Below are positions 1 to 37,738 of a stretch of 37,738 nt of DNA, in pieces. Each line of letters opens with the position of its first letter. Position 1 is the first letter of the stretch. The translations under genes were made by a program, and so were the position numbers. Under the pieces are notes generated by a model. The model saw only the letters and a program-made list of their open reading frames with translations. It did no database searches and was not told where the DNA came from. This stretch comes from an uncultured Isosphaeraceae bacterium (lineage in GTDB: Bacteria > Planctomycetota > Phycisphaerae > Phycisphaerales > SM1A02): the NCBI GenBank assembly GCA_964609425.1, contig CAZSSV010000001.1, positions 905-38,642 of the forward strand, read 5' to 3'.

Positions 1-119
1 GGGCGGAGAACATCGTCATGGAGGGCGTGGACCACGTCGGCTTGCTGCACGACGCAGCCTTCCTTTTCGATTGCCAAGCTGCATTGGGGGCCGGGTGGGT
101 CCAGGGGCCCCAGGCATGA
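1..119 (+). CDS. 3' end of an unidentified CDS entering from the left edge (frame 3, ...AENIVMEGVDHVGLLHDAAFLFDCQAALGAGWVQGPQA*)
   Basis: Frame 3 is open from position 3 to TGA at 117-119. Third codon positions are strongly G/C-biased, unlike the other frames. No domain is recognisable in 38 aa. Confidence 0.45.
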   Translation, partial: AENIVMEGVDHVGLLHDAAFLFDCQAALGAGWVQGPQA

Positions 120-185
120 GCCCGGCGCGTCGAGACCGGCCTGGCCCTGCTCGAGCATCTTCTGGGCGAAGCGTGGGCAACCGAC

Positions 186-2069
186 ATGGCGGTCGATGGT
201 GCCATTCTCGGGCTGCCCGACCCCACCAGGCACGCGGCGGCCATGGCCGTCATTGACGATGCGATGGTGGTGAGTTCGAGCGTGGAAGCTGACCTCCGCG
301 CGTGCGGCGATGCTGGCCGGCGTGTGGCCGTGGAGGCTCGAGCGTGGCGGCAGGCCCGGGGCGTGGCGTGCGCTGCCGCGGCGCTGCTTTCGCCGGCAGA
401 CACCACCGCTGCCGCCGAGGCGCGGCTCCATCTGCAGTCCGAACGCGATGCCAGAGCGCAACGCTTGCTCACACACCTTCAGGGCGTCTGCGGTGATCTG
501 GCCCATCAATTGTCGGTGCAGGCGGTGATCGATGATGCGACGGCGCCGCCCGTCGAGCGGGCGGCAGCGCGTGCTGTGTTGCTGAGGCTGGGACTCGATG
601 CGGAGTGGCAGCGGGCCATCGACGCGGCGGCGACGCCGTGGGCGGTCGCGCTGATGGCCGAGGCTGCGATGGCCGGGGCGGCATCACCTCAGCGTGCGCT
701 GATGATGGTCGGACCGGTCCGCAGGGGGTTGGTGCGGGTCGGGATGTCACACAGTGATGCGTTTGCCCTGGCCCGCGACTTTGCATCGCGGGTGGGGCCA
801 TGTGACGGGCTGCCGCTGGATGCCGGCGATCGGTTGGATGCCGCTGCGGTCGTGGGGGCAGCAGCGTGGGCGACGACGCCCGAGACGGCCGCAGCATGGC
901 TGGCGCAGTGCGCCCGCCGCGATCTGCACCCGCTCGACGTGGCATCGTGCCTGGCGGCCCGGGGGCGGATACTCGAGGCAGGCGGGGATCTCGCCGAAGC
1001 GATGCAGGACTGGCGGGCGGCGGCCGAACTGGGCGGGCAGGCCGCCGGAGGCAGGTGGGACCGCGCGGCGCGTGGCGCCACCACGCGCGCCCGGCAGGGG
1101 GATGGTGACCAGGCACGGGAGGTGCTCGCGTTGGCTGCCCGCTTCGGGGACCGCGGCTCGGCGTGGCTGCTGACCCTCGCGGCGATCGAAGCGCAGTCGG
1201 GGGAGGAGGCGGCCGCCATTGAGCGTCTGCGTGGGCTCGAGCCGGGAGGGCAGGATCACCTCGAAGCCCTGTCGCAGATTGGATCCATCGTCGCGTCGCG
1301 TCGCGCGCGGGTTGGCGGTTGGTCGGCGGACGACGCTGTGGTGCTGCAGGAGGCGCGGGCGGCCGCGATGGCGGCTGCACATCAACAGCGTGATGTCGCT
1401 CGCGCGGCGGCGGCTCGGCCGGTCGCGGCTGAATTGGCGGCGGTGCTTCTCGAGCACGCGCTGTACACCCACGGGCCCGACGTTGCGGCGACGCGATTGG
1501 AAGACGACCCGGCCGTGGGCTGGATGCCGGCCGAACGCGTGGACCACATCCGCCTGCGTCTGGCGGTGGCCCGTCGGGACTGGGTCGCAGTCGCCAGTCT
1601 GGCGGCTGATGGGGAGGCGGCCGGCGTGAGGGACCTGTTGTGGCGATGCAGATCGCTTGGGCCCGAGGACGCGGCCCGCCTGATTGCGGTGGTCGACGTG
1701 CCGGCCCCAGCCGGTTCAATTCACGAACTGCTCGGCATCGCGGACCTGCTCGTCGCCGGCGGTGATGTGGCCTCCGCCGTGCAGTGGTATGACGCCGTGC
1801 TCGCGATCGATGCCACGCTGCTGCCTGCCATCCTCGGGCGATGCGAGTGCCTGCGACACTCGGGCGAGCGGGCGGTTCTGGCAGATGTGGCCGAGGGGTA
1901 TCGCCAGATCGCGGCGCTTCCACGCGACGACGACCCGGACCGGTGGCGAATGGCCAACCTGCGTCTGATCGAAGTGCTTCGCCGCGCGGGCGTCGATCCG
2001 AGCCGCCTTGACGCAAAGCTTGCCCGGCTGCGGGCGATTGATCCTGAGTTGGGTGTGCTCAGACCGTGA
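186..2069 (+). CDS. Hypothetical Ala/Arg-rich all-helical protein (627 aa), TPR-like C-terminal part
   Basis: Long ORF with high GC3 in this frame. The competing 515-aa antisense ORF is Pro/Arg-rich junk. The C-terminal segment (VASAVQWYDAVLAIDATLLPAILGRCECLRHSGE...) looks TPR-like by eye. No catalytic motif seen. Confidence 0.6.
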   Translation: MAVDGAILGLPDPTRHAAAMAVIDDAMVVSSSVEADLRACGDAGRRVAVEARAWRQARGVACAAAALLSPADTTAAAEARLHLQSERDARAQRLLTHLQGVCGDLAHQLSVQAVIDDATAPPVERAAARAVLLRLGLDAEWQRAIDAAATPWAVALMAEAAMAGAASPQRALMMVGPVRRGLVRVGMSHSDAFALARDFASRVGPCDGLPLDAGDRLDAAAVVGAAAWATTPETAAAWLAQCARRDLHPLDVASCLAARGRILEAGGDLAEAMQDWRAAAELGGQAAGGRWDRAARGATTRARQGDGDQAREVLALAARFGDRGSAWLLTLAAIEAQSGEEAAAIERLRGLEPGGQDHLEALSQIGSIVASRRARVGGWSADDAVVLQEARAAAMAAAHQQRDVARAAAARPVAAELAAVLLEHALYTHGPDVAATRLEDDPAVGWMPAERVDHIRLRLAVARRDWVAVASLAADGEAAGVRDLLWRCRSLGPEDAARLIAVVDVPAPAGSIHELLGIADLLVAGGDVASAVQWYDAVLAIDATLLPAILGRCECLRHSGERAVLADVAEGYRQIAALPRDDDPDRWRMANLRLIEVLRRAGVDPSRLDAKLARLRAIDPELGVLRP

Positions 2070-2762
2070 TCATCGCATCAGACGCAATTCGTCCCGGAGG
2101 ATCGCCGCCAGTTCGTAATTCTCCGACATGAGGGCGTCCTGGAGGCGAGCCGCAAGTTCGACTCGCTGAGAGGCGGGAAGCCGCGGAATGAGCAAGTCCT
2201 GCATGCCCTCCAGCAGGCGGATGTCATTGGCGCGGTCGTGGTCGTCCGGCTCGATGAGCGATCGAAGTTCACGCAGCGCGTCCTCGAGGGCCATGCGTGC
2301 CAGGTCTGTTCGCTTGCCAGCGAGTGCAGCCTCGGCAGCGGCGCGGGCCCGGAGCGTGATTCCCCGGCGCAGGTAGTGCCTGGCCACCTCGTCGTCACCC
2401 CCACGCTGCACCATCAACAGCCCGATGTGGCGTATGTGGTCACCGTCTCTGGTGGCCCGCGTTGGATCTCCGAGCAGCAGGAGCGCCTGGATGCGGGCGT
2501 CGAACTGGGCGACTTCATCGCGGAGGGCGAGAAACTCCTCGGCAGACAGCGCGTCGGTCGAGGCCGACATGGCGTCGAGTGCGGTCGGGGCGTTCTCCCG
2601 CGGAACGCCGTCCGGGCGGCCGTCCAACTCCATTTGGAGCACGCCCAGGGAGACACGAACCTGAATGACCGATCGGCCGTCCGAGGTCTCGATGATTCGG
2701 ACGTCCAGCCCCCGAGCGTCGTAGGGCCAACCCTGCAGCAGTGCAGTCAGATCGGCGTCCAT
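2070..2762 (-). CDS. UVR (UvrB/UvrC-motif) domain-containing protein, 230 aa
   Basis: I trimmed the track ORF 2070-2927 to Met56 (ATG at 2762), which is preceded by AGGAGG. The C-terminus LQDALMSENYELAAILRDELRLMR is a typical UVR motif. Confidence 0.7.
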   Translation of the reverse strand: MDADLTALLQGWPYDARGLDVRIIETSDGRSVIQVRVSLGVLQMELDGRPDGVPRENAPTALDAMSASTDALSAEEFLALRDEVAQFDARIQALLLLGDPTRATRDGDHIRHIGLLMVQRGGDDEVARHYLRRGITLRARAAAEAALAGKRTDLARMALEDALRELRSLIEPDDHDRANDIRLLEGMQDLLIPRLPASQRVELAARLQDALMSENYELAAILRDELRLMR

Positions 2763-3073
2763 GGGAATCCAGCCTCCTGAGGTTCGGATTATTCCGGCCG
2801 TGCGGGACAGGCGACACGATGGTCTCAACCAACTGCTTGACAGGCCATTGTTGCGGTCAAGAGAGCCGTTTGATGGTTCGATTGTACTGCCAGTCCTTGG
2901 TTTCTCCGGATTCGAAGGATCGGTCACACGCTGCTATCGGACGTTGATAGGGGGTGTGTACCTGCCCGCCGCCCATGCAGGGCGACGGGGGGTTGACCGG
3001 GTGCCTGGAGGCACCAATCGAGCCGCACTCGTGTGGAGGCGGCTGGCGCCCGGTATCGCAGGAATGGTCTGAC

Positions 3074-3910
3074 ATGGCACGGTACGCATCCGATCGAAAC
3101 CTGGAGGTTTACCTCCGCGACATCAATCAGGTCCCACTCTTGACGGCGTTACAGGAGCGAGATCTGGGATGGCGGATCATCAATGACAACGATCTGGCGG
3201 CCAAGGATCACATGATTCGTGCCAACCTCAGGCTGGTGGTGGCGATCAGCAAGAATTACACCAAGCGAGGCCTTCCGATCGGTGACTTGATCGAGGAGGG
3301 CAACATTGGCTTGATTCGCGCCGTCGAGGGCTTTGACCCTGCGCAGGGAGCGAGGTTCTCCACGTACGCCTCGTGGTGGATCAAGCAGTCCATCAAGCGG
3401 ACACTGATCAATGCGCGGCATCCCATTCATGTGCCGGCGTACATGGTGGAACTGATTACGCGATGGAGACGGACCAGTCGCCTCTTTGAGGCTGACCACG
3501 GTCGTCAGCCGACCACCGAAGAGATGGCTGACCTCATGGACATTCCGCACCGGAAGGCCCTGATCGTCCTGAAGGCGATGCAGGCCCACCGGTCTGCGTC
3601 GCACGCGCCGACCATGGAAGACGGCGAGGCACTCGACTTTGCCAGCGTGGTTCCGGATGGGCGGCATGAAAACCCCGAATCCGTCTTTGGTCGCACCGAA
3701 GATCTGCAGGCGGTGTTGTCCATTCTCGAGACGCTCGAGGAGCGCGGCGCTCGCGTGCTCCGATTGCGATACGGACTCGAGGGGCAGGCACCGTTGACGC
3801 TCAAGCAGATTGGGGTGGTCATCGGGTTGACCCGCGAACGTGTCAGGCAGATCGAGATGGACACGCTCCGCCGCATTCAGCACAAGCTCAAGCAGCGCCG
3901 CGTGGCCTGA
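3074..3910 (+). CDS. RNA polymerase sigma factor, sigma-70 family (compact group 2/3-like, 278 aa)
   Basis: Region 2 ([39 protein letters not shown]), region 3 ([11 protein letters not shown]) and region 4 ([33 protein letters not shown]) are all present. Start chosen at MARYASD; the upstream part of the track ORF is non-homologous. Confidence 0.9.
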
Positions 3911-3913
3911 CCG

Positions 3914-5038
3914 CTACTTCTTCAGGAATGGTAGGGCGCACGTTTCGCCGTGGACCTCGGTTCGACCGAGGTCGACACAGACCGCGGTGCCCGGTTCGGC
4001 GGCGTCACGATGGACAAGTGCCATGGCGATTGATCGCTCCAGCGTCGGGCTGAAGCAGCCGCTGGTGACCGTTCCAATGTCGACACCGTCCTGCCGCACG
4101 GCCATGCCCTGGCGGGCGGCGCGGCGACCTTCCAGCAGCAGGCCGGTGAGCCGCCGCTCCGGGCCGCCGCCGGCGGCGATGCTCTGAAGGGCATCCTGCC
4201 CGATGAATCGAGGCGTGTCGTCCGACTCCCCTTTGTCGAGCTTGACGGCAAAGTTGAGACCCGCGGTCAGCGGATCGATGTCTTCCGTGATTTCGTGCCC
4301 GTAGAGGGCCATGCCAGCTTCGAGGCGGAGTGAGTCCCGGGCACCCAGACCACATGGCCTGACGGTCGTGTCGTCGGCGTCCACATTGCCCAGGAGCATT
4401 TTGACCATCTGTCCCGCGACCATTCTGGGAAGGATGACTTCGACGCCGTCTTCGCCGGTGTAGCCCGTACGGGAGACGAGGAACTTGGCGATCAAGATGG
4501 ACTTCTGTGTAAACCGGTAGCGTTTGAGCGTCGGGATCTCCCGGGAGAACTGCCCGATCAGTTCCATGACCTTCGGCCCCTGTACAGCCACCATGGCCGT
4601 GGACTCGGTCTCGTCGCGGAGCTTGAAGACCATGTCGGCTCGAACGTTGTCAATGTGCCCCAGAAGCTTCTCTCGATTCGCCGCGTTGCAGACCATGAGG
4701 TACTCAGACTCGCCGATGCAGTAGACGAGCACGTCGTCCTTGCATCCTCCCTGGTCGTTGCAGACGAGGCCATACCGAACCTGGCCGGGCTGCATGCCGC
4801 CGATCTGTCGCGTGCAGATGGAGTCCAGAAACGGCTGGGCATCGCGGCCGGAGAACCGGAGCCGCCCCATGTGGGACACATCGAACATGCCTCCACTGCG
4901 GCGCACCTGATGATGCTCTTCAATGATCGACCCGTAGTGCAGCGGCATGTCCCAGCCCGTGTAGTCGACGAGCTTGGCGCCATGATCGGCGTGAAATGCG
5001 TGAAAGGGCGTTTGCCGCAGTGGTGTCATCGTGGCCAT
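3914..5038 (-). CDS. gcvT: Glycine cleavage system aminomethyltransferase (T protein)
   Basis: MATMTPLRQTPFHAFHADHGAKLVDYTGWDMPLHYGSIIEEHHQVRRSGGMFDVSHMG... is a classic GcvT N-terminus. At 374 aa the size is typical. The track ORF 3914-5806 is an artefactual 5' extension into lpxD. Confidence 0.92.
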   Translation of the reverse strand: MATMTPLRQTPFHAFHADHGAKLVDYTGWDMPLHYGSIIEEHHQVRRSGGMFDVSHMGRLRFSGRDAQPFLDSICTRQIGGMQPGQVRYGLVCNDQGGCKDDVLVYCIGESEYLMVCNAANREKLLGHIDNVRADMVFKLRDETESTAMVAVQGPKVMELIGQFSREIPTLKRYRFTQKSILIAKFLVSRTGYTGEDGVEVILPRMVAGQMVKMLLGNVDADDTTVRPCGLGARDSLRLEAGMALYGHEITEDIDPLTAGLNFAVKLDKGESDDTPRFIGQDALQSIAAGGGPERRLTGLLLEGRRAARQGMAVRQDGVDIGTVTSGCFSPTLERSIAMALVHRDAAEPGTAVCVDLGRTEVHGETCALPFLKK

Positions 5039-5057
5039 TCCGGCATCGTATCGGAGA

Positions 5058-6104
5058 TCACTCCCGGGATGACTTGGCCGCGGCCCGCTCGAGTTTTTTG
5101 ACGCGGCGGAACAGCTCGGCCAGGTTGGTGCCGGCCAGCGCATTTCTCTTGGCCGTGTCGGCCGAGATCGCAGGCGCACCGCCGATGAGCGTTCCTGAGT
5201 CGATGTCGCTGACGATGCCCGACTGGGCCAGTGCCTGCACACAGTCACCGACCTCCAGGTGCCCGGCGACGCCGACTTGTCCACCCAGGACCACATGGTG
5301 GCCCAGCTTGGCCGATCCAGCGACACCGACCAGTGAAACGAGCAGGCAATGCGGGCCGATGGTCGTGCCGTGTCCGATCGAAATGAGGTCAGCAAACTTG
5401 GTGCCCTGACCGATGCGGGTCTCGCCCATGGCGGCCCGTTCGACGACGCAGTTTCCGCCCAGTTCCACGTCATCTTCGATGACGACAATGCCATGTTGGG
5501 GAATCTTGTGGTGCGCTCCGGCGTGCGTGGCATATCCGAAGCCATCATTGCCAATGACGGTGCCGGCGTGCAGCGTGACGCGATTGCCCAGGACGCAGTG
5601 TTCGTGCACGACGACGTTCGGGAAGAGCACGCAGTCGTCACCGATGGTGGCGTCTGGCCCGACCCAAACCCCCGGGTAGAGGTGGCAGCCTCGGCCGATC
5701 GCGGCACCCCGCTCGACGACGGCGAATGGATGGATACGGGTCTGCTCACCAATGACTGCCGTCTCGTGGACGACGGCTCGGCCGCTCCGCCCCGCGCCAT
5801 GGTCATCGATCGGTTCGGGGTGAATGCGGGTGCCCAGCAGCGCTATGACGGCATTTCGGAACGCGAAGTAGGGATCGTCACAGGTCAGGGTGGCCAGGCC
5901 CTCTGGGCAGTCGATGCCCGGGCTGATCAAAACAGCGCCCGCGGAGGTGGTTTCAAGATGGCTGCGATACCGGGCGTTTGAGAGAAACGTCAATTCGTCG
6001 CTGGAGGCCGATTCGATGCCAGCGCACCGCGTGATGGCGTGATCAGGGTCGCCATCAAGCGTGGCGCCGAGGTGGTCCGCGAGTTCTCCCAAGGTCATCG
6101 CCAT
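5058..6104 (-). CDS. lpxD: UDP-3-O-acylglucosamine N-acyltransferase, divergent paralog (LpxD-1)
   Basis: LpxD-type N-terminal domain (LGELADHLGATLDGDPDHAITRCAGIESASSDELTFLSN) followed by left-handed beta-helix hexapeptide repeats and GFGYA. The catalytic-His region reads ISIGHGTTIG. It lies 19 nt upstream of gcvT on the same strand. Confidence 0.88.
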   Translation of the reverse strand: MAMTLGELADHLGATLDGDPDHAITRCAGIESASSDELTFLSNARYRSHLETTSAGAVLISPGIDCPEGLATLTCDDPYFAFRNAVIALLGTRIHPEPIDDHGAGRSGRAVVHETAVIGEQTRIHPFAVVERGAAIGRGCHLYPGVWVGPDATIGDDCVLFPNVVVHEHCVLGNRVTLHAGTVIGNDGFGYATHAGAHHKIPQHGIVVIEDDVELGGNCVVERAAMGETRIGQGTKFADLISIGHGTTIGPHCLLVSLVGVAGSAKLGHHVVLGGQVGVAGHLEVGDCVQALAQSGIVSDIDSGTLIGGAPAISADTAKRNALAGTNLAELFRRVKKLERAAAKSSRE

Positions 6105-6197
6105 CGTGCCGCTCCTTGCTCGCTCGGCTGGCGCAGGGTACCTCCGGTCCCTCCCGGCGGCATCCCCAGGGGTGGCCCGGTATCCTCCGAGCCCCGC

Positions 6198-8555
6198 ATG
6201 GGCCGGATCACAACCATTCTGTCGGGTCTCATGGTGACGCTTGTCGTGACGGCGGCTGCGCGGGCCGCAGCACCCGATGCAGACTCGTTGCTTGACCGGC
6301 CGATCGGCTCTATTCAAGTCGAGGGCCTTGAGCGGGTTCAGGAGCAGAAGGTTCTCAACAACATCCGATCGCGGGTCGGCCAGCCCTACGACCCCGAGAC
6401 GGCCCAGGGGGACATCTCCAGGCTCACCCGGCTCGGTGACTTTGCGAGCATCGACATCGTTGCCGAACTCGGCCCCGACGGAACGGTGGACCTGGCGTAC
6501 TTCTTTCGAGAGGAGCGGCTGCTCGCGGCGGTCTCGGTTGTGGGCAACCGCCAACTGGCCGACGGGGCGTTGCTGGGTCCGACGGGTCTGCATCGCGGCT
6601 CTCCGAGGGACGACTTCCTCATCCAGCGCGGCATTCGCGAGATGGAAGAGGCGTACCACACCAAGGGCTACTACCTGGCCGAGGTGACGATCAACGATGC
6701 CGAGCTCGAGGAACACGACATTCTCATTTTCGAGGTCATAGAAGGGCCTCGTGTACGGATTCGCGCCATCGAGTTCGCTGGCGCCACGGCCTTCAGCGAT
6801 CGAAAGCTTGCTGCTGAGATTGAGACGACGACCTGGTTTCCGTTCCTTCGGCGTGGTGAGGTTGATCAAGACCAGTTGGCGGCCGATGTGTCGTCCCTGC
6901 ACAGGTTCTATCACGACCGCGGTTGGATTGACGTGCGAGTTGACAAGGAGATCGAGGTCAGCCCGAGTCAGCGGGAGGCCAAGGTTGTCTTCCTCGTCGA
7001 AGAGGGAAGGCGATACACCGTCGAGGAGATTCGGGTGACGGCCCCCGGTGGCGTCCCGCTTGAGGTGTTCTCGAGCGAGCAACTCGCCGCGATCATGAAC
7101 ATCAAGGTCGGTGACGTTTTTGGGCAGGACCTTGTAGACCGCTCGCGAAAGTCAATCGCGGACTCCTACGGCGTTCTCGGCTATCTCGACGCGCGTGTGG
7201 TCATCGTGCCCATCCGACGAGGCACGAGCACCGAACTCTCGCTGCTCGTCGAGGTCGATGAAGGGCAAGTCGCCAACGTCGGTCTTGTCAATATCACGGG
7301 CAATATCCTGACGAAGGACAAGATCATCCGCACGCAGATCGGGCTCATTCCAGGGCGGCGGTTTGATGCGCGGGAAGTCGAAGCCACCAAGGAACGGATC
7401 ATGGGCACCGGCCTGTTCGGTGACGCCAAGGTGTCGGTGCAACAGCCGAGCGAGGCGGACTCCTCGACGAGAGACGTCCTGGTCGAGATCAAGGAGAAGA
7501 ACACCGGTGCGATCAACTTCGGTGTCGGGTTCGGATCGGATTCCGGCGTGCTCGGAAACATCTCACTGACCCAGAACAATTTCGATCTCTTTGATGTTCC
7601 CGAGACCTTCGGCGAATTCATCCGAGGCCGGGCATTCCGTGGGGCTGGGCAGCGATTTGCGCTGAACTTTCAGCCAGGCACCGAGATCTTTGCCTACGAC
7701 GTGAGTCTGACGGAGCCGCAGATTCTCGGAACGCCATTCGCCCTGGGTGGGAGCGCCGGGTACTTTCGCCGGGCCTACGTGAACTACACGGAGGAGCGGA
7801 CCTCCGCGGGCCTTTCACTTGCCCGAAGGCTCGGTGATGTGTGGTACGGCTCACTCAGGCTGGACGCGGCCAGCGTGGAGCTCACCGACCTGAACCCATT
7901 CGAGCCTGTGGACGTCCTGGAGGACGCCGGTCCGGAGACCCTGGTCAGCCTCGGTCTGACGCTCACGCGCACAACGATCGACCGAATGACCCGTCCCACG
8001 CGTGGCAGCCGGACCCAGTTGTCGCTGGCCAATTGGGGCATGATCGGTGGGCAACGCAGCTTCAATCGAGTCTCGGTCGATTACACAACCTACTTTGCCC
8101 TCGATCGCGACTTCCTCGGCCGGGTCTCAACGCTGCGGGTGGATGGGCAGGTCGGCCAGCTCTTCGGCGGTGATGCGCCCACGTATGAGCGGTTCTATCT
8201 GGGTGGCCGTTCGCTGCGGGGCTTCCAGTTCCGTCAGGTGTCTCCCAAGGGCATCGACGCTGCCGGTAACGTGACGGATGTGCCGGTGGGAGGCACCTTC
8301 ATGGTGTTCCTGGGCACCCAATACCAGCGGCCTCTGGTTGGTGAAATGCTCGATGGTGTGGTGTTCATCGACTCTGGAACGGTGAATGACGATCCGGGCT
8401 TCGACCAGTATCGCGTTTCCGTAGGTATTGGCCTGCGGGTGTATATTCCCCAACTCGGCCCTACACCCCTGGCGTTTGACTTTGCGTTCCCGATGCTCAA
8501 GCAGGACGGGGACGAGACACAACTGTTCAGTTTCTCGGCCGACCTCCCGTTCTGA
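6198..8555 (+). CDS. bamA: Outer membrane protein assembly factor BamA (POTRA domains + Omp85 barrel)
   Basis: Signal peptide MGRITTILSGLMVTLVVTAAARAAAP. POTRA-like repeats (IQVEGLERVQEQKVLNNI..., IRAIEFAGATAFSDRKL..., VNITGNILTKDKIIR...). C-terminal barrel ending ...LFSFSADLPF. At 785 aa it sits in the classic bamA-skp-lpxD context. Confidence 0.93.
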   Translation: MGRITTILSGLMVTLVVTAAARAAAPDADSLLDRPIGSIQVEGLERVQEQKVLNNIRSRVGQPYDPETAQGDISRLTRLGDFASIDIVAELGPDGTVDLAYFFREERLLAAVSVVGNRQLADGALLGPTGLHRGSPRDDFLIQRGIREMEEAYHTKGYYLAEVTINDAELEEHDILIFEVIEGPRVRIRAIEFAGATAFSDRKLAAEIETTTWFPFLRRGEVDQDQLAADVSSLHRFYHDRGWIDVRVDKEIEVSPSQREAKVVFLVEEGRRYTVEEIRVTAPGGVPLEVFSSEQLAAIMNIKVGDVFGQDLVDRSRKSIADSYGVLGYLDARVVIVPIRRGTSTELSLLVEVDEGQVANVGLVNITGNILTKDKIIRTQIGLIPGRRFDAREVEATKERIMGTGLFGDAKVSVQQPSEADSSTRDVLVEIKEKNTGAINFGVGFGSDSGVLGNISLTQNNFDLFDVPETFGEFIRGRAFRGAGQRFALNFQPGTEIFAYDVSLTEPQILGTPFALGGSAGYFRRAYVNYTEERTSAGLSLARRLGDVWYGSLRLDAASVELTDLNPFEPVDVLEDAGPETLVSLGLTLTRTTIDRMTRPTRGSRTQLSLANWGMIGGQRSFNRVSVDYTTYFALDRDFLGRVSTLRVDGQVGQLFGGDAPTYERFYLGGRSLRGFQFRQVSPKGIDAAGNVTDVPVGGTFMVFLGTQYQRPLVGEMLDGVVFIDSGTVNDDPGFDQYRVSVGIGLRVYIPQLGPTPLAFDFAFPMLKQDGDETQLFSFSADLPF

Positions 8556-8583
8556 GTGGGGGAGCCCGAAGCGGAGGATCTCC

Positions 8584-9213
8584 ATGGCAATTCACACACG
8601 AGTGTCCCTGCCCGTTTTGCTCACAGCGGCCGTCGCGGCGATGTCGGTCGGCATGCTTCCTGGGTCAGCGGCCCAGCAGTCGGCGGTCAGCCCGGTAGCG
8701 GTGGTCAACCTGTCTCAGGTGATGGAAGGGCTCGCCGAGCGAGCGGACGCCGAGGCCGGCCTCCGAGCAAAGGCTCAATCGGTCGCCGCCGAAGCAGAGA
8801 CGATGCAGGCCGACCTTCGTACGCTGCAGGAAGAGTTGATGGCGATCACAGATCCCATCGAGCGGCTCGCGAAGGAGGAGCGAGTCGATGCGGACGTCAT
8901 TCAGTTCATGGCCTGGCAGGAACTGATGAAGCAGGAACTGGATGTCGAGCGTGCGCTGGCGCTCGAAAAACTGTATCGCGACATCATGAGTGCCGTCGCG
9001 GATCTCGCGACAACAGACGGCATCGATCTGGTTCTGGTTCACGATGGTGCTCGGGGCATCGAGACGAACCCCGCGCCAGAGGCCGGACCGCTGGCCACCC
9101 AGGTGCGTCAGCAGATTGCACAGCGACGCATCGCGTTTGCGTCGGACCGGATCGACCGCACCCGGGACGTCATCATTCGGATGAATGCCGACTACAAGAA
9201 TGAGACCCGCTGA
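8584..9213 (+). CDS. skp: OmpH/Skp-family periplasmic chaperone, paralog 1
   Basis: Signal peptide (MAIHTRVSLPVLLTAAVAAMSVGMLPGSAAQ), then a coiled-coil-rich approx 200-aa body. GGAGG lies upstream of the ATG. Position is directly after bamA. Confidence 0.72.
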   Translation: MAIHTRVSLPVLLTAAVAAMSVGMLPGSAAQQSAVSPVAVVNLSQVMEGLAERADAEAGLRAKAQSVAAEAETMQADLRTLQEELMAITDPIERLAKEERVDADVIQFMAWQELMKQELDVERALALEKLYRDIMSAVADLATTDGIDLVLVHDGARGIETNPAPEAGPLATQVRQQIAQRRIAFASDRIDRTRDVIIRMNADYKNETR

Positions 9214-9236
9214 GAGGCCGGGAGAGGACTGACACC

Positions 9237-9842
9237 ATGCAACGACATCTGATTCGACTGGTCGTACTTGTCGCGTTGTGCGTGACGCCGCTCATGGCGT
9301 GGCAGGCGGCCGCCAACCGTGCGGCTGTGACGCCCACGGTCGTCGGCACAATTGACCTGCCCAGGGTGCTGGAGTCGCTGGACGAGTGGGCGGCTGAGAT
9401 GCAGCGGGCCCAGGCGGCAGGTGAGGCCTTCCAGGCGGAACTCGCCCAGAAGCGGGATGATCTGGACGGCCTGGCGGCAGATATGGAAGACTTCGTCCTC
9501 GGGACGGACCAGTACGCCGCTGCCGAGCACGCGCTCAAGAAGGCTTCGATCGACCTACGGGCGTTCATGAGCTATGCGGACATGCGTGAGGCGAGGACCA
9601 AGCAAAGGGCCATTCTGCGGATCTACAACCATGTTCGGTCTGCAACGCAGGAACTCTCAGACCGGGACGGATACGGCATTGTGCTCATGGACGATTCAGC
9701 GATTCCCATCGCCGAGGACAGCTCCGACATCCTTGGCGATATCTCGTCACGCCGCGTGCTGTACGCCGCAGCGACACTCGACATCACGGAGCCGCTGATC
9801 GCCTTCATGAACGCGCAGTGGCAGGCGGCCCGCGGCCAGTGA
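9237..9842 (+). CDS. skp: OmpH/Skp-family periplasmic chaperone, paralog 2
   Basis: Signal peptide ([26 protein letters not shown]). Helical body of the same size and organisation as the preceding gene ([13 protein letters not shown]...ELAQKRDDL...). Located between skp-1 and lpxD. Confidence 0.68.
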
Positions 9843-9861
9843 TGCCTCGTCGCTACACGAC

Positions 9862-10887
9862 ATGTTGACCGCGGCCGACATCGCCAAACGCCTGGGCGGC
9901 GAGCTCGTCGGATCGGGCGAGCATTGTGTTGCTGGCTTCGCTGGACTCGACGAGGCCGCGGCTTCGGATCTGGTTTTCATCGCACATGCGAAGTGGGCCG
10001 ACCGCTGGGTGACCAGTCAGGCCGTCGTGGCGCTTGTGACGCGTGGCGTCGAAGTTCCCGGGCACGATCCGGACGCGAGAACATTGGTCGTTGTGGATGA
10101 CGCCGAAATCGGAATGATGCTGCTTCTCGACTCCGTTGCTGCCGAGCTTCGGCCAGGGCCGGCGCCCGGCGTGCATGCAGGGGCTCACATCGACGACACG
10201 GCGACCCTCGGCCAGGGCGCTCACGTCGCCGCCGGTGCGGTGGTCGCCGCCGGCGCGGTGGTCGGCGACGGAGCCGCCATCGGGGCGGGGGCGGTGGTGG
10301 AGAAGGGGGCCGTGGTGGGTGCCGGGGCCAGGCTGCACGCAGGTGCCGTGCTTGGCGAAGGCTGTTCCATCGGCGAGCGAAGCGTTCTGCATTACGGCGC
10401 GATGGTGGGCGGCGAGGGATTCGGCTTTCGGCCCGACCCGGATTCGGGCCTGCCCCGAAGGGTGCCGCACCTCGGAACCGTTGAAATCGGTGCCGATGTC
10501 GAGATCGGGGCCTCTTCCTGCGTCGACAGGGGCAAGTTTGGTCCGACCACCATCGGGGACGGTACCAAGATCGACAATCTCGTCCAGATCGCTCACAACG
10601 TCCAAATCGGTCGTGGGGTCATCATCGCCGGTCAGGCGGGCCTGGCCGGATCGGTCCAGGTGGGGGACGGGGCGGTTCTCGGGGCTCAAGTGGGGGTCGC
10701 GGAGCATGTCGAAATCGGCGCTGGGGCCAGAATCGCGGCGACCAGTGGCGTCATGCGCACGGTTCCCGCTGACGAGGATTGGGCAGGAACGCCCGCCCGC
10801 CCGGCACGCCAGACTTTGCGAGAGGTTGCGGCCCTCCGTAAACTGCCGGAACTGGTGGCCTCCATGGCGCGGCGGGAATCGTCCTGA
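9862..10887 (+). CDS. lpxD: UDP-3-O-acylglucosamine N-acyltransferase, canonical paralog (LpxD-2)
   Basis: LpxD N-domain, long hexapeptide run and GFGF. The catalytic-His block [13 protein letters not shown] is close to the E. coli DNQCQIAHNVVIG. Conserved lpxD-fabZ-lpxA order. Confidence 0.92.
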
Positions 10888-10913
10888 CGCGTCTGAGGTT
10901 TCTGGTTTCGCCC

Positions 10914-12275
10914 ATGGACGAGCCGCAGACCCAGCCTGTTGAATCCGAACGAGCGACCACCCGTCAGCGGACGCTGGCTCGCGAGGTGTCGGTGCGTGGC
11001 AAGGGGCTCATGCTCGGTCAGGATGCGGAGCTGCGACTCTGCCCGGCTCCCTCAGATCATGGGCTGGCATTTGAACGAGTCGACCTGGACCCGCCGGTGC
11101 GGATCCCAGTGACGATCGAGCATGCGCTGGAGCGGGATCGCAGGACCGCAATCGGCTCAGGCGATGCTGTGGTCGAGACGATCGAGCACTGCATGTCGGC
11201 GCTGAGAGGTGCCGGCATCGACAATGCCCTTCTGAAGATCGATGGGCCTGAAGTGCCGCTGGGCGACGGAAGTGCATCGGCATTCATGGCTGCCATCGCA
11301 GAAGCCGGCGTTGAGACGCAGGATCAGGCTCGCCACGTGATCCAGATCGAAGAGCCGATCGTCCTTCGAGAAGGTGACACCATGCTTGCGGTGTTCCCCT
11401 CAGGGAGTGATGAGTTTCGGGTCATGTACGAACTCGACTACGGCAAAGCTTCGTCTCGCATTCCCCGGCAGTCCTTCGCGTTCACCCTCGACGCGTCCTC
11501 CTATTCGGAGGAAGTCTCCGAGGCTCGAACGTACAGTCTTGAGGAAGAAGCAAGAGCGTTGCAGGACCAGGGGCTTTGCACGCATCTGTCACCCGCCGAC
11601 GTTTTGGTCATTGGCGACGACGGCCCCATCGAAAACACGTGGCGTTTCGACAATGAGCCAGTGCGGCACAAGGTGCTCGATCTGATTGGCGATCTGATGC
11701 TGGTCGGCGCACCAGTGGCGGGGCACTTCATCGGGACCAGATCCGGGCACGCCCTCAATCGCCGAATGTGCCGGGCGATCTGCGAGCAGATCGAGCGAAA
11801 GGAGCGAGCCGAGCGGCTCGAATCCGGACGCACGATGGATATTCGGGCCATCCAACAGATCATGCCGCACCGGTACCCCATGTTGCTGGTCGATCGCGTG
11901 GTCGAAGTTGAAGGTAATCAGCGGGCCATCGGCGTCAAGAATGTGACCATCAATGAGCCGTTTTTCACCGGGCACTATCCCGGGACACCGATCATGCCTG
12001 GCGTGTTGATCGTCGAAGCCATGGCTCAACTCGGGGGTCTGCTTCTGAGCCAGACGCTTGAGCACCACGGAAAGATCGCGGTTCTGCTCAGCTTGGACAG
12101 GGTCAAACTTCGGCATCCGGTGACGCCAGGGGATCAACTGATGCTCGAGGCCGAGACGATCCGCGCCAGCACGCGTACGGCCGCCATTCGATGCCGCGCG
12201 TACGTGGCCGATCGCGATGTCGCTGAGGCGCAGATTCGATTTATGATGGTCGATGCGGACCAGGCTCACGGATGA
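10914..12275 (+). CDS. lpxC/fabZ: Bifunctional UDP-3-O-acyl-GlcNAc deacetylase / 3-hydroxyacyl-ACP dehydratase (LpxC-FabZ fusion)
   Basis: The N-terminal approx 300 aa carry LpxC motifs (GLAFERVDL..., ETIEHCMSAL, HKVLDLIGDL, SGHALN). The C-terminal module from Met308 (ATG 11835) carries the FabZ signature (IMPHRYPMLLVDRV...EPFFTGHYPGTPIMPGVLIVEAMAQ). Confidence 0.93.
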   Translation: MDEPQTQPVESERATTRQRTLAREVSVRGKGLMLGQDAELRLCPAPSDHGLAFERVDLDPPVRIPVTIEHALERDRRTAIGSGDAVVETIEHCMSALRGAGIDNALLKIDGPEVPLGDGSASAFMAAIAEAGVETQDQARHVIQIEEPIVLREGDTMLAVFPSGSDEFRVMYELDYGKASSRIPRQSFAFTLDASSYSEEVSEARTYSLEEEARALQDQGLCTHLSPADVLVIGDDGPIENTWRFDNEPVRHKVLDLIGDLMLVGAPVAGHFIGTRSGHALNRRMCRAICEQIERKERAERLESGRTMDIRAIQQIMPHRYPMLLVDRVVEVEGNQRAIGVKNVTINEPFFTGHYPGTPIMPGVLIVEAMAQLGGLLLSQTLEHHGKIAVLLSLDRVKLRHPVTPGDQLMLEAETIRASTRTAAIRCRAYVADRDVAEAQIRFMMVDADQAHG

Positions 12276-12291
12276 GGAGTGTCGGTACACC

Positions 12292-13131
12292 ATGACCTCG
12301 GTTCACCCAACAGCGATCATCGACCCGAGTGCGGAGTTGGCCGACGATGTTCGTGTCGGTCCCTATTGCGTCATCGGGCCGGATGTCCAGATTGGCGGCG
12401 GGTCCGTACTCGACGCCCACGTGACGATTGGCATGCGGACTGTGCTCGGATCGAGAAACCACCTGCACTCACACTGCGCGGTTGGCGGCGATCCACAGGA
12501 CCGCAAGTACGCGGGAGAGCTGACTGACCTGCGAATCGGTGACGACAACGAGATTCGCGAGCATGTGACCATTCATCGCGGAACCGGAAACGGTGGAAGC
12601 GTCACCGACGTCGGGTCCGGAAACCTGCTGATGGTCGGGGCCCACGTGGCCCACGACTGCTCGGTGGGTGACGGCACCGTGATCGCCAATCAGGTGATGC
12701 TTGCAGGGCACGTCAGAGTTGAGGATGGTGCCTCAATCGGAGGCGGGGTTGGCGTTCATCACTTTGCAACCATCGGCCGCCTCTCGTTCGTGGGCGGACT
12801 CGCCAGAGTCTCGCGAGACGTGCCGCCCTTCATGATTGTGGAAGGCCACCCAGCCGAGGCGCGTGCGGTCAATGCCATCGGCATGTTGAGGAACGACTAC
12901 GCCCAGTCTGACATCGAGGCGATGAAGGAAGCGTTCCGCCGCGTGTATCGAGGTGCCTCCGTCGTCGCCGAAGCCATCGCCGAGCTTCGCGCCGGGTTCT
13001 CTGGTGTCGAAGCGGTCGGACACCTGTGCGACTCGATCGAAGCATCCACCATGGGCACCCACGGCCGCGCGCGAGAAGCGATGCGTACTGACGACAAGTG
13101 GACGGCGGCGGACGCCGCCGAAGCAACCTAG
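12292..13131 (+). CDS. lpxA: Acyl-ACP--UDP-N-acetylglucosamine O-acyltransferase
   Basis: MTSVHPTAIIDPSAELADDVRVGPYCVIG..., the catalytic block GAHVAHDCSVGD, and the VPPFMIVEGHPA segment. Start trimmed to ATG 12292, downstream of the lpxC/fabZ stop at 12275. Confidence 0.92.
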   Translation: MTSVHPTAIIDPSAELADDVRVGPYCVIGPDVQIGGGSVLDAHVTIGMRTVLGSRNHLHSHCAVGGDPQDRKYAGELTDLRIGDDNEIREHVTIHRGTGNGGSVTDVGSGNLLMVGAHVAHDCSVGDGTVIANQVMLAGHVRVEDGASIGGGVGVHHFATIGRLSFVGGLARVSRDVPPFMIVEGHPAEARAVNAIGMLRNDYAQSDIEAMKEAFRRVYRGASVVAEAIAELRAGFSGVEAVGHLCDSIEASTMGTHGRAREAMRTDDKWTAADAAEAT

Positions 13132-13362
13132 TCAGCCCAAGTCGTCTTCGTCTTCGACCACAGGCTCGTCCTCGCCGTCTTCATCACGAGGTTCGTCGTC
13201 GTCTTCGTCCGCGTCGTCCGCATCGAAGTACTCGCTCGTACCGTCAAAGTACCCCTCGTTCTCTTCGTCTTCGATGGGGTGAGCGGTGGATTGGAAGAAG
13301 GTGAGTGCCGCGTCCACCCACAGAGGGCGGCGGGTGAGGGTTGTCGAGGTGATGTCAGGCAT
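13132..13362 (-). CDS. Small hypothetical protein (76 aa) with an extremely acidic C-terminal half
   Basis: ORF with high GC3. In the last 49 residues 27 are D/E (IEDEENEGYFDGTSEYFDADDADEDDDEPRDEDGEDEPVVEDEDDLG). No obvious SD. Its stop codon abuts the lpxA stop. Confidence 0.45.
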   Translation of the reverse strand: MPDITSTTLTRRPLWVDAALTFFQSTAHPIEDEENEGYFDGTSEYFDADDADEDDDEPRDEDGEDEPVVEDEDDLG

Positions 13363-13487
13363 GATCAGTGCTGGCCGTTGCTGTGCGGGTGGCGAAACTC
13401 CCGCGGGCGAGGGTGTGGATCGGCCTCAGATGGCGATCGCGCGGATTCTAGCGACCTGGCTCAGGGTGTCGAGTGGGGCGCGTTCGA

Positions 13488-13922
13488 TCATGGTTGCCCC
13501 ATGGCGGCCGCTCCGGAAAACGAGGCTGCGGGGCGATAGCCCCACTCTGCCATGGTTTCCGCCAGCGTGCTGGTGTCGAGGTACCGCAGCGACCCTCCGA
13601 CGTAGATGGTGGTCCCGGAGGGCAGGCCTGCGGGGAGCACCACCGGCAGATCCGCCACGCGGTCGAACCCCGGTGACAGCACCAGCCCTGCGGCGTGTCG
13701 GCCGTGCCAAGCCCCTCGGCCCGGCGCCTGAGCCGTGTAGTCGTACTCGATGAGCTTGATCGAGCGCTCATTCGGATTGGTAATGCGCACCTGTACCACG
13801 CCAGCGGTGGCGTCGGCAGTTGCTTGGGTGATCCGGCCGGTATCCAGCACCTGGACGGAGGGCGGCGAAACGCATCCGGCCACAAGGGCGAGCGATGCTG
13901 CTGCGGCGAGTCGCGTGTGCAT
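13488..13922 (-). CDS. Lipoprotein, LEA_2 (LEA14/NDR1-like) fold suspected
   Basis: The lipobox is MHTRLAAAASLALVAG|C. The beta-rich body with VVQVRITNPNERSIKLIEYDY resembles bacterial LEA type-2 lipoproteins. Confidence 0.65.
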   Translation of the reverse strand: MHTRLAAAASLALVAGCVSPPSVQVLDTGRITQATADATAGVVQVRITNPNERSIKLIEYDYTAQAPGRGAWHGRHAAGLVLSPGFDRVADLPVVLPAGLPSGTTIYVGGSLRYLDTSTLAETMAEWGYRPAASFSGAAAMGQP

Positions 13923-14081
13923 GAGAGCACGATATCAGGGTGGCTCGCCCCGTTGCCTCTCTCGCAACCCCCCCAGCCGGTATGGCCTGCCCCGCTCGGG
14001 CTGGATCGCGAGGAATCGGCTCAGGACACATGGGAGACGAGTCGATCCCGACTTCGACCCGCACACCCCTTGGAGTTCCGG

Positions 14082-15137
14082 ATGCAACTCGACGCGATTC
14101 TCCAGTCTGCAGCAAACCTCGGCGCCAGCGATGTTCATCTGGTCCCCGGCCATGTTCCGATGGTGCGGGTAGATACGGTTATGCGGAGCCTGGATCTGCC
14201 GGTCCTGGTCAACGCCGATTTGGACGGATTTGTCTGTGAGATCACCTCGAAGTCCCAGCGGGAGCGGCTGGCGGCCGAGCAGGACCTGGATCTGTCCTAC
14301 GCCGTGAGCGCACTTGGCCGCTTTCGCGTCAACATCCACCGGCAGCGGACCGGTCTGGCCATGGCCATGCGGGCGATTCGGTCGACCATCCCACCGCTGG
14401 AGGATCTCAACCTTCCGGATGTCGTTCAGCGGTTCGCCATGCTTCCACGCGGGCTTGTGCTGGTCACTGGCGACACCGGGTCGGGCAAGTCCACCACGCT
14501 GGCCGCCATCATTCAGGCGATCAATGCTCGAGAACGCAAGCACATCATCACGCTCGAGGATCCGATTGAGTACACATTCCAGTCGCGGCAGTGCCTGATT
14601 GAACAGCGAGAACTCGGCGCGGACTTGCCGTCGTTCGCGTCCGGGCTCAAGCATGCCCTTCGCCAGGACCCGGACATCATTCTCGTCGGCGAAATGCGGG
14701 ACCTGGAGACGACGGCCCTGGCCATGAGTGCTGCGGAAACTGGACACCTTGTCCTCTCCACCCTTCACACCGTCAGCGCGGCTCAGACGGTCGAGCGCAT
14801 CATCGACATGTATCCGGCCAACCAGCAGAACCAGATTCGGTCGATGCTCGGCGACACGCTGCAGGCCGTCCTCTCACAGTCGTTGTTCGCAAGAGCCGAC
14901 GGTGACGGCATGGTGCCGGCGGTGGAGATCCTGCTGTGTACACCGGCCGTACGCAATCTCATTCGTGAGAATCGCACATTCGAGATTCCCAATGTGATCG
15001 AGACGAGCCGAGGTCTGGGCATGACCACGCTCGACTCATCCATCTCGCAGTTGTATTTCAATGGACTCATTTCCGGGGAGGATGCAGTCGCCCGAGCCGT
15101 GTATCCGGATGCCATGGAGCAGGCCATCGCGGCCTGA
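14082..15137 (+). CDS. pilT: PilT/PilU-family hexameric secretion ATPase (351 aa)
   Basis: Walker A GDTGSGKST, Asp box ITLEDPIEY, Walker B DPDIILVGEMRD, His box TGHLVLSTLHT, and a PilT-type AVRNLIRENR motif. Short N-domain with no GspE_N/PilB extension. GGAG lies 8 nt upstream of the ATG. Confidence 0.9.
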   Translation: MQLDAILQSAANLGASDVHLVPGHVPMVRVDTVMRSLDLPVLVNADLDGFVCEITSKSQRERLAAEQDLDLSYAVSALGRFRVNIHRQRTGLAMAMRAIRSTIPPLEDLNLPDVVQRFAMLPRGLVLVTGDTGSGKSTTLAAIIQAINARERKHIITLEDPIEYTFQSRQCLIEQRELGADLPSFASGLKHALRQDPDIILVGEMRDLETTALAMSAAETGHLVLSTLHTVSAAQTVERIIDMYPANQQNQIRSMLGDTLQAVLSQSLFARADGDGMVPAVEILLCTPAVRNLIRENRTFEIPNVIETSRGLGMTTLDSSISQLYFNGLISGEDAVARAVYPDAMEQAIAA

Positions 15138-15143
15138 TCGCGC

Positions 15144-16370
15144 ATGCCCAACTACCTCTGGGAAGTTCGGACGCCGGGCGGACGCACCGAGTCGGGTCGC
15201 ATGTCGGCCGAGACCGCGGGTGCCGCAGCGTTGGTGCTTCGCCGGCAAGGGCACCACGTGCTCAAACTGGTGCCGCTTGCCGATCGCCGTTTCGAATGGA
15301 AGCGGATTGTCGAGATTCTGAATGCCGGAACCGGACCTTCACAGAAGGAGGTTCTGGACTTCACGGTTCAACTGGCGGTGATGGTTCGTGCGGGCATCAA
15401 TCTTCGCCAGGCCCTGGACGGCATCGGTGAGCAGACGAAGAACGCCAAGTTCCGCCGAATCATCCTGCAAATCCGCGCCGACGTCGAAGCAGGCCGCTCG
15501 TTTTCCGAGGCCATCTCCAAGTATCCAAAACAGTTCAACGCTCTGTATGTCAATATGGTCAAAGCGTCCGAGATGTCCGGGTCCTTCGCACAGATGCTTG
15601 ACCGCATCGCGTCCTTCATCACGCAACAACTTGAGACCAGAAAGATGGTCATCGGGGCGAGCATCTACCCGGGAATCATCGCCACCATGGCGACTGGTGT
15701 GACGGTCTTTCTGTTGACCTTTGTCCTGCCGAGATTCGCCGGAGTGTTTGCAGGCAAGGAAGACGTCCTTCCCGGGCCCACCAAGATGCTGATGGGGCTC
15801 TCGGCGTGGATGGTCGGCAACTGGCAGGTGCTGGTCGGTGCCGTGATCGCGTGCATCATCGCAGTGCTGCTCGCACTCCGCACCGGCCCGGGCCAGTTGG
15901 CGCTCGACCGGGTCAAACTCCTTGCGCCGCTCTTCCGTGGAATGTTTCGGGCGTTGTACGTCAGTCGGTCGCTTCAGACGATGGGGGAGTTGCTCAACGC
16001 GGGCGTCCCCGTGCTCGACGCCGTGGGTGTGACGGCGGACATCTCTGGGAATCGTCTGTACCGTGATTTGTGGTGCCGTGTCCAGGCGTCGGTTCGCGAT
16101 GGCAACAAGCTCAATGACGAATTGGAGAAGTCCAGGCTACTTCCAGGATCAGTCGTGCAAATGGTCGCCGCTGGCGAGGAGTCGGGCCGCCTTGGTGAGG
16201 TGCTGGAGGAAGTTGCGGAGTTCTATCATCGTGTTCTTCGCGATGCGATCAAGGCGATGACGAGCATGATCGAACCTTTGCTCATCGTGGTCATGGGCTC
16301 GATTGTTGGTTTCATCGCCATGGCGATCATCTTGCCGATCTTCAAGATGAGTTCGTTGGTGTCCGGATGA
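15144..16370 (+). CDS. pilC: Type II secretion / type IV pilus platform protein (GspF/PilC family)
   Basis: 408 aa with two T2SSF-type repeats (FTVQLAVMVRAGINLRQAL... and SLQTMGELLNAGVPVLDAV...) and three TM segments. Starts 6 nt after the pilT stop. Confidence 0.9.
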   Translation: MPNYLWEVRTPGGRTESGRMSAETAGAAALVLRRQGHHVLKLVPLADRRFEWKRIVEILNAGTGPSQKEVLDFTVQLAVMVRAGINLRQALDGIGEQTKNAKFRRIILQIRADVEAGRSFSEAISKYPKQFNALYVNMVKASEMSGSFAQMLDRIASFITQQLETRKMVIGASIYPGIIATMATGVTVFLLTFVLPRFAGVFAGKEDVLPGPTKMLMGLSAWMVGNWQVLVGAVIACIIAVLLALRTGPGQLALDRVKLLAPLFRGMFRALYVSRSLQTMGELLNAGVPVLDAVGVTADISGNRLYRDLWCRVQASVRDGNKLNDELEKSRLLPGSVVQMVAAGEESGRLGEVLEEVAEFYHRVLRDAIKAMTSMIEPLLIVVMGSIVGFIAMAIILPIFKMSSLVSG

Positions 16371-16906
16371 TGCGGCCAGGTCGAGTCAGGTCGAAGGGGC
16401 GTCGGGGCTTCACGCTCGTGGAGACGGGGCTCGCCATCGTCATCGTGGCGACGGGCATGCTCGCGATGCTCGCGGCGCACGAGGCGTTTGTGCAGCAGAA
16501 TGAGTGGGGCGAGCGTGCGTCACAGGCTGCGCGGCTCGGTGGCGAGATTCGCGAGCGAAGCATGACCCTTGCGCTGGCGGACCCGGTTACGGGCAGCACG
16601 TTCTGGGGCGCCGAGTCCGGCGAGGTGACGCTGGCCGACTGGGACGATATGGACGACTACGACGGGCTCGATGTGTCGGGATGGGGTGGTGACGGCCCGA
16701 TCGACGCTTCAGGAAGTGTCATTCCGGGCATGCAGGGCTGGCGGCAGGTCGTCGAGGTTCAGTCGGTGGACCCGACCGATCTCGCGACGCCGGTTGCTGA
16801 CGGAACTTCAGAGGCGGTTCGCGTTTCGGTGGACGTGTACTGGCAGGAGAGCGTCGGAGACCCCGGTGACCTGGTCACCACGGTGACATGGGTGCACGTG
16901 CAATGA
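16367..16906 (+). CDS. Prepilin-type N-terminal cleavage/methylation domain pseudopilin (179 aa)
   Basis: Leader MMRPGRVRSKGRRG|FTLVETGLAIVIVATGMLAML has the G|F cleavage site and Glu5. The ATG overlaps the pilC stop (ATGA). Confidence 0.8.
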   Translation: MMRPGRVRSKGRRGFTLVETGLAIVIVATGMLAMLAAHEAFVQQNEWGERASQAARLGGEIRERSMTLALADPVTGSTFWGAESGEVTLADWDDMDDYDGLDVSGWGGDGPIDASGSVIPGMQGWRQVVEVQSVDPTDLATPVADGTSEAVRVSVDVYWQESVGDPGDLVTTVTWVHVQ

Positions 16907-19251
16907 GATGCCAGCACACACGTCGATCGCATCACCTCGGTGTCTCCTCGGTGATGGCGATGATCTTCCTGGCGCTGGTCGCGTCGCTGACCGCGGTCAT
17001 GGCCATCGTGTCCGAGGGAAACGTCCGCAGCGCCGATTCGGCCATCAGAGTGTCGAGAAGTCTGAGCGCCGCTGAGAGTGGTCTCAAGGCGGCGATGTGG
17101 CGCCTGCGGCGAGAGTCGGGACGGTTTGTCGTTGAGGCGGGCGATCTGGATGGCGGTTTCGGTGATCGATTGTGGCGTGGCACCTGGGTGGGGGCCGACG
17201 GCGTCGTGACGGTTGCCGACCCGGACGGATACACGGTGCCTGCGCCGAGCGGTGTGGGCTTGATGCATGCGGTGTATGACGCCCATCTGAACCACGATCA
17301 GCACGCAGATGTGCTGGTCGACGGCGTGGTCGTTGAGGCGGCGATCGACCCGGTCGGTGGAGTAGTCACCTCACAGGGAATTCCGCTGGACGGGACCGTA
17401 GGCGGAGCGTGGTTCCAACTCAAGTACGAGATGCTTGCGGGCGGCAGCGGTGTCCGCGTCACCAGCAGAGGCATTGATCAGGACGTGCAGCGGCTCGTCC
17501 AGATGGACTTCCTTCTCGAGAAGAAGATTGAGTATGCGCTGCTTGGGCAGAGCCGCATCATGGTGGGCAAGAACGTTCTCGTGGACGGCCCGATCGGGGC
17601 CTTGTACGGCACCGTCTCCGGGGAACTCGACCCCGACAACGGCGATCCCCTCGTCCTTCGCAGTGACTTCTACGATCTGGATTCCGTGACGCTCGATCCG
17701 CTTCTGGACACGCTACACGGCCTGGTCGCTACGGATGATGCGGACGGAGACGGTCGGCTGCGACCGGACCATCCTCAGGAGGGGGCGTCGCTGGCGGCCT
17801 ACCCCACGCTTCAGGACCATGACGAGGATCAGTACATCGACGACTTTGACCTTTTCCTGGGAGTTTTCGACGCAGACACGGACGACATGGTGGTGTTCGA
17901 TCCGGCGCTTGCGCAAGCGGCCGGGTGGGGCGTGATGGCGGACGAATTCGACGGCGACGACGATCTGGCCACCTTGCTGGACACGGCAGCATCGGACCGA
18001 AACGCAGATGGGCAGATCGATGCCTTGGACACGGCGATGGGTTGGAACGATGGAATCCTCGACGTTCGAGATCGGTACGCAAAGGTGCGCGGGCACCTCA
18101 ACTTCGCCACGGACGCGGCGTCGTGGGAGAGTGCCCGCAGCGCATCCTGGCAGTCCCGAGCAGAAGCGGTTGTGCGGCCGAGTCAGGCCAAGCCGCCGGC
18201 CACGTTTTCGGTCGGGGCGCCCTGGCTGCTCGGCCTGACCAGTGACATGTTCCTCAACTCGACCACCTGGTACGAGACACAGGCCAATGCCGGCAGCTCG
18301 TTTGCGTCGCAAGTCGCGGCCAATGGTGGCTGGTCCGGTGAGACGACACCGCCCGAATCAGTGCCCTGGGGCTCCGACGGGGCCTACGACCTCTTTGACC
18401 GGCCGGTGTACCGCAACATGATCTTCGGTGACATGAAGATTCCAATGGGCACCAACGCCCTGTTCGTTGATTGCTGGTTCGTGGGGGTGGCCTGGATCGA
18501 GACGACCGAGGACTGCACCGACGTCAACTGGAACTACGCCGGAAGCCGCGAGATGCAGGACGGCGCGCCTGCACTGCGCTTTCCAGATCTGACGGCAACG
18601 TCCGGAGGTACGGAGTACACCGACACAAGCGTGGCTTCGAACAACCTTCGGTTCGACGGGTGCACCTTTCTCGGAACGCTCGGCGGCGACCGGCCGCTCG
18701 AATTCACGCATTGGCGTAACAAGGTTCAGCTGACGGGGGCGACGAGGTTCTTCGTCGATCCAGATGACCCCGATCTCCTGGCCGAACCGGATGCGCCAGC
18801 CCTGCAAACCTTGCTCCTGGCCATGCCGGAGCCGACGCTCGAGCAACTCGCCCGCACGAGCATGTTGTTGCCGGGATGGTCGGTGGATGTCGGCAACTTT
18901 GACAGCGATACCAGTACGAGCGTCAAGCTCAATGGGACGATCGTGACGGGGCTCATCGACATTCGAGGTGCTGCTGAGATTCATGGAACACTGATGACGA
19001 CCTTCCGTCCGGAGGAGGGTGTGGGGCCGCTGTTCTACGGCGGGACGCCGGATGCCTTCAATACGACGCTCGGGTACTTCGGCTCAGAGGATGGTGATCA
19101 GGAAGGCGTGGACGTTGACGACCCCGGCTTCGGCGGGTTCGGGAGCATCACGCTCAGGTATGACCCGGAGGCGAAGCTTCCTGACGGCATTCCGTGGCCA
19201 CTGCTTGCGACGCCGGAGGCGCCGACGTGGTACGAGGGGGGCGAGTGGTGA
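16903..19251 (+). CDS. Large GspK/PilX-like pseudopilin-associated protein (782 aa) with Asp-rich Ca-binding-like loops
   Basis: The N-terminus HHLGVSSVMAMIFLALVASLTAVMAIV resembles the non-cleaved GspK/PilX_N hydrophobic helix and has no Glu5. DDADGDGRLRPD and DRNADGQIDALD loops are present. Start chosen at ATG 16903, overlapping the upstream stop (ATGA); the track start at 16888 is also possible. Confidence 0.7.
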   Translation: MRCQHTRRSHHLGVSSVMAMIFLALVASLTAVMAIVSEGNVRSADSAIRVSRSLSAAESGLKAAMWRLRRESGRFVVEAGDLDGGFGDRLWRGTWVGADGVVTVADPDGYTVPAPSGVGLMHAVYDAHLNHDQHADVLVDGVVVEAAIDPVGGVVTSQGIPLDGTVGGAWFQLKYEMLAGGSGVRVTSRGIDQDVQRLVQMDFLLEKKIEYALLGQSRIMVGKNVLVDGPIGALYGTVSGELDPDNGDPLVLRSDFYDLDSVTLDPLLDTLHGLVATDDADGDGRLRPDHPQEGASLAAYPTLQDHDEDQYIDDFDLFLGVFDADTDDMVVFDPALAQAAGWGVMADEFDGDDDLATLLDTAASDRNADGQIDALDTAMGWNDGILDVRDRYAKVRGHLNFATDAASWESARSASWQSRAEAVVRPSQAKPPATFSVGAPWLLGLTSDMFLNSTTWYETQANAGSSFASQVAANGGWSGETTPPESVPWGSDGAYDLFDRPVYRNMIFGDMKIPMGTNALFVDCWFVGVAWIETTEDCTDVNWNYAGSREMQDGAPALRFPDLTATSGGTEYTDTSVASNNLRFDGCTFLGTLGGDRPLEFTHWRNKVQLTGATRFFVDPDDPDLLAEPDAPALQTLLLAMPEPTLEQLARTSMLLPGWSVDVGNFDSDTSTSVKLNGTIVTGLIDIRGAAEIHGTLMTTFRPEEGVGPLFYGGTPDAFNTTLGYFGSEDGDQEGVDVDDPGFGGFGSITLRYDPEAKLPDGIPWPLLATPEAPTWYEGGEW

Positions 19252-19808
19252 AGCGCCGCCGAGGTTTCTCGCTGGTCGAGGTACTGATCGCGCTTGCGAT
19301 CACTGTGGTGCTGATGATCGCCACCATGCTTGCGCTGCGGGCAAGTTTCGAGTCCTATCGCCGCTCAGCTGCGCGCGTCTCGTCCAATGTGTCCGGCCGA
19401 CTGGTGGTTGAGCGGGTGCAGATGATGATCCGTGGGGGGATCGACTTCGGCCCGGTTCCGGCGTCGCCCACTGAGAGCGTGGTGGAGTCGAACGAGTTGA
19501 GCATCCAATCGGCCGACGGAACCTGGACGACACTCCGCTGGGACGAGCCGACCGAGACGCTGCGCTGGGAGCAGGGATCGGACAGTTGGCCCCTGATCGA
19601 AGGGGCGAGCCAACTGGTCGGCGGTGGTGGAGACCCAGTCTCGCCGTTCAGGATGCAGTTTCGAGACGGACGCTGGCTGACCCATGCCACCATCGATCTG
19701 GTCATCGATGGTCAGGGCGTGAGCACCACAGAGCTGGACCTCGTGGAGCTGCCCGAGATGCGGTTTGTGGGCTCCGCGATGCCTCGCCGCGTCGCGTGGG
19801 GTGAGTGA
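19245..19808 (+). CDS. Prepilin-type N-terminal cleavage/methylation domain pseudopilin (approx 187 aa)
   Basis: V(V)KRRRG|FSLVEVLIALAITVVLMIATML. GTG starts at 19245 or 19248 overlap the upstream TGA (19249-19251). The part of the track ORF upstream of this overlaps the previous gene. Confidence 0.78.
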   Translation: MVKRRRGFSLVEVLIALAITVVLMIATMLALRASFESYRRSAARVSSNVSGRLVVERVQMMIRGGIDFGPVPASPTESVVESNELSIQSADGTWTTLRWDEPTETLRWEQGSDSWPLIEGASQLVGGGGDPVSPFRMQFRDGRWLTHATIDLVIDGQGVSTTELDLVELPEMRFVGSAMPRRVAWGE

Positions 19809-19856
19809 CGGCTGAGCCGGGGCTGGGGGGGTACCACCCGCTATCCTCCGCGGTCC

Positions 19857-20231
19857 ATGTACGCGATCCGGACTGAACGGACATTCTCCGCCGCGCACGC
19901 CCTCACCATCGGTGGTGTGCCCGAGACGCTCCATGGACACGATTGGCGCGTTCGCGTCACGCTTCGCGGGCCAAACCTGGACGCTGACGGCCTGCTGTGT
20001 GACTTTCACGCCCTGGAGAAACTGCTCGAGCAGGTGGTGTCGCCGTTTCATCATTCAACGCTCAATGAGGTGCCACCTTTCGATCTGGAGAACCCGAGCG
20101 CCGAAGCTGTTGCGATCTTCGTCGCCAGGTCGCTGGTTCCGGATCTGCCGTCGAACATCGTGTCGATCGAAGTGTCGGTGACCGAGGCTCCTGGGTGCGA
20201 GGCGTCCTTCGCCATGGAGATGGAGTCGTGA
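19857..20231 (+). CDS. 6-pyruvoyl-tetrahydropterin synthase / QueD family protein (Cys-less, PTPS-III-like)
   Basis: 124 aa. TFSAAHAL...ETLHGHDWRVRV...DFHALE...HHSTLNE matches the PTPS/QueD T-fold pattern. The CxxxHGH cysteine is absent (PETLHGH). Confidence 0.85.
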   Translation: MYAIRTERTFSAAHALTIGGVPETLHGHDWRVRVTLRGPNLDADGLLCDFHALEKLLEQVVSPFHHSTLNEVPPFDLENPSAEAVAIFVARSLVPDLPSNIVSIEVSVTEAPGCEASFAMEMES

Positions 20232-21589
20232 GTGACGCCCCGCTGATGCTTGGCGTGTCGGGAGCCCGTGGGATTGTTGGTGAAACGATGACGGACCAGG
20301 TTGTGCGCCGCTTTGCCGCATGCTGGGGTTCCAGTCTCGCCCGCCACGTGGAGACGCCGCGTGTGTGTCTGGGACGTGACAGTCGCCCATCTGGGGGCGG
20401 CTTTGCCAGGGCGGCTGCCGCAGGCCTGTCCGGGGCGGGGTGCGACGTCATCGACCTCGGCGTCGTGGCGACACCCACCGTCGGCGTCATGATCGGCGCC
20501 TCGAAGTCTGCGGGGGGGGTGGTTCTGACCGCTTCGCACAACCCGTCGCAATGGAACGGTCTCAAGCTGCTGGACGCCTTCGGGACCGCGCCGTCCGCCG
20601 AATGTGCCGGCGACATCATCGAAGTGTTCAAGAGCGACGCAGCGGTCGAGACGGCTCCGAGGGCGGGAACCGTATCTGAAGAGGTACGGGCAACCGATAC
20701 GCATGTTGCCAAGGTGCTTGGCGGCATTGACCCGATGCCCATTCGCGACCGGGGCTTTCGGGTGGTGCTTGACTCGGTGAATGGCGCGGGCGCACGCGGA
20801 GGTGCTGCCCTGCTCGGCCATCTCGGCTGCTCCATCACGCATCTCGGGAGCGAGCCTGATGGCGAATTCTGGCATGTGCCGGAGCCCATTGAAGAGAATC
20901 TTTCCGGGCTTGCCGGCGAAGTGCTGCGACAGGGAGCCGACGTCGGTTTCGCCCAAGATCCGGATGCGGACAGACTGGCCATCGTCGATGAGACCGGTCG
21001 GTATGTCGGTGAGGAGTACACGCTTGTACTGGCCGCATGGCGGGTCTTGATGGACAACCCTGGTGCCGTGGTTGTGGCCAACCTCTCGACGAGTCGGATG
21101 ATCGATGACGTCGCCGCGAGATTCGGCGGAACCGTGCGGCGCAGCGCCGTCGGCGAAGCCAATGTGGCCGCAGCGATGCGGGCGTGCGGCTCGCCCATCG
21201 GAGGCGAGGGCAATGGTGGCGTGATTCTCCCGAGCATCACATACGTTCGGGACAGCCTGTCAGGCATGGCGCTGGTGCTGGATCTCATGCGCCGTGAGGG
21301 CAAAGCGCTCTCGACGCTGATCGCTCAGATTCCGCGGTACGTCATCGTCAAGGAGAAGTATCCGCTGCGGGCGCGGTCGGATTTGGCACCGGCTCTGGCG
21401 CGGGTCGCCGGTGGTTTCCCTGACGCGAAGATCGACGACTGTGACGGTGTGCGGCTGGACCTGCCGGAAGGCTGGGCGCACATTCGGCCGAGCAATACCG
21501 AGCCGATCGCGCGGATCATCGTCGAGGCGTCGGATGCGGAGACGGCAGCCAGCCTGATCGAGCGGGTCCGGGCAGTGGCGGGGCTCTGA
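20228..21589 (+). CDS. alpha-D-phosphohexomutase (phosphoglucosamine mutase / phosphomannomutase family)
   Basis: Active-site loop TASHNPSQWNGLKLL, metal loop FAQDPDADRL, sugar loop GGEGNGG, phosphate loop RPSNTEP. A GTG start at 20228 overlaps the upstream TGA; ATG 20246 (MLGVSGARG) is an alternative. Confidence 0.88.
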   Translation: MSDAPLMLGVSGARGIVGETMTDQVVRRFAACWGSSLARHVETPRVCLGRDSRPSGGGFARAAAAGLSGAGCDVIDLGVVATPTVGVMIGASKSAGGVVLTASHNPSQWNGLKLLDAFGTAPSAECAGDIIEVFKSDAAVETAPRAGTVSEEVRATDTHVAKVLGGIDPMPIRDRGFRVVLDSVNGAGARGGAALLGHLGCSITHLGSEPDGEFWHVPEPIEENLSGLAGEVLRQGADVGFAQDPDADRLAIVDETGRYVGEEYTLVLAAWRVLMDNPGAVVVANLSTSRMIDDVAARFGGTVRRSAVGEANVAAAMRACGSPIGGEGNGGVILPSITYVRDSLSGMALVLDLMRREGKALSTLIAQIPRYVIVKEKYPLRARSDLAPALARVAGGFPDAKIDDCDGVRLDLPEGWAHIRPSNTEPIARIIVEASDAETAASLIERVRAVAGL

Positions 21590-21604
21590 CACGGTGGGTT
21601 GGTG

Positions 21605-22129
21605 TCAGGCTTTCCACGACTCCTGCACGGTGACGGTGAAGGGCTCGGTTCGGCAATCGATATGGCACGCGAAGTATCCGCCGGCGTGGTCCGCGACGAG
21701 CGGCCAGATGAACTCGCGGTCCGTCTTGGGCTGAGGAAGGCGATCGATCGCAGCTTGGTCGAGCCACTCCAGCATGCCCTCGTCCATTTCGTATGCGGCA
21801 ATCTCATCGTGACCGATCGCTCGTGTCACCTCGAAGAGAAAGAGCAGCCAGTGGCACTCGCCCTCATAGGCCGTCTCCGAGACCATTCCCATGAGTCGGA
21901 TTTCGTCGTACCCCAGTACGACGCCTGTCTCTTCCTCGGTCTCCCGAACCGCGCAGCAGTGTGGGCTTTCACCCGTGGTGGGCTCCAGTTTGCCGCCGGG
22001 CGGGGAATACATGCCCGCATTGGGTGGCTTGCAGCGATGCAGCATGAGCAGTCGCCCATCGGCGTCTCGGAGATAACACAGCACCGCAATGCGGTAAGGC
22101 AGAGAGAGGTCAGTGAGGTTGGTGCTCAT
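21605..22129 (-). CDS. Nudix hydrolase (174 aa)
   Basis: Nudix box GGKLEPTTGESPHCCAVRETEEETGV. Start ATG 22129 overlaps the pdxJ stop (ATGA). The longer track ORF extends into pdxJ. Confidence 0.85.
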   Translation of the reverse strand: MSTNLTDLSLPYRIAVLCYLRDADGRLLMLHRCKPPNAGMYSPPGGKLEPTTGESPHCCAVRETEEETGVVLGYDEIRLMGMVSETAYEGECHWLLFLFEVTRAIGHDEIAAYEMDEGMLEWLDQAAIDRLPQPKTDREFIWPLVADHAGGYFACHIDCRTEPFTVTVQESWKA

Positions 22130-22866
22130 GCGTGGGCGCCTTCGATCAGATCGACCATGTCTCTGACGGCGACCTGCATGCCTGAGATGATCGATCGGGC
22201 CACAATGGCGTGGCCGATGTGGAGTTCGCACAATTCGCCCAGCGCCGCGATGGGCCTGACGTTCGGGTAGTCCAACGCATGCCCGGCGTTGAACCGCATG
22301 CCGGCTGCGACGATCAAGGTGCCTGCCGTGCCGATTCGCCTCAACTCCGCCTCTGCGGCCGGGCACCCTACGCCGCCGCGCTCGACGGCATGGGCCCAAG
22401 GGCCGGTGTGCACCTCGCAGACCTCGAATCCGCAGTCCGCGGCCGCCTGAATCTGCTCGGGTTCGGCGTCGATGAACGCGCTGGCCGGAATGCCATCGGC
22501 CCGCAGCCGGGCGACCACGCCTCGGAGCCGCTTTCGGTCACCGGATACGTCCAGTCCGCCTTCGGTTGTGATCTCAGCCCGGCCCTCGGGGACGAGCATG
22601 GCTGACTGGGGTCCGATTCGGAGGGCGATGTCAATCATCGCGTCGGTGGCGGCCATCTCGAAGTTGAGCGGCACGGTGAGGGCGGAAGCGAGTCGCTCGA
22701 CGTCGCTGTCCTGGATGTGCCTGCGGTCCTCTCGCAGGTGGACGGTGATGCCTTTCGCGCCGCCGAGGCATGCGGCGGCCGCCGCCTCGACGGGGTCCGG
22801 CTTGATCGTCCGCCTCGCCTGCCGAACGGTCGCGACGTGGTCGATGTTGACACTGAGGATCGGCAT
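22126..22866 (-). CDS. pdxJ: Pyridoxine 5'-phosphate synthase
   Basis: MPILSVNIDHVATVRQARRTIKPDPV...GITVHLREDRRHI...EVCEVHTG...FNAGHAL...ELHIGHAIVA are diagnostic PdxJ blocks. 246 aa. Confidence 0.93.
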   Translation of the reverse strand: MPILSVNIDHVATVRQARRTIKPDPVEAAAAACLGGAKGITVHLREDRRHIQDSDVERLASALTVPLNFEMAATDAMIDIALRIGPQSAMLVPEGRAEITTEGGLDVSGDRKRLRGVVARLRADGIPASAFIDAEPEQIQAAADCGFEVCEVHTGPWAHAVERGGVGCPAAEAELRRIGTAGTLIVAAGMRFNAGHALDYPNVRPIAALGELCELHIGHAIVARSIISGMQVAVRDMVDLIEGAHA

Positions 22867-22944
22867 TGGGGCCAGATGGTACCGCTCGGGATCGAACGCG
22901 GCCCGCGCGGCCAATCTATACTCCGTCACGCATACGAACGCGGC

Positions 22945-23622
22945 ATGGACGACTTTCACAAGAGCCTCGATTCCGTTCTCGGCGACCTGCTGGCGCAGGG
23001 CCGTCGCGTGACCGATCTCACGCTGACGGCTGTGGAGTCGTACTTTGAGAACGACGCAGAGGCCGCAGCGGGTGTGATCAGAGCCGACGCCACCATCGAC
23101 CATGTCGATGTCCAGATCGAGCGTGGGTGCATCGCGTTGATGGGACATCGGCCGAGTGGTGAGTTCGATCAACGGTCGATCCTGACCATCGTGAAGATCA
23201 ATAACGAGCTTGAGCGGATTGCCGACTGCGCAGTCAACATCGCTGAGGCGAACGAGCAGCGGAAGGACACCGAGGTGGCGGACACGCTGCAGGTGATGGC
23301 CAATAGTGTTGTCGGCATGGTCAGGGACTCGGTCCGGGCGCTGGACGCACGAGACACGGACCTCGCTCAACGCGTACTGGCCTTCGACGACACGGTTGAT
23401 GCCTTCAAGGATGAGTTGGTCGAACGTGCCCAGACCGCGTTGGCACAAGGCGTTGTGTCGGTTGGCGCTGCGATGCAGTTGCTTGCGGTCGTCCGCGCGG
23501 TCGAGCGGATGGCGGACCACTGCACAAACATCTGTGAGCAGGTCATCTATCTGGAAACAGGCAAGATCGTTCGGCACCTTCCCTCGGGGTGGACCAAGCC
23601 GGCGCTCCCAGAGGACGCCTGA
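22945..23622 (+). CDS. phoU: PhoU-family phosphate-signalling regulator
   Basis: Two PhoU repeats with ELERIADCAVNIAE and AVERMADHCTNICEQVIY. 225 aa. No pst genes in the window. Confidence 0.88.
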   Translation: MDDFHKSLDSVLGDLLAQGRRVTDLTLTAVESYFENDAEAAAGVIRADATIDHVDVQIERGCIALMGHRPSGEFDQRSILTIVKINNELERIADCAVNIAEANEQRKDTEVADTLQVMANSVVGMVRDSVRALDARDTDLAQRVLAFDDTVDAFKDELVERAQTALAQGVVSVGAAMQLLAVVRAVERMADHCTNICEQVIYLETGKIVRHLPSGWTKPALPEDA

Positions 23623-23627
23623 TCGGC

Positions 23628-25049
23628 ATGAGCGAAATTGAGTCGATGTGCGGACGTCTGGAGGCCTGTGGCCAACCGGGGCTCGCCAAGGCCCTCGCAA
23701 CGGAGCCGGGTTTGCTCAAAGATGCGCGCCGAGTGGACTGGGAGGCCGTCCCCTCGCTTGTAGAACGATGTGTTCGATCGCGGCCAATCGCTTTCGAGGG
23801 TGAGCCAACTCCGGCACCGTGCGTGACGACCAATGCATCACTGGTGACGGACTCGATCGCGCTGGTGGACGAATCGGCGCTCCGGACTGCGGGCGAAGCG
23901 ATGCTGGCCGATGGAAGGGTCGCAGTTTTCACAGTCGCGGGCGGTCAGGGCACCCGGCTCGGATGGAAGGGTCCGAAGGGCACATTCCCCGCCAGTCCCG
24001 TGTCGGGCAAGCCGCTCTTCAGGCTGTTTGCCGAGCAAATTCTTGCAGCGGAACGTCGGTGGGGATGCTCCATTCGGTGGTACATCATGACCAGTGAGGC
24101 CAATGATGCCGAGACGCGTGGCTTCTTCCTGGACAACCGGTGCTTTGGCCTGGATCGCCGGAAGATCATGATGTTTCCGCAGGGCATGATGCCGGTCTTT
24201 GACGCGTCCAGCGGTCATGTGCTCCTGAGCGACGCAGGTTCGATGGCCATGAGTCCGGACGGGCACGGCGGCTCATATGCCGCGCTGCTTCAGAGCGGCG
24301 CGCTCGATCAGATGGAAGGCCGAGGCATTGAGGCCATCAGTTACCACCAGGTGGACAATCCGTTGGCGCCGGTGCTTGACCCGGTCTTTCTCGGATTGCA
24401 TTGCCATGAAGCCTTCTCTTCAGGTGAGTACACGAGCAAGATGGTGCCCAAGGCCGGCCCGGACGAACGGGTCGGGGTGTTTGCACTTCGAGGCGGCGTA
24501 CCCGGGGTGGTCGAGTATTCGGACATGACCGAGTCGCAGACGACCGCCGTGGATTCGCAAGGCCATCTTCGCCTCTCCGCCGGCAATGTGGCCATGCACA
24601 TCATCAGTAGGGACTTTGCGCGGCGTGTGGCGGACGCCGGGGAGGCGTCGCTGCCGTGGCACCGCGCCGAGAAGAAGGTGGCGTACTTCAATCCTGAGAC
24701 GTCCACGACCATCACACCGGGCTCGGCCAATGCGGTCAAGCTTGAGCGGTTTGTGTTTGACGCCATGTCGATGGCGAGGCAGCCGGCGATTCTGCAAGTC
24801 GACCGGGCATCCCAGTTCGCGCCCATCAAGAACGCCACGGGGGTCGATTCAGCAGAGAGCAGCCGGCGGATTCAGTCGGATGTGTACGGCTGCTGGTTGG
24901 AGTCGGCCGGTGTGGCCGTGCCGAGACGGCCGGATGGTCACGTTGACGCCGACATTGAGATTTCACCCCTGACGGCGATGTCGCAGGCGGATCTCCAGGG
25001 AATGTCGCTTCCATCGGCGGTGGAAGCCGGCGCGTCACTGAGCCTGTGA
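23628..25049 (+). CDS. UDP-sugar pyrophosphorylase of the eukaryote-type UDPGP family (UAP1-like UDP-N-acetylhexosamine pyrophosphorylase)
   Basis: VAGGQGTRLGWKGPKGTFP, WYIMTSEANDAETRGFF, FPQGMMP and SPDGHGGSYAAL are collinear with human UAP1 motifs (LAGGQGTRLG, WYIMTS, FQQGMLP, APDGNGG). Confidence 0.85.
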   Translation: MSEIESMCGRLEACGQPGLAKALATEPGLLKDARRVDWEAVPSLVERCVRSRPIAFEGEPTPAPCVTTNASLVTDSIALVDESALRTAGEAMLADGRVAVFTVAGGQGTRLGWKGPKGTFPASPVSGKPLFRLFAEQILAAERRWGCSIRWYIMTSEANDAETRGFFLDNRCFGLDRRKIMMFPQGMMPVFDASSGHVLLSDAGSMAMSPDGHGGSYAALLQSGALDQMEGRGIEAISYHQVDNPLAPVLDPVFLGLHCHEAFSSGEYTSKMVPKAGPDERVGVFALRGGVPGVVEYSDMTESQTTAVDSQGHLRLSAGNVAMHIISRDFARRVADAGEASLPWHRAEKKVAYFNPETSTTITPGSANAVKLERFVFDAMSMARQPAILQVDRASQFAPIKNATGVDSAESSRRIQSDVYGCWLESAGVAVPRRPDGHVDADIEISPLTAMSQADLQGMSLPSAVEAGASLSL

Positions 25050-25074
25050 GGCGGGCAAGGGCGAGGGTGATGTC

Positions 25075-25857
25075 GTGACGGCACGAGCCTGGATGTGGCC
25101 GGTCCTTGCGATGCTGCTGCTGACTTCACCCAGCTTTGGGAGCGAGGGCAGTTCGCTCGTTCGGCACCCGGACTCGATCAAGGGGAAGGTCGAGCAGAAG
25201 GTCGAAGACTCGCTGGCCAGCGACGGGCCCTGGTTGCTCTTCGGGGTGATCATGCTCGCGGGCGTGGGTATCCCGATCAGTGAAGAGATCCTGATTGTTC
25301 CCGCGGGATTCCTGATCGAGCGGGGTGTACTCCCGCTCTGGGGTACCGTGGCCGCCGCGTGGGCCGGCGTCGTGCTTGCCGATCTGATTTGGATGCTGCT
25401 GGTACGACGCTTTGCGCACAGACTGCTACGCATTCGGTTTCTTCGCCGCATGTTTCACCCACGCAGGCTGCTCGAAATCAAGCACCTGCTGGACCGATGG
25501 GGGGCATGGGTGGTCATCTTGGGCCGGGTTCTCCCTGCCGCCCGTACACCCGTCATCACCGCTGCAGGATTGGCGCACATGCCCATTGGCCGGTTCCTCG
25601 CAGGCGAGTGCATCGGTGCGGCCAAGAGCGTGGCATGGCAACTTTTCGCGGGGTGGCTGATTGCCAAAGGGATCGGGGACTCCATGCACAACCGACATCT
25701 TCGGGATGCGCTGCTCATCGGGGGGGGCATTCTGATGGTGGTCGTGGTAGCGTGGTGGATTCGAAGACACATGGCAGGCCGGCGACATCGACCGAGGGCT
25801 CCGATGCGCTGGCTTCGAGAGGCGTGCAAGGCACCCGCGGACAGAGCCCCCACATGA
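25075..25857 (+). CDS. DedA/VTT-domain membrane protein, paralog 1
   Basis: GVGIPISEEILIVPAGFL... and the VLPAARTPVITAAGL re-entrant-loop motifs are typical of DedA. GTG start at 25075, with ATG 25093 as an alternative. Confidence 0.82.
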   Translation: MTARAWMWPVLAMLLLTSPSFGSEGSSLVRHPDSIKGKVEQKVEDSLASDGPWLLFGVIMLAGVGIPISEEILIVPAGFLIERGVLPLWGTVAAAWAGVVLADLIWMLLVRRFAHRLLRIRFLRRMFHPRRLLEIKHLLDRWGAWVVILGRVLPAARTPVITAAGLAHMPIGRFLAGECIGAAKSVAWQLFAGWLIAKGIGDSMHNRHLRDALLIGGGILMVVVVAWWIRRHMAGRRHRPRAPMRWLREACKAPADRAPT

Positions 25858-26525
25858 CCGAATTCATCACCCAATACGCCGACTTCCTTCCGTGGGTTGT
25901 GTTGGGGTTGCTGCTGGCGAGCGGCTTCGGAATTCCCATCGGCGAAGACATCATCATCATTCCTGCTGGCGTTCTCGTGGGAGAGCAGGTGCTCGGCCCA
26001 AACATCTGGGCGCCGACGCTTGTCGCGGCAATTGTTGGCGTGGCGACGGCGGACATGCTCTGGTTTATGTGGTGCAGCGTCTTCGGGACGCGGCTTCTCC
26101 ATCGACGATTCATCAGGAAGTTCCTGCATCCCAAGCGGCTCCTTCAGGCGAAGCACCAAATTGACCTGAGGGGCATCTGGGTCGTCGTGGCGGCGAGGTT
26201 CATTCCGGGAAGCAGGACGCCCGCCATCACGGTGGCGGGCCTCATGCATCTTCGGCCGCTTCGATTCATCGTCGCGACTTGGTCATGCGTCCTCGTCACG
26301 GCGCCGATGCAGTTCTTTGCGGGCGTGCTTGTTGGCTATGGGATTGCGTCGCGGGATACGTTCGGGGCGCTGCAATGGGTCATCGCTGGAGCGGTTCTGG
26401 CGGTCGTGATCTCGACCGCGGCCGTCGTCTTCGCCAGATCACGGGGCCGTCGCGCCGAGCCTCCACGTGCTCGCGCCCGGTGGCTCAAGCGGTATCGCAG
26501 TCCTTCCGGTTCTCGCCCGGGTTGA
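25854..26525 (+). CDS. DedA/VTT-domain membrane protein, paralog 2
   Basis: GFGIPIGEDIIIIPAGVL... and FIPGSRTPAITVAGL, collinear with paralog 1. The ATG overlaps the upstream TGA (ATGA). The track ORF 25359-26525 is a 5' over-extension. Confidence 0.85.
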   Translation: MTEFITQYADFLPWVVLGLLLASGFGIPIGEDIIIIPAGVLVGEQVLGPNIWAPTLVAAIVGVATADMLWFMWCSVFGTRLLHRRFIRKFLHPKRLLQAKHQIDLRGIWVVVAARFIPGSRTPAITVAGLMHLRPLRFIVATWSCVLVTAPMQFFAGVLVGYGIASRDTFGALQWVIAGAVLAVVISTAAVVFARSRGRRAEPPRARARWLKRYRSPSGSRPG

Positions 26526-26551
26526 CACCCTCGGGGTGGTATCCTGCCACC

Positions 26552-27682
26552 ATGAGAGCAGTGATCACCGGTCAAATCGGCATCGATAAAAAGCCATACC
26601 TCGAATCCGTCCGGGCACTCGGAGGCGAACGAGGGCAGCGCATCGAACTCTTTCATGTCGGTGACATGATGTACCAGGAGGCGCCCGACATTCGTCCGGG
26701 CCGCATTCTCGATCTCCCACTCAGTCGTTTGGCCTCGCTGAGGCGGGCGGCATTCAAGGACATCATTGCAGACACGACCCCCATCGTGGATTGCCCCGAC
26801 TTGATCGTGAACACGCACGCCACCTTCCGATGGCGGCACGGGCTTTTCAGCGCCTTCGACTTTGATCAGATGGAGAAGTTGAGGCCGGACATGTTCATCT
26901 GCCTGCTCGACAACATCGAAGTCGTGCACGATCGATTGCACGATGAGCACGACATCGACGCCACGTTGAAGGACTGCATGGTGTGGCGGGAGGAGGAGAT
27001 TCTTGCGACCGAGTTGCTCGCCAGTGCGATGGGATGTGCCGATCAGTTCTACATCCTGAGCCGTGGCCGACAGCAGGACACCTTCGAAACGTGTCTGCGG
27101 CTCGTGACACGCCCCGACATGAAGCGGGTGTATCCATCCTTCCCCATGAGCCACGTCATGGACATGCCGGACGTGCTTGAGGAGATCGGTCGGTTTCGAA
27201 ATGCCCTTGCGGAGCACTTCATCACCTTCGATCCGGCGGATGTGGACGAGAAGTTGTTGCTGGACCGGGCCATCGAGGCGGCCAAGACTGGCCAGGACTG
27301 GATTGACGTGACGCCCCACGCGTATGGCGGTCGCGAAGGGCGGGAGCTCAAGGTCCGCGTCAGGGAGGTGCTGGACATCGCGGGAGATGTCGACGGGCAG
27401 ATCTACATGCGAGACTTCAAACTGATCGACCAGAGCGACATGATTGTCTCACTCGTTCCCGAGTTGCCCGGTGGCATTCCCGGCCTGTCCAGTGGTGTCG
27501 AGCGGGAACTTCAGCATGCGTGGGAACACACCAAGGAGGTCTACGTGGTGTGGAAGCCGGCCAAGCCACCGTCACCCTTCATCACCGAGACGGCGACGAA
27601 GATCTTTCCGGATGTCGATTCGGCCTTGGAGTACTTTGAATCCGAGCGGATGTTCGCGCCCGGAAACCTCTTCGGCCACTGA
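26552..27682 (+). CDS. Two-domain hypothetical protein: kinase-like N-domain with degenerate P-loop + nucleoside 2-deoxyribosyltransferase-like C-domain
   Basis: The N-domain (MRAVITGQIGIDKKPY...LIVNTHATFRWRHGL...FICLLDNIEVVHDRL) is collinear by eye with archaeal-type adenylate kinase, but GQIGIDKK replaces GxPGxGK[ST]. The C-domain (RVYPSFPMSHV...IDQSDMIVSLVPELPGGIPGLSSGVERELQHAWEHTKEVYVVW) has the NDT/flavodoxin-like pattern. Confidence 0.6.
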   Translation: MRAVITGQIGIDKKPYLESVRALGGERGQRIELFHVGDMMYQEAPDIRPGRILDLPLSRLASLRRAAFKDIIADTTPIVDCPDLIVNTHATFRWRHGLFSAFDFDQMEKLRPDMFICLLDNIEVVHDRLHDEHDIDATLKDCMVWREEEILATELLASAMGCADQFYILSRGRQQDTFETCLRLVTRPDMKRVYPSFPMSHVMDMPDVLEEIGRFRNALAEHFITFDPADVDEKLLLDRAIEAAKTGQDWIDVTPHAYGGREGRELKVRVREVLDIAGDVDGQIYMRDFKLIDQSDMIVSLVPELPGGIPGLSSGVERELQHAWEHTKEVYVVWKPAKPPSPFITETATKIFPDVDSALEYFESERMFAPGNLFGH

Positions 27683-27684
27683 CA

Positions 27685-28506
27685 TTGGCCACACGCCGCA
27701 TCAAACTGACGGTTGCCTACGACGGCACCGATTTCAAGGGCTGGCAGAAGCAGCACCCTCCCGGTGAGCCGCCACTCAGAACGGCCCAGGGCGTGCTCGA
27801 GCAAGCTGTTCGGCAGGTGGTGCGTGAAGAGATCTCGGTCCACGGCGCCTCGCGTACCGATTCGGGCGTGCACGCGATGGGGCAGGTTGCTGCGTTCGAC
27901 ACGGCCAGTGAGATCGATATGGACCGCTTGCCGCCGGCTGTTTCGTCCAGATTGCCCGGAGATATCCGGGTGATTGATGCCGCGGTCGTTCCCGATGCGT
28001 TCAATGTCATCGGGGATGTCGAGGCCAAGGCCTATCGATATCGCGTTGCCTTCGGACGCCGCGAAGCCCACGAGCGTCCGCTGTTTGATCGGCGGTATGT
28101 CGCATGGGTCCCGTGGCAGCAGGACCTGGATGCCATGAACGCTGCGGCGGCACATCTGGTCGGATGTCACGACTTTGCGAGCTTCACGCGTCTCAATCAC
28201 GGGCGGGAGTCCACCATTCGCGTGGTCCACGCCTGCGACGTCGAGTTGACGGGCGGTCGGGAACTCACCATCACGGTGTCCGGGGAGGGGTTTCTCTGGA
28301 ACATGGTTCGCATCATCGCGGGCACGCTCGTGGAAGTGGGCGCCGGCCGACGCGGCGTAGACTCAATCAGTGAGTCCCTGGCGGCTCGAGACCGCGGTGC
28401 GGCCGGCGTCACGATGCCCCCGGAAGGACTCGTCCTGCTGTGGATCAGGTACGGCCTCCCGGGGTCGGGCCGCCAGCGGCAGCTTCACCGGCAACGCTCA
28501 TCCTGA
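27685..28506 (+). CDS. truA: tRNA pseudouridine(38-40) synthase
   Basis: RIKLTVAYDGTDFKGWQKQ and the catalytic SRTDSGVHAMGQV. TTG start 3 nt after the upstream stop. Confidence 0.92.
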   Translation: MATRRIKLTVAYDGTDFKGWQKQHPPGEPPLRTAQGVLEQAVRQVVREEISVHGASRTDSGVHAMGQVAAFDTASEIDMDRLPPAVSSRLPGDIRVIDAAVVPDAFNVIGDVEAKAYRYRVAFGRREAHERPLFDRRYVAWVPWQQDLDAMNAAAAHLVGCHDFASFTRLNHGRESTIRVVHACDVELTGGRELTITVSGEGFLWNMVRIIAGTLVEVGAGRRGVDSISESLAARDRGAAGVTMPPEGLVLLWIRYGLPGSGRQRQLHRQRSS

Positions 28507-28540
28507 CGCACCGGGCCGGTTGGTCCGGTACCGTCGTGGC

Positions 28541-29626
28541 GTGGAACGGAGCGACAAGGCGTGGGTCGGCGCGCTCAGGCGCCGGCTTGAGGGTGAGGCT
28601 GGGCGGTGGGGTCGCCGCGATCCGGCACGCCATCCCGAGGCGGCTCACAAGGCGGCGCTCCGGACGCACCTGGTGGACGTGCTCGATCGGTTCGATGACG
28701 CGGGGGACCACTGGATGCTTGCAGTCGCCGCGTGCTGGGGTCGGTCGCTGGATGCGGCCGATGCGTGGATCGACGCGGTCGGGCCGGTCCACGCTGCGGC
28801 AGCCCTCGATGCCATGGGTTCGACTCCGGTCCAGGACCGCCTTCATCAATCCACAGACGTCGTGAAGGGGATCGCCACGCACGGGCCGTTCCTGCCGGAG
28901 CGGCTCGCCGGGGAGGCGCTGCGCGCCCTTGAGGCCGTCGGCGCGTCAAGGCATGTCCGGCGCGGTGTGGGTGCCGCGTTTCGGACCCTGCACGCGTCCG
29001 AGGCCACACCCACCACAGTTCAGGGCGTTCTGGCGGCGGTGCGTGAGGCAACACTGGCCATGGAGGTTCCCGAATGGGCGGCCGCCATGCAGGCACGGGG
29101 CGCCGTCCGCGTGTTGGACCGCAGACTCGCTTCAGCCCTGGCGCTTCTGGAATCGCAGTCGGCGTGGCTGGTCGACTGTGGGGATCCGATGCTTCACCCC
29201 GGGATGCGCGCCGTGCTGGCGGGGTTACGGGCCAAGGCCTCGCAGCGGTATCACTTGGCTCGCGCAGCCGCCGCAGGGGACCATGCAGACGCGGAAGACC
29301 GGCGTATGCTGGTGGATGCAGCGCGGCGGATCGAGCGTGGTGTGGACACCGCAGATGTGCATGCCCGAATCGCCGAGATGGCAGCGCGGTGTTCGCCGCC
29401 TTCCCGGGTGCCCGAAGCCCTCAGGGCGATCGGTTGGCCGGCGGACCCGGCAGCGCAGTTGACGTGGAGCCCCGTTGCAGTCATCGACCGGGGCGCTCAG
29501 GGCCGGCTTCTGACGCTCATGGAAAGCCGCTTCCATCAGGCGGGAGCGCGGAACACACAGCGGTGGCGTCAACGGTGCGAGGAGGTCGAGGCTGCGGCGA
29601 GGGCGGTCCTGCGCGGGCCAAAATGA
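28541..29626 (+). CDS. Hypothetical Ala-rich helical protein (approx 361 aa)
   Basis: GC3-consistent long ORF downstream of truA. The start is ambiguous (TTG 28520 or GTG 28541). The part of the track ORF upstream of this overlaps truA. No recognisable motif. Confidence 0.5.
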   Translation: MERSDKAWVGALRRRLEGEAGRWGRRDPARHPEAAHKAALRTHLVDVLDRFDDAGDHWMLAVAACWGRSLDAADAWIDAVGPVHAAAALDAMGSTPVQDRLHQSTDVVKGIATHGPFLPERLAGEALRALEAVGASRHVRRGVGAAFRTLHASEATPTTVQGVLAAVREATLAMEVPEWAAAMQARGAVRVLDRRLASALALLESQSAWLVDCGDPMLHPGMRAVLAGLRAKASQRYHLARAAAAGDHADAEDRRMLVDAARRIERGVDTADVHARIAEMAARCSPPSRVPEALRAIGWPADPAAQLTWSPVAVIDRGAQGRLLTLMESRFHQAGARNTQRWRQRCEEVEAAARAVLRGPK

Positions 29627-29645
29627 CCGTCGGCAGCGGAGTACC

Positions 29646-30353
29646 ATGCCCGTCATGGCACGCATGCTCGTTTTCGGGCCCCATCCGGACGATCAGGGAC
29701 TGGGCATGGGCGGTTCAATCGCCAAACTGGTCGATCAGGGGCATGACGTCGTGCTCGTGGACATGACCGACGGCGAACCCACGCCATTGGGCGATCCTCA
29801 GACGCGGGCGGCGGAGGCCAGTGCTGCAGCGGACATCCTTGGCGTTCGCCGAGTTCAGGTGGGCCTTCCCAACAGGTGTGTTCAGCACACGATCGAGGCC
29901 CGGCATGCGGTGGCGGGCATCATTCGCGAGCACCAGGCGGATGTCCTCTTCGCGCCCTATCCGCAGGATGCCCATCCGGACCACATTGCCACGACGCGGA
30001 TCGTTGAGGACGCTCGATTCGACGCGAAGTTGACCAAGACGGATCTTCCGGGCAAGCCTGTGTATCCGACGTGGCTGTTTCACTACTACTGCACGCACCT
30101 TCGCATCGTGCCTTCGCCGTCCTTCTTTCTTGATATCAGCGGATATCAGGACCGCAAGCGGGCGGCGATCGTCGCGTACGACACCCAGTTCGTGCAGCCC
30201 GAGAAGAACCGCAGGGTGGTGCAATGGGTCGAGCAGGCAGGTGCCTACTTTGGAAGCCGGATTGGGACGGACGCGGCAGAGCCCTTCCATGCGCCAGAAC
30301 CGCTCGGCCTGCGTGGGTTCGATCAGGTGGCTGGCGTGCCGGCCCCGCTGTGA
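29646..30353 (+). CDS. PIG-L/LmbE-family N-acetylglucosaminide deacetylase (BshB1-like)
   Basis: VFGPHPDDQGLGMGGSIAKL...(zinc-site PDD), HPDH, and a YDTQF tail, typical of LmbE/BshB deacetylases. Confidence 0.82.
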   Translation: MPVMARMLVFGPHPDDQGLGMGGSIAKLVDQGHDVVLVDMTDGEPTPLGDPQTRAAEASAAADILGVRRVQVGLPNRCVQHTIEARHAVAGIIREHQADVLFAPYPQDAHPDHIATTRIVEDARFDAKLTKTDLPGKPVYPTWLFHYYCTHLRIVPSPSFFLDISGYQDRKRAAIVAYDTQFVQPEKNRRVVQWVEQAGAYFGSRIGTDAAEPFHAPEPLGLRGFDQVAGVPAPL

Positions 30354-30790
30354 ACGCCTGTTGATCCAAAGCCGCTGGTGCCGCGCCGCGTGGCGTCGAG
30401 TTCCTCGACCGCCTCAATGGTGCAGTGGGTGACCGGAGACACGATCATCTGGGCGACCCGCATGCCTGGCTCGATCACGAACGCCGCGCTGCCGAGATTG
30501 ATCAGCGGCACCCTGACCTCACCGCGATAGTCTTCATCGATGGTGCCCGGGGCGTTCGGAAGGGTGACGCCGTGCCGTGACGCCAGGCCCGAGCGGGGTC
30601 GGACCTGGCCCTCGTGACCAGGCGGCAGCGCGATGGCGATGCCGATGGGAATCAGCTGAATGTCCCCTGGTGCGATGGTGATCGGTTCGGGGATGGCTGC
30701 ATGCAGATCAAGTCCGGCGGCACCGTCGGACTGGTACTCCGGCAGATGAGCCGATTCGGTCAGTCGGTGAACGAGAAGGGTCGGTGGCAT
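30323..30790 (-). CDS. dut: dUTP diphosphatase
   Basis: AAGLDL, RSGLASRHGV, GTIDEDYRGEV and RGTSGFGSTG are dUTPase motifs 1-5. The 3' end overlaps the convergent deacetylase gene by 31 nt. Confidence 0.92.
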   Translation of the reverse strand: MPPTLLVHRLTESAHLPEYQSDGAAGLDLHAAIPEPITIAPGDIQLIPIGIAIALPPGHEGQVRPRSGLASRHGVTLPNAPGTIDEDYRGEVRVPLINLGSAAFVIEPGMRVAQMIVSPVTHCTIEAVEELDATRRGTSGFGSTGVHSGAGTPAT

Positions 30791-30841
30791 GGTGAGCCAC
30801 GGTAGCGTTGCGGCCGGCAGGGCGTCGGGGAGCGCCTCAGG

Positions 30842-31189
30842 TCAGCCCGCGTCTGAGCGGAGCCGAGAGAGGCCGCCGCACGTCGTCACGAATGGAAGCT
30901 CGCAGTCCGGGCGGAGAACCCGATCCACCGAGTGGATCAGTGAGTCTGCGGCTCGCCTGGCGCCCGCAAGCCGGGGCTTGACGCGCGACTCCAGATCGGT
31001 CGTGGTTCCGCGATCGCGCTCGACGTGTTGTCGTGATTGGGAGATGGTCCTGAACTCCGTCGTGATGCCTGAACGCGGACGTCTGAGACAGGCGTCCTGC
31101 ACTCGTAGTCGGCCAGAATACAGGGAATCCGCCAGTTTCGCGATGAATCCTGCGGAAAGCATGGCATTCAAGTATGTGAATTGATTCAC
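30842..31189 (-). CDS. Hypothetical protein (115 aa; start uncertain)
   Basis: This is the only non-junk frame here, but GC3 is only moderate and no SD is seen. ATG 31189 sits inside the TGTGA-N6-TCACA palindrome; Met10 (31162) is an alternative start. No motif recognised. Confidence 0.35.
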   Translation of the reverse strand: MNQFTYLNAMLSAGFIAKLADSLYSGRLRVQDACLRRPRSGITTEFRTISQSRQHVERDRGTTTDLESRVKPRLAGARRAADSLIHSVDRVLRPDCELPFVTTCGGLSRLRSDAG

Positions 31190-31190
31190 A
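31175..31190. promoter_or_regulatory. Perfect CRP/FNR-superfamily-type operator palindrome TGTGA-ATTGAT-TCACA
   Basis: Read directly: tgtga(31175-79) attgat tcaca(31186-90). It sits in a locally AT-richer patch at the edge of a 514-nt intergenic island. I saw no second TGTGA-N6-TCACA in the window. Confidence 0.4.
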
Positions 31191-31217
31191 TGAAAGTGGG
31201 TGTTTCGAACAAGGCAG

Positions 31218-31246
31218 CCAGGCCTGCCGAGTGGTGGCAGGCCTGG
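31218..31246. other. Strong hairpin: 11-bp perfect stem (CCAGGCCTGCC / GGCAGGCCTGG), 7-nt loop
   Basis: The inverted repeat was read directly. No convincing U-tract follows on either strand, so its function is undetermined (attenuator, RNA stability element or protein site). Confidence 0.5.
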
Positions 31247-31453
31247 TGTGAACGGTCGATCGTCGTGCGTCTTGGAACGTCGTCGCCGCAGTTCTTCATG
31301 GCTACCTCGAAGCGTCGTGGCTCATCGGCGGGCCTCTCATCACCCACTATGGTTGCGGTCCCGGTACGTGAACTGCGAATCGGCGGGAATCTGAAAAGAC
31401 CCGGTCGCGTGCGGGGCCGCCCATGTGCTCGCTGCCGATCACCTCAATACCAG

Positions 31454-31478
31454 CGGCCCCGCCGAGGAGGCGGGGCCG
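31454..31478 (+). other. Hairpin with 10-bp GC stem (CGGCCCCGCC / GGCGGGGCCG) presenting a GAGGA loop
   Basis: Inverted repeat read directly. The loop carries a GGA triplet. Confidence 0.45.
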
Positions 31479-31480
31479 GT

Positions 31481-31531
31481 GGTGGAGAGAGAGGAGAGAG
31501 GAGAATCGGAGGAGAGGTCTGGGAGGAGAAT
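31481..31531 (+). repeat. Purine-rich GGA/GAG low-complexity tract (CT-rich on the minus strand)
   Basis: ggtggagagagaggagagaggagaatcggaggagaggtctgggaggagaa. Counting the hairpin loop, there are 8 GGA triplets between 31466 and 31527. Confidence 0.6.
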
Positions 31532-31541
31532 GTCGGTCGGG

Positions 31542-31562
31542 GGTGGTCCCTTTCGGGACTCC
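31542..31562 (+). other. Short hairpin (GGTCCC-TTTC-GGGACT) followed by TTGAAGTTT; weak terminator-like element
   Basis: 5 Watson-Crick pairs plus 1 G-U pair, extendable by 2 bp across a bulge. The downstream U content is modest. Confidence 0.25.
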
Positions 31563-31703
31563 TTGAAGTTTGCCCCGAGCGGGCTCGCTTCACCCTCAAC
31601 TACGGCCCTCAGCGGGGCGTGTTTGACCGTCGCCTGCATTTCGCGAAGTTTTTTCCAGAACCGCGTTTTGGTGGCCGCCAGAGCCAGTTTTCCGGGCGCT
31701 GGC

Positions 31704-32093
31704 CTATCCACACCCGCCGAAGGCGGCCAGCAGCACGAGCAGATCATTGACATCGCCCAGCCCGTCGCCGTTCAGGTCCGCATCCGCCGTGCCGTACACC
31801 GAGAGGAAGTCGAGCAGATCGGTGATATCGACGATTCCGGAGCCGTCAAGGTCTCCGAGGCAGGTGTCCTCGAGCGGGCCGATCGAGCCGCCGAGAATGG
31901 TCCAGTCGTCGCCCGTGAGCGTGTCAACGGCAGGTTGGCCAGCGGCCCCCCGCACGGTCCACTGATCGCCCGACATGGTGTGGGAGGCATAGGTGGTCGA
32001 GCCATCGATCCAGGCGCCCGTACCGATTCCCCAGGCCAATCCGGCGATCGCCGCGGTGATGATGAGAACGAAGATGTTCCCTGCTCGGGTCAT
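31704..32093 (-). CDS. Small membrane-anchored dockerin-like (double EF-hand-type Ca loop) protein, 129 aa
   Basis: N-terminal TM/signal anchor MTRAGNIFVLIITAAIAGLAWG. The C-terminus GDLDGSGIVDITDLLDFLSVYG...ADLNGDGLGDVNDLLVLLAAFG has two dockerin-type repeats. GGGAG lies upstream. It starts 16 nt after the collagen-like gene's stop. Confidence 0.72.
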   Translation of the reverse strand: MTRAGNIFVLIITAAIAGLAWGIGTGAWIDGSTTYASHTMSGDQWTVRGAAGQPAVDTLTGDDWTILGGSIGPLEDTCLGDLDGSGIVDITDLLDFLSVYGTADADLNGDGLGDVNDLLVLLAAFGGCG

Positions 32094-32109
32094 GGTCGAA
32101 CTCCCTGAA

Positions 32110-33804
32110 TCACTGGGGCTGAATGAGCATGAGCACCAGACCGGTGCCGTCTTCAAGCGACGACATCGCCTTTCCGATGACCGCGCCACGGGTGTTGTCG
32201 AGGCCAGCCGCCGACATGGCGTGGCCCGAGGTTGCGGACGTCGTCAGCATGTCGCCTGGACGAATGGGTTGCGTCTGGGCGTCGCACTTGACCCACACCC
32301 GGCCGGTCAATGCCACGCGGTGCGATCCATCGACCACGCTTCCCTTCTGCCCGAGCGAGAGCCCCGGTCGAATGCCGCCAGCGCCGCTGATGACGCCAAC
32401 CACAGATGGGTCGGTGGCTCGCGAACTGATCACCAGGCCGCCCACGACTTCTGGATCGATGCAGACCACGGTCCCCGGGGCGGGGTCGCCGCCACGCACA
32501 TTGAATCGTTCACAGAGGTCCGCGCCGCCATTGACCTGGACTTCATCGCAGATCACGCGGCCCATGCCGTTGTAGGCGGTGTCGAGTTCGATGACCGTGT
32601 CACCGGCGCTGTTGCGGAGTTTGAGCGAGCCATGGCGCATGCTGTCATTCGTTTCGGTCCCGAGATCCACCAGGTTGGTTCCGGACTCGTCCTTGATTCT
32701 CAGACCCCATCCATCGGCCGAGGTTGACCAGCGGCCGAGGACGATTTCTTCGGACTCGGTTGATGCGTCGCGGAACTTCAAGGTTGGGTAGGAACCGTCG
32801 ATGGAGAGGTCGATCTCGTCAACACCGTCGTGCGCCATTCGGAACTGAAGCAGGTCATCCTGCGCGGCCACAAACATCTGATCCGCACCATCGGGCGTTG
32901 TCCAGGAGGACAGCGGGCCACCGTCATAGCCCCAGTGTGTGATCTGGGCGCTGGTCGCGTTGCCGCTGAGGTTGAAGTAGCCACCGGCGAAGGGGCGGAG
33001 CGTGACTTCTTTGTCGCCGGTCGTGCCGTACATGTTGAGCGTGGCGTCGCCAAAGAGCACGGTCGAGATGTACATCTCGATCATGGAGTCGCCGTCGGTC
33101 CCCATGCGAAACACATTGTCCGTGCCACCGATGTGGAGGGCCGTCTGCGGATCGTCCGTGAGAATGCCGACATGGCCGCCGGAGTAGCTGATGGTGGACC
33201 CATCGATCTCCCAGACGGCGTCACCCATGGGCCCTTCCGGCCCTTCCGGACCCTCTGGGCCTTGGGCGCCCGGGTCTCCTTGCGGCCCTGGATCACCTTG
33301 CGGCCCCGGGTCGCCCTGTGACCCCGGCTCGCCCTGGGGCCCTTGAGCGCCATCTGAGCCACTGGCACCGGGGGGCCCCTGCTCACCCTGCTCGCCTTGT
33401 GGTCCGGCATCGCCCTGCTCGCCTTGTGGGCCCTCGTTGCCCGACAGCGCATAGAGCGCGAATGGGGCTGGCGCGAGGCGGTGCCTCGGCGTCATGGTCG
33501 TGCCGTTGACTTCAATCTCGAGATAGCGCTCTTCGCCACTGCTGAAGTCTGTGGTGGCAAACGCGAGGTCAGCGGTGAATCGTCCGTCCGTGACGATGAT
33601 CGCCGTTGGTGCCAGCTCGGCAATGAGACTGCCGCCGCTCTCTGCAGACCAGAGTCCGAACGCCATGTCCACGGATCCCTCGAAAGGACCGTCCGATTCC
33701 AGGAGCGTGCCTTCGTAGGTGATGGTCGGGGTGACTGGTGCGGCGCACACCCAGGGTGTGGCACACATGGCCAGAGTCGTGGCGAGTCGTGTCGTCATAC
33801 GCAT
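32110..33804 (-). CDS. Secreted collagen triple-helix-repeat protein with tail-fibre-like body and conserved beta-rich C-terminal domain (564 aa)
   Basis: Signal peptide [21 protein letters not shown]|AP. About 25 uninterrupted G-X-Y triplets ([15 protein letters not shown]...[13 protein letters not shown]). The C-terminal block GADLCERF...PGTVVCID...[10 protein letters not shown]...[11 protein letters not shown]...[17 protein letters not shown]...[11 protein letters not shown] is seen in many tail-fibre/collagen-like surface proteins. Confidence 0.85.
33217..33441 (-). repeat. Collagen-like G-X-Y coding tract with internal 9-nt and 18-nt tandem repeats
   Basis: Residues approx 122-196 of the 564-aa protein. 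GDPGPQ appears in about three copies and GPE in three, visible as near-identical nucleotide units. Confidence 0.85.
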
Positions 33805-33829
33805 GTCGGGATCTCCTCCCTCTCTTGGT

Positions 33830-35446
33830 TCACCGGAAGACCGATGACCCTCCAGTGCTCTTGATCAGCATGCCGCGGACCGGGCCTGACGTGCTGTCGT
33901 CTTCGCAGTTCTTCATGATGACCGTGCCGCCCCAGCGGACGTTGATGTACCCCTCCCAGAGCGTGTCCCAGGGAAATGAGGCGCTGCCATTTTCGGTGCC
34001 GGTCCAGTTCGTATCGACGTACTGAACAGTCGACGCGGCGGTGATGTAGTCCGAGATCGTGTCCGAGACTTCGTCGAACATGCGCGAGCAGTCGTGCGTC
34101 GCATCGCCGGTGGCGTTGCCGCTGAAATCGATGGCGGGATTGCTGAAGAAGGGGATGCGCGTGCCGCCGAGCGCGTTGCGAGCCATGATCGTCCGTTCAC
34201 GGGTTCCAGAGGCGTTGTTCCAGTAGTGGCCGCACCCGTACTGGGCCACCCAGTCCGGGGTTCCGTCGCCGTTGTTGTCGTTCGGAAGCTGCTGGTCGTC
34301 GTGGTAGGCCCCCATATTGTGCCCTGCCTCGTGCGGCATGGACCACGTAGGAAGCGCCATGTTCTCCCAGTGACAGGTGTGGAACCCAATGTCTCGATTG
34401 GAGGTCGACTCCGTGATGGGCCGCCAGCCGAGGCCAAAGATGACGCAATTGCCACCCCCGCAATTCACGCCAGGATCAAGATCGTCGATCATGAATGTGA
34501 CGAGGTCGGCGCCGACCTGATCACGCCGCGTATGGACCCAGTCGATCAAGCCATCGTCATCGTCGGTGATCGCCTCGAGATGATCGCCATGTTCGTTGTT
34601 CAACCCGTCACCGTCCTGGTCGCCGGCGGTGGTCGTCTCGTCGTACGTCGCTTCTTCCATGCGGGCCAGTCGCAAGCGGTGGTCGACATCGCTGTCTGCG
34701 TAGATCTCATTTGCCGTATCGATGGTGAGATGGCCCAGCAATCGGGTAGCGCCGGTGCTGCCGATGGCGGCCCGCGCTCCGTCGGTGTAGACGATCATCA
34801 CATCCACAAACGGACTGCGGAGATTGTCGTCTGAGCCGCCGTCATCATCGTGGCGGTTGGCGCCGCCCCACGTTGACGGAAGTTCAGGTTGAAGGTGGGT
34901 GTGTGCGCCCATCTCAGAGACGGTGTTGCCGCACGCTGCGCCCGGTTGCTCCCGGGCCGACTGCACCAGGTGGAAGTTCTGCGCTCGCTCGCCAAGGAGC
35001 GAGAAGGAGCCTTCTGGGGCGTGGCGGATTTGCACCATGTCCGTGCCGCGGGCGATGTCGCCCAAGAGCATGCCGTCACCAATCTCGAGGACGACGAGCG
35101 ATCGTTCCGGGCCTCGAACGGTTCCGATGGCCGCGACAGTTCCGTCAGGGTGGCGAATGTGCCGTCGAAGATCGATGGTGACGGCTCCCATGTCGGGCAA
35201 GTCGAGCGCCAGTTCTGCGGCGCCGAACTCTGCAATCGACCGGAGCACGTCGGGGTCGAGGCTGACCACCTCGCGTGTCACCGCCACGGTGCTCGGTGCT
35301 TCGCCAAGTGCAAGCAGGGCGGTCGCCGCCGGCTCACCGATGAAAGGCGATCCCTGGATGCGTCTGGGGGCGGGATCCGTGTCGGCGTACAGCGGCGTCG
35401 CGGCAAGCGCCATCGCCACGCAGCCCCATCCCGTCGCGCTGCTCAT
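33830..35446 (-). CDS. Secreted zinc metalloprotease, metzincin (reprolysin/M12B-like), 538 aa
   Basis: [12 protein letters not shown] (HExxHxxGxxHD) at 34298-34333. Signal peptide [21 protein letters not shown]|D. GGAGGAG lies 4-5 nt upstream of ATG 35446. Asp-rich loops [11 protein letters not shown] and [11 protein letters not shown]. Confidence 0.85.
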
Positions 35447-35574
35447 CTGTCTCCTCCAATCCAACATTCGATCTCTCCGGGTACCCACCGTACCTTGCTC
35501 AGGCGGCAGATCAAAGAGAAAGGCCGAGCGACGGGGGGAATCGATGATGGGGTGCCTCAGCCGGCGTCTCCAGT

Positions 35575-36579
35575 TCACTTCGGACCCACCGGGGTGGCGT
35601 CCGGGTCATCCTCGCCGCCGATCAACCCAATGCCCACAGAGCAGGCAAACCCGATGACCACCAACGCCATGGCGGAGGCCCATTGCCCGCCCGTCGGCGT
35701 GAAGCCCTCGGTTGGCCAATGCTCTGGTTTGATGGTGGCGACGGTCGTCTCGGTGACGATCTGCCCGCGGACGACCTCGCCCACTTCCGGTGCGCGTGCA
35801 GCCTTGAATGGCCACAGTCCCAGGACCGCGCCGAGCAGCAGCCCGAGCAGGACACCGAGTGTGGCCTTCCGCGCGTGCTCCAGCGCCCACTTGACCGCAT
35901 TTGAGATCACAATGACACCGATGATGGCGCCAATTGCAACAGGCACAATGACGGCCATCGGCTCTGCAAAGCTTCCGCCATCCTGCGCGGCGGCTTTCAC
36001 ACCTTCGACCGCTCCGAGAACGATGAGGTACTCGCCGAGTATGAGCAGCACGTAACTACCGGAAAGCCCAGGCAGGACCATCGCGGCGCCGGCCGCGAGC
36101 CCGGCGATCAGGTGGAGCCACCACCCACCGCCCGTAGTTTCGGCGCTTCCACCCGACGATTGTGCGATGAACAAAAGGACCATGAACGCCACACCGAAAC
36201 CAGCACCGATCAGGGCCGCAGGTGTGATCGGTCTGACCAGCGACCAGAGAAGAGGAACCCCGCCGAGGGTCAGCCCGAGGAACAGGCTGTACATGACCCA
36301 CCGGTGCTCGTGGACGAGTTCCTTGACGACTCCCGCTCCGAGCAAGATCGCTGCACCAGCGCCAGCAACAATGACGGCCAGGGTCACGATGGCGTCGAGA
36401 GACCAACGGCATGTCGTCACTCGGGCGACAGCGGCCACGAATCGTCGATAGACGCCCGCGGCAAGCAGCATGGTGCCACCGCTGATCCCCGGGACGAGAT
36501 TGGCGAGTCCCATCAGGACGCCGCCGAGTCCGAAGCGAACGAGCAGTAACGGATTGGTGATTCGTGGACCGTCCGACAT
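35575..36579 (-). CDS. DUF368-family polytopic membrane protein (334 aa)
   Basis: LANLVPGISGGTMLL and MVLPGLSGSYVLLILG are the duplicated DUF368 signature. About 8 TM segments. Start at MSDGPRIT (ATG 36579); the longer track ORF is Arg/Pro-rich upstream. Confidence 0.8.
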   Translation of the reverse strand: MSDGPRITNPLLLVRFGLGGVLMGLANLVPGISGGTMLLAAGVYRRFVAAVARVTTCRWSLDAIVTLAVIVAGAGAAILLGAGVVKELVHEHRWVMYSLFLGLTLGGVPLLWSLVRPITPAALIGAGFGVAFMVLLFIAQSSGGSAETTGGGWWLHLIAGLAAGAAMVLPGLSGSYVLLILGEYLIVLGAVEGVKAAAQDGGSFAEPMAVIVPVAIGAIIGVIVISNAVKWALEHARKATLGVLLGLLLGAVLGLWPFKAARAPEVGEVVRGQIVTETTVATIKPEHWPTEGFTPTGGQWASAMALVVIGFACSVGIGLIGGEDDPDATPVGPK

Positions 36580-36653
36580 GGCGGCGAATGGTAGACGGCC
36601 TGGCCCCGTCAAGCGCATGGCGGAGGGGGCGCGGTCGGATTGTCTTCCTAGAC

Positions 36654-37727
36654 CTATCCGCCGATCGCAGACATGCCGCGGTCGGGTTGCTGAAACCCGG
36701 TGCGGCCGATGCTGTGCCCAGCTTGCTTGGTGTGGGCGGCGTCCACGAGAAATCTCGCGACATCGGGCGGCGTGGCTCCACTGCGGAGGAGCGGGCGAAT
36801 GTCCCACTCCGTGTTGCTGAACAGGCATGGGCGAACTGCACCTTCCGCGGTAACGCGCAATCGGTTGCACGCCCCGCAGAATGGCCGGGTGACCGCTGCG
36901 ATGACGCCGACCCGCCCCGGCGCGCCATCGGCAAAGCGATACCGGCGGGACGTGCTGTGCGGGTTGGGTAGGCGCTCTTCTTCGAGCGGATGGCGGCAGG
37001 CGATCGCGTTGATGATTTCATGCTCCGAAACGACGCGGTCTCGCGTCCAGGATCTTCCTGAGTCGAGCGGCATGTACTCGATGAAGCGAACGTCGATGTC
37101 CCGATCTCTCGCCAGATCCGCAAAGTCTGCGAACTCATCCTCATTGAAGTTCCGGAGCGCGACGACGTTGATTTTGGGTCTGTCCAGGCCGACGTCAATC
37201 GCGGTTTCGATCGACTTCATGACATCGTCCACGGTCGCCTTTGATCGGGTGATTTCAGCAAACCGGTCCGGCTGGAGTGTGTCGAGGCTGAATGTCAGCC
37301 TGGTCAGGCCGGCGGCACGCCAGCGGTGGGCCCGTGCCGGATCGAGCCGCCATCCGTTCGTCGTCATGGCGACGTCGTCGAGGTCTCGGCGGCCGAGTTC
37401 ACTGATGATGGAATCAAGCGCCGGGTACAGCGTTGGCTCGCCGCCGGTGATCCGGACCTTTCGGACGCCGAGCGAGATTGCGGCATCGACGATGAGGAGA
37501 TACTCGCTCGTCGAGAGGAGCGCTCGCTTTGGGAGAAACCGATCGTCCGGCTCCATGCAGTACCGGCACCGGAAGTTGCACCGGTCCGTGATGCTCATCC
37601 TCAGGTCATGAATGACGCGGCCGTGGGCGTCCCGCAGGTCTCCTCGATCATGGGATGCTTCAGGTGCCGCTGGAAGTGTCGGGTCGTCGAGTTGAGGGAG
37701 CGGGCGATCCATCGGGCCTCCCATCAT
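36654..37727 (-). CDS. moaA: GTP 3',8-cyclase (molybdenum cofactor biosynthesis, radical SAM)
   Basis: LRMSITDRCNFRCRYCM (CxxxCxxC), VRITGGEPT, and a C-terminal second-cluster region PFCGACNRLRVTAEG. The start may be 37727, 37724 or 37712. Confidence 0.92.
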   Translation of the reverse strand: MMGGPMDRPLPQLDDPTLPAAPEASHDRGDLRDAHGRVIHDLRMSITDRCNFRCRYCMEPDDRFLPKRALLSTSEYLLIVDAAISLGVRKVRITGGEPTLYPALDSIISELGRRDLDDVAMTTNGWRLDPARAHRWRAAGLTRLTFSLDTLQPDRFAEITRSKATVDDVMKSIETAIDVGLDRPKINVVALRNFNEDEFADFADLARDRDIDVRFIEYMPLDSGRSWTRDRVVSEHEIINAIACRHPLEEERLPNPHSTSRRYRFADGAPGRVGVIAAVTRPFCGACNRLRVTAEGAVRPCLFSNTEWDIRPLLRSGATPPDVARFLVDAAHTKQAGHSIGRTGFQQPDRGMSAIGG

Positions 37728-37738
37728 AGGGCCCCCGG

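Follow-up and report, generated by a model that had tools for sequence, protein, structure and literature searches.

Gene content of the locus

Within the window (the whole stretch of DNA that was analysed, 37,738 nt), the plus strand carries five tightly coupled ORFs between 14082 and 19808 (Table 1). All five lie where a sequence-only reading of this DNA had placed them, and the junctions it described, a 6-nt gap followed by three 4-nt overlaps of co-directional genes, were confirmed in the sequence. The reading frame of the first gene stays open upstream of the start used here; we nevertheless placed the start at the ATG that gives a 351-aa product, because the PilT profile match begins only at residue 132 of the longer frame, a GGAG ribosome-binding site precedes this ATG, and a lipoprotein-like ORF lies upstream on the minus strand. 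For g4 there are two candidate ATG starts, five codons apart. No further prepilin motifs were found in the window (regular expression search, all six frames), and Pfam scans of its remaining ORFs detected neither PilB/GspE nor PilMNOP, and no gene for a secretin or a prepilin peptidase, so that the window holds no other pilus genes, in agreement with the parts listed as missing in the earlier reading; pilB is absent from both the 14 kb that precede the block and the 18 kb that follow it.

Table 1. Coordinates of the five-gene block and associated features, counted from the first nucleotide of the window
Feature	Position	Strand	Description
Minus-strand ORF	13488..13922	-	lipoprotein-like
Open frame of ATPase	from 13695	+	upstream limit in the ORF list
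Ribosome-binding site	14072..14075	+	GGAG, ahead of pilT
pilT	14082..15137	+	351-aa PilT-family ATPase, predicted retraction; stop codon 15135-15137
pilC	15144..16370	+	408-aa inner-membrane platform, PilC/GspF family; 6-nt gap after pilT
pilC/g3 overlap	16367..16370	+	ATGA
g3	16367..16906	+	179-aa prepilin-type minor pilin, RRG/FTLVE; probably GspI/PilV-like
g3/g4 overlap	16903..16906	+	ATGA
g4	16903..19251	+	782-aa predicted GspK/ComZ-like tip pilin; alternative start 16888
g4/g5 overlap	19248..19251	+	GTGA
g5	19248..19808	+	186-aa prepilin-type minor pilin, RRG/FSLVE, GTG start; possibly GspJ/PilW-like

The ATPase and the platform

The ATPase scores 441.7 bits against TIGR01420 (PilT/PilU family, cutoff 319.1), as compared to 147.5 bits for the GspE model and 135.4 bits for the PilB model, and the TIGR01420 score also exceeds those of the TadA and VirB11 models, which assigns the protein to the PilT/PilU family. 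The TIGR01420 profile spans residues 3-341, and neither an MshEN/N1 domain nor a zinc module was found, so that the protein is a PilT-type ATPase lacking the PilB N-domain, as had been read from the sequence. In pairwise full-length comparisons its scores are 322 bits with Pseudomonas aeruginosa PilT (3jvu), 243 bits with PilU (9n32), and about 115 and 100 bits with GspE and PilB, respectively. The AIRNLIRE motif, which the PilU sequences of our set lack, is kept as AVRNLIRENR, and none of the catalytic motifs is disrupted (Walker A GDTGSGKST, Asp box EDPIEY, Walker B ILVGEMRD, His box LSTLHT). Walker A has Asp at its second residue, where Pro is usual; this change is common to all PilTs of the block and specific to their clade, and the same position varies (P/H/E/Q) among PilTs of sister lineages. 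In a neighbor-joining tree, the window PilT groups with other Phycisphaerae PilTs in a Planctomycetota clade nested within canonical PilTs, apart from PilU and, as the sequence-only reading had supposed, outside the PilB/GspE assembly clade. The block PilT clade has no long stem branch and shows no acceleration. Judged by its sequence, this is a PilT of the usual kind that was inherited vertically.

The product of pilC has the size (about 400 aa) and polytopic character of a platform protein and contains the Pfam domain T2SSF twice (195.5 bits), which upholds the earlier assignment to GspF/PilC. Its full-length NCBIfam matches (GspF 314 bits, PilC 304/286 bits) are all under the equivalog cutoffs. 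Between two block-bearing genomes, PilT is 75% and PilC 69% identical while phosphoglucomutase (PGM) is 54% identical, indicating, for this one genome pair, that the block is under strong purifying selection.

The three pilin-like proteins

Both small pilins carry the class III signal peptide of type IV prepilins (g3 RRG/FTLVETGLAIVIV, g5 RRG/FSLVEVLIALAIT; the slash marks the cleavage position), with a basic leader, Gly-1, a hydrophobic +1 residue and Glu+5 ahead of some 20 residues of hydrophobic helix, matching the two G/F(T/S)LVE pilins proposed before. The Pfam N_methyl score is under the cutoff of 21.2 bits for g3 (17.2) and over it for g5 (31.6), and g5 also matches TIGR02532 (22.1 bits, cutoff 16.3). 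Against the GspI/PilV and GspJ/PilW models, g3 and g5 give N-terminal matches only, all under cutoffs: g3 weakly matches PilV, its ortholog in the sister-lineage locus L085 weakly matches PilV and XpsI/GspI, and the L085 ortholog of g5 has a weak match to GspJ. Profile searches of the PDB with g3 and g5 returned pilin helices only, and a single-sequence AF2 model of g3 (pLDDT 49.5) was too poor for use. From these N-terminal matches and gene position, g3 is probably GspI/PilV-like, and g5 is possibly GspJ/PilW-like.

The large protein g4 begins with HHLG/VSSVMAMIFLALV (family consensus RRG/VASVLAMMFL), in which Gly-1 is present and Glu+5 absent. Its sequence has no Pfam or NCBIfam match, including PilX_N and T2SS_GspK. 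Orthologs of sister lineages score weakly against PilX_N (20.1 bits, cutoff 25.5) and GspK (25.6 bits, cutoff 130), and ortholog N-termini give weak matches to GspK and Verru_Chthon_A. The AF2 model of g4 (pLDDT 89.8, pTM 0.85) contains one long helix (residues 15-72), the N-terminal pilin helix that lacks Glu5, together with a pilin head, a helical insert rich in Asp (about residues 245-475, absent from the shorter sister-lineage orthologs) and a beta-solenoid. A Foldseek search of the PDB with this model retrieved chains of Thermus ComZ (6qvi) with E-values of 6e-5 and 1.6e-4 (probability 0.97 and 0.82); nothing else had an E-value under 0.7, and weak matches to ice-binding-protein solenoids rank next. 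The low TM-scores (0.17-0.27) indicate that the ComZ match is local or domain by domain rather than global. ComZ itself consists of a GspK-like pilin and a solenoid (PMC6561018). According to the model, g4 thus has a ComZ-like fold, in keeping with the GspK-like character ascribed to it earlier; its predicted N-terminal helix and fold place it in the GspK/PilX/ComZ class, whereas the family sequence models do not recognize it.

The block in Phycisphaerae

This set of five genes, with its order unchanged, recurs in representatives of about 20 Phycisphaerales species as well as on further metagenome contigs. The flanking genes differ, and a gene order that recurs in this way is far beyond chance. 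In none of the roughly 20 species is pilB or pilMNOP found within 10 kb of the block, and the operon starts at pilT. As for other neighbors, two loci (L009, L011) carry genes for a GspE-like ATPase and a GspF, together with a GspH-like pilin gene and one for a dockerin protein, in divergent orientation beside the block, and in another (L006) a GspD-type secretin lies 6.6 kb upstream of it.

In sister Phycisphaerae, the five-gene series forms the 3' end of longer operons, following pilM-N-O-P-pilB in L085 and L086 and secretin-TPR-pilMNOP-pilB in L026; L027 has pilMNOP-pilB-pilT, and four additional loci (L097, L099, L100, L117) have pilB-pilT-pilC-g3. All five genes of the block are orthologous to their counterparts in these canonical operons. 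Identity is 56-58% for PilT and 51% for PilC (with L085, L086 and L026); g3 shares about 30% identity, along its whole length, with the pilin directly after pilC, and g5 is 31-36% identical to the last pilin over the N-terminal 65-70 residues or so (E about 1e-8 to 1e-9). The profile of g4 matches the big protein of the canonical operons colinearly (139.8 bits in L086, 79.5 bits in L085). Operons of pilMNOP-pilB that are detached but of the same type as those in the full operons also occur, in other lineages (L091, L095). The order pilB-pilT-pilC was found in loci of Phycisphaerae, Cellulomonas, Acidimicrobiales and Lachnospirales.

Pilus genes elsewhere in block-bearing genomes

In two related block-bearing genomes, the contig that carries the block also encodes PilB (MshEN+T2SSE), PilM-N-O-P and a secretin, in a cluster (here System A) with the order pilMNOP-secretin-TPR-HK-RR-HD-STAS-pilB2-pilC2, where PilN/O/P were assigned by gene position (weak Pfam matches to PilN/PilO were seen in L092/L093 only). 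The block and System A are 1.3 Mb apart in GCA_964203785.1 (2.83 Mb and 1.49 Mb) and about 26 kb apart in GCA_022566535.1, which shares synteny with the window in the region of the block. PilC2 is 27-33% identical to the block PilC, and the System A PilB groups with PilB-PilC-type loci, not with the PilBs of full operons; this PilB may thus be part of another pilus system. The secretin and TPR protein of System A are the best matches of those in the L026 cluster (36% and 24% identity). The detached pilMNOP-pilB operons (L091, L095) could be the true partners of the block.

Function of the block

Type IVa pilus (T4aP) genes are often spread over several loci. We consider it likely that the block represents the distal operon of a Phycisphaerales (Planctomycetota) type IVa pilus, now detached, which provides PilT, PilC and a priming/tip complex. 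On this view, the five genes belong to an ordinary type IV pilus made by marine Phycisphaerales and have become separated from the other pilus genes. The sequence-only reading had stated that its own proposal would fail if the block proved to be a piece of a canonical T2SS/T4P locus whose remaining genes lie just outside the window; in a comparative sense this is what the sister-lineage operons show, the evidence being in the loci of relatives. Its suggestion of a module presenting a tip complex or adhesin fits part of the operon's gene content.

For tip location, ligand binding, the choice of PilB partner and all dynamics, we infer the following scheme. PilB, PilMNOP, the secretin, the major pilin and the prepilin peptidase would be encoded at other sites in the genome. 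The peptidase would cut g3 and g5 after Gly, and g4 would be either left uncleaved or cut in the manner of GspK. The three proteins (g3 as GspI/PilV-like, g4 as GspK/ComZ-like and g5 as GspJ/PilW-like member) would make up the priming/tip complex, and this g3-g5-g4 complex would nucleate on PilC. As PilB rotates PilC, major pilin would be inserted under the complex, so that the solenoid of g4 is carried to the tip of the pilus and serves there as a ligand-binding head; PilT would then swap in for PilB on PilC and extract subunits, retracting the fiber and with it drawing in bound ligand or the cell itself.

Unlikely, in our estimate, is that the ancestral pilMNOP-pilB was lost in Phycisphaerales and that the block works with System A in one pilus, either with extension through PilB2/PilC2 and retraction and tip priming through PilT and the block PilC, or with the block PilC as main platform and PilC2 specialized. 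If true, a single pilus machine would have two platforms, one for the extension motor and one for the retraction motor with the tip complex; in the extreme form, PilT and its own platform would handle a tip-only filament without PilB. The two gene sets are complementary, as neither a PilT nor a tip-pilin set lies beside System A and the block itself lacks an extension ATPase, an alignment complex and a secretin, and the short distance in GCA_022566535.1, the L026-like secretin and TPR protein, and a fast-evolving PilC2 (37% identity in the genome pair where the block PilC has 69%) point the same way. Against this, we know of no case of two platform paralogs in one T4P machine, PilB2 clusters with self-contained PilB-PilC loci, detached pilMNOP-pilB operons of ancestral type exist and could be the real partners, and co-occurrence of the block with System A was seen in two genomes only.

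One option of the sequence-only reading was an undescribed variant with a PilT-like assembly motor. As a self-sufficient minimal system, with PilT as sole motor, this would be a short tip-pilin pseudopilus that PilT assembles, or both assembles and retracts like Tad CpaF. The coupled block without PilB throughout about 20 species, the strong purifying selection and the clade-specific Asp in Walker A would fit such a system; moreover, Tad pili have bifunctional motors, and PilT can promote MSHA pilus extension (PMC9815625). We hold it to be very unlikely and have not kept it: the PilT is ordinary in sequence, motif and branch length, its orthologs adjoin PilB in sister lineages, which themselves vary at the Walker A position, and PilB-type ATPases are present in two block-bearing genomes; besides, lacking a secretin and an alignment complex, the block alone could not cross the outer membrane. 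Hardly credible to us is a type II secretion-like pseudopilus module, in which GspF and a GspI/J/K-like tip would act with the neighboring GspD/GspE/GspF/GspH-like genes. The platform has GspF as its best NCBIfam match, the tip proteins resemble GspI/J/K, and such genes lie next to or near the block in L009, L011 and L006. However, that platform scores equally as PilC and stays under the GspF cutoff, the neighboring operon comes with an ATPase and a platform of its own and adjoins the block in some genomes only, orthologs of the block sit in pilM-N-O-P-pilB-pilT-pilC operons, and PilT is absent from T2SS (PMC6668835).

Comparison with known systems

The T4aP clusters of Myxococcus, cyanobacteria and Geobacter have the order pilB-pilT-pilC. 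As in those clusters, PilT and PilC of the block are adjacent, co-transcribed and canonical, and minor pilins follow; the difference is that the Phycisphaerales operon begins at pilT. With GspI-GspJ-GspK of T2SS and PilV-PilW-PilX of T4aP, the block shares two small prepilins plus one larger protein that has Gly-1 and no Glu5, and GspK, like g4, has an inserted helical domain. It differs from these sets in that no family model is matched at cutoff, the block has no equivalent of GspH/FimU or PilE, and g4 exceeds GspK/PilX in size by a factor of two to three and has a solenoid in addition. The Verru_Chthon cassette of Verrucomicrobia (TIGR02598, TIGR02600) is likewise a prepilin-like cassette of the PVC superphylum with one very large member; membership was rejected, since g5 (19.9 bits) and the L086 ortholog of g4 (18.5 bits) match only in the N-terminal helix and fall far below the cutoffs (51.4 and 332.3). 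The nearest likeness of g4 is to Thermus thermophilus ComZ (6qvi), which with PilA2 forms the tip complex of the competence pilus. The two share only 7-9% identity, and g4 is about 230 residues longer and alone has the Asp-rich helical insert, but both are large proteins encoded beside small minor pilins, and both combine a hydrophobic helix at the N-terminus with a GspK-type pilin domain and a beta-solenoid like that of ice-binding proteins.

Correspondence of the block with complete pilus operons

The order of the five genes (PilT, PilC, a pilin of ~190–260 aa, a large protein of 750–1000 aa and a pilin of ~200 aa) is retained in ~20 species representatives and also in several contigs from metagenomes, the flanks being variable. 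The decisive loci are those of slightly more distant relatives (PilT 55–58% identical). Two of them (L085 and L086) read pilM-pilN-pilO-(pilP-like)-pilB(MshEN+T2SSE)-pilT-pilC-pilin-big-pilin, L026 contains secretin-TPR-...-pilMNOP-pilB-pilT-pilC-pilin-PilX_N protein followed by an IS element, L027 contains pilMNOP-pilB-pilT, and the order pilB-pilT-pilC-g3 recurs in four metagenome loci. Compared with the canonical operons, the window proteins show 56–58% identity for PilT, 51% for PilC, ~30% over the full length for the first prepilin (g3) and 31–36% over the N-terminal ~65–70 residues for the last one (g5), and the profile of the 782-aa protein (g4) matches the "big" protein colinearly (139.8 bits in L086 and 79.5 bits in L085). 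This gene-by-gene orthology makes the block a homolog of the distal half of a standard type IVa pilus (T4aP) operon; what the sequence-only reading took for an undescribed variant corresponds to the downstream part of canonical operons in sister Phycisphaerae.

Two side observations concern these loci (coordinates in the table). In the full operon of L086 the large pilin is separated from the last one by two tandem 453-aa g4-like paralogs, which suggests diversification of tip proteins. A very large PQQ_2 beta-propeller protein (1050–1506 aa), not in the window, is repeatedly found divergent upstream of the block.

Gene calls and surroundings of the block

The five genes are real and co-directional, with junctions exactly as first described (a 6-nt gap, then 4-nt overlaps ATGA, ATGA and GTGA). 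In the ORF list the ATPase frame reaches back to 13695. We placed the start at 14082 (351 aa) because family profiles start only at residue 132 of that frame, GGAG sits 6 nt 5' of the ATG, and a minus-strand lipoprotein-like ORF occupies the region before it; the upstream-extended 480-aa ORF was rejected, as its extension has no homology and overlaps the minus-strand gene. For g4, two starts are possible (16888 and 16903). Searching all six frames with a regex gave only two prepilin motifs for the window, those of g3 and g5, and scans of the remaining ORFs found no further pilus or secretion gene, in agreement with the sequence-only reading.

The window has a high GC content (61–72%) and planctomycete-type gene content, and a promoter/terminator scan gave nothing informative in this GC-rich DNA. 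Two small minus-strand ORFs lie between the lpx cluster and the block. This outer-membrane/lipid A cluster, directly upstream, includes an LpxC-FabZ fusion protein. Elsewhere in the window, a 564-aa protein with collagen triple-helix repeats, whose C-terminal domain weakly matches gp53, the minor capsid protein of phage XM1, adjoins an M12/reprolysin-like metallopeptidase. A GCV_T protein has a ~265-residue unannotated N-terminal extension, which may be due to an ORF call extended too far in GC-rich DNA.

Coordinates of features in the window and in homologous loci
Feature	Locus	Position	Strand
GCV_T protein	window	3914-5806	-
bamA-skp-skp-lpxD-lpxC/fabZ-lpxA, upstream of block	window	6039-13131	
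LpxC-FabZ fusion protein	window	10914-12275	
Lipoprotein-like ORF	window	13488-13922	-
Five-gene block	window	14082-19808	+
PTPS, pgm, NUDIX, pdxJ, phoU, UDP-glucose pyrophosphorylase, two VTT-domain genes	window	downstream of block	
564-aa collagen-repeat protein and metallopeptidase pair	window	32110-33804 and 33830-35578	-
PQQ_2 protein	L001	1679-6199	-
PQQ_2 protein	L006	5278-8430	-
PQQ_2 protein	L094	1323-5612	-
GspD-type secretin	L006	461-3310	
T2SS-like operon	L009	1-8871	
T2SS-like operon	L011	1-8667	
Tandem g4-like paralogs	L086	16190-18940	
System A	L090	1-13000	
System A	L093	1-13000	

Classification of the ATPase

The window ATPase scores 441.7 bits on TIGR01420 (cutoff 319.1), as compared to 147 for GspE and 135 for PilB, and aligns over its whole length with P. 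aeruginosa PilT (322 bits; PilU 243, GspE ~115, PilB ~100). In an NJ tree of 131 PilT, PilU and PilB sequences from the fetched loci, the window PilT and ~24 orthologs from PilB-less blocks form one clade, its sister consists of PilTs of other Phycisphaerae that adjoin a PilB, and the joint clade lies within the canonical PilTs, well away from PilU and PilB, with no long stem branch. The ATPase does not fall among PilB/GspE, the placement that would have refuted the sequence-only reading. All catalytic motifs are retained, as is AVRNLIRE. The sole oddity is in Walker A (GDTGSGKST, residues 130–138), where all 25 PilTs of PilB-less blocks have Asp at the second position, which is usually Pro in PilT and PilB, Ala in PilU, and P, H, E or Q in the sister Phycisphaerae PilTs. 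Judged by its sequence, the ATPase is an ordinary PilT, and nothing points to a changed function.

Putative tip proteins

The class III signal sequences of g3 and g5 are of the textbook kind; past the N-terminal helix, the two proteins offer no more than weak hints of PilV/GspI and GspJ, and the single-sequence model of g3 was unusable (pLDDT 49.5). In g4, Gly-1 is present and Glu+5 is absent, as in GspK. When the PDB sequences were searched with profiles of g3, g4 and g5, only pilin helices and non-significant EF-hand matches came up. The AlphaFold model of g4 (from 63 homologs; pLDDT 89.8, pTM 0.85) shows an N-terminal helix of 58 residues together with a beta-rich head, a helical insert (residues ~264–473 in the model) and a beta-solenoid. 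In the PDB, Thermus ComZ alone matches it significantly (E 6e-5, probability 0.97), with ice-binding-protein solenoids next as weak matches. ComZ itself was described as a pilin domain like that of GspK into which an ice-binding-protein-type solenoid is inserted, and was placed with PilA2 at the pilus tip, a position proposed on steric grounds (PMC6561018). From the signal sequences, the weak family hints and the ComZ-like g4, g3/g4/g5 thus resemble a priming/tip complex of the GspI-J-K/PilV-W-X type whose head is enlarged; the tip-type pseudopilins first proposed are supported, but they look like part of a normal T4aP.

The helical insert (~245–475, ~240 extra residues) is Phycisphaerales-specific, and the shorter full-operon orthologs are without it. 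Its Asp-rich loops are invariant (D279/D281/D283 and D360/D365/D376/D390), its EF-hand-like profile matches are weak and non-significant, and it may bind calcium. Homologs of g4 form ~120 clusters, all from Phycisphaerae/Planctomycetota metagenome-assembled genomes; every cluster is labelled "hypothetical" and none has a Pfam domain. We also considered membership in a Verru_Chthon cassette and rejected it, as the matches are limited to the N-terminal helix and far under the cutoffs.

The extension motor in genomes carrying the block

In the Phycisphaerales loci, pilB, pilM-P and pilQ were not found within 10 kb of the block, with two partial exceptions: a GspD-type secretin 6.6 kb upstream of the block (L006), and a divergent T2SS-like operon adjoining it (L009 and L011). 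With the L026 PilB as query, all relatives listed were at least 63% identical, and none lay on a block-bearing contig. Among 50%-identity cluster representatives, the search was dominated by proteins of ~1000 aa with two stretches matching PilB, many of which (P0241–P0256) head clusters; these may be either fusions of PilB and PilT or the product of merged gene calls. Through cluster members, we found a PilB-like protein (P0393) that shares the 3,849,293-bp contig of GCA_964203785.1 with a block locus (L001). Its neighbourhood (L090), 1.33 Mb from the block, reads pilM-N-O-P-secretin-TPR-HisKA-RR-HD-STAS-pilB-pilC2. The same cluster (L093; we call both System A) lies ~26 kb from the block locus L094 on a 310,739-bp contig of GCA_022566535.1, and around L094 synteny with the window extends from the block through the VTT genes. 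In these two block-bearing genomes the extension ATPase, alignment complex and secretin that the block lacks are therefore present. A pilB away from the block agrees with T4aP usually being encoded in multiple loci (PMC6668835). The signalling genes built into System A (histidine kinase, response regulator, HD domain and STAS) are unusual.

Weighing the readings

We consider it probable that the block is the detached distal operon of a T4aP. A hybrid machine, in which the block works with System A and two platforms are present, draws on their shared contigs. System A carries its own platform, PilC2, which is 27–33% identical to the block and full-operon PilCs, no closer than PilCs of other phyla; its PilB is 46–47% identical to full-operon PilBs and in the NJ tree groups with PilB-PilC-type loci, sister to the clade holding the full-operon PilBs. 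Between the two System A genomes, identity is 75% for PilT and 69% for PilC of the block, 64% for System A PilB, 54% for the housekeeping PGM and 37% for PilC2, so that in this one pair PilC2 diverges much faster than its PilB. The block is under strong constraint. Two further assemblies have detached pilM-N-O-P-pilB of the full-operon type with no pilT following (L091 and L095), and it is among clusters of this type that the partner of a detached pilT block would be expected. When metagenomes were scanned with the L091 PilB, neither close relatives nor a locus joining such a cluster to the block came up. On balance the hybrid machine is unlikely.

The minimal machine with PilT as sole motor, as the sequence-only reading had it, fits the lack of other pilus genes in the window; its gene identities and tip-type pilins stand, and the machine itself does not, given an ordinary PilT, a block that is the tail of canonical operons, and PilB in two block-bearing genomes. 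It is very improbable. Literature searches yielded nothing relevant on a PilT-PilC-only system or on Phycisphaerae T4P inventories. A T2SS-like module, which the GspK likeness and the operons adjoining the block could recall, is hardly credible beside the orthology with T4aP operons. In L009 that operon encodes a 1534-aa protein, a dockerin protein, a GspH-like pilin, a GspE-like ATPase and GspF; L011 has the large protein, dockerin protein, ATPase and GspF in common with it, and no GspH-like match was found there. We rejected this ATPase as the missing PilB, since a GspF of its own accompanies it and only two loci have it beside the block.

Comparison with known systems

If the block is a detached T4aP operon, full-operon and split-operon lineages make a clear pair for studying T4aP operon fragmentation. 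Block-bearing genomes retain two very different platform paralogs, which raises the question of the reason; this and the ComZ-like tip-pilin family are worth following. The giant ComZ/GspK-like tip pilins of Phycisphaerae are a well-conserved, previously unannotated family, and g4, confidently modelled with a solenoid head and Asp-rich, possibly Ca-binding loops, represents a candidate adhesin or ligand receptor of abundant marine planktonic planctomycetes. On this reading, the block looks PilB-less because the operon was split in one order of Planctomycetota, and it no longer seems to contradict the rule that PilT-family ATPases serve for retraction beside a PilB-type assembly motor.

Follow-up and report, generated by a model that had tools for sequence, protein, structure and literature searches.

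A kinase-like/DNPH1-like fusion protein conserved in Phycisphaerae and its proposed role in deoxynucleotide breakdown

The fusion gene and its family

A gene for a kinase-like/DNPH1-like fusion protein occupies positions 26552..27682 on the forward strand of the window (the whole 37,738-nucleotide stretch of DNA that was analysed) and is translated into 376 aa plus a stop codon without internal stops. Its ATG at 26552 lies 26 nt past the upstream DedA gene, and its TGA at 27680-27682 ends 2 nt short of the start of truA (27685..28506, forward strand), which encodes a tRNA pseudouridine synthase (Pfam PseudoU_synth_1, E 1e-40) and is probably co-transcribed with the fusion gene in the window. 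The position between the DedA pair and truA, proposed earlier from the sequence, was confirmed in the window annotation. In a set of 80 loci drawn entirely from close relatives, truA neighbours the fusion gene in 57: in 53 it follows immediately with the same orientation, and in 4 it is convergent. It is not found on the flanks of the fusion gene in more distant families. We considered truA and dedA as functional partners and rejected them, the adjacency being limited to a close clade and reflecting local synteny.

Homologs share the same start methionine, and the protein has more than 5,231 homolog clusters at 90% identity. Because more than 5,000 such clusters exist, a chance ORF is excluded, and 26552-27682 is confirmed as a genuine, very strongly conserved gene. 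An AlphaFold2 model of the whole protein (pLDDT 93.3, pTM 0.92) verified each of the two folds that the original prediction had placed in this ORF, and the motifs that had been quoted in its support (THATFRW, LLDNIEVVHDRL, RVYPSFPMSHV and IDQSDMIVSLVPELPGGIPGLSSGVERELQHAWEHTKEVYVVW) were all found in the translation.

Searches with the whole protein against Pfam and NCBIfam gave no matches beyond AAA_17 and an adenylate kinase model that stayed below its threshold, and no model of a curated family spans the fusion, which agrees with the earlier view that this domain pair is not a named family. We therefore keep the label uncharacterised. The profile and fold searches assigned the protein to no characterised family and matched both halves to the expected folds. 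Literature searches found no paper on the fusion, and the only names that it carries in the JGI and NCBI databases are "AAA family ATPase" and "adenylate kinase".

The fusion is present in 168 of 201 sampled Phycisphaerae genomes, where it behaves as a single-copy core gene, and also in many archaea, including Thermoproteota such as Thermofilum pendens. Its median identity is 75.6%, versus 50.6% for the adjacent truA. Because the fusion protein is conserved beyond its housekeeping neighbours, an important cellular role is suggested. The same pattern speaks against a defence or signalling module, in which an NDT/TIR-like domain would deplete NAD(P) or nucleotides under the control of a P-loop sensor. 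Conflict systems can include NDT-like domains, and TIR domains appear further down the fold list of the fusion (Z 9.7-9.9), but PADLOC gave no match at the gene, the gene is near-universal, single-copy and vertically conserved in the class to a degree exceeding that of the genes beside it, and those neighbours are housekeeping genes and not defence islands. We therefore consider such a module very improbable.

The kinase-derived N-terminal domain

The N-terminal domain (aa 1-188, 26552..27115, forward strand) adopts the archaeal adenylate kinase fold, as had been proposed for approximately the first 190 aa. In the AlphaFold2 model it superimposes on the Aeropyrum pernix adenylate kinase 6ln3_A with Z 21.4 and an rmsd of 2.1 Å over 186 residues. 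A Foldseek match to archaeal-type adenylate kinase (E 2e-9), a PDB profile match to archaeal adenylate kinase (E 1.7e-15) and Pfam AAA_17 (E 2.2e-7) agree with this assignment. The domain shares the fold of the AdkA enzymes (6ln3, 1ki9, 1nks, 7owe), with which its sequence is collinear over approximately 130 residues, and it is descended from an archaeal adenylate kinase.

An alignment of 89 diverse members of the fusion family, from which all residue conservation figures given here are derived, showed how far the nucleotide-binding motifs have diverged. The loop GQIGIDKK (aa 7-14) is encoded at 26570..26593 on the forward strand, exactly where it had been reported, and it departs from the canonical GxxGxGK[ST]. 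The degeneracy noted in the window protein is a family-wide trait: G7 (99%), G10 (100%) and K/R13 (97%; K in 56, R in 30) are conserved, position 12 is D, G, N or E, and position 14, which follows the Lys or Arg, is Ser or Thr in just 12 of the 89 members. The archaeal members carry GISGSGR, in which Arg replaces the P-loop Lys, and the canonical GK[ST] is retained in two members. The stretch NTHATFRW (aa 87-94, 26810..26833, forward strand) is the counterpart of the Walker B strand "DTH" and the following hairpin of archaeal adenylate kinases and aligns with IIDTHALVK of 6ln3. The TH of this motif is kept, with H89 at 94%, F92 at 94%, R93 at 94% and W94 at 96%, but the Walker B Asp is not, position 87 being N in 43, S in 27 and D in 10 of the 89 members (N in the window protein). 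In the helix after the lid position, the motif WREEE (aa 145-149, 26984..26998, forward strand) is conserved throughout (W145 98%, R146 96%, E/D147 98%, E148 91%, E149 99%) and may be derived from the R-x-R-D-x-E motif of the adenylate kinase lid. The Arg of "kIRtL", which belongs to the AMP site of adenylate kinases, is replaced, conserved I52-L53 standing in its place with Leu at the Arg position.

These changes bear on the names given by annotation pipelines. The N-terminal fold and the JGI and NCBI names would fit a plain adenylate kinase or a generic AAA ATPase, but the score with the NCBIfam adenylate kinase model (NF003122/PRK04040) was 19.6 bits where the cut-off is 155, both Walker motifs are degenerate, a canonical adk (PF00406, 88.4 bits) exists elsewhere in the window's genome, and half of the protein consists of a conserved NDT-type domain. 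A plain enzyme of this kind is scarcely credible. The N-terminal domain, which is devoid of conserved Mg ligands, probably binds a nucleotide instead of acting as an adenylate kinase. The conserved THAxFRW, WREEE, K/R13, R64, R93 and R146 fit an active site as well as a regulatory site.

Were it an active site, the N-terminal domain could phosphorylate deoxynucleosides or nucleotides as a non-canonical kinase and so supply the dNMP for cleavage by the C-terminal domain; imported deoxynucleosides would thereby be converted to base and deoxyribose 5-phosphate. The conservation of K/R13, R64, R93, R146 and H89 (each at least 94%) argues for such a coupling, as do the two members with the canonical GK[ST], a position 12 that is mostly D, N or G and may be tolerant of the Walker A Gly conformation, and the pTM of 0.92, which suggests that the domains are fixed relative to each other in the model. 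Against it, the usual Mg ligands (Ser/Thr of Walker A, Asp of Walker B) are not conserved, archaeal members have exchanged the P-loop Lys for Arg, and the "kIRtL" Arg has given way to the conserved I52-L53. In favour of a coupling, neither the window's genome nor the complete genome G001 yielded a dNK/TK family kinase; against it, a dNK family kinase accompanies the fusion in two genomes in which it forms an operon with deoC (G394 and G429). We regard a coupled kinase as doubtful, though deserving a minor share of the probability. The check for dNK/TK kinases, which concerned the N-terminal domain as a substitute for a missing kinase, had a mixed outcome.

The NDT/DNPH1-like C-terminal domain

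The C-terminal domain (aa 189-368, 27116..27655, forward strand) has the NDT/DNPH1 fold, in agreement with the NDT-like pattern that had been noticed in approximately the last 180 aa. In the model, its best match was the 2'-deoxyribosyltransferase 7o62_A (Z 15.7, rmsd 2.0 Å over 130 residues), followed by 7m5h_B (Z 14.3), 1f8x_A (Z 12.1) and MilB 4ohr (Z 11.7), with 7m5h, 6evs, 8rh3, 1f8x and 1s2d together spanning Z 11.9-14.3. Foldseek agreed, and the fold was confirmed on the C-terminal domain modelled separately, for which human DNPH1 (8rqd) was matched with E 3e-5.

At the sequence level the relationship is detected mainly through relatives. The window protein (P0001) has no match to PF05014 at E<=10, but 35 of 47 relatives match at E<=1 (best 1.5e-6), and the archaeal relatives P0282 (29.5 bits) and P0300 (29.0 bits) exceed the gathering cut-off of 28.8 bits. 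PDB sequence matches of the domain to NDT, DNPH1 and BcmB were weak (E 0.2-2). NDT matches were lost in the PDB search with the C-terminal-only profiles A4 and A5 and with the single fragment P0246; profile A8, which included archaeal C-terminal domains, regained BcmB and one NDT. Because P0001 lacks a PF05014 match and the PDB sequence matches are weak, the residue mapping given below rests on short motif alignments and fold similarity.

The first strand and loop, YPSFPMS (aa 194-200, 27131..27151, forward strand), contain Tyr194, the predicted Tyr of the catalytic triad; Y194, S196 and P198 are conserved in 100% and T/S200 in 99% of members. The Asp of the R287-D288 pair (27410..27415, forward strand; 97% and 99%, respectively) is the predicted general acid equivalent to D80 of DNPH1, and in HMMER alignments it coincides with the Asp of both BcmB 4jen_A and the NDT 7m5h_A. 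The motif S313-S-G315-V-E-R-E319 (27488..27508, forward strand) holds the predicted phosphate-binding Ser (96%), the Gly (100%) and the predicted nucleophile Glu (100%), and HMMER aligns it to S-P-G-T-H-I-E of BcmB and to D-A-G-V-A-S-E of a nucleoside NDT. A catalytic Glu had been suspected in VERE: the second Glu, E319, is invariant, but the first, E317, is variable. Ser313 corresponds to the Ser of BcmB, where the NDT 7m5h has Asp. Because the catalytic set of DNPH1 is retained (Tyr194, Asp288, Glu319 and Ser313, the last standing where nucleoside-specific enzymes have Asp), 2'-deoxynucleoside 5'-monophosphates are the predicted substrates. In S341-P342-F343 (27572..27580, forward strand; 90%, 94% and 91%), S341 is a candidate for a second phosphate-binding Ser on the basis of order and spacing, equivalent to S128' of human DNPH1, which comes from the partner subunit, and lies 22 residues past the Glu, versus 24 in the human enzyme. 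Human DNPH1 has the triad Y24/D80/E104 and binds the phosphate through S98 and S128' (PMC10603095; PMC3834327), and in rat DNPH1 Ser87, Gly89 and Glu93 have the same spacing as S313, G315 and E319 (PMC3834327).

The C-terminal domain resembles DNPH1/Rcl (8rqd, 8os9, 2khz, 4p5e) in fold (Foldseek E 3e-5 to 1e-3, TM approximately 0.7), in the order of Tyr, Asp and Glu, in the motif S-x-G-x-x-x-E with Ser at the 5'-phosphate site and in having a further conserved Ser, here the candidate S341, approximately 22-24 residues past the Glu. Identity is approximately 15%, however, and the fusion adds a 188-aa kinase-like domain, whereas the eukaryotic DNPH1 acts on its own as a dimer and is specialised for 5-hydroxymethyl-dUMP. 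A further difference from both NDT and DNPH1 is an insertion of approximately 45 aa, modelled as a helix and a beta-hairpin (aa 229-275, 27236..27376, forward strand), across which PF05014 matches stretch over 115-130 residues for approximately 83-97 profile positions and in which E/D233 (100%) and E/D272 (97%) are conserved. The first-strand loop of the family, YxSFPIT, is unlike the Gly-rich phosphate loop of DNPH1, which is of the YFCGSIRGG type.

The NDTs (PF05014; 7o62, 6evs, 1f8x, 8rh3) supply the best structural matches (Z 12-15.7) and share the nucleophile Glu, with PF05014 homology detectable in most members of the fusion family, but they have Asp in place of Ser313, use nucleosides, transfer instead of hydrolysing and lack a kinase-like domain. 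MilB and BcmB (4ohr, 4jen), N-glycosidases of CMP (hydroxymethyl-CMP), are nucleotide-specific hydrolases of the NDT family with S-P-G-T-x-x-E. The CMP N-glycosidase BcmB is the top sequence-level PDB match of the C-terminal profile, and the Ser at position 313 is common to ribo- and deoxyribo-specific nucleotide glycosidases. Both points would suit a C-terminal domain that splits NMPs into ribose 5-phosphate and base, as do MilB and BcmB or, functionally, PpnN, with the N-terminal domain as a sensor of energy charge. The ribonucleotide-specific MilB and BcmB, stand-alone proteins within antibiotic biosynthesis clusters, differ in that Phe replaces the Tyr of the triad; Tyr at this site goes with deoxyribose substrates and the Phe of MilB with ribose (PMC10603095), and Tyr194 is invariant in the fusion. 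The linked genes deoC, NrdD-like reductase and NUDIX hydrolase are, moreover, all on the deoxyribose side, and we judge a ribonucleotide glycosidase unlikely.

Gene context and the proposed reaction

In 14 genomes from four GTDB families of Phycisphaerae, deoC lies directly downstream of the fusion gene on the same strand, at a distance of approximately 10 to 80 nt in 13 genomes and approximately 200 nt in the remaining one (G093), and in three further genomes it lies 3-11 kb away. The adjacent deoC is a bona fide equivalog (TIGR00126, 236 and 197 bits versus a cut-off of 117). In the window's own order, deoC is not adjacent to the fusion gene. A DeoC-like gene was detected in 167 of the 201 Phycisphaerae genomes, a DeoB equivalog above cut-off in 0 of 201, and a check of 5 genomes revealed no pyrimidine-nucleoside phosphorylase. 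In archaea the fusion gene is accompanied by a gene for an NrdD-like reductase and followed immediately by one for a NUDIX hydrolase, and a glutaredoxin-fold gene is a neighbour in 27 of 55 loci; a search of 56 archaeal loci found no deoC less than 6 kb away.

Because the gene context, with deoC downstream, DeoB missing and reductase, NUDIX and glutaredoxin-fold neighbours in archaea, agrees with folds and motifs, we favour, at somewhat better than even chances, a dNMP N-glycosidase of the DNPH1 type that would release deoxyribose 5-phosphate and whose N-terminal domain would bind nucleotides without adenylate-kinase catalysis. This sharpens the original prediction of a nucleotide-processing or signalling enzyme, which folds, motifs and context support, to a deoxynucleotide N-glycosidase tied to deoC. 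The C-terminal domain would act as a retaining N-glycosidase, binding a 2'-deoxynucleoside 5'-monophosphate whose 5'-phosphate would be held by Ser313, the backbone of Gly315 and probably Ser341, with the invariant Tyr194 selecting deoxyribose over ribose. Asp288 would protonate the leaving base while Glu319 attacks C1', giving a covalent deoxyribosyl-5-phosphate enzyme intermediate, from which water would release 2-deoxyribose 5-phosphate in addition to the free base. Deoxyribose-phosphate aldolase (DeoC) could then pass the sugar phosphate to central metabolism, and trimming of the deoxynucleotide pool may be an additional use. The N-terminal domain, without conserved Mg-coordinating residues but with a Gly-rich loop bearing Lys or Arg, three arginines and one histidine, would bind a phosphorylated nucleotide, either to regulate the enzyme or to capture its substrate, and would perform no adenylate-kinase chemistry.

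If this is true, deoxynucleotides are broken down or kept in check across an entire bacterial class and in several archaeal lineages by an unrecognised route that leads from dNMP via deoxyribose 5-phosphate directly to DeoC, bypassing nucleoside phosphorylase and phosphopentomutase, and the retention of deoC in Phycisphaerae, in whose 201 sampled genomes no deoB was found, would be accounted for. Most work on DNPH1-type activity has hitherto concerned mammals and the pathways of antibiotics or phages. Annotations as "adenylate kinase" or "AAA ATPase" would be corrected in thousands of cases, and the N-terminal domain would represent a well-conserved case of a repurposed adenylate kinase fold.

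The C-terminal domain could instead swap bases for salvage (dNMP + base' to dN'MP + base), with the N-terminal domain possibly handling the product. Covalent-intermediate chemistry is common to hydrolysis and transfer, and the archaeal reductase and NUDIX contexts fit pool building as well as degradation. A natural precedent, reported in 2026, is phage DmtZ, an NDT-family enzyme of the prokaryotic world that acts on dNMPs as a dAMP hydrolase and deoxyribose 5-phosphate transferase and is at times fused to another nucleotide-handling, dUTPase-like domain (PMC12884076). Compared by description, DmtZ differs in its Dut-like and not AK-like partner, in a triad with Asn for Asp and in being phage-specific and tied to Z-DNA synthesis. 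The operon with deoC suggests free deoxyribose 5-phosphate as the product, and hence hydrolysis, and we assign a transferase a low probability. No sequence feature distinguishes transferase from hydrolase.

Quite unlikely, finally, is an undescribed reaction performed jointly by both domains as a single machine. For the glycosyl-enzyme intermediate, the kinase-derived domain would activate or position either phosphate or a phosphorylated sugar; if DeoC ran synthetically, dNMPs would be built from deoxyribose 5-phosphate and free bases in a reductase-independent or salvage route, or else phosphorolysis would yield deoxyribose 1,5-bisphosphate. Either reaction, if true, would constitute a new deoxynucleotide pathway common to Phycisphaerae and Thermoproteota archaea.

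Several observations count against the glycosidase that we favour: the weak sequence matches, the first-strand loop unlike that of DNPH1, the N-terminal motifs that would suit an active site equally well, and the lack of deoC beside the fusion gene in the window's own order and near the archaeal loci. In addition, deoC is present also in families without the fusion (f102 and f109), and other sources of deoxyribose 5-phosphate must therefore exist.

Gene boundaries and the two folds

The fusion gene occupies positions 26552-27682 (+) as an uninterrupted open frame of 376 codons, starting with an ATG 26 nt downstream of the second DedA gene and ending with a TGA 2 nt upstream of truA, whose start codon is TTG. 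Because homologs start at the same Met, we rejected a longer ORF from 26279 (467 aa) as the gene. The Walker-A-like GQIGIDKK that it encodes lies at 26570-26593 (+), exactly where the original prediction had placed it.

We modelled the whole protein with AlphaFold2 from an alignment of 47 diverse full-length homologs, and the model is very confident (pLDDT 93.3, pTM 0.92). A Foldseek-independent structure search against ~48,000 PDB representatives divided the model cleanly in two. Residues 1-188 matched the adenylate kinases of Aeropyrum pernix (6ln3_A; Z 21.4, rmsd 2.1 Å over 186 residues) and Odinarchaeota (7owe; Z 17.4), and residues 188-368 matched nucleoside 2'-deoxyribosyltransferases (NDTs), namely 7o62_A (Z 15.7, rmsd 2.0 Å over 130 residues), 7m5h (Z 14.3), 6evs (Z 13.8) and 1f8x (Z 12.1), as well as MilB (Z 11.7) and YtoQ (Z 11.4). 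Foldseek agreed with this two-part assignment, and for the C-domain modelled alone (pLDDT 92.2) it ranked human DNPH1 (2'-deoxynucleoside 5'-phosphate N-hydrolase 1) second (E 3e-5). The two folds proposed from the sequence, an archaeal-type adenylate kinase joined to an NDT, were thereby recovered. At the sequence level, the family profile matched archaeal adenylate kinases (E 1.7e-15), and PF05014 (Nuc_deoxyrib_tr) matched 35 of the 47 relatives, two archaeal ones passing its gathering score; the window's protein itself matched only AAA_17 in Pfam.

A predicted DNPH1-like active site beside an altered P-loop

Residue conservation was assessed across 89 bacterial and archaeal members. Y194, S196, P198, G315 and E319 (numbered as in the window's protein) are 100% conserved, followed by D288 and Q294 (99% each), R287 (97%), S313 (96%) and S341 (90%). 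A C-domain profile that included archaeal sequences aligned R-D288 and S313-x-G-x-x-x-E319 with the Asp and S-P-G-T-H-I-E of the CMP N-glycosidase BcmB (4jen), and the same motifs with the Asp and D-A-G-V-A-S-E of the nucleoside NDT 7m5h; these matches are weak (E 0.3-0.9), yet they fall inside the family picked out by the fold search, and the residue mapping relies on such short motif alignments together with the fold matches. The original prediction had named the Glu in VERE as the candidate catalytic residue, and because the first Glu, E317, is variable, this has to be taken as the second, the invariant E319.

Human DNPH1 relies on the triad Y24/D80/E104, in which the covalent intermediate forms on E104, and on S98 and S128' as ligands of the 5'-phosphate; in MilB a Phe replaces the triad Tyr and admits ribose (PMC10603095). 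In rat DNPH1 the phosphate is bound by Ser87 and the Gly89 backbone and the sugar by Glu93 (PMC3834327). Because of what these positions mean in DNPH1 and MilB, the fusion family appears to carry a nucleotide-type Ser, not a nucleoside-type Asp, and a Tyr of the deoxyribose type. A ribonucleotide glycosidase, the kind of enzyme that the aligned BcmB represents, is improbable for a domain with this Tyr, and we consider a DmtZ-like phosphodeoxyribosyl transferase (PMC12884076) about equally improbable. Compared with DNPH1, the C-domain has an extra 45-residue helix-hairpin (aa 229-275), in which positions 233 and 272 are conserved as acidic residues, and a distinct first-strand loop, YxSFPI[TS].

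The P-loop degeneracy noted in the original prediction was found throughout the 89 members, and it is a trait of the whole family, not local decay. G7 and G10 are retained, position 12 is D, G, N or E, and position 13 holds a Lys (56 members) or an Arg (30); only 12 members have the Ser/Thr that comes after this Lys in archaeal adenylate kinases, and the Asp of the Walker B "DTH" is replaced by N (43) or S (27) and kept in 10. The consensus is GQxGx[DN]K[KR] in bacterial members and GISGSGR in archaeal members, with the canonical GK[ST] kept by only two sampled members. As judged from its residues, the N-domain is far from decayed, with R64, H89, F92, R93, W94, W145, R146 and E147-149 conserved at 91-99%; a planctomycete homolog at great distance (26% identity) preserves the motifs of the C-domain better than those of the N-domain. 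The N-domain is probably a phosphate/nucleotide-binding module that lacks the usual apparatus for Mg-dependent phosphotransfer. A plain adenylate kinase is effectively excluded: the protein scores far below the cut-off of the NCBIfam adenylate-kinase model (19.6 bits vs 155), and a canonical adk lies elsewhere in the genome. An active non-canonical kinase that supplies the glycosidase would accommodate the conserved residues and is unlikely with this P-loop.

On balance, the best-supported reading, which we hold with moderate confidence, is a DNPH1-like dNMP N-glycosidase joined to an adenylate-kinase-derived nucleotide-binding domain whose role is probably regulatory. The C-domain would cleave 2'-deoxynucleoside 5'-monophosphates, releasing deoxyribose 5-phosphate for the aldolase DeoC, and this cleavage would trim deoxynucleotide pools.

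Neighbouring genes of deoxynucleotide metabolism

Deoxyribose 5-phosphate is both the substrate of DeoC and the product of a DNPH1-type reaction. In other Phycisphaerae families, the fusion gene is followed directly, on the same strand, by a deoxyribose-phosphate aldolase gene (236 and 197 bits on TIGR00126, cut-off 117), with a gap of about 10-80 nt in most cases, ~200 nt in genome G093 and an overlap in G299. Comparing coordinates from two class-wide searches, we found this arrangement in 14 genomes, 11 from family f6 (6 genera) and one each from f5, f113 and f115; deoC lies 3-11 kb away in three more (f4, f6, f110). The arrangement is kept across roughly 50% protein divergence and may be shared by descent among families, so that the 14 genomes are not independent events. 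Directly upstream of the pair in G299, a protein with FHA and HATPase_c (histidine-kinase-like ATPase) domains is encoded (locus L104, 1315-2463(+)). In the window's own genome deoC is on a different contig, and deoC also occurs in families without the fusion gene.

DeoB, the classical supplier of deoxyribose 5-phosphate, is missing from the Phycisphaerae sample, with no equivalog over cut-off in 201 genomes; the same search matched 7 of 14 control genomes, 6 above cut-off. A DeoC-like gene is present in 167/201, and the class appears to retain an "orphan" aldolase. The pyrimidine-nucleoside phosphorylase C-domain was not found in the five genomes checked (four closed). DeoC could also be supplied by a phosphopentomutase of another type or by a deoxyribokinase.

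None of 56 archaeal metagenome loci has deoC within 6 kb of the fusion gene, and the archaeal neighbours, too, concern deoxynucleotides. Seven to eight loci encode a divergent NrdD-like protein (HTH and ATP-cone domains) upstream and a NUDIX protein directly downstream; NUDIX (dNTP to dNMP) followed by a dNMP glycosidase would form a coherent pair. This layout (L177: NrdD-like 3702-5735(-), NUDIX 7091-7519(+); also L180-L183, L189 and L190) belongs to one archaeal sublineage, and the NUDIX proteins have 140-146 aa. A small, Cys-poor glutaredoxin-fold gene lies divergently and immediately upstream in 27/55 loci, with outer neighbours that differ between loci, and may be a dedicated partner. Its products (L115-L194, e.g. 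L117:5582-5842(-)) have 83-116 aa, with CxxC replaced by one Cys or none.

Distribution and local synteny

The fusion family is large (>5,231 clusters at 90% identity, 903 representatives at 50%), and full-length two-domain members reach down to 28% identity. The gene was found in 168/201 sampled Phycisphaerae genomes (159/180 of high quality), nearly always as a single copy. A defence or signalling module is effectively excluded. It was not found in families f7, f107, f109 and most of f102, and it is rare in the rest of the phylum, where a 301-genome phylum sample added only two matches. The large archaeal branch includes Thermofilum pendens, Infirmifilum, Bathyarchaeota, Brockarchaeota, Conexivisphaerales and Nitrososphaerota, and one named member is from Anaerolineae. 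Named archaea and Phycisphaerae formed separate, well-supported groups in an unrooted FastTree phylogeny, from which the direction of any transfer cannot be read. Members are named "hypothetical protein", "AAA family ATPase" or "adenylate kinase", one JGI record is titled "adenylate kinase/nucleoside 2-deoxyribosyltransferase", and our literature searches found no paper on this fusion. Public MAG contigs (L032, L040, L058, L066, L077, L095 and others) titled Klebsiella sp., Chitinophaga pinensis, Ca. Kuenenia stuttgartiensis, Singulisphaera, Vicinamibacteraceae and Isosphaeraceae carry a 73-78% identical Phycisphaerales-type gene in the same synteny, and their labels look unreliable.

Within the window's clade, truA follows the fusion gene in 57/80 loci (53 same strand, 4 convergent); because more distant families do not show this adjacency, we treat it as synteny. 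The fusion protein is more conserved than truA in all 80 loci (median identity 75.6% vs 50.6%; PIG-L 61%, dUTPase 60%). The block at 23589-30790 (UDPGP, DedA, DedA, fusion, truA, an unknown ORF, PIG-L, dUTPase(-)) is shared by many close relatives, with PIG-L in 42/80 loci and dUTPase in 27/80, and within it the fusion protein shows the highest conservation. A 418-aa ORF past truA (28370-29626(+)) has no Pfam match and a tblastn homolog in only 1/80 related loci (36% identity); because the ORF as listed shares 136 nt with the end of truA, its true start is probably later.
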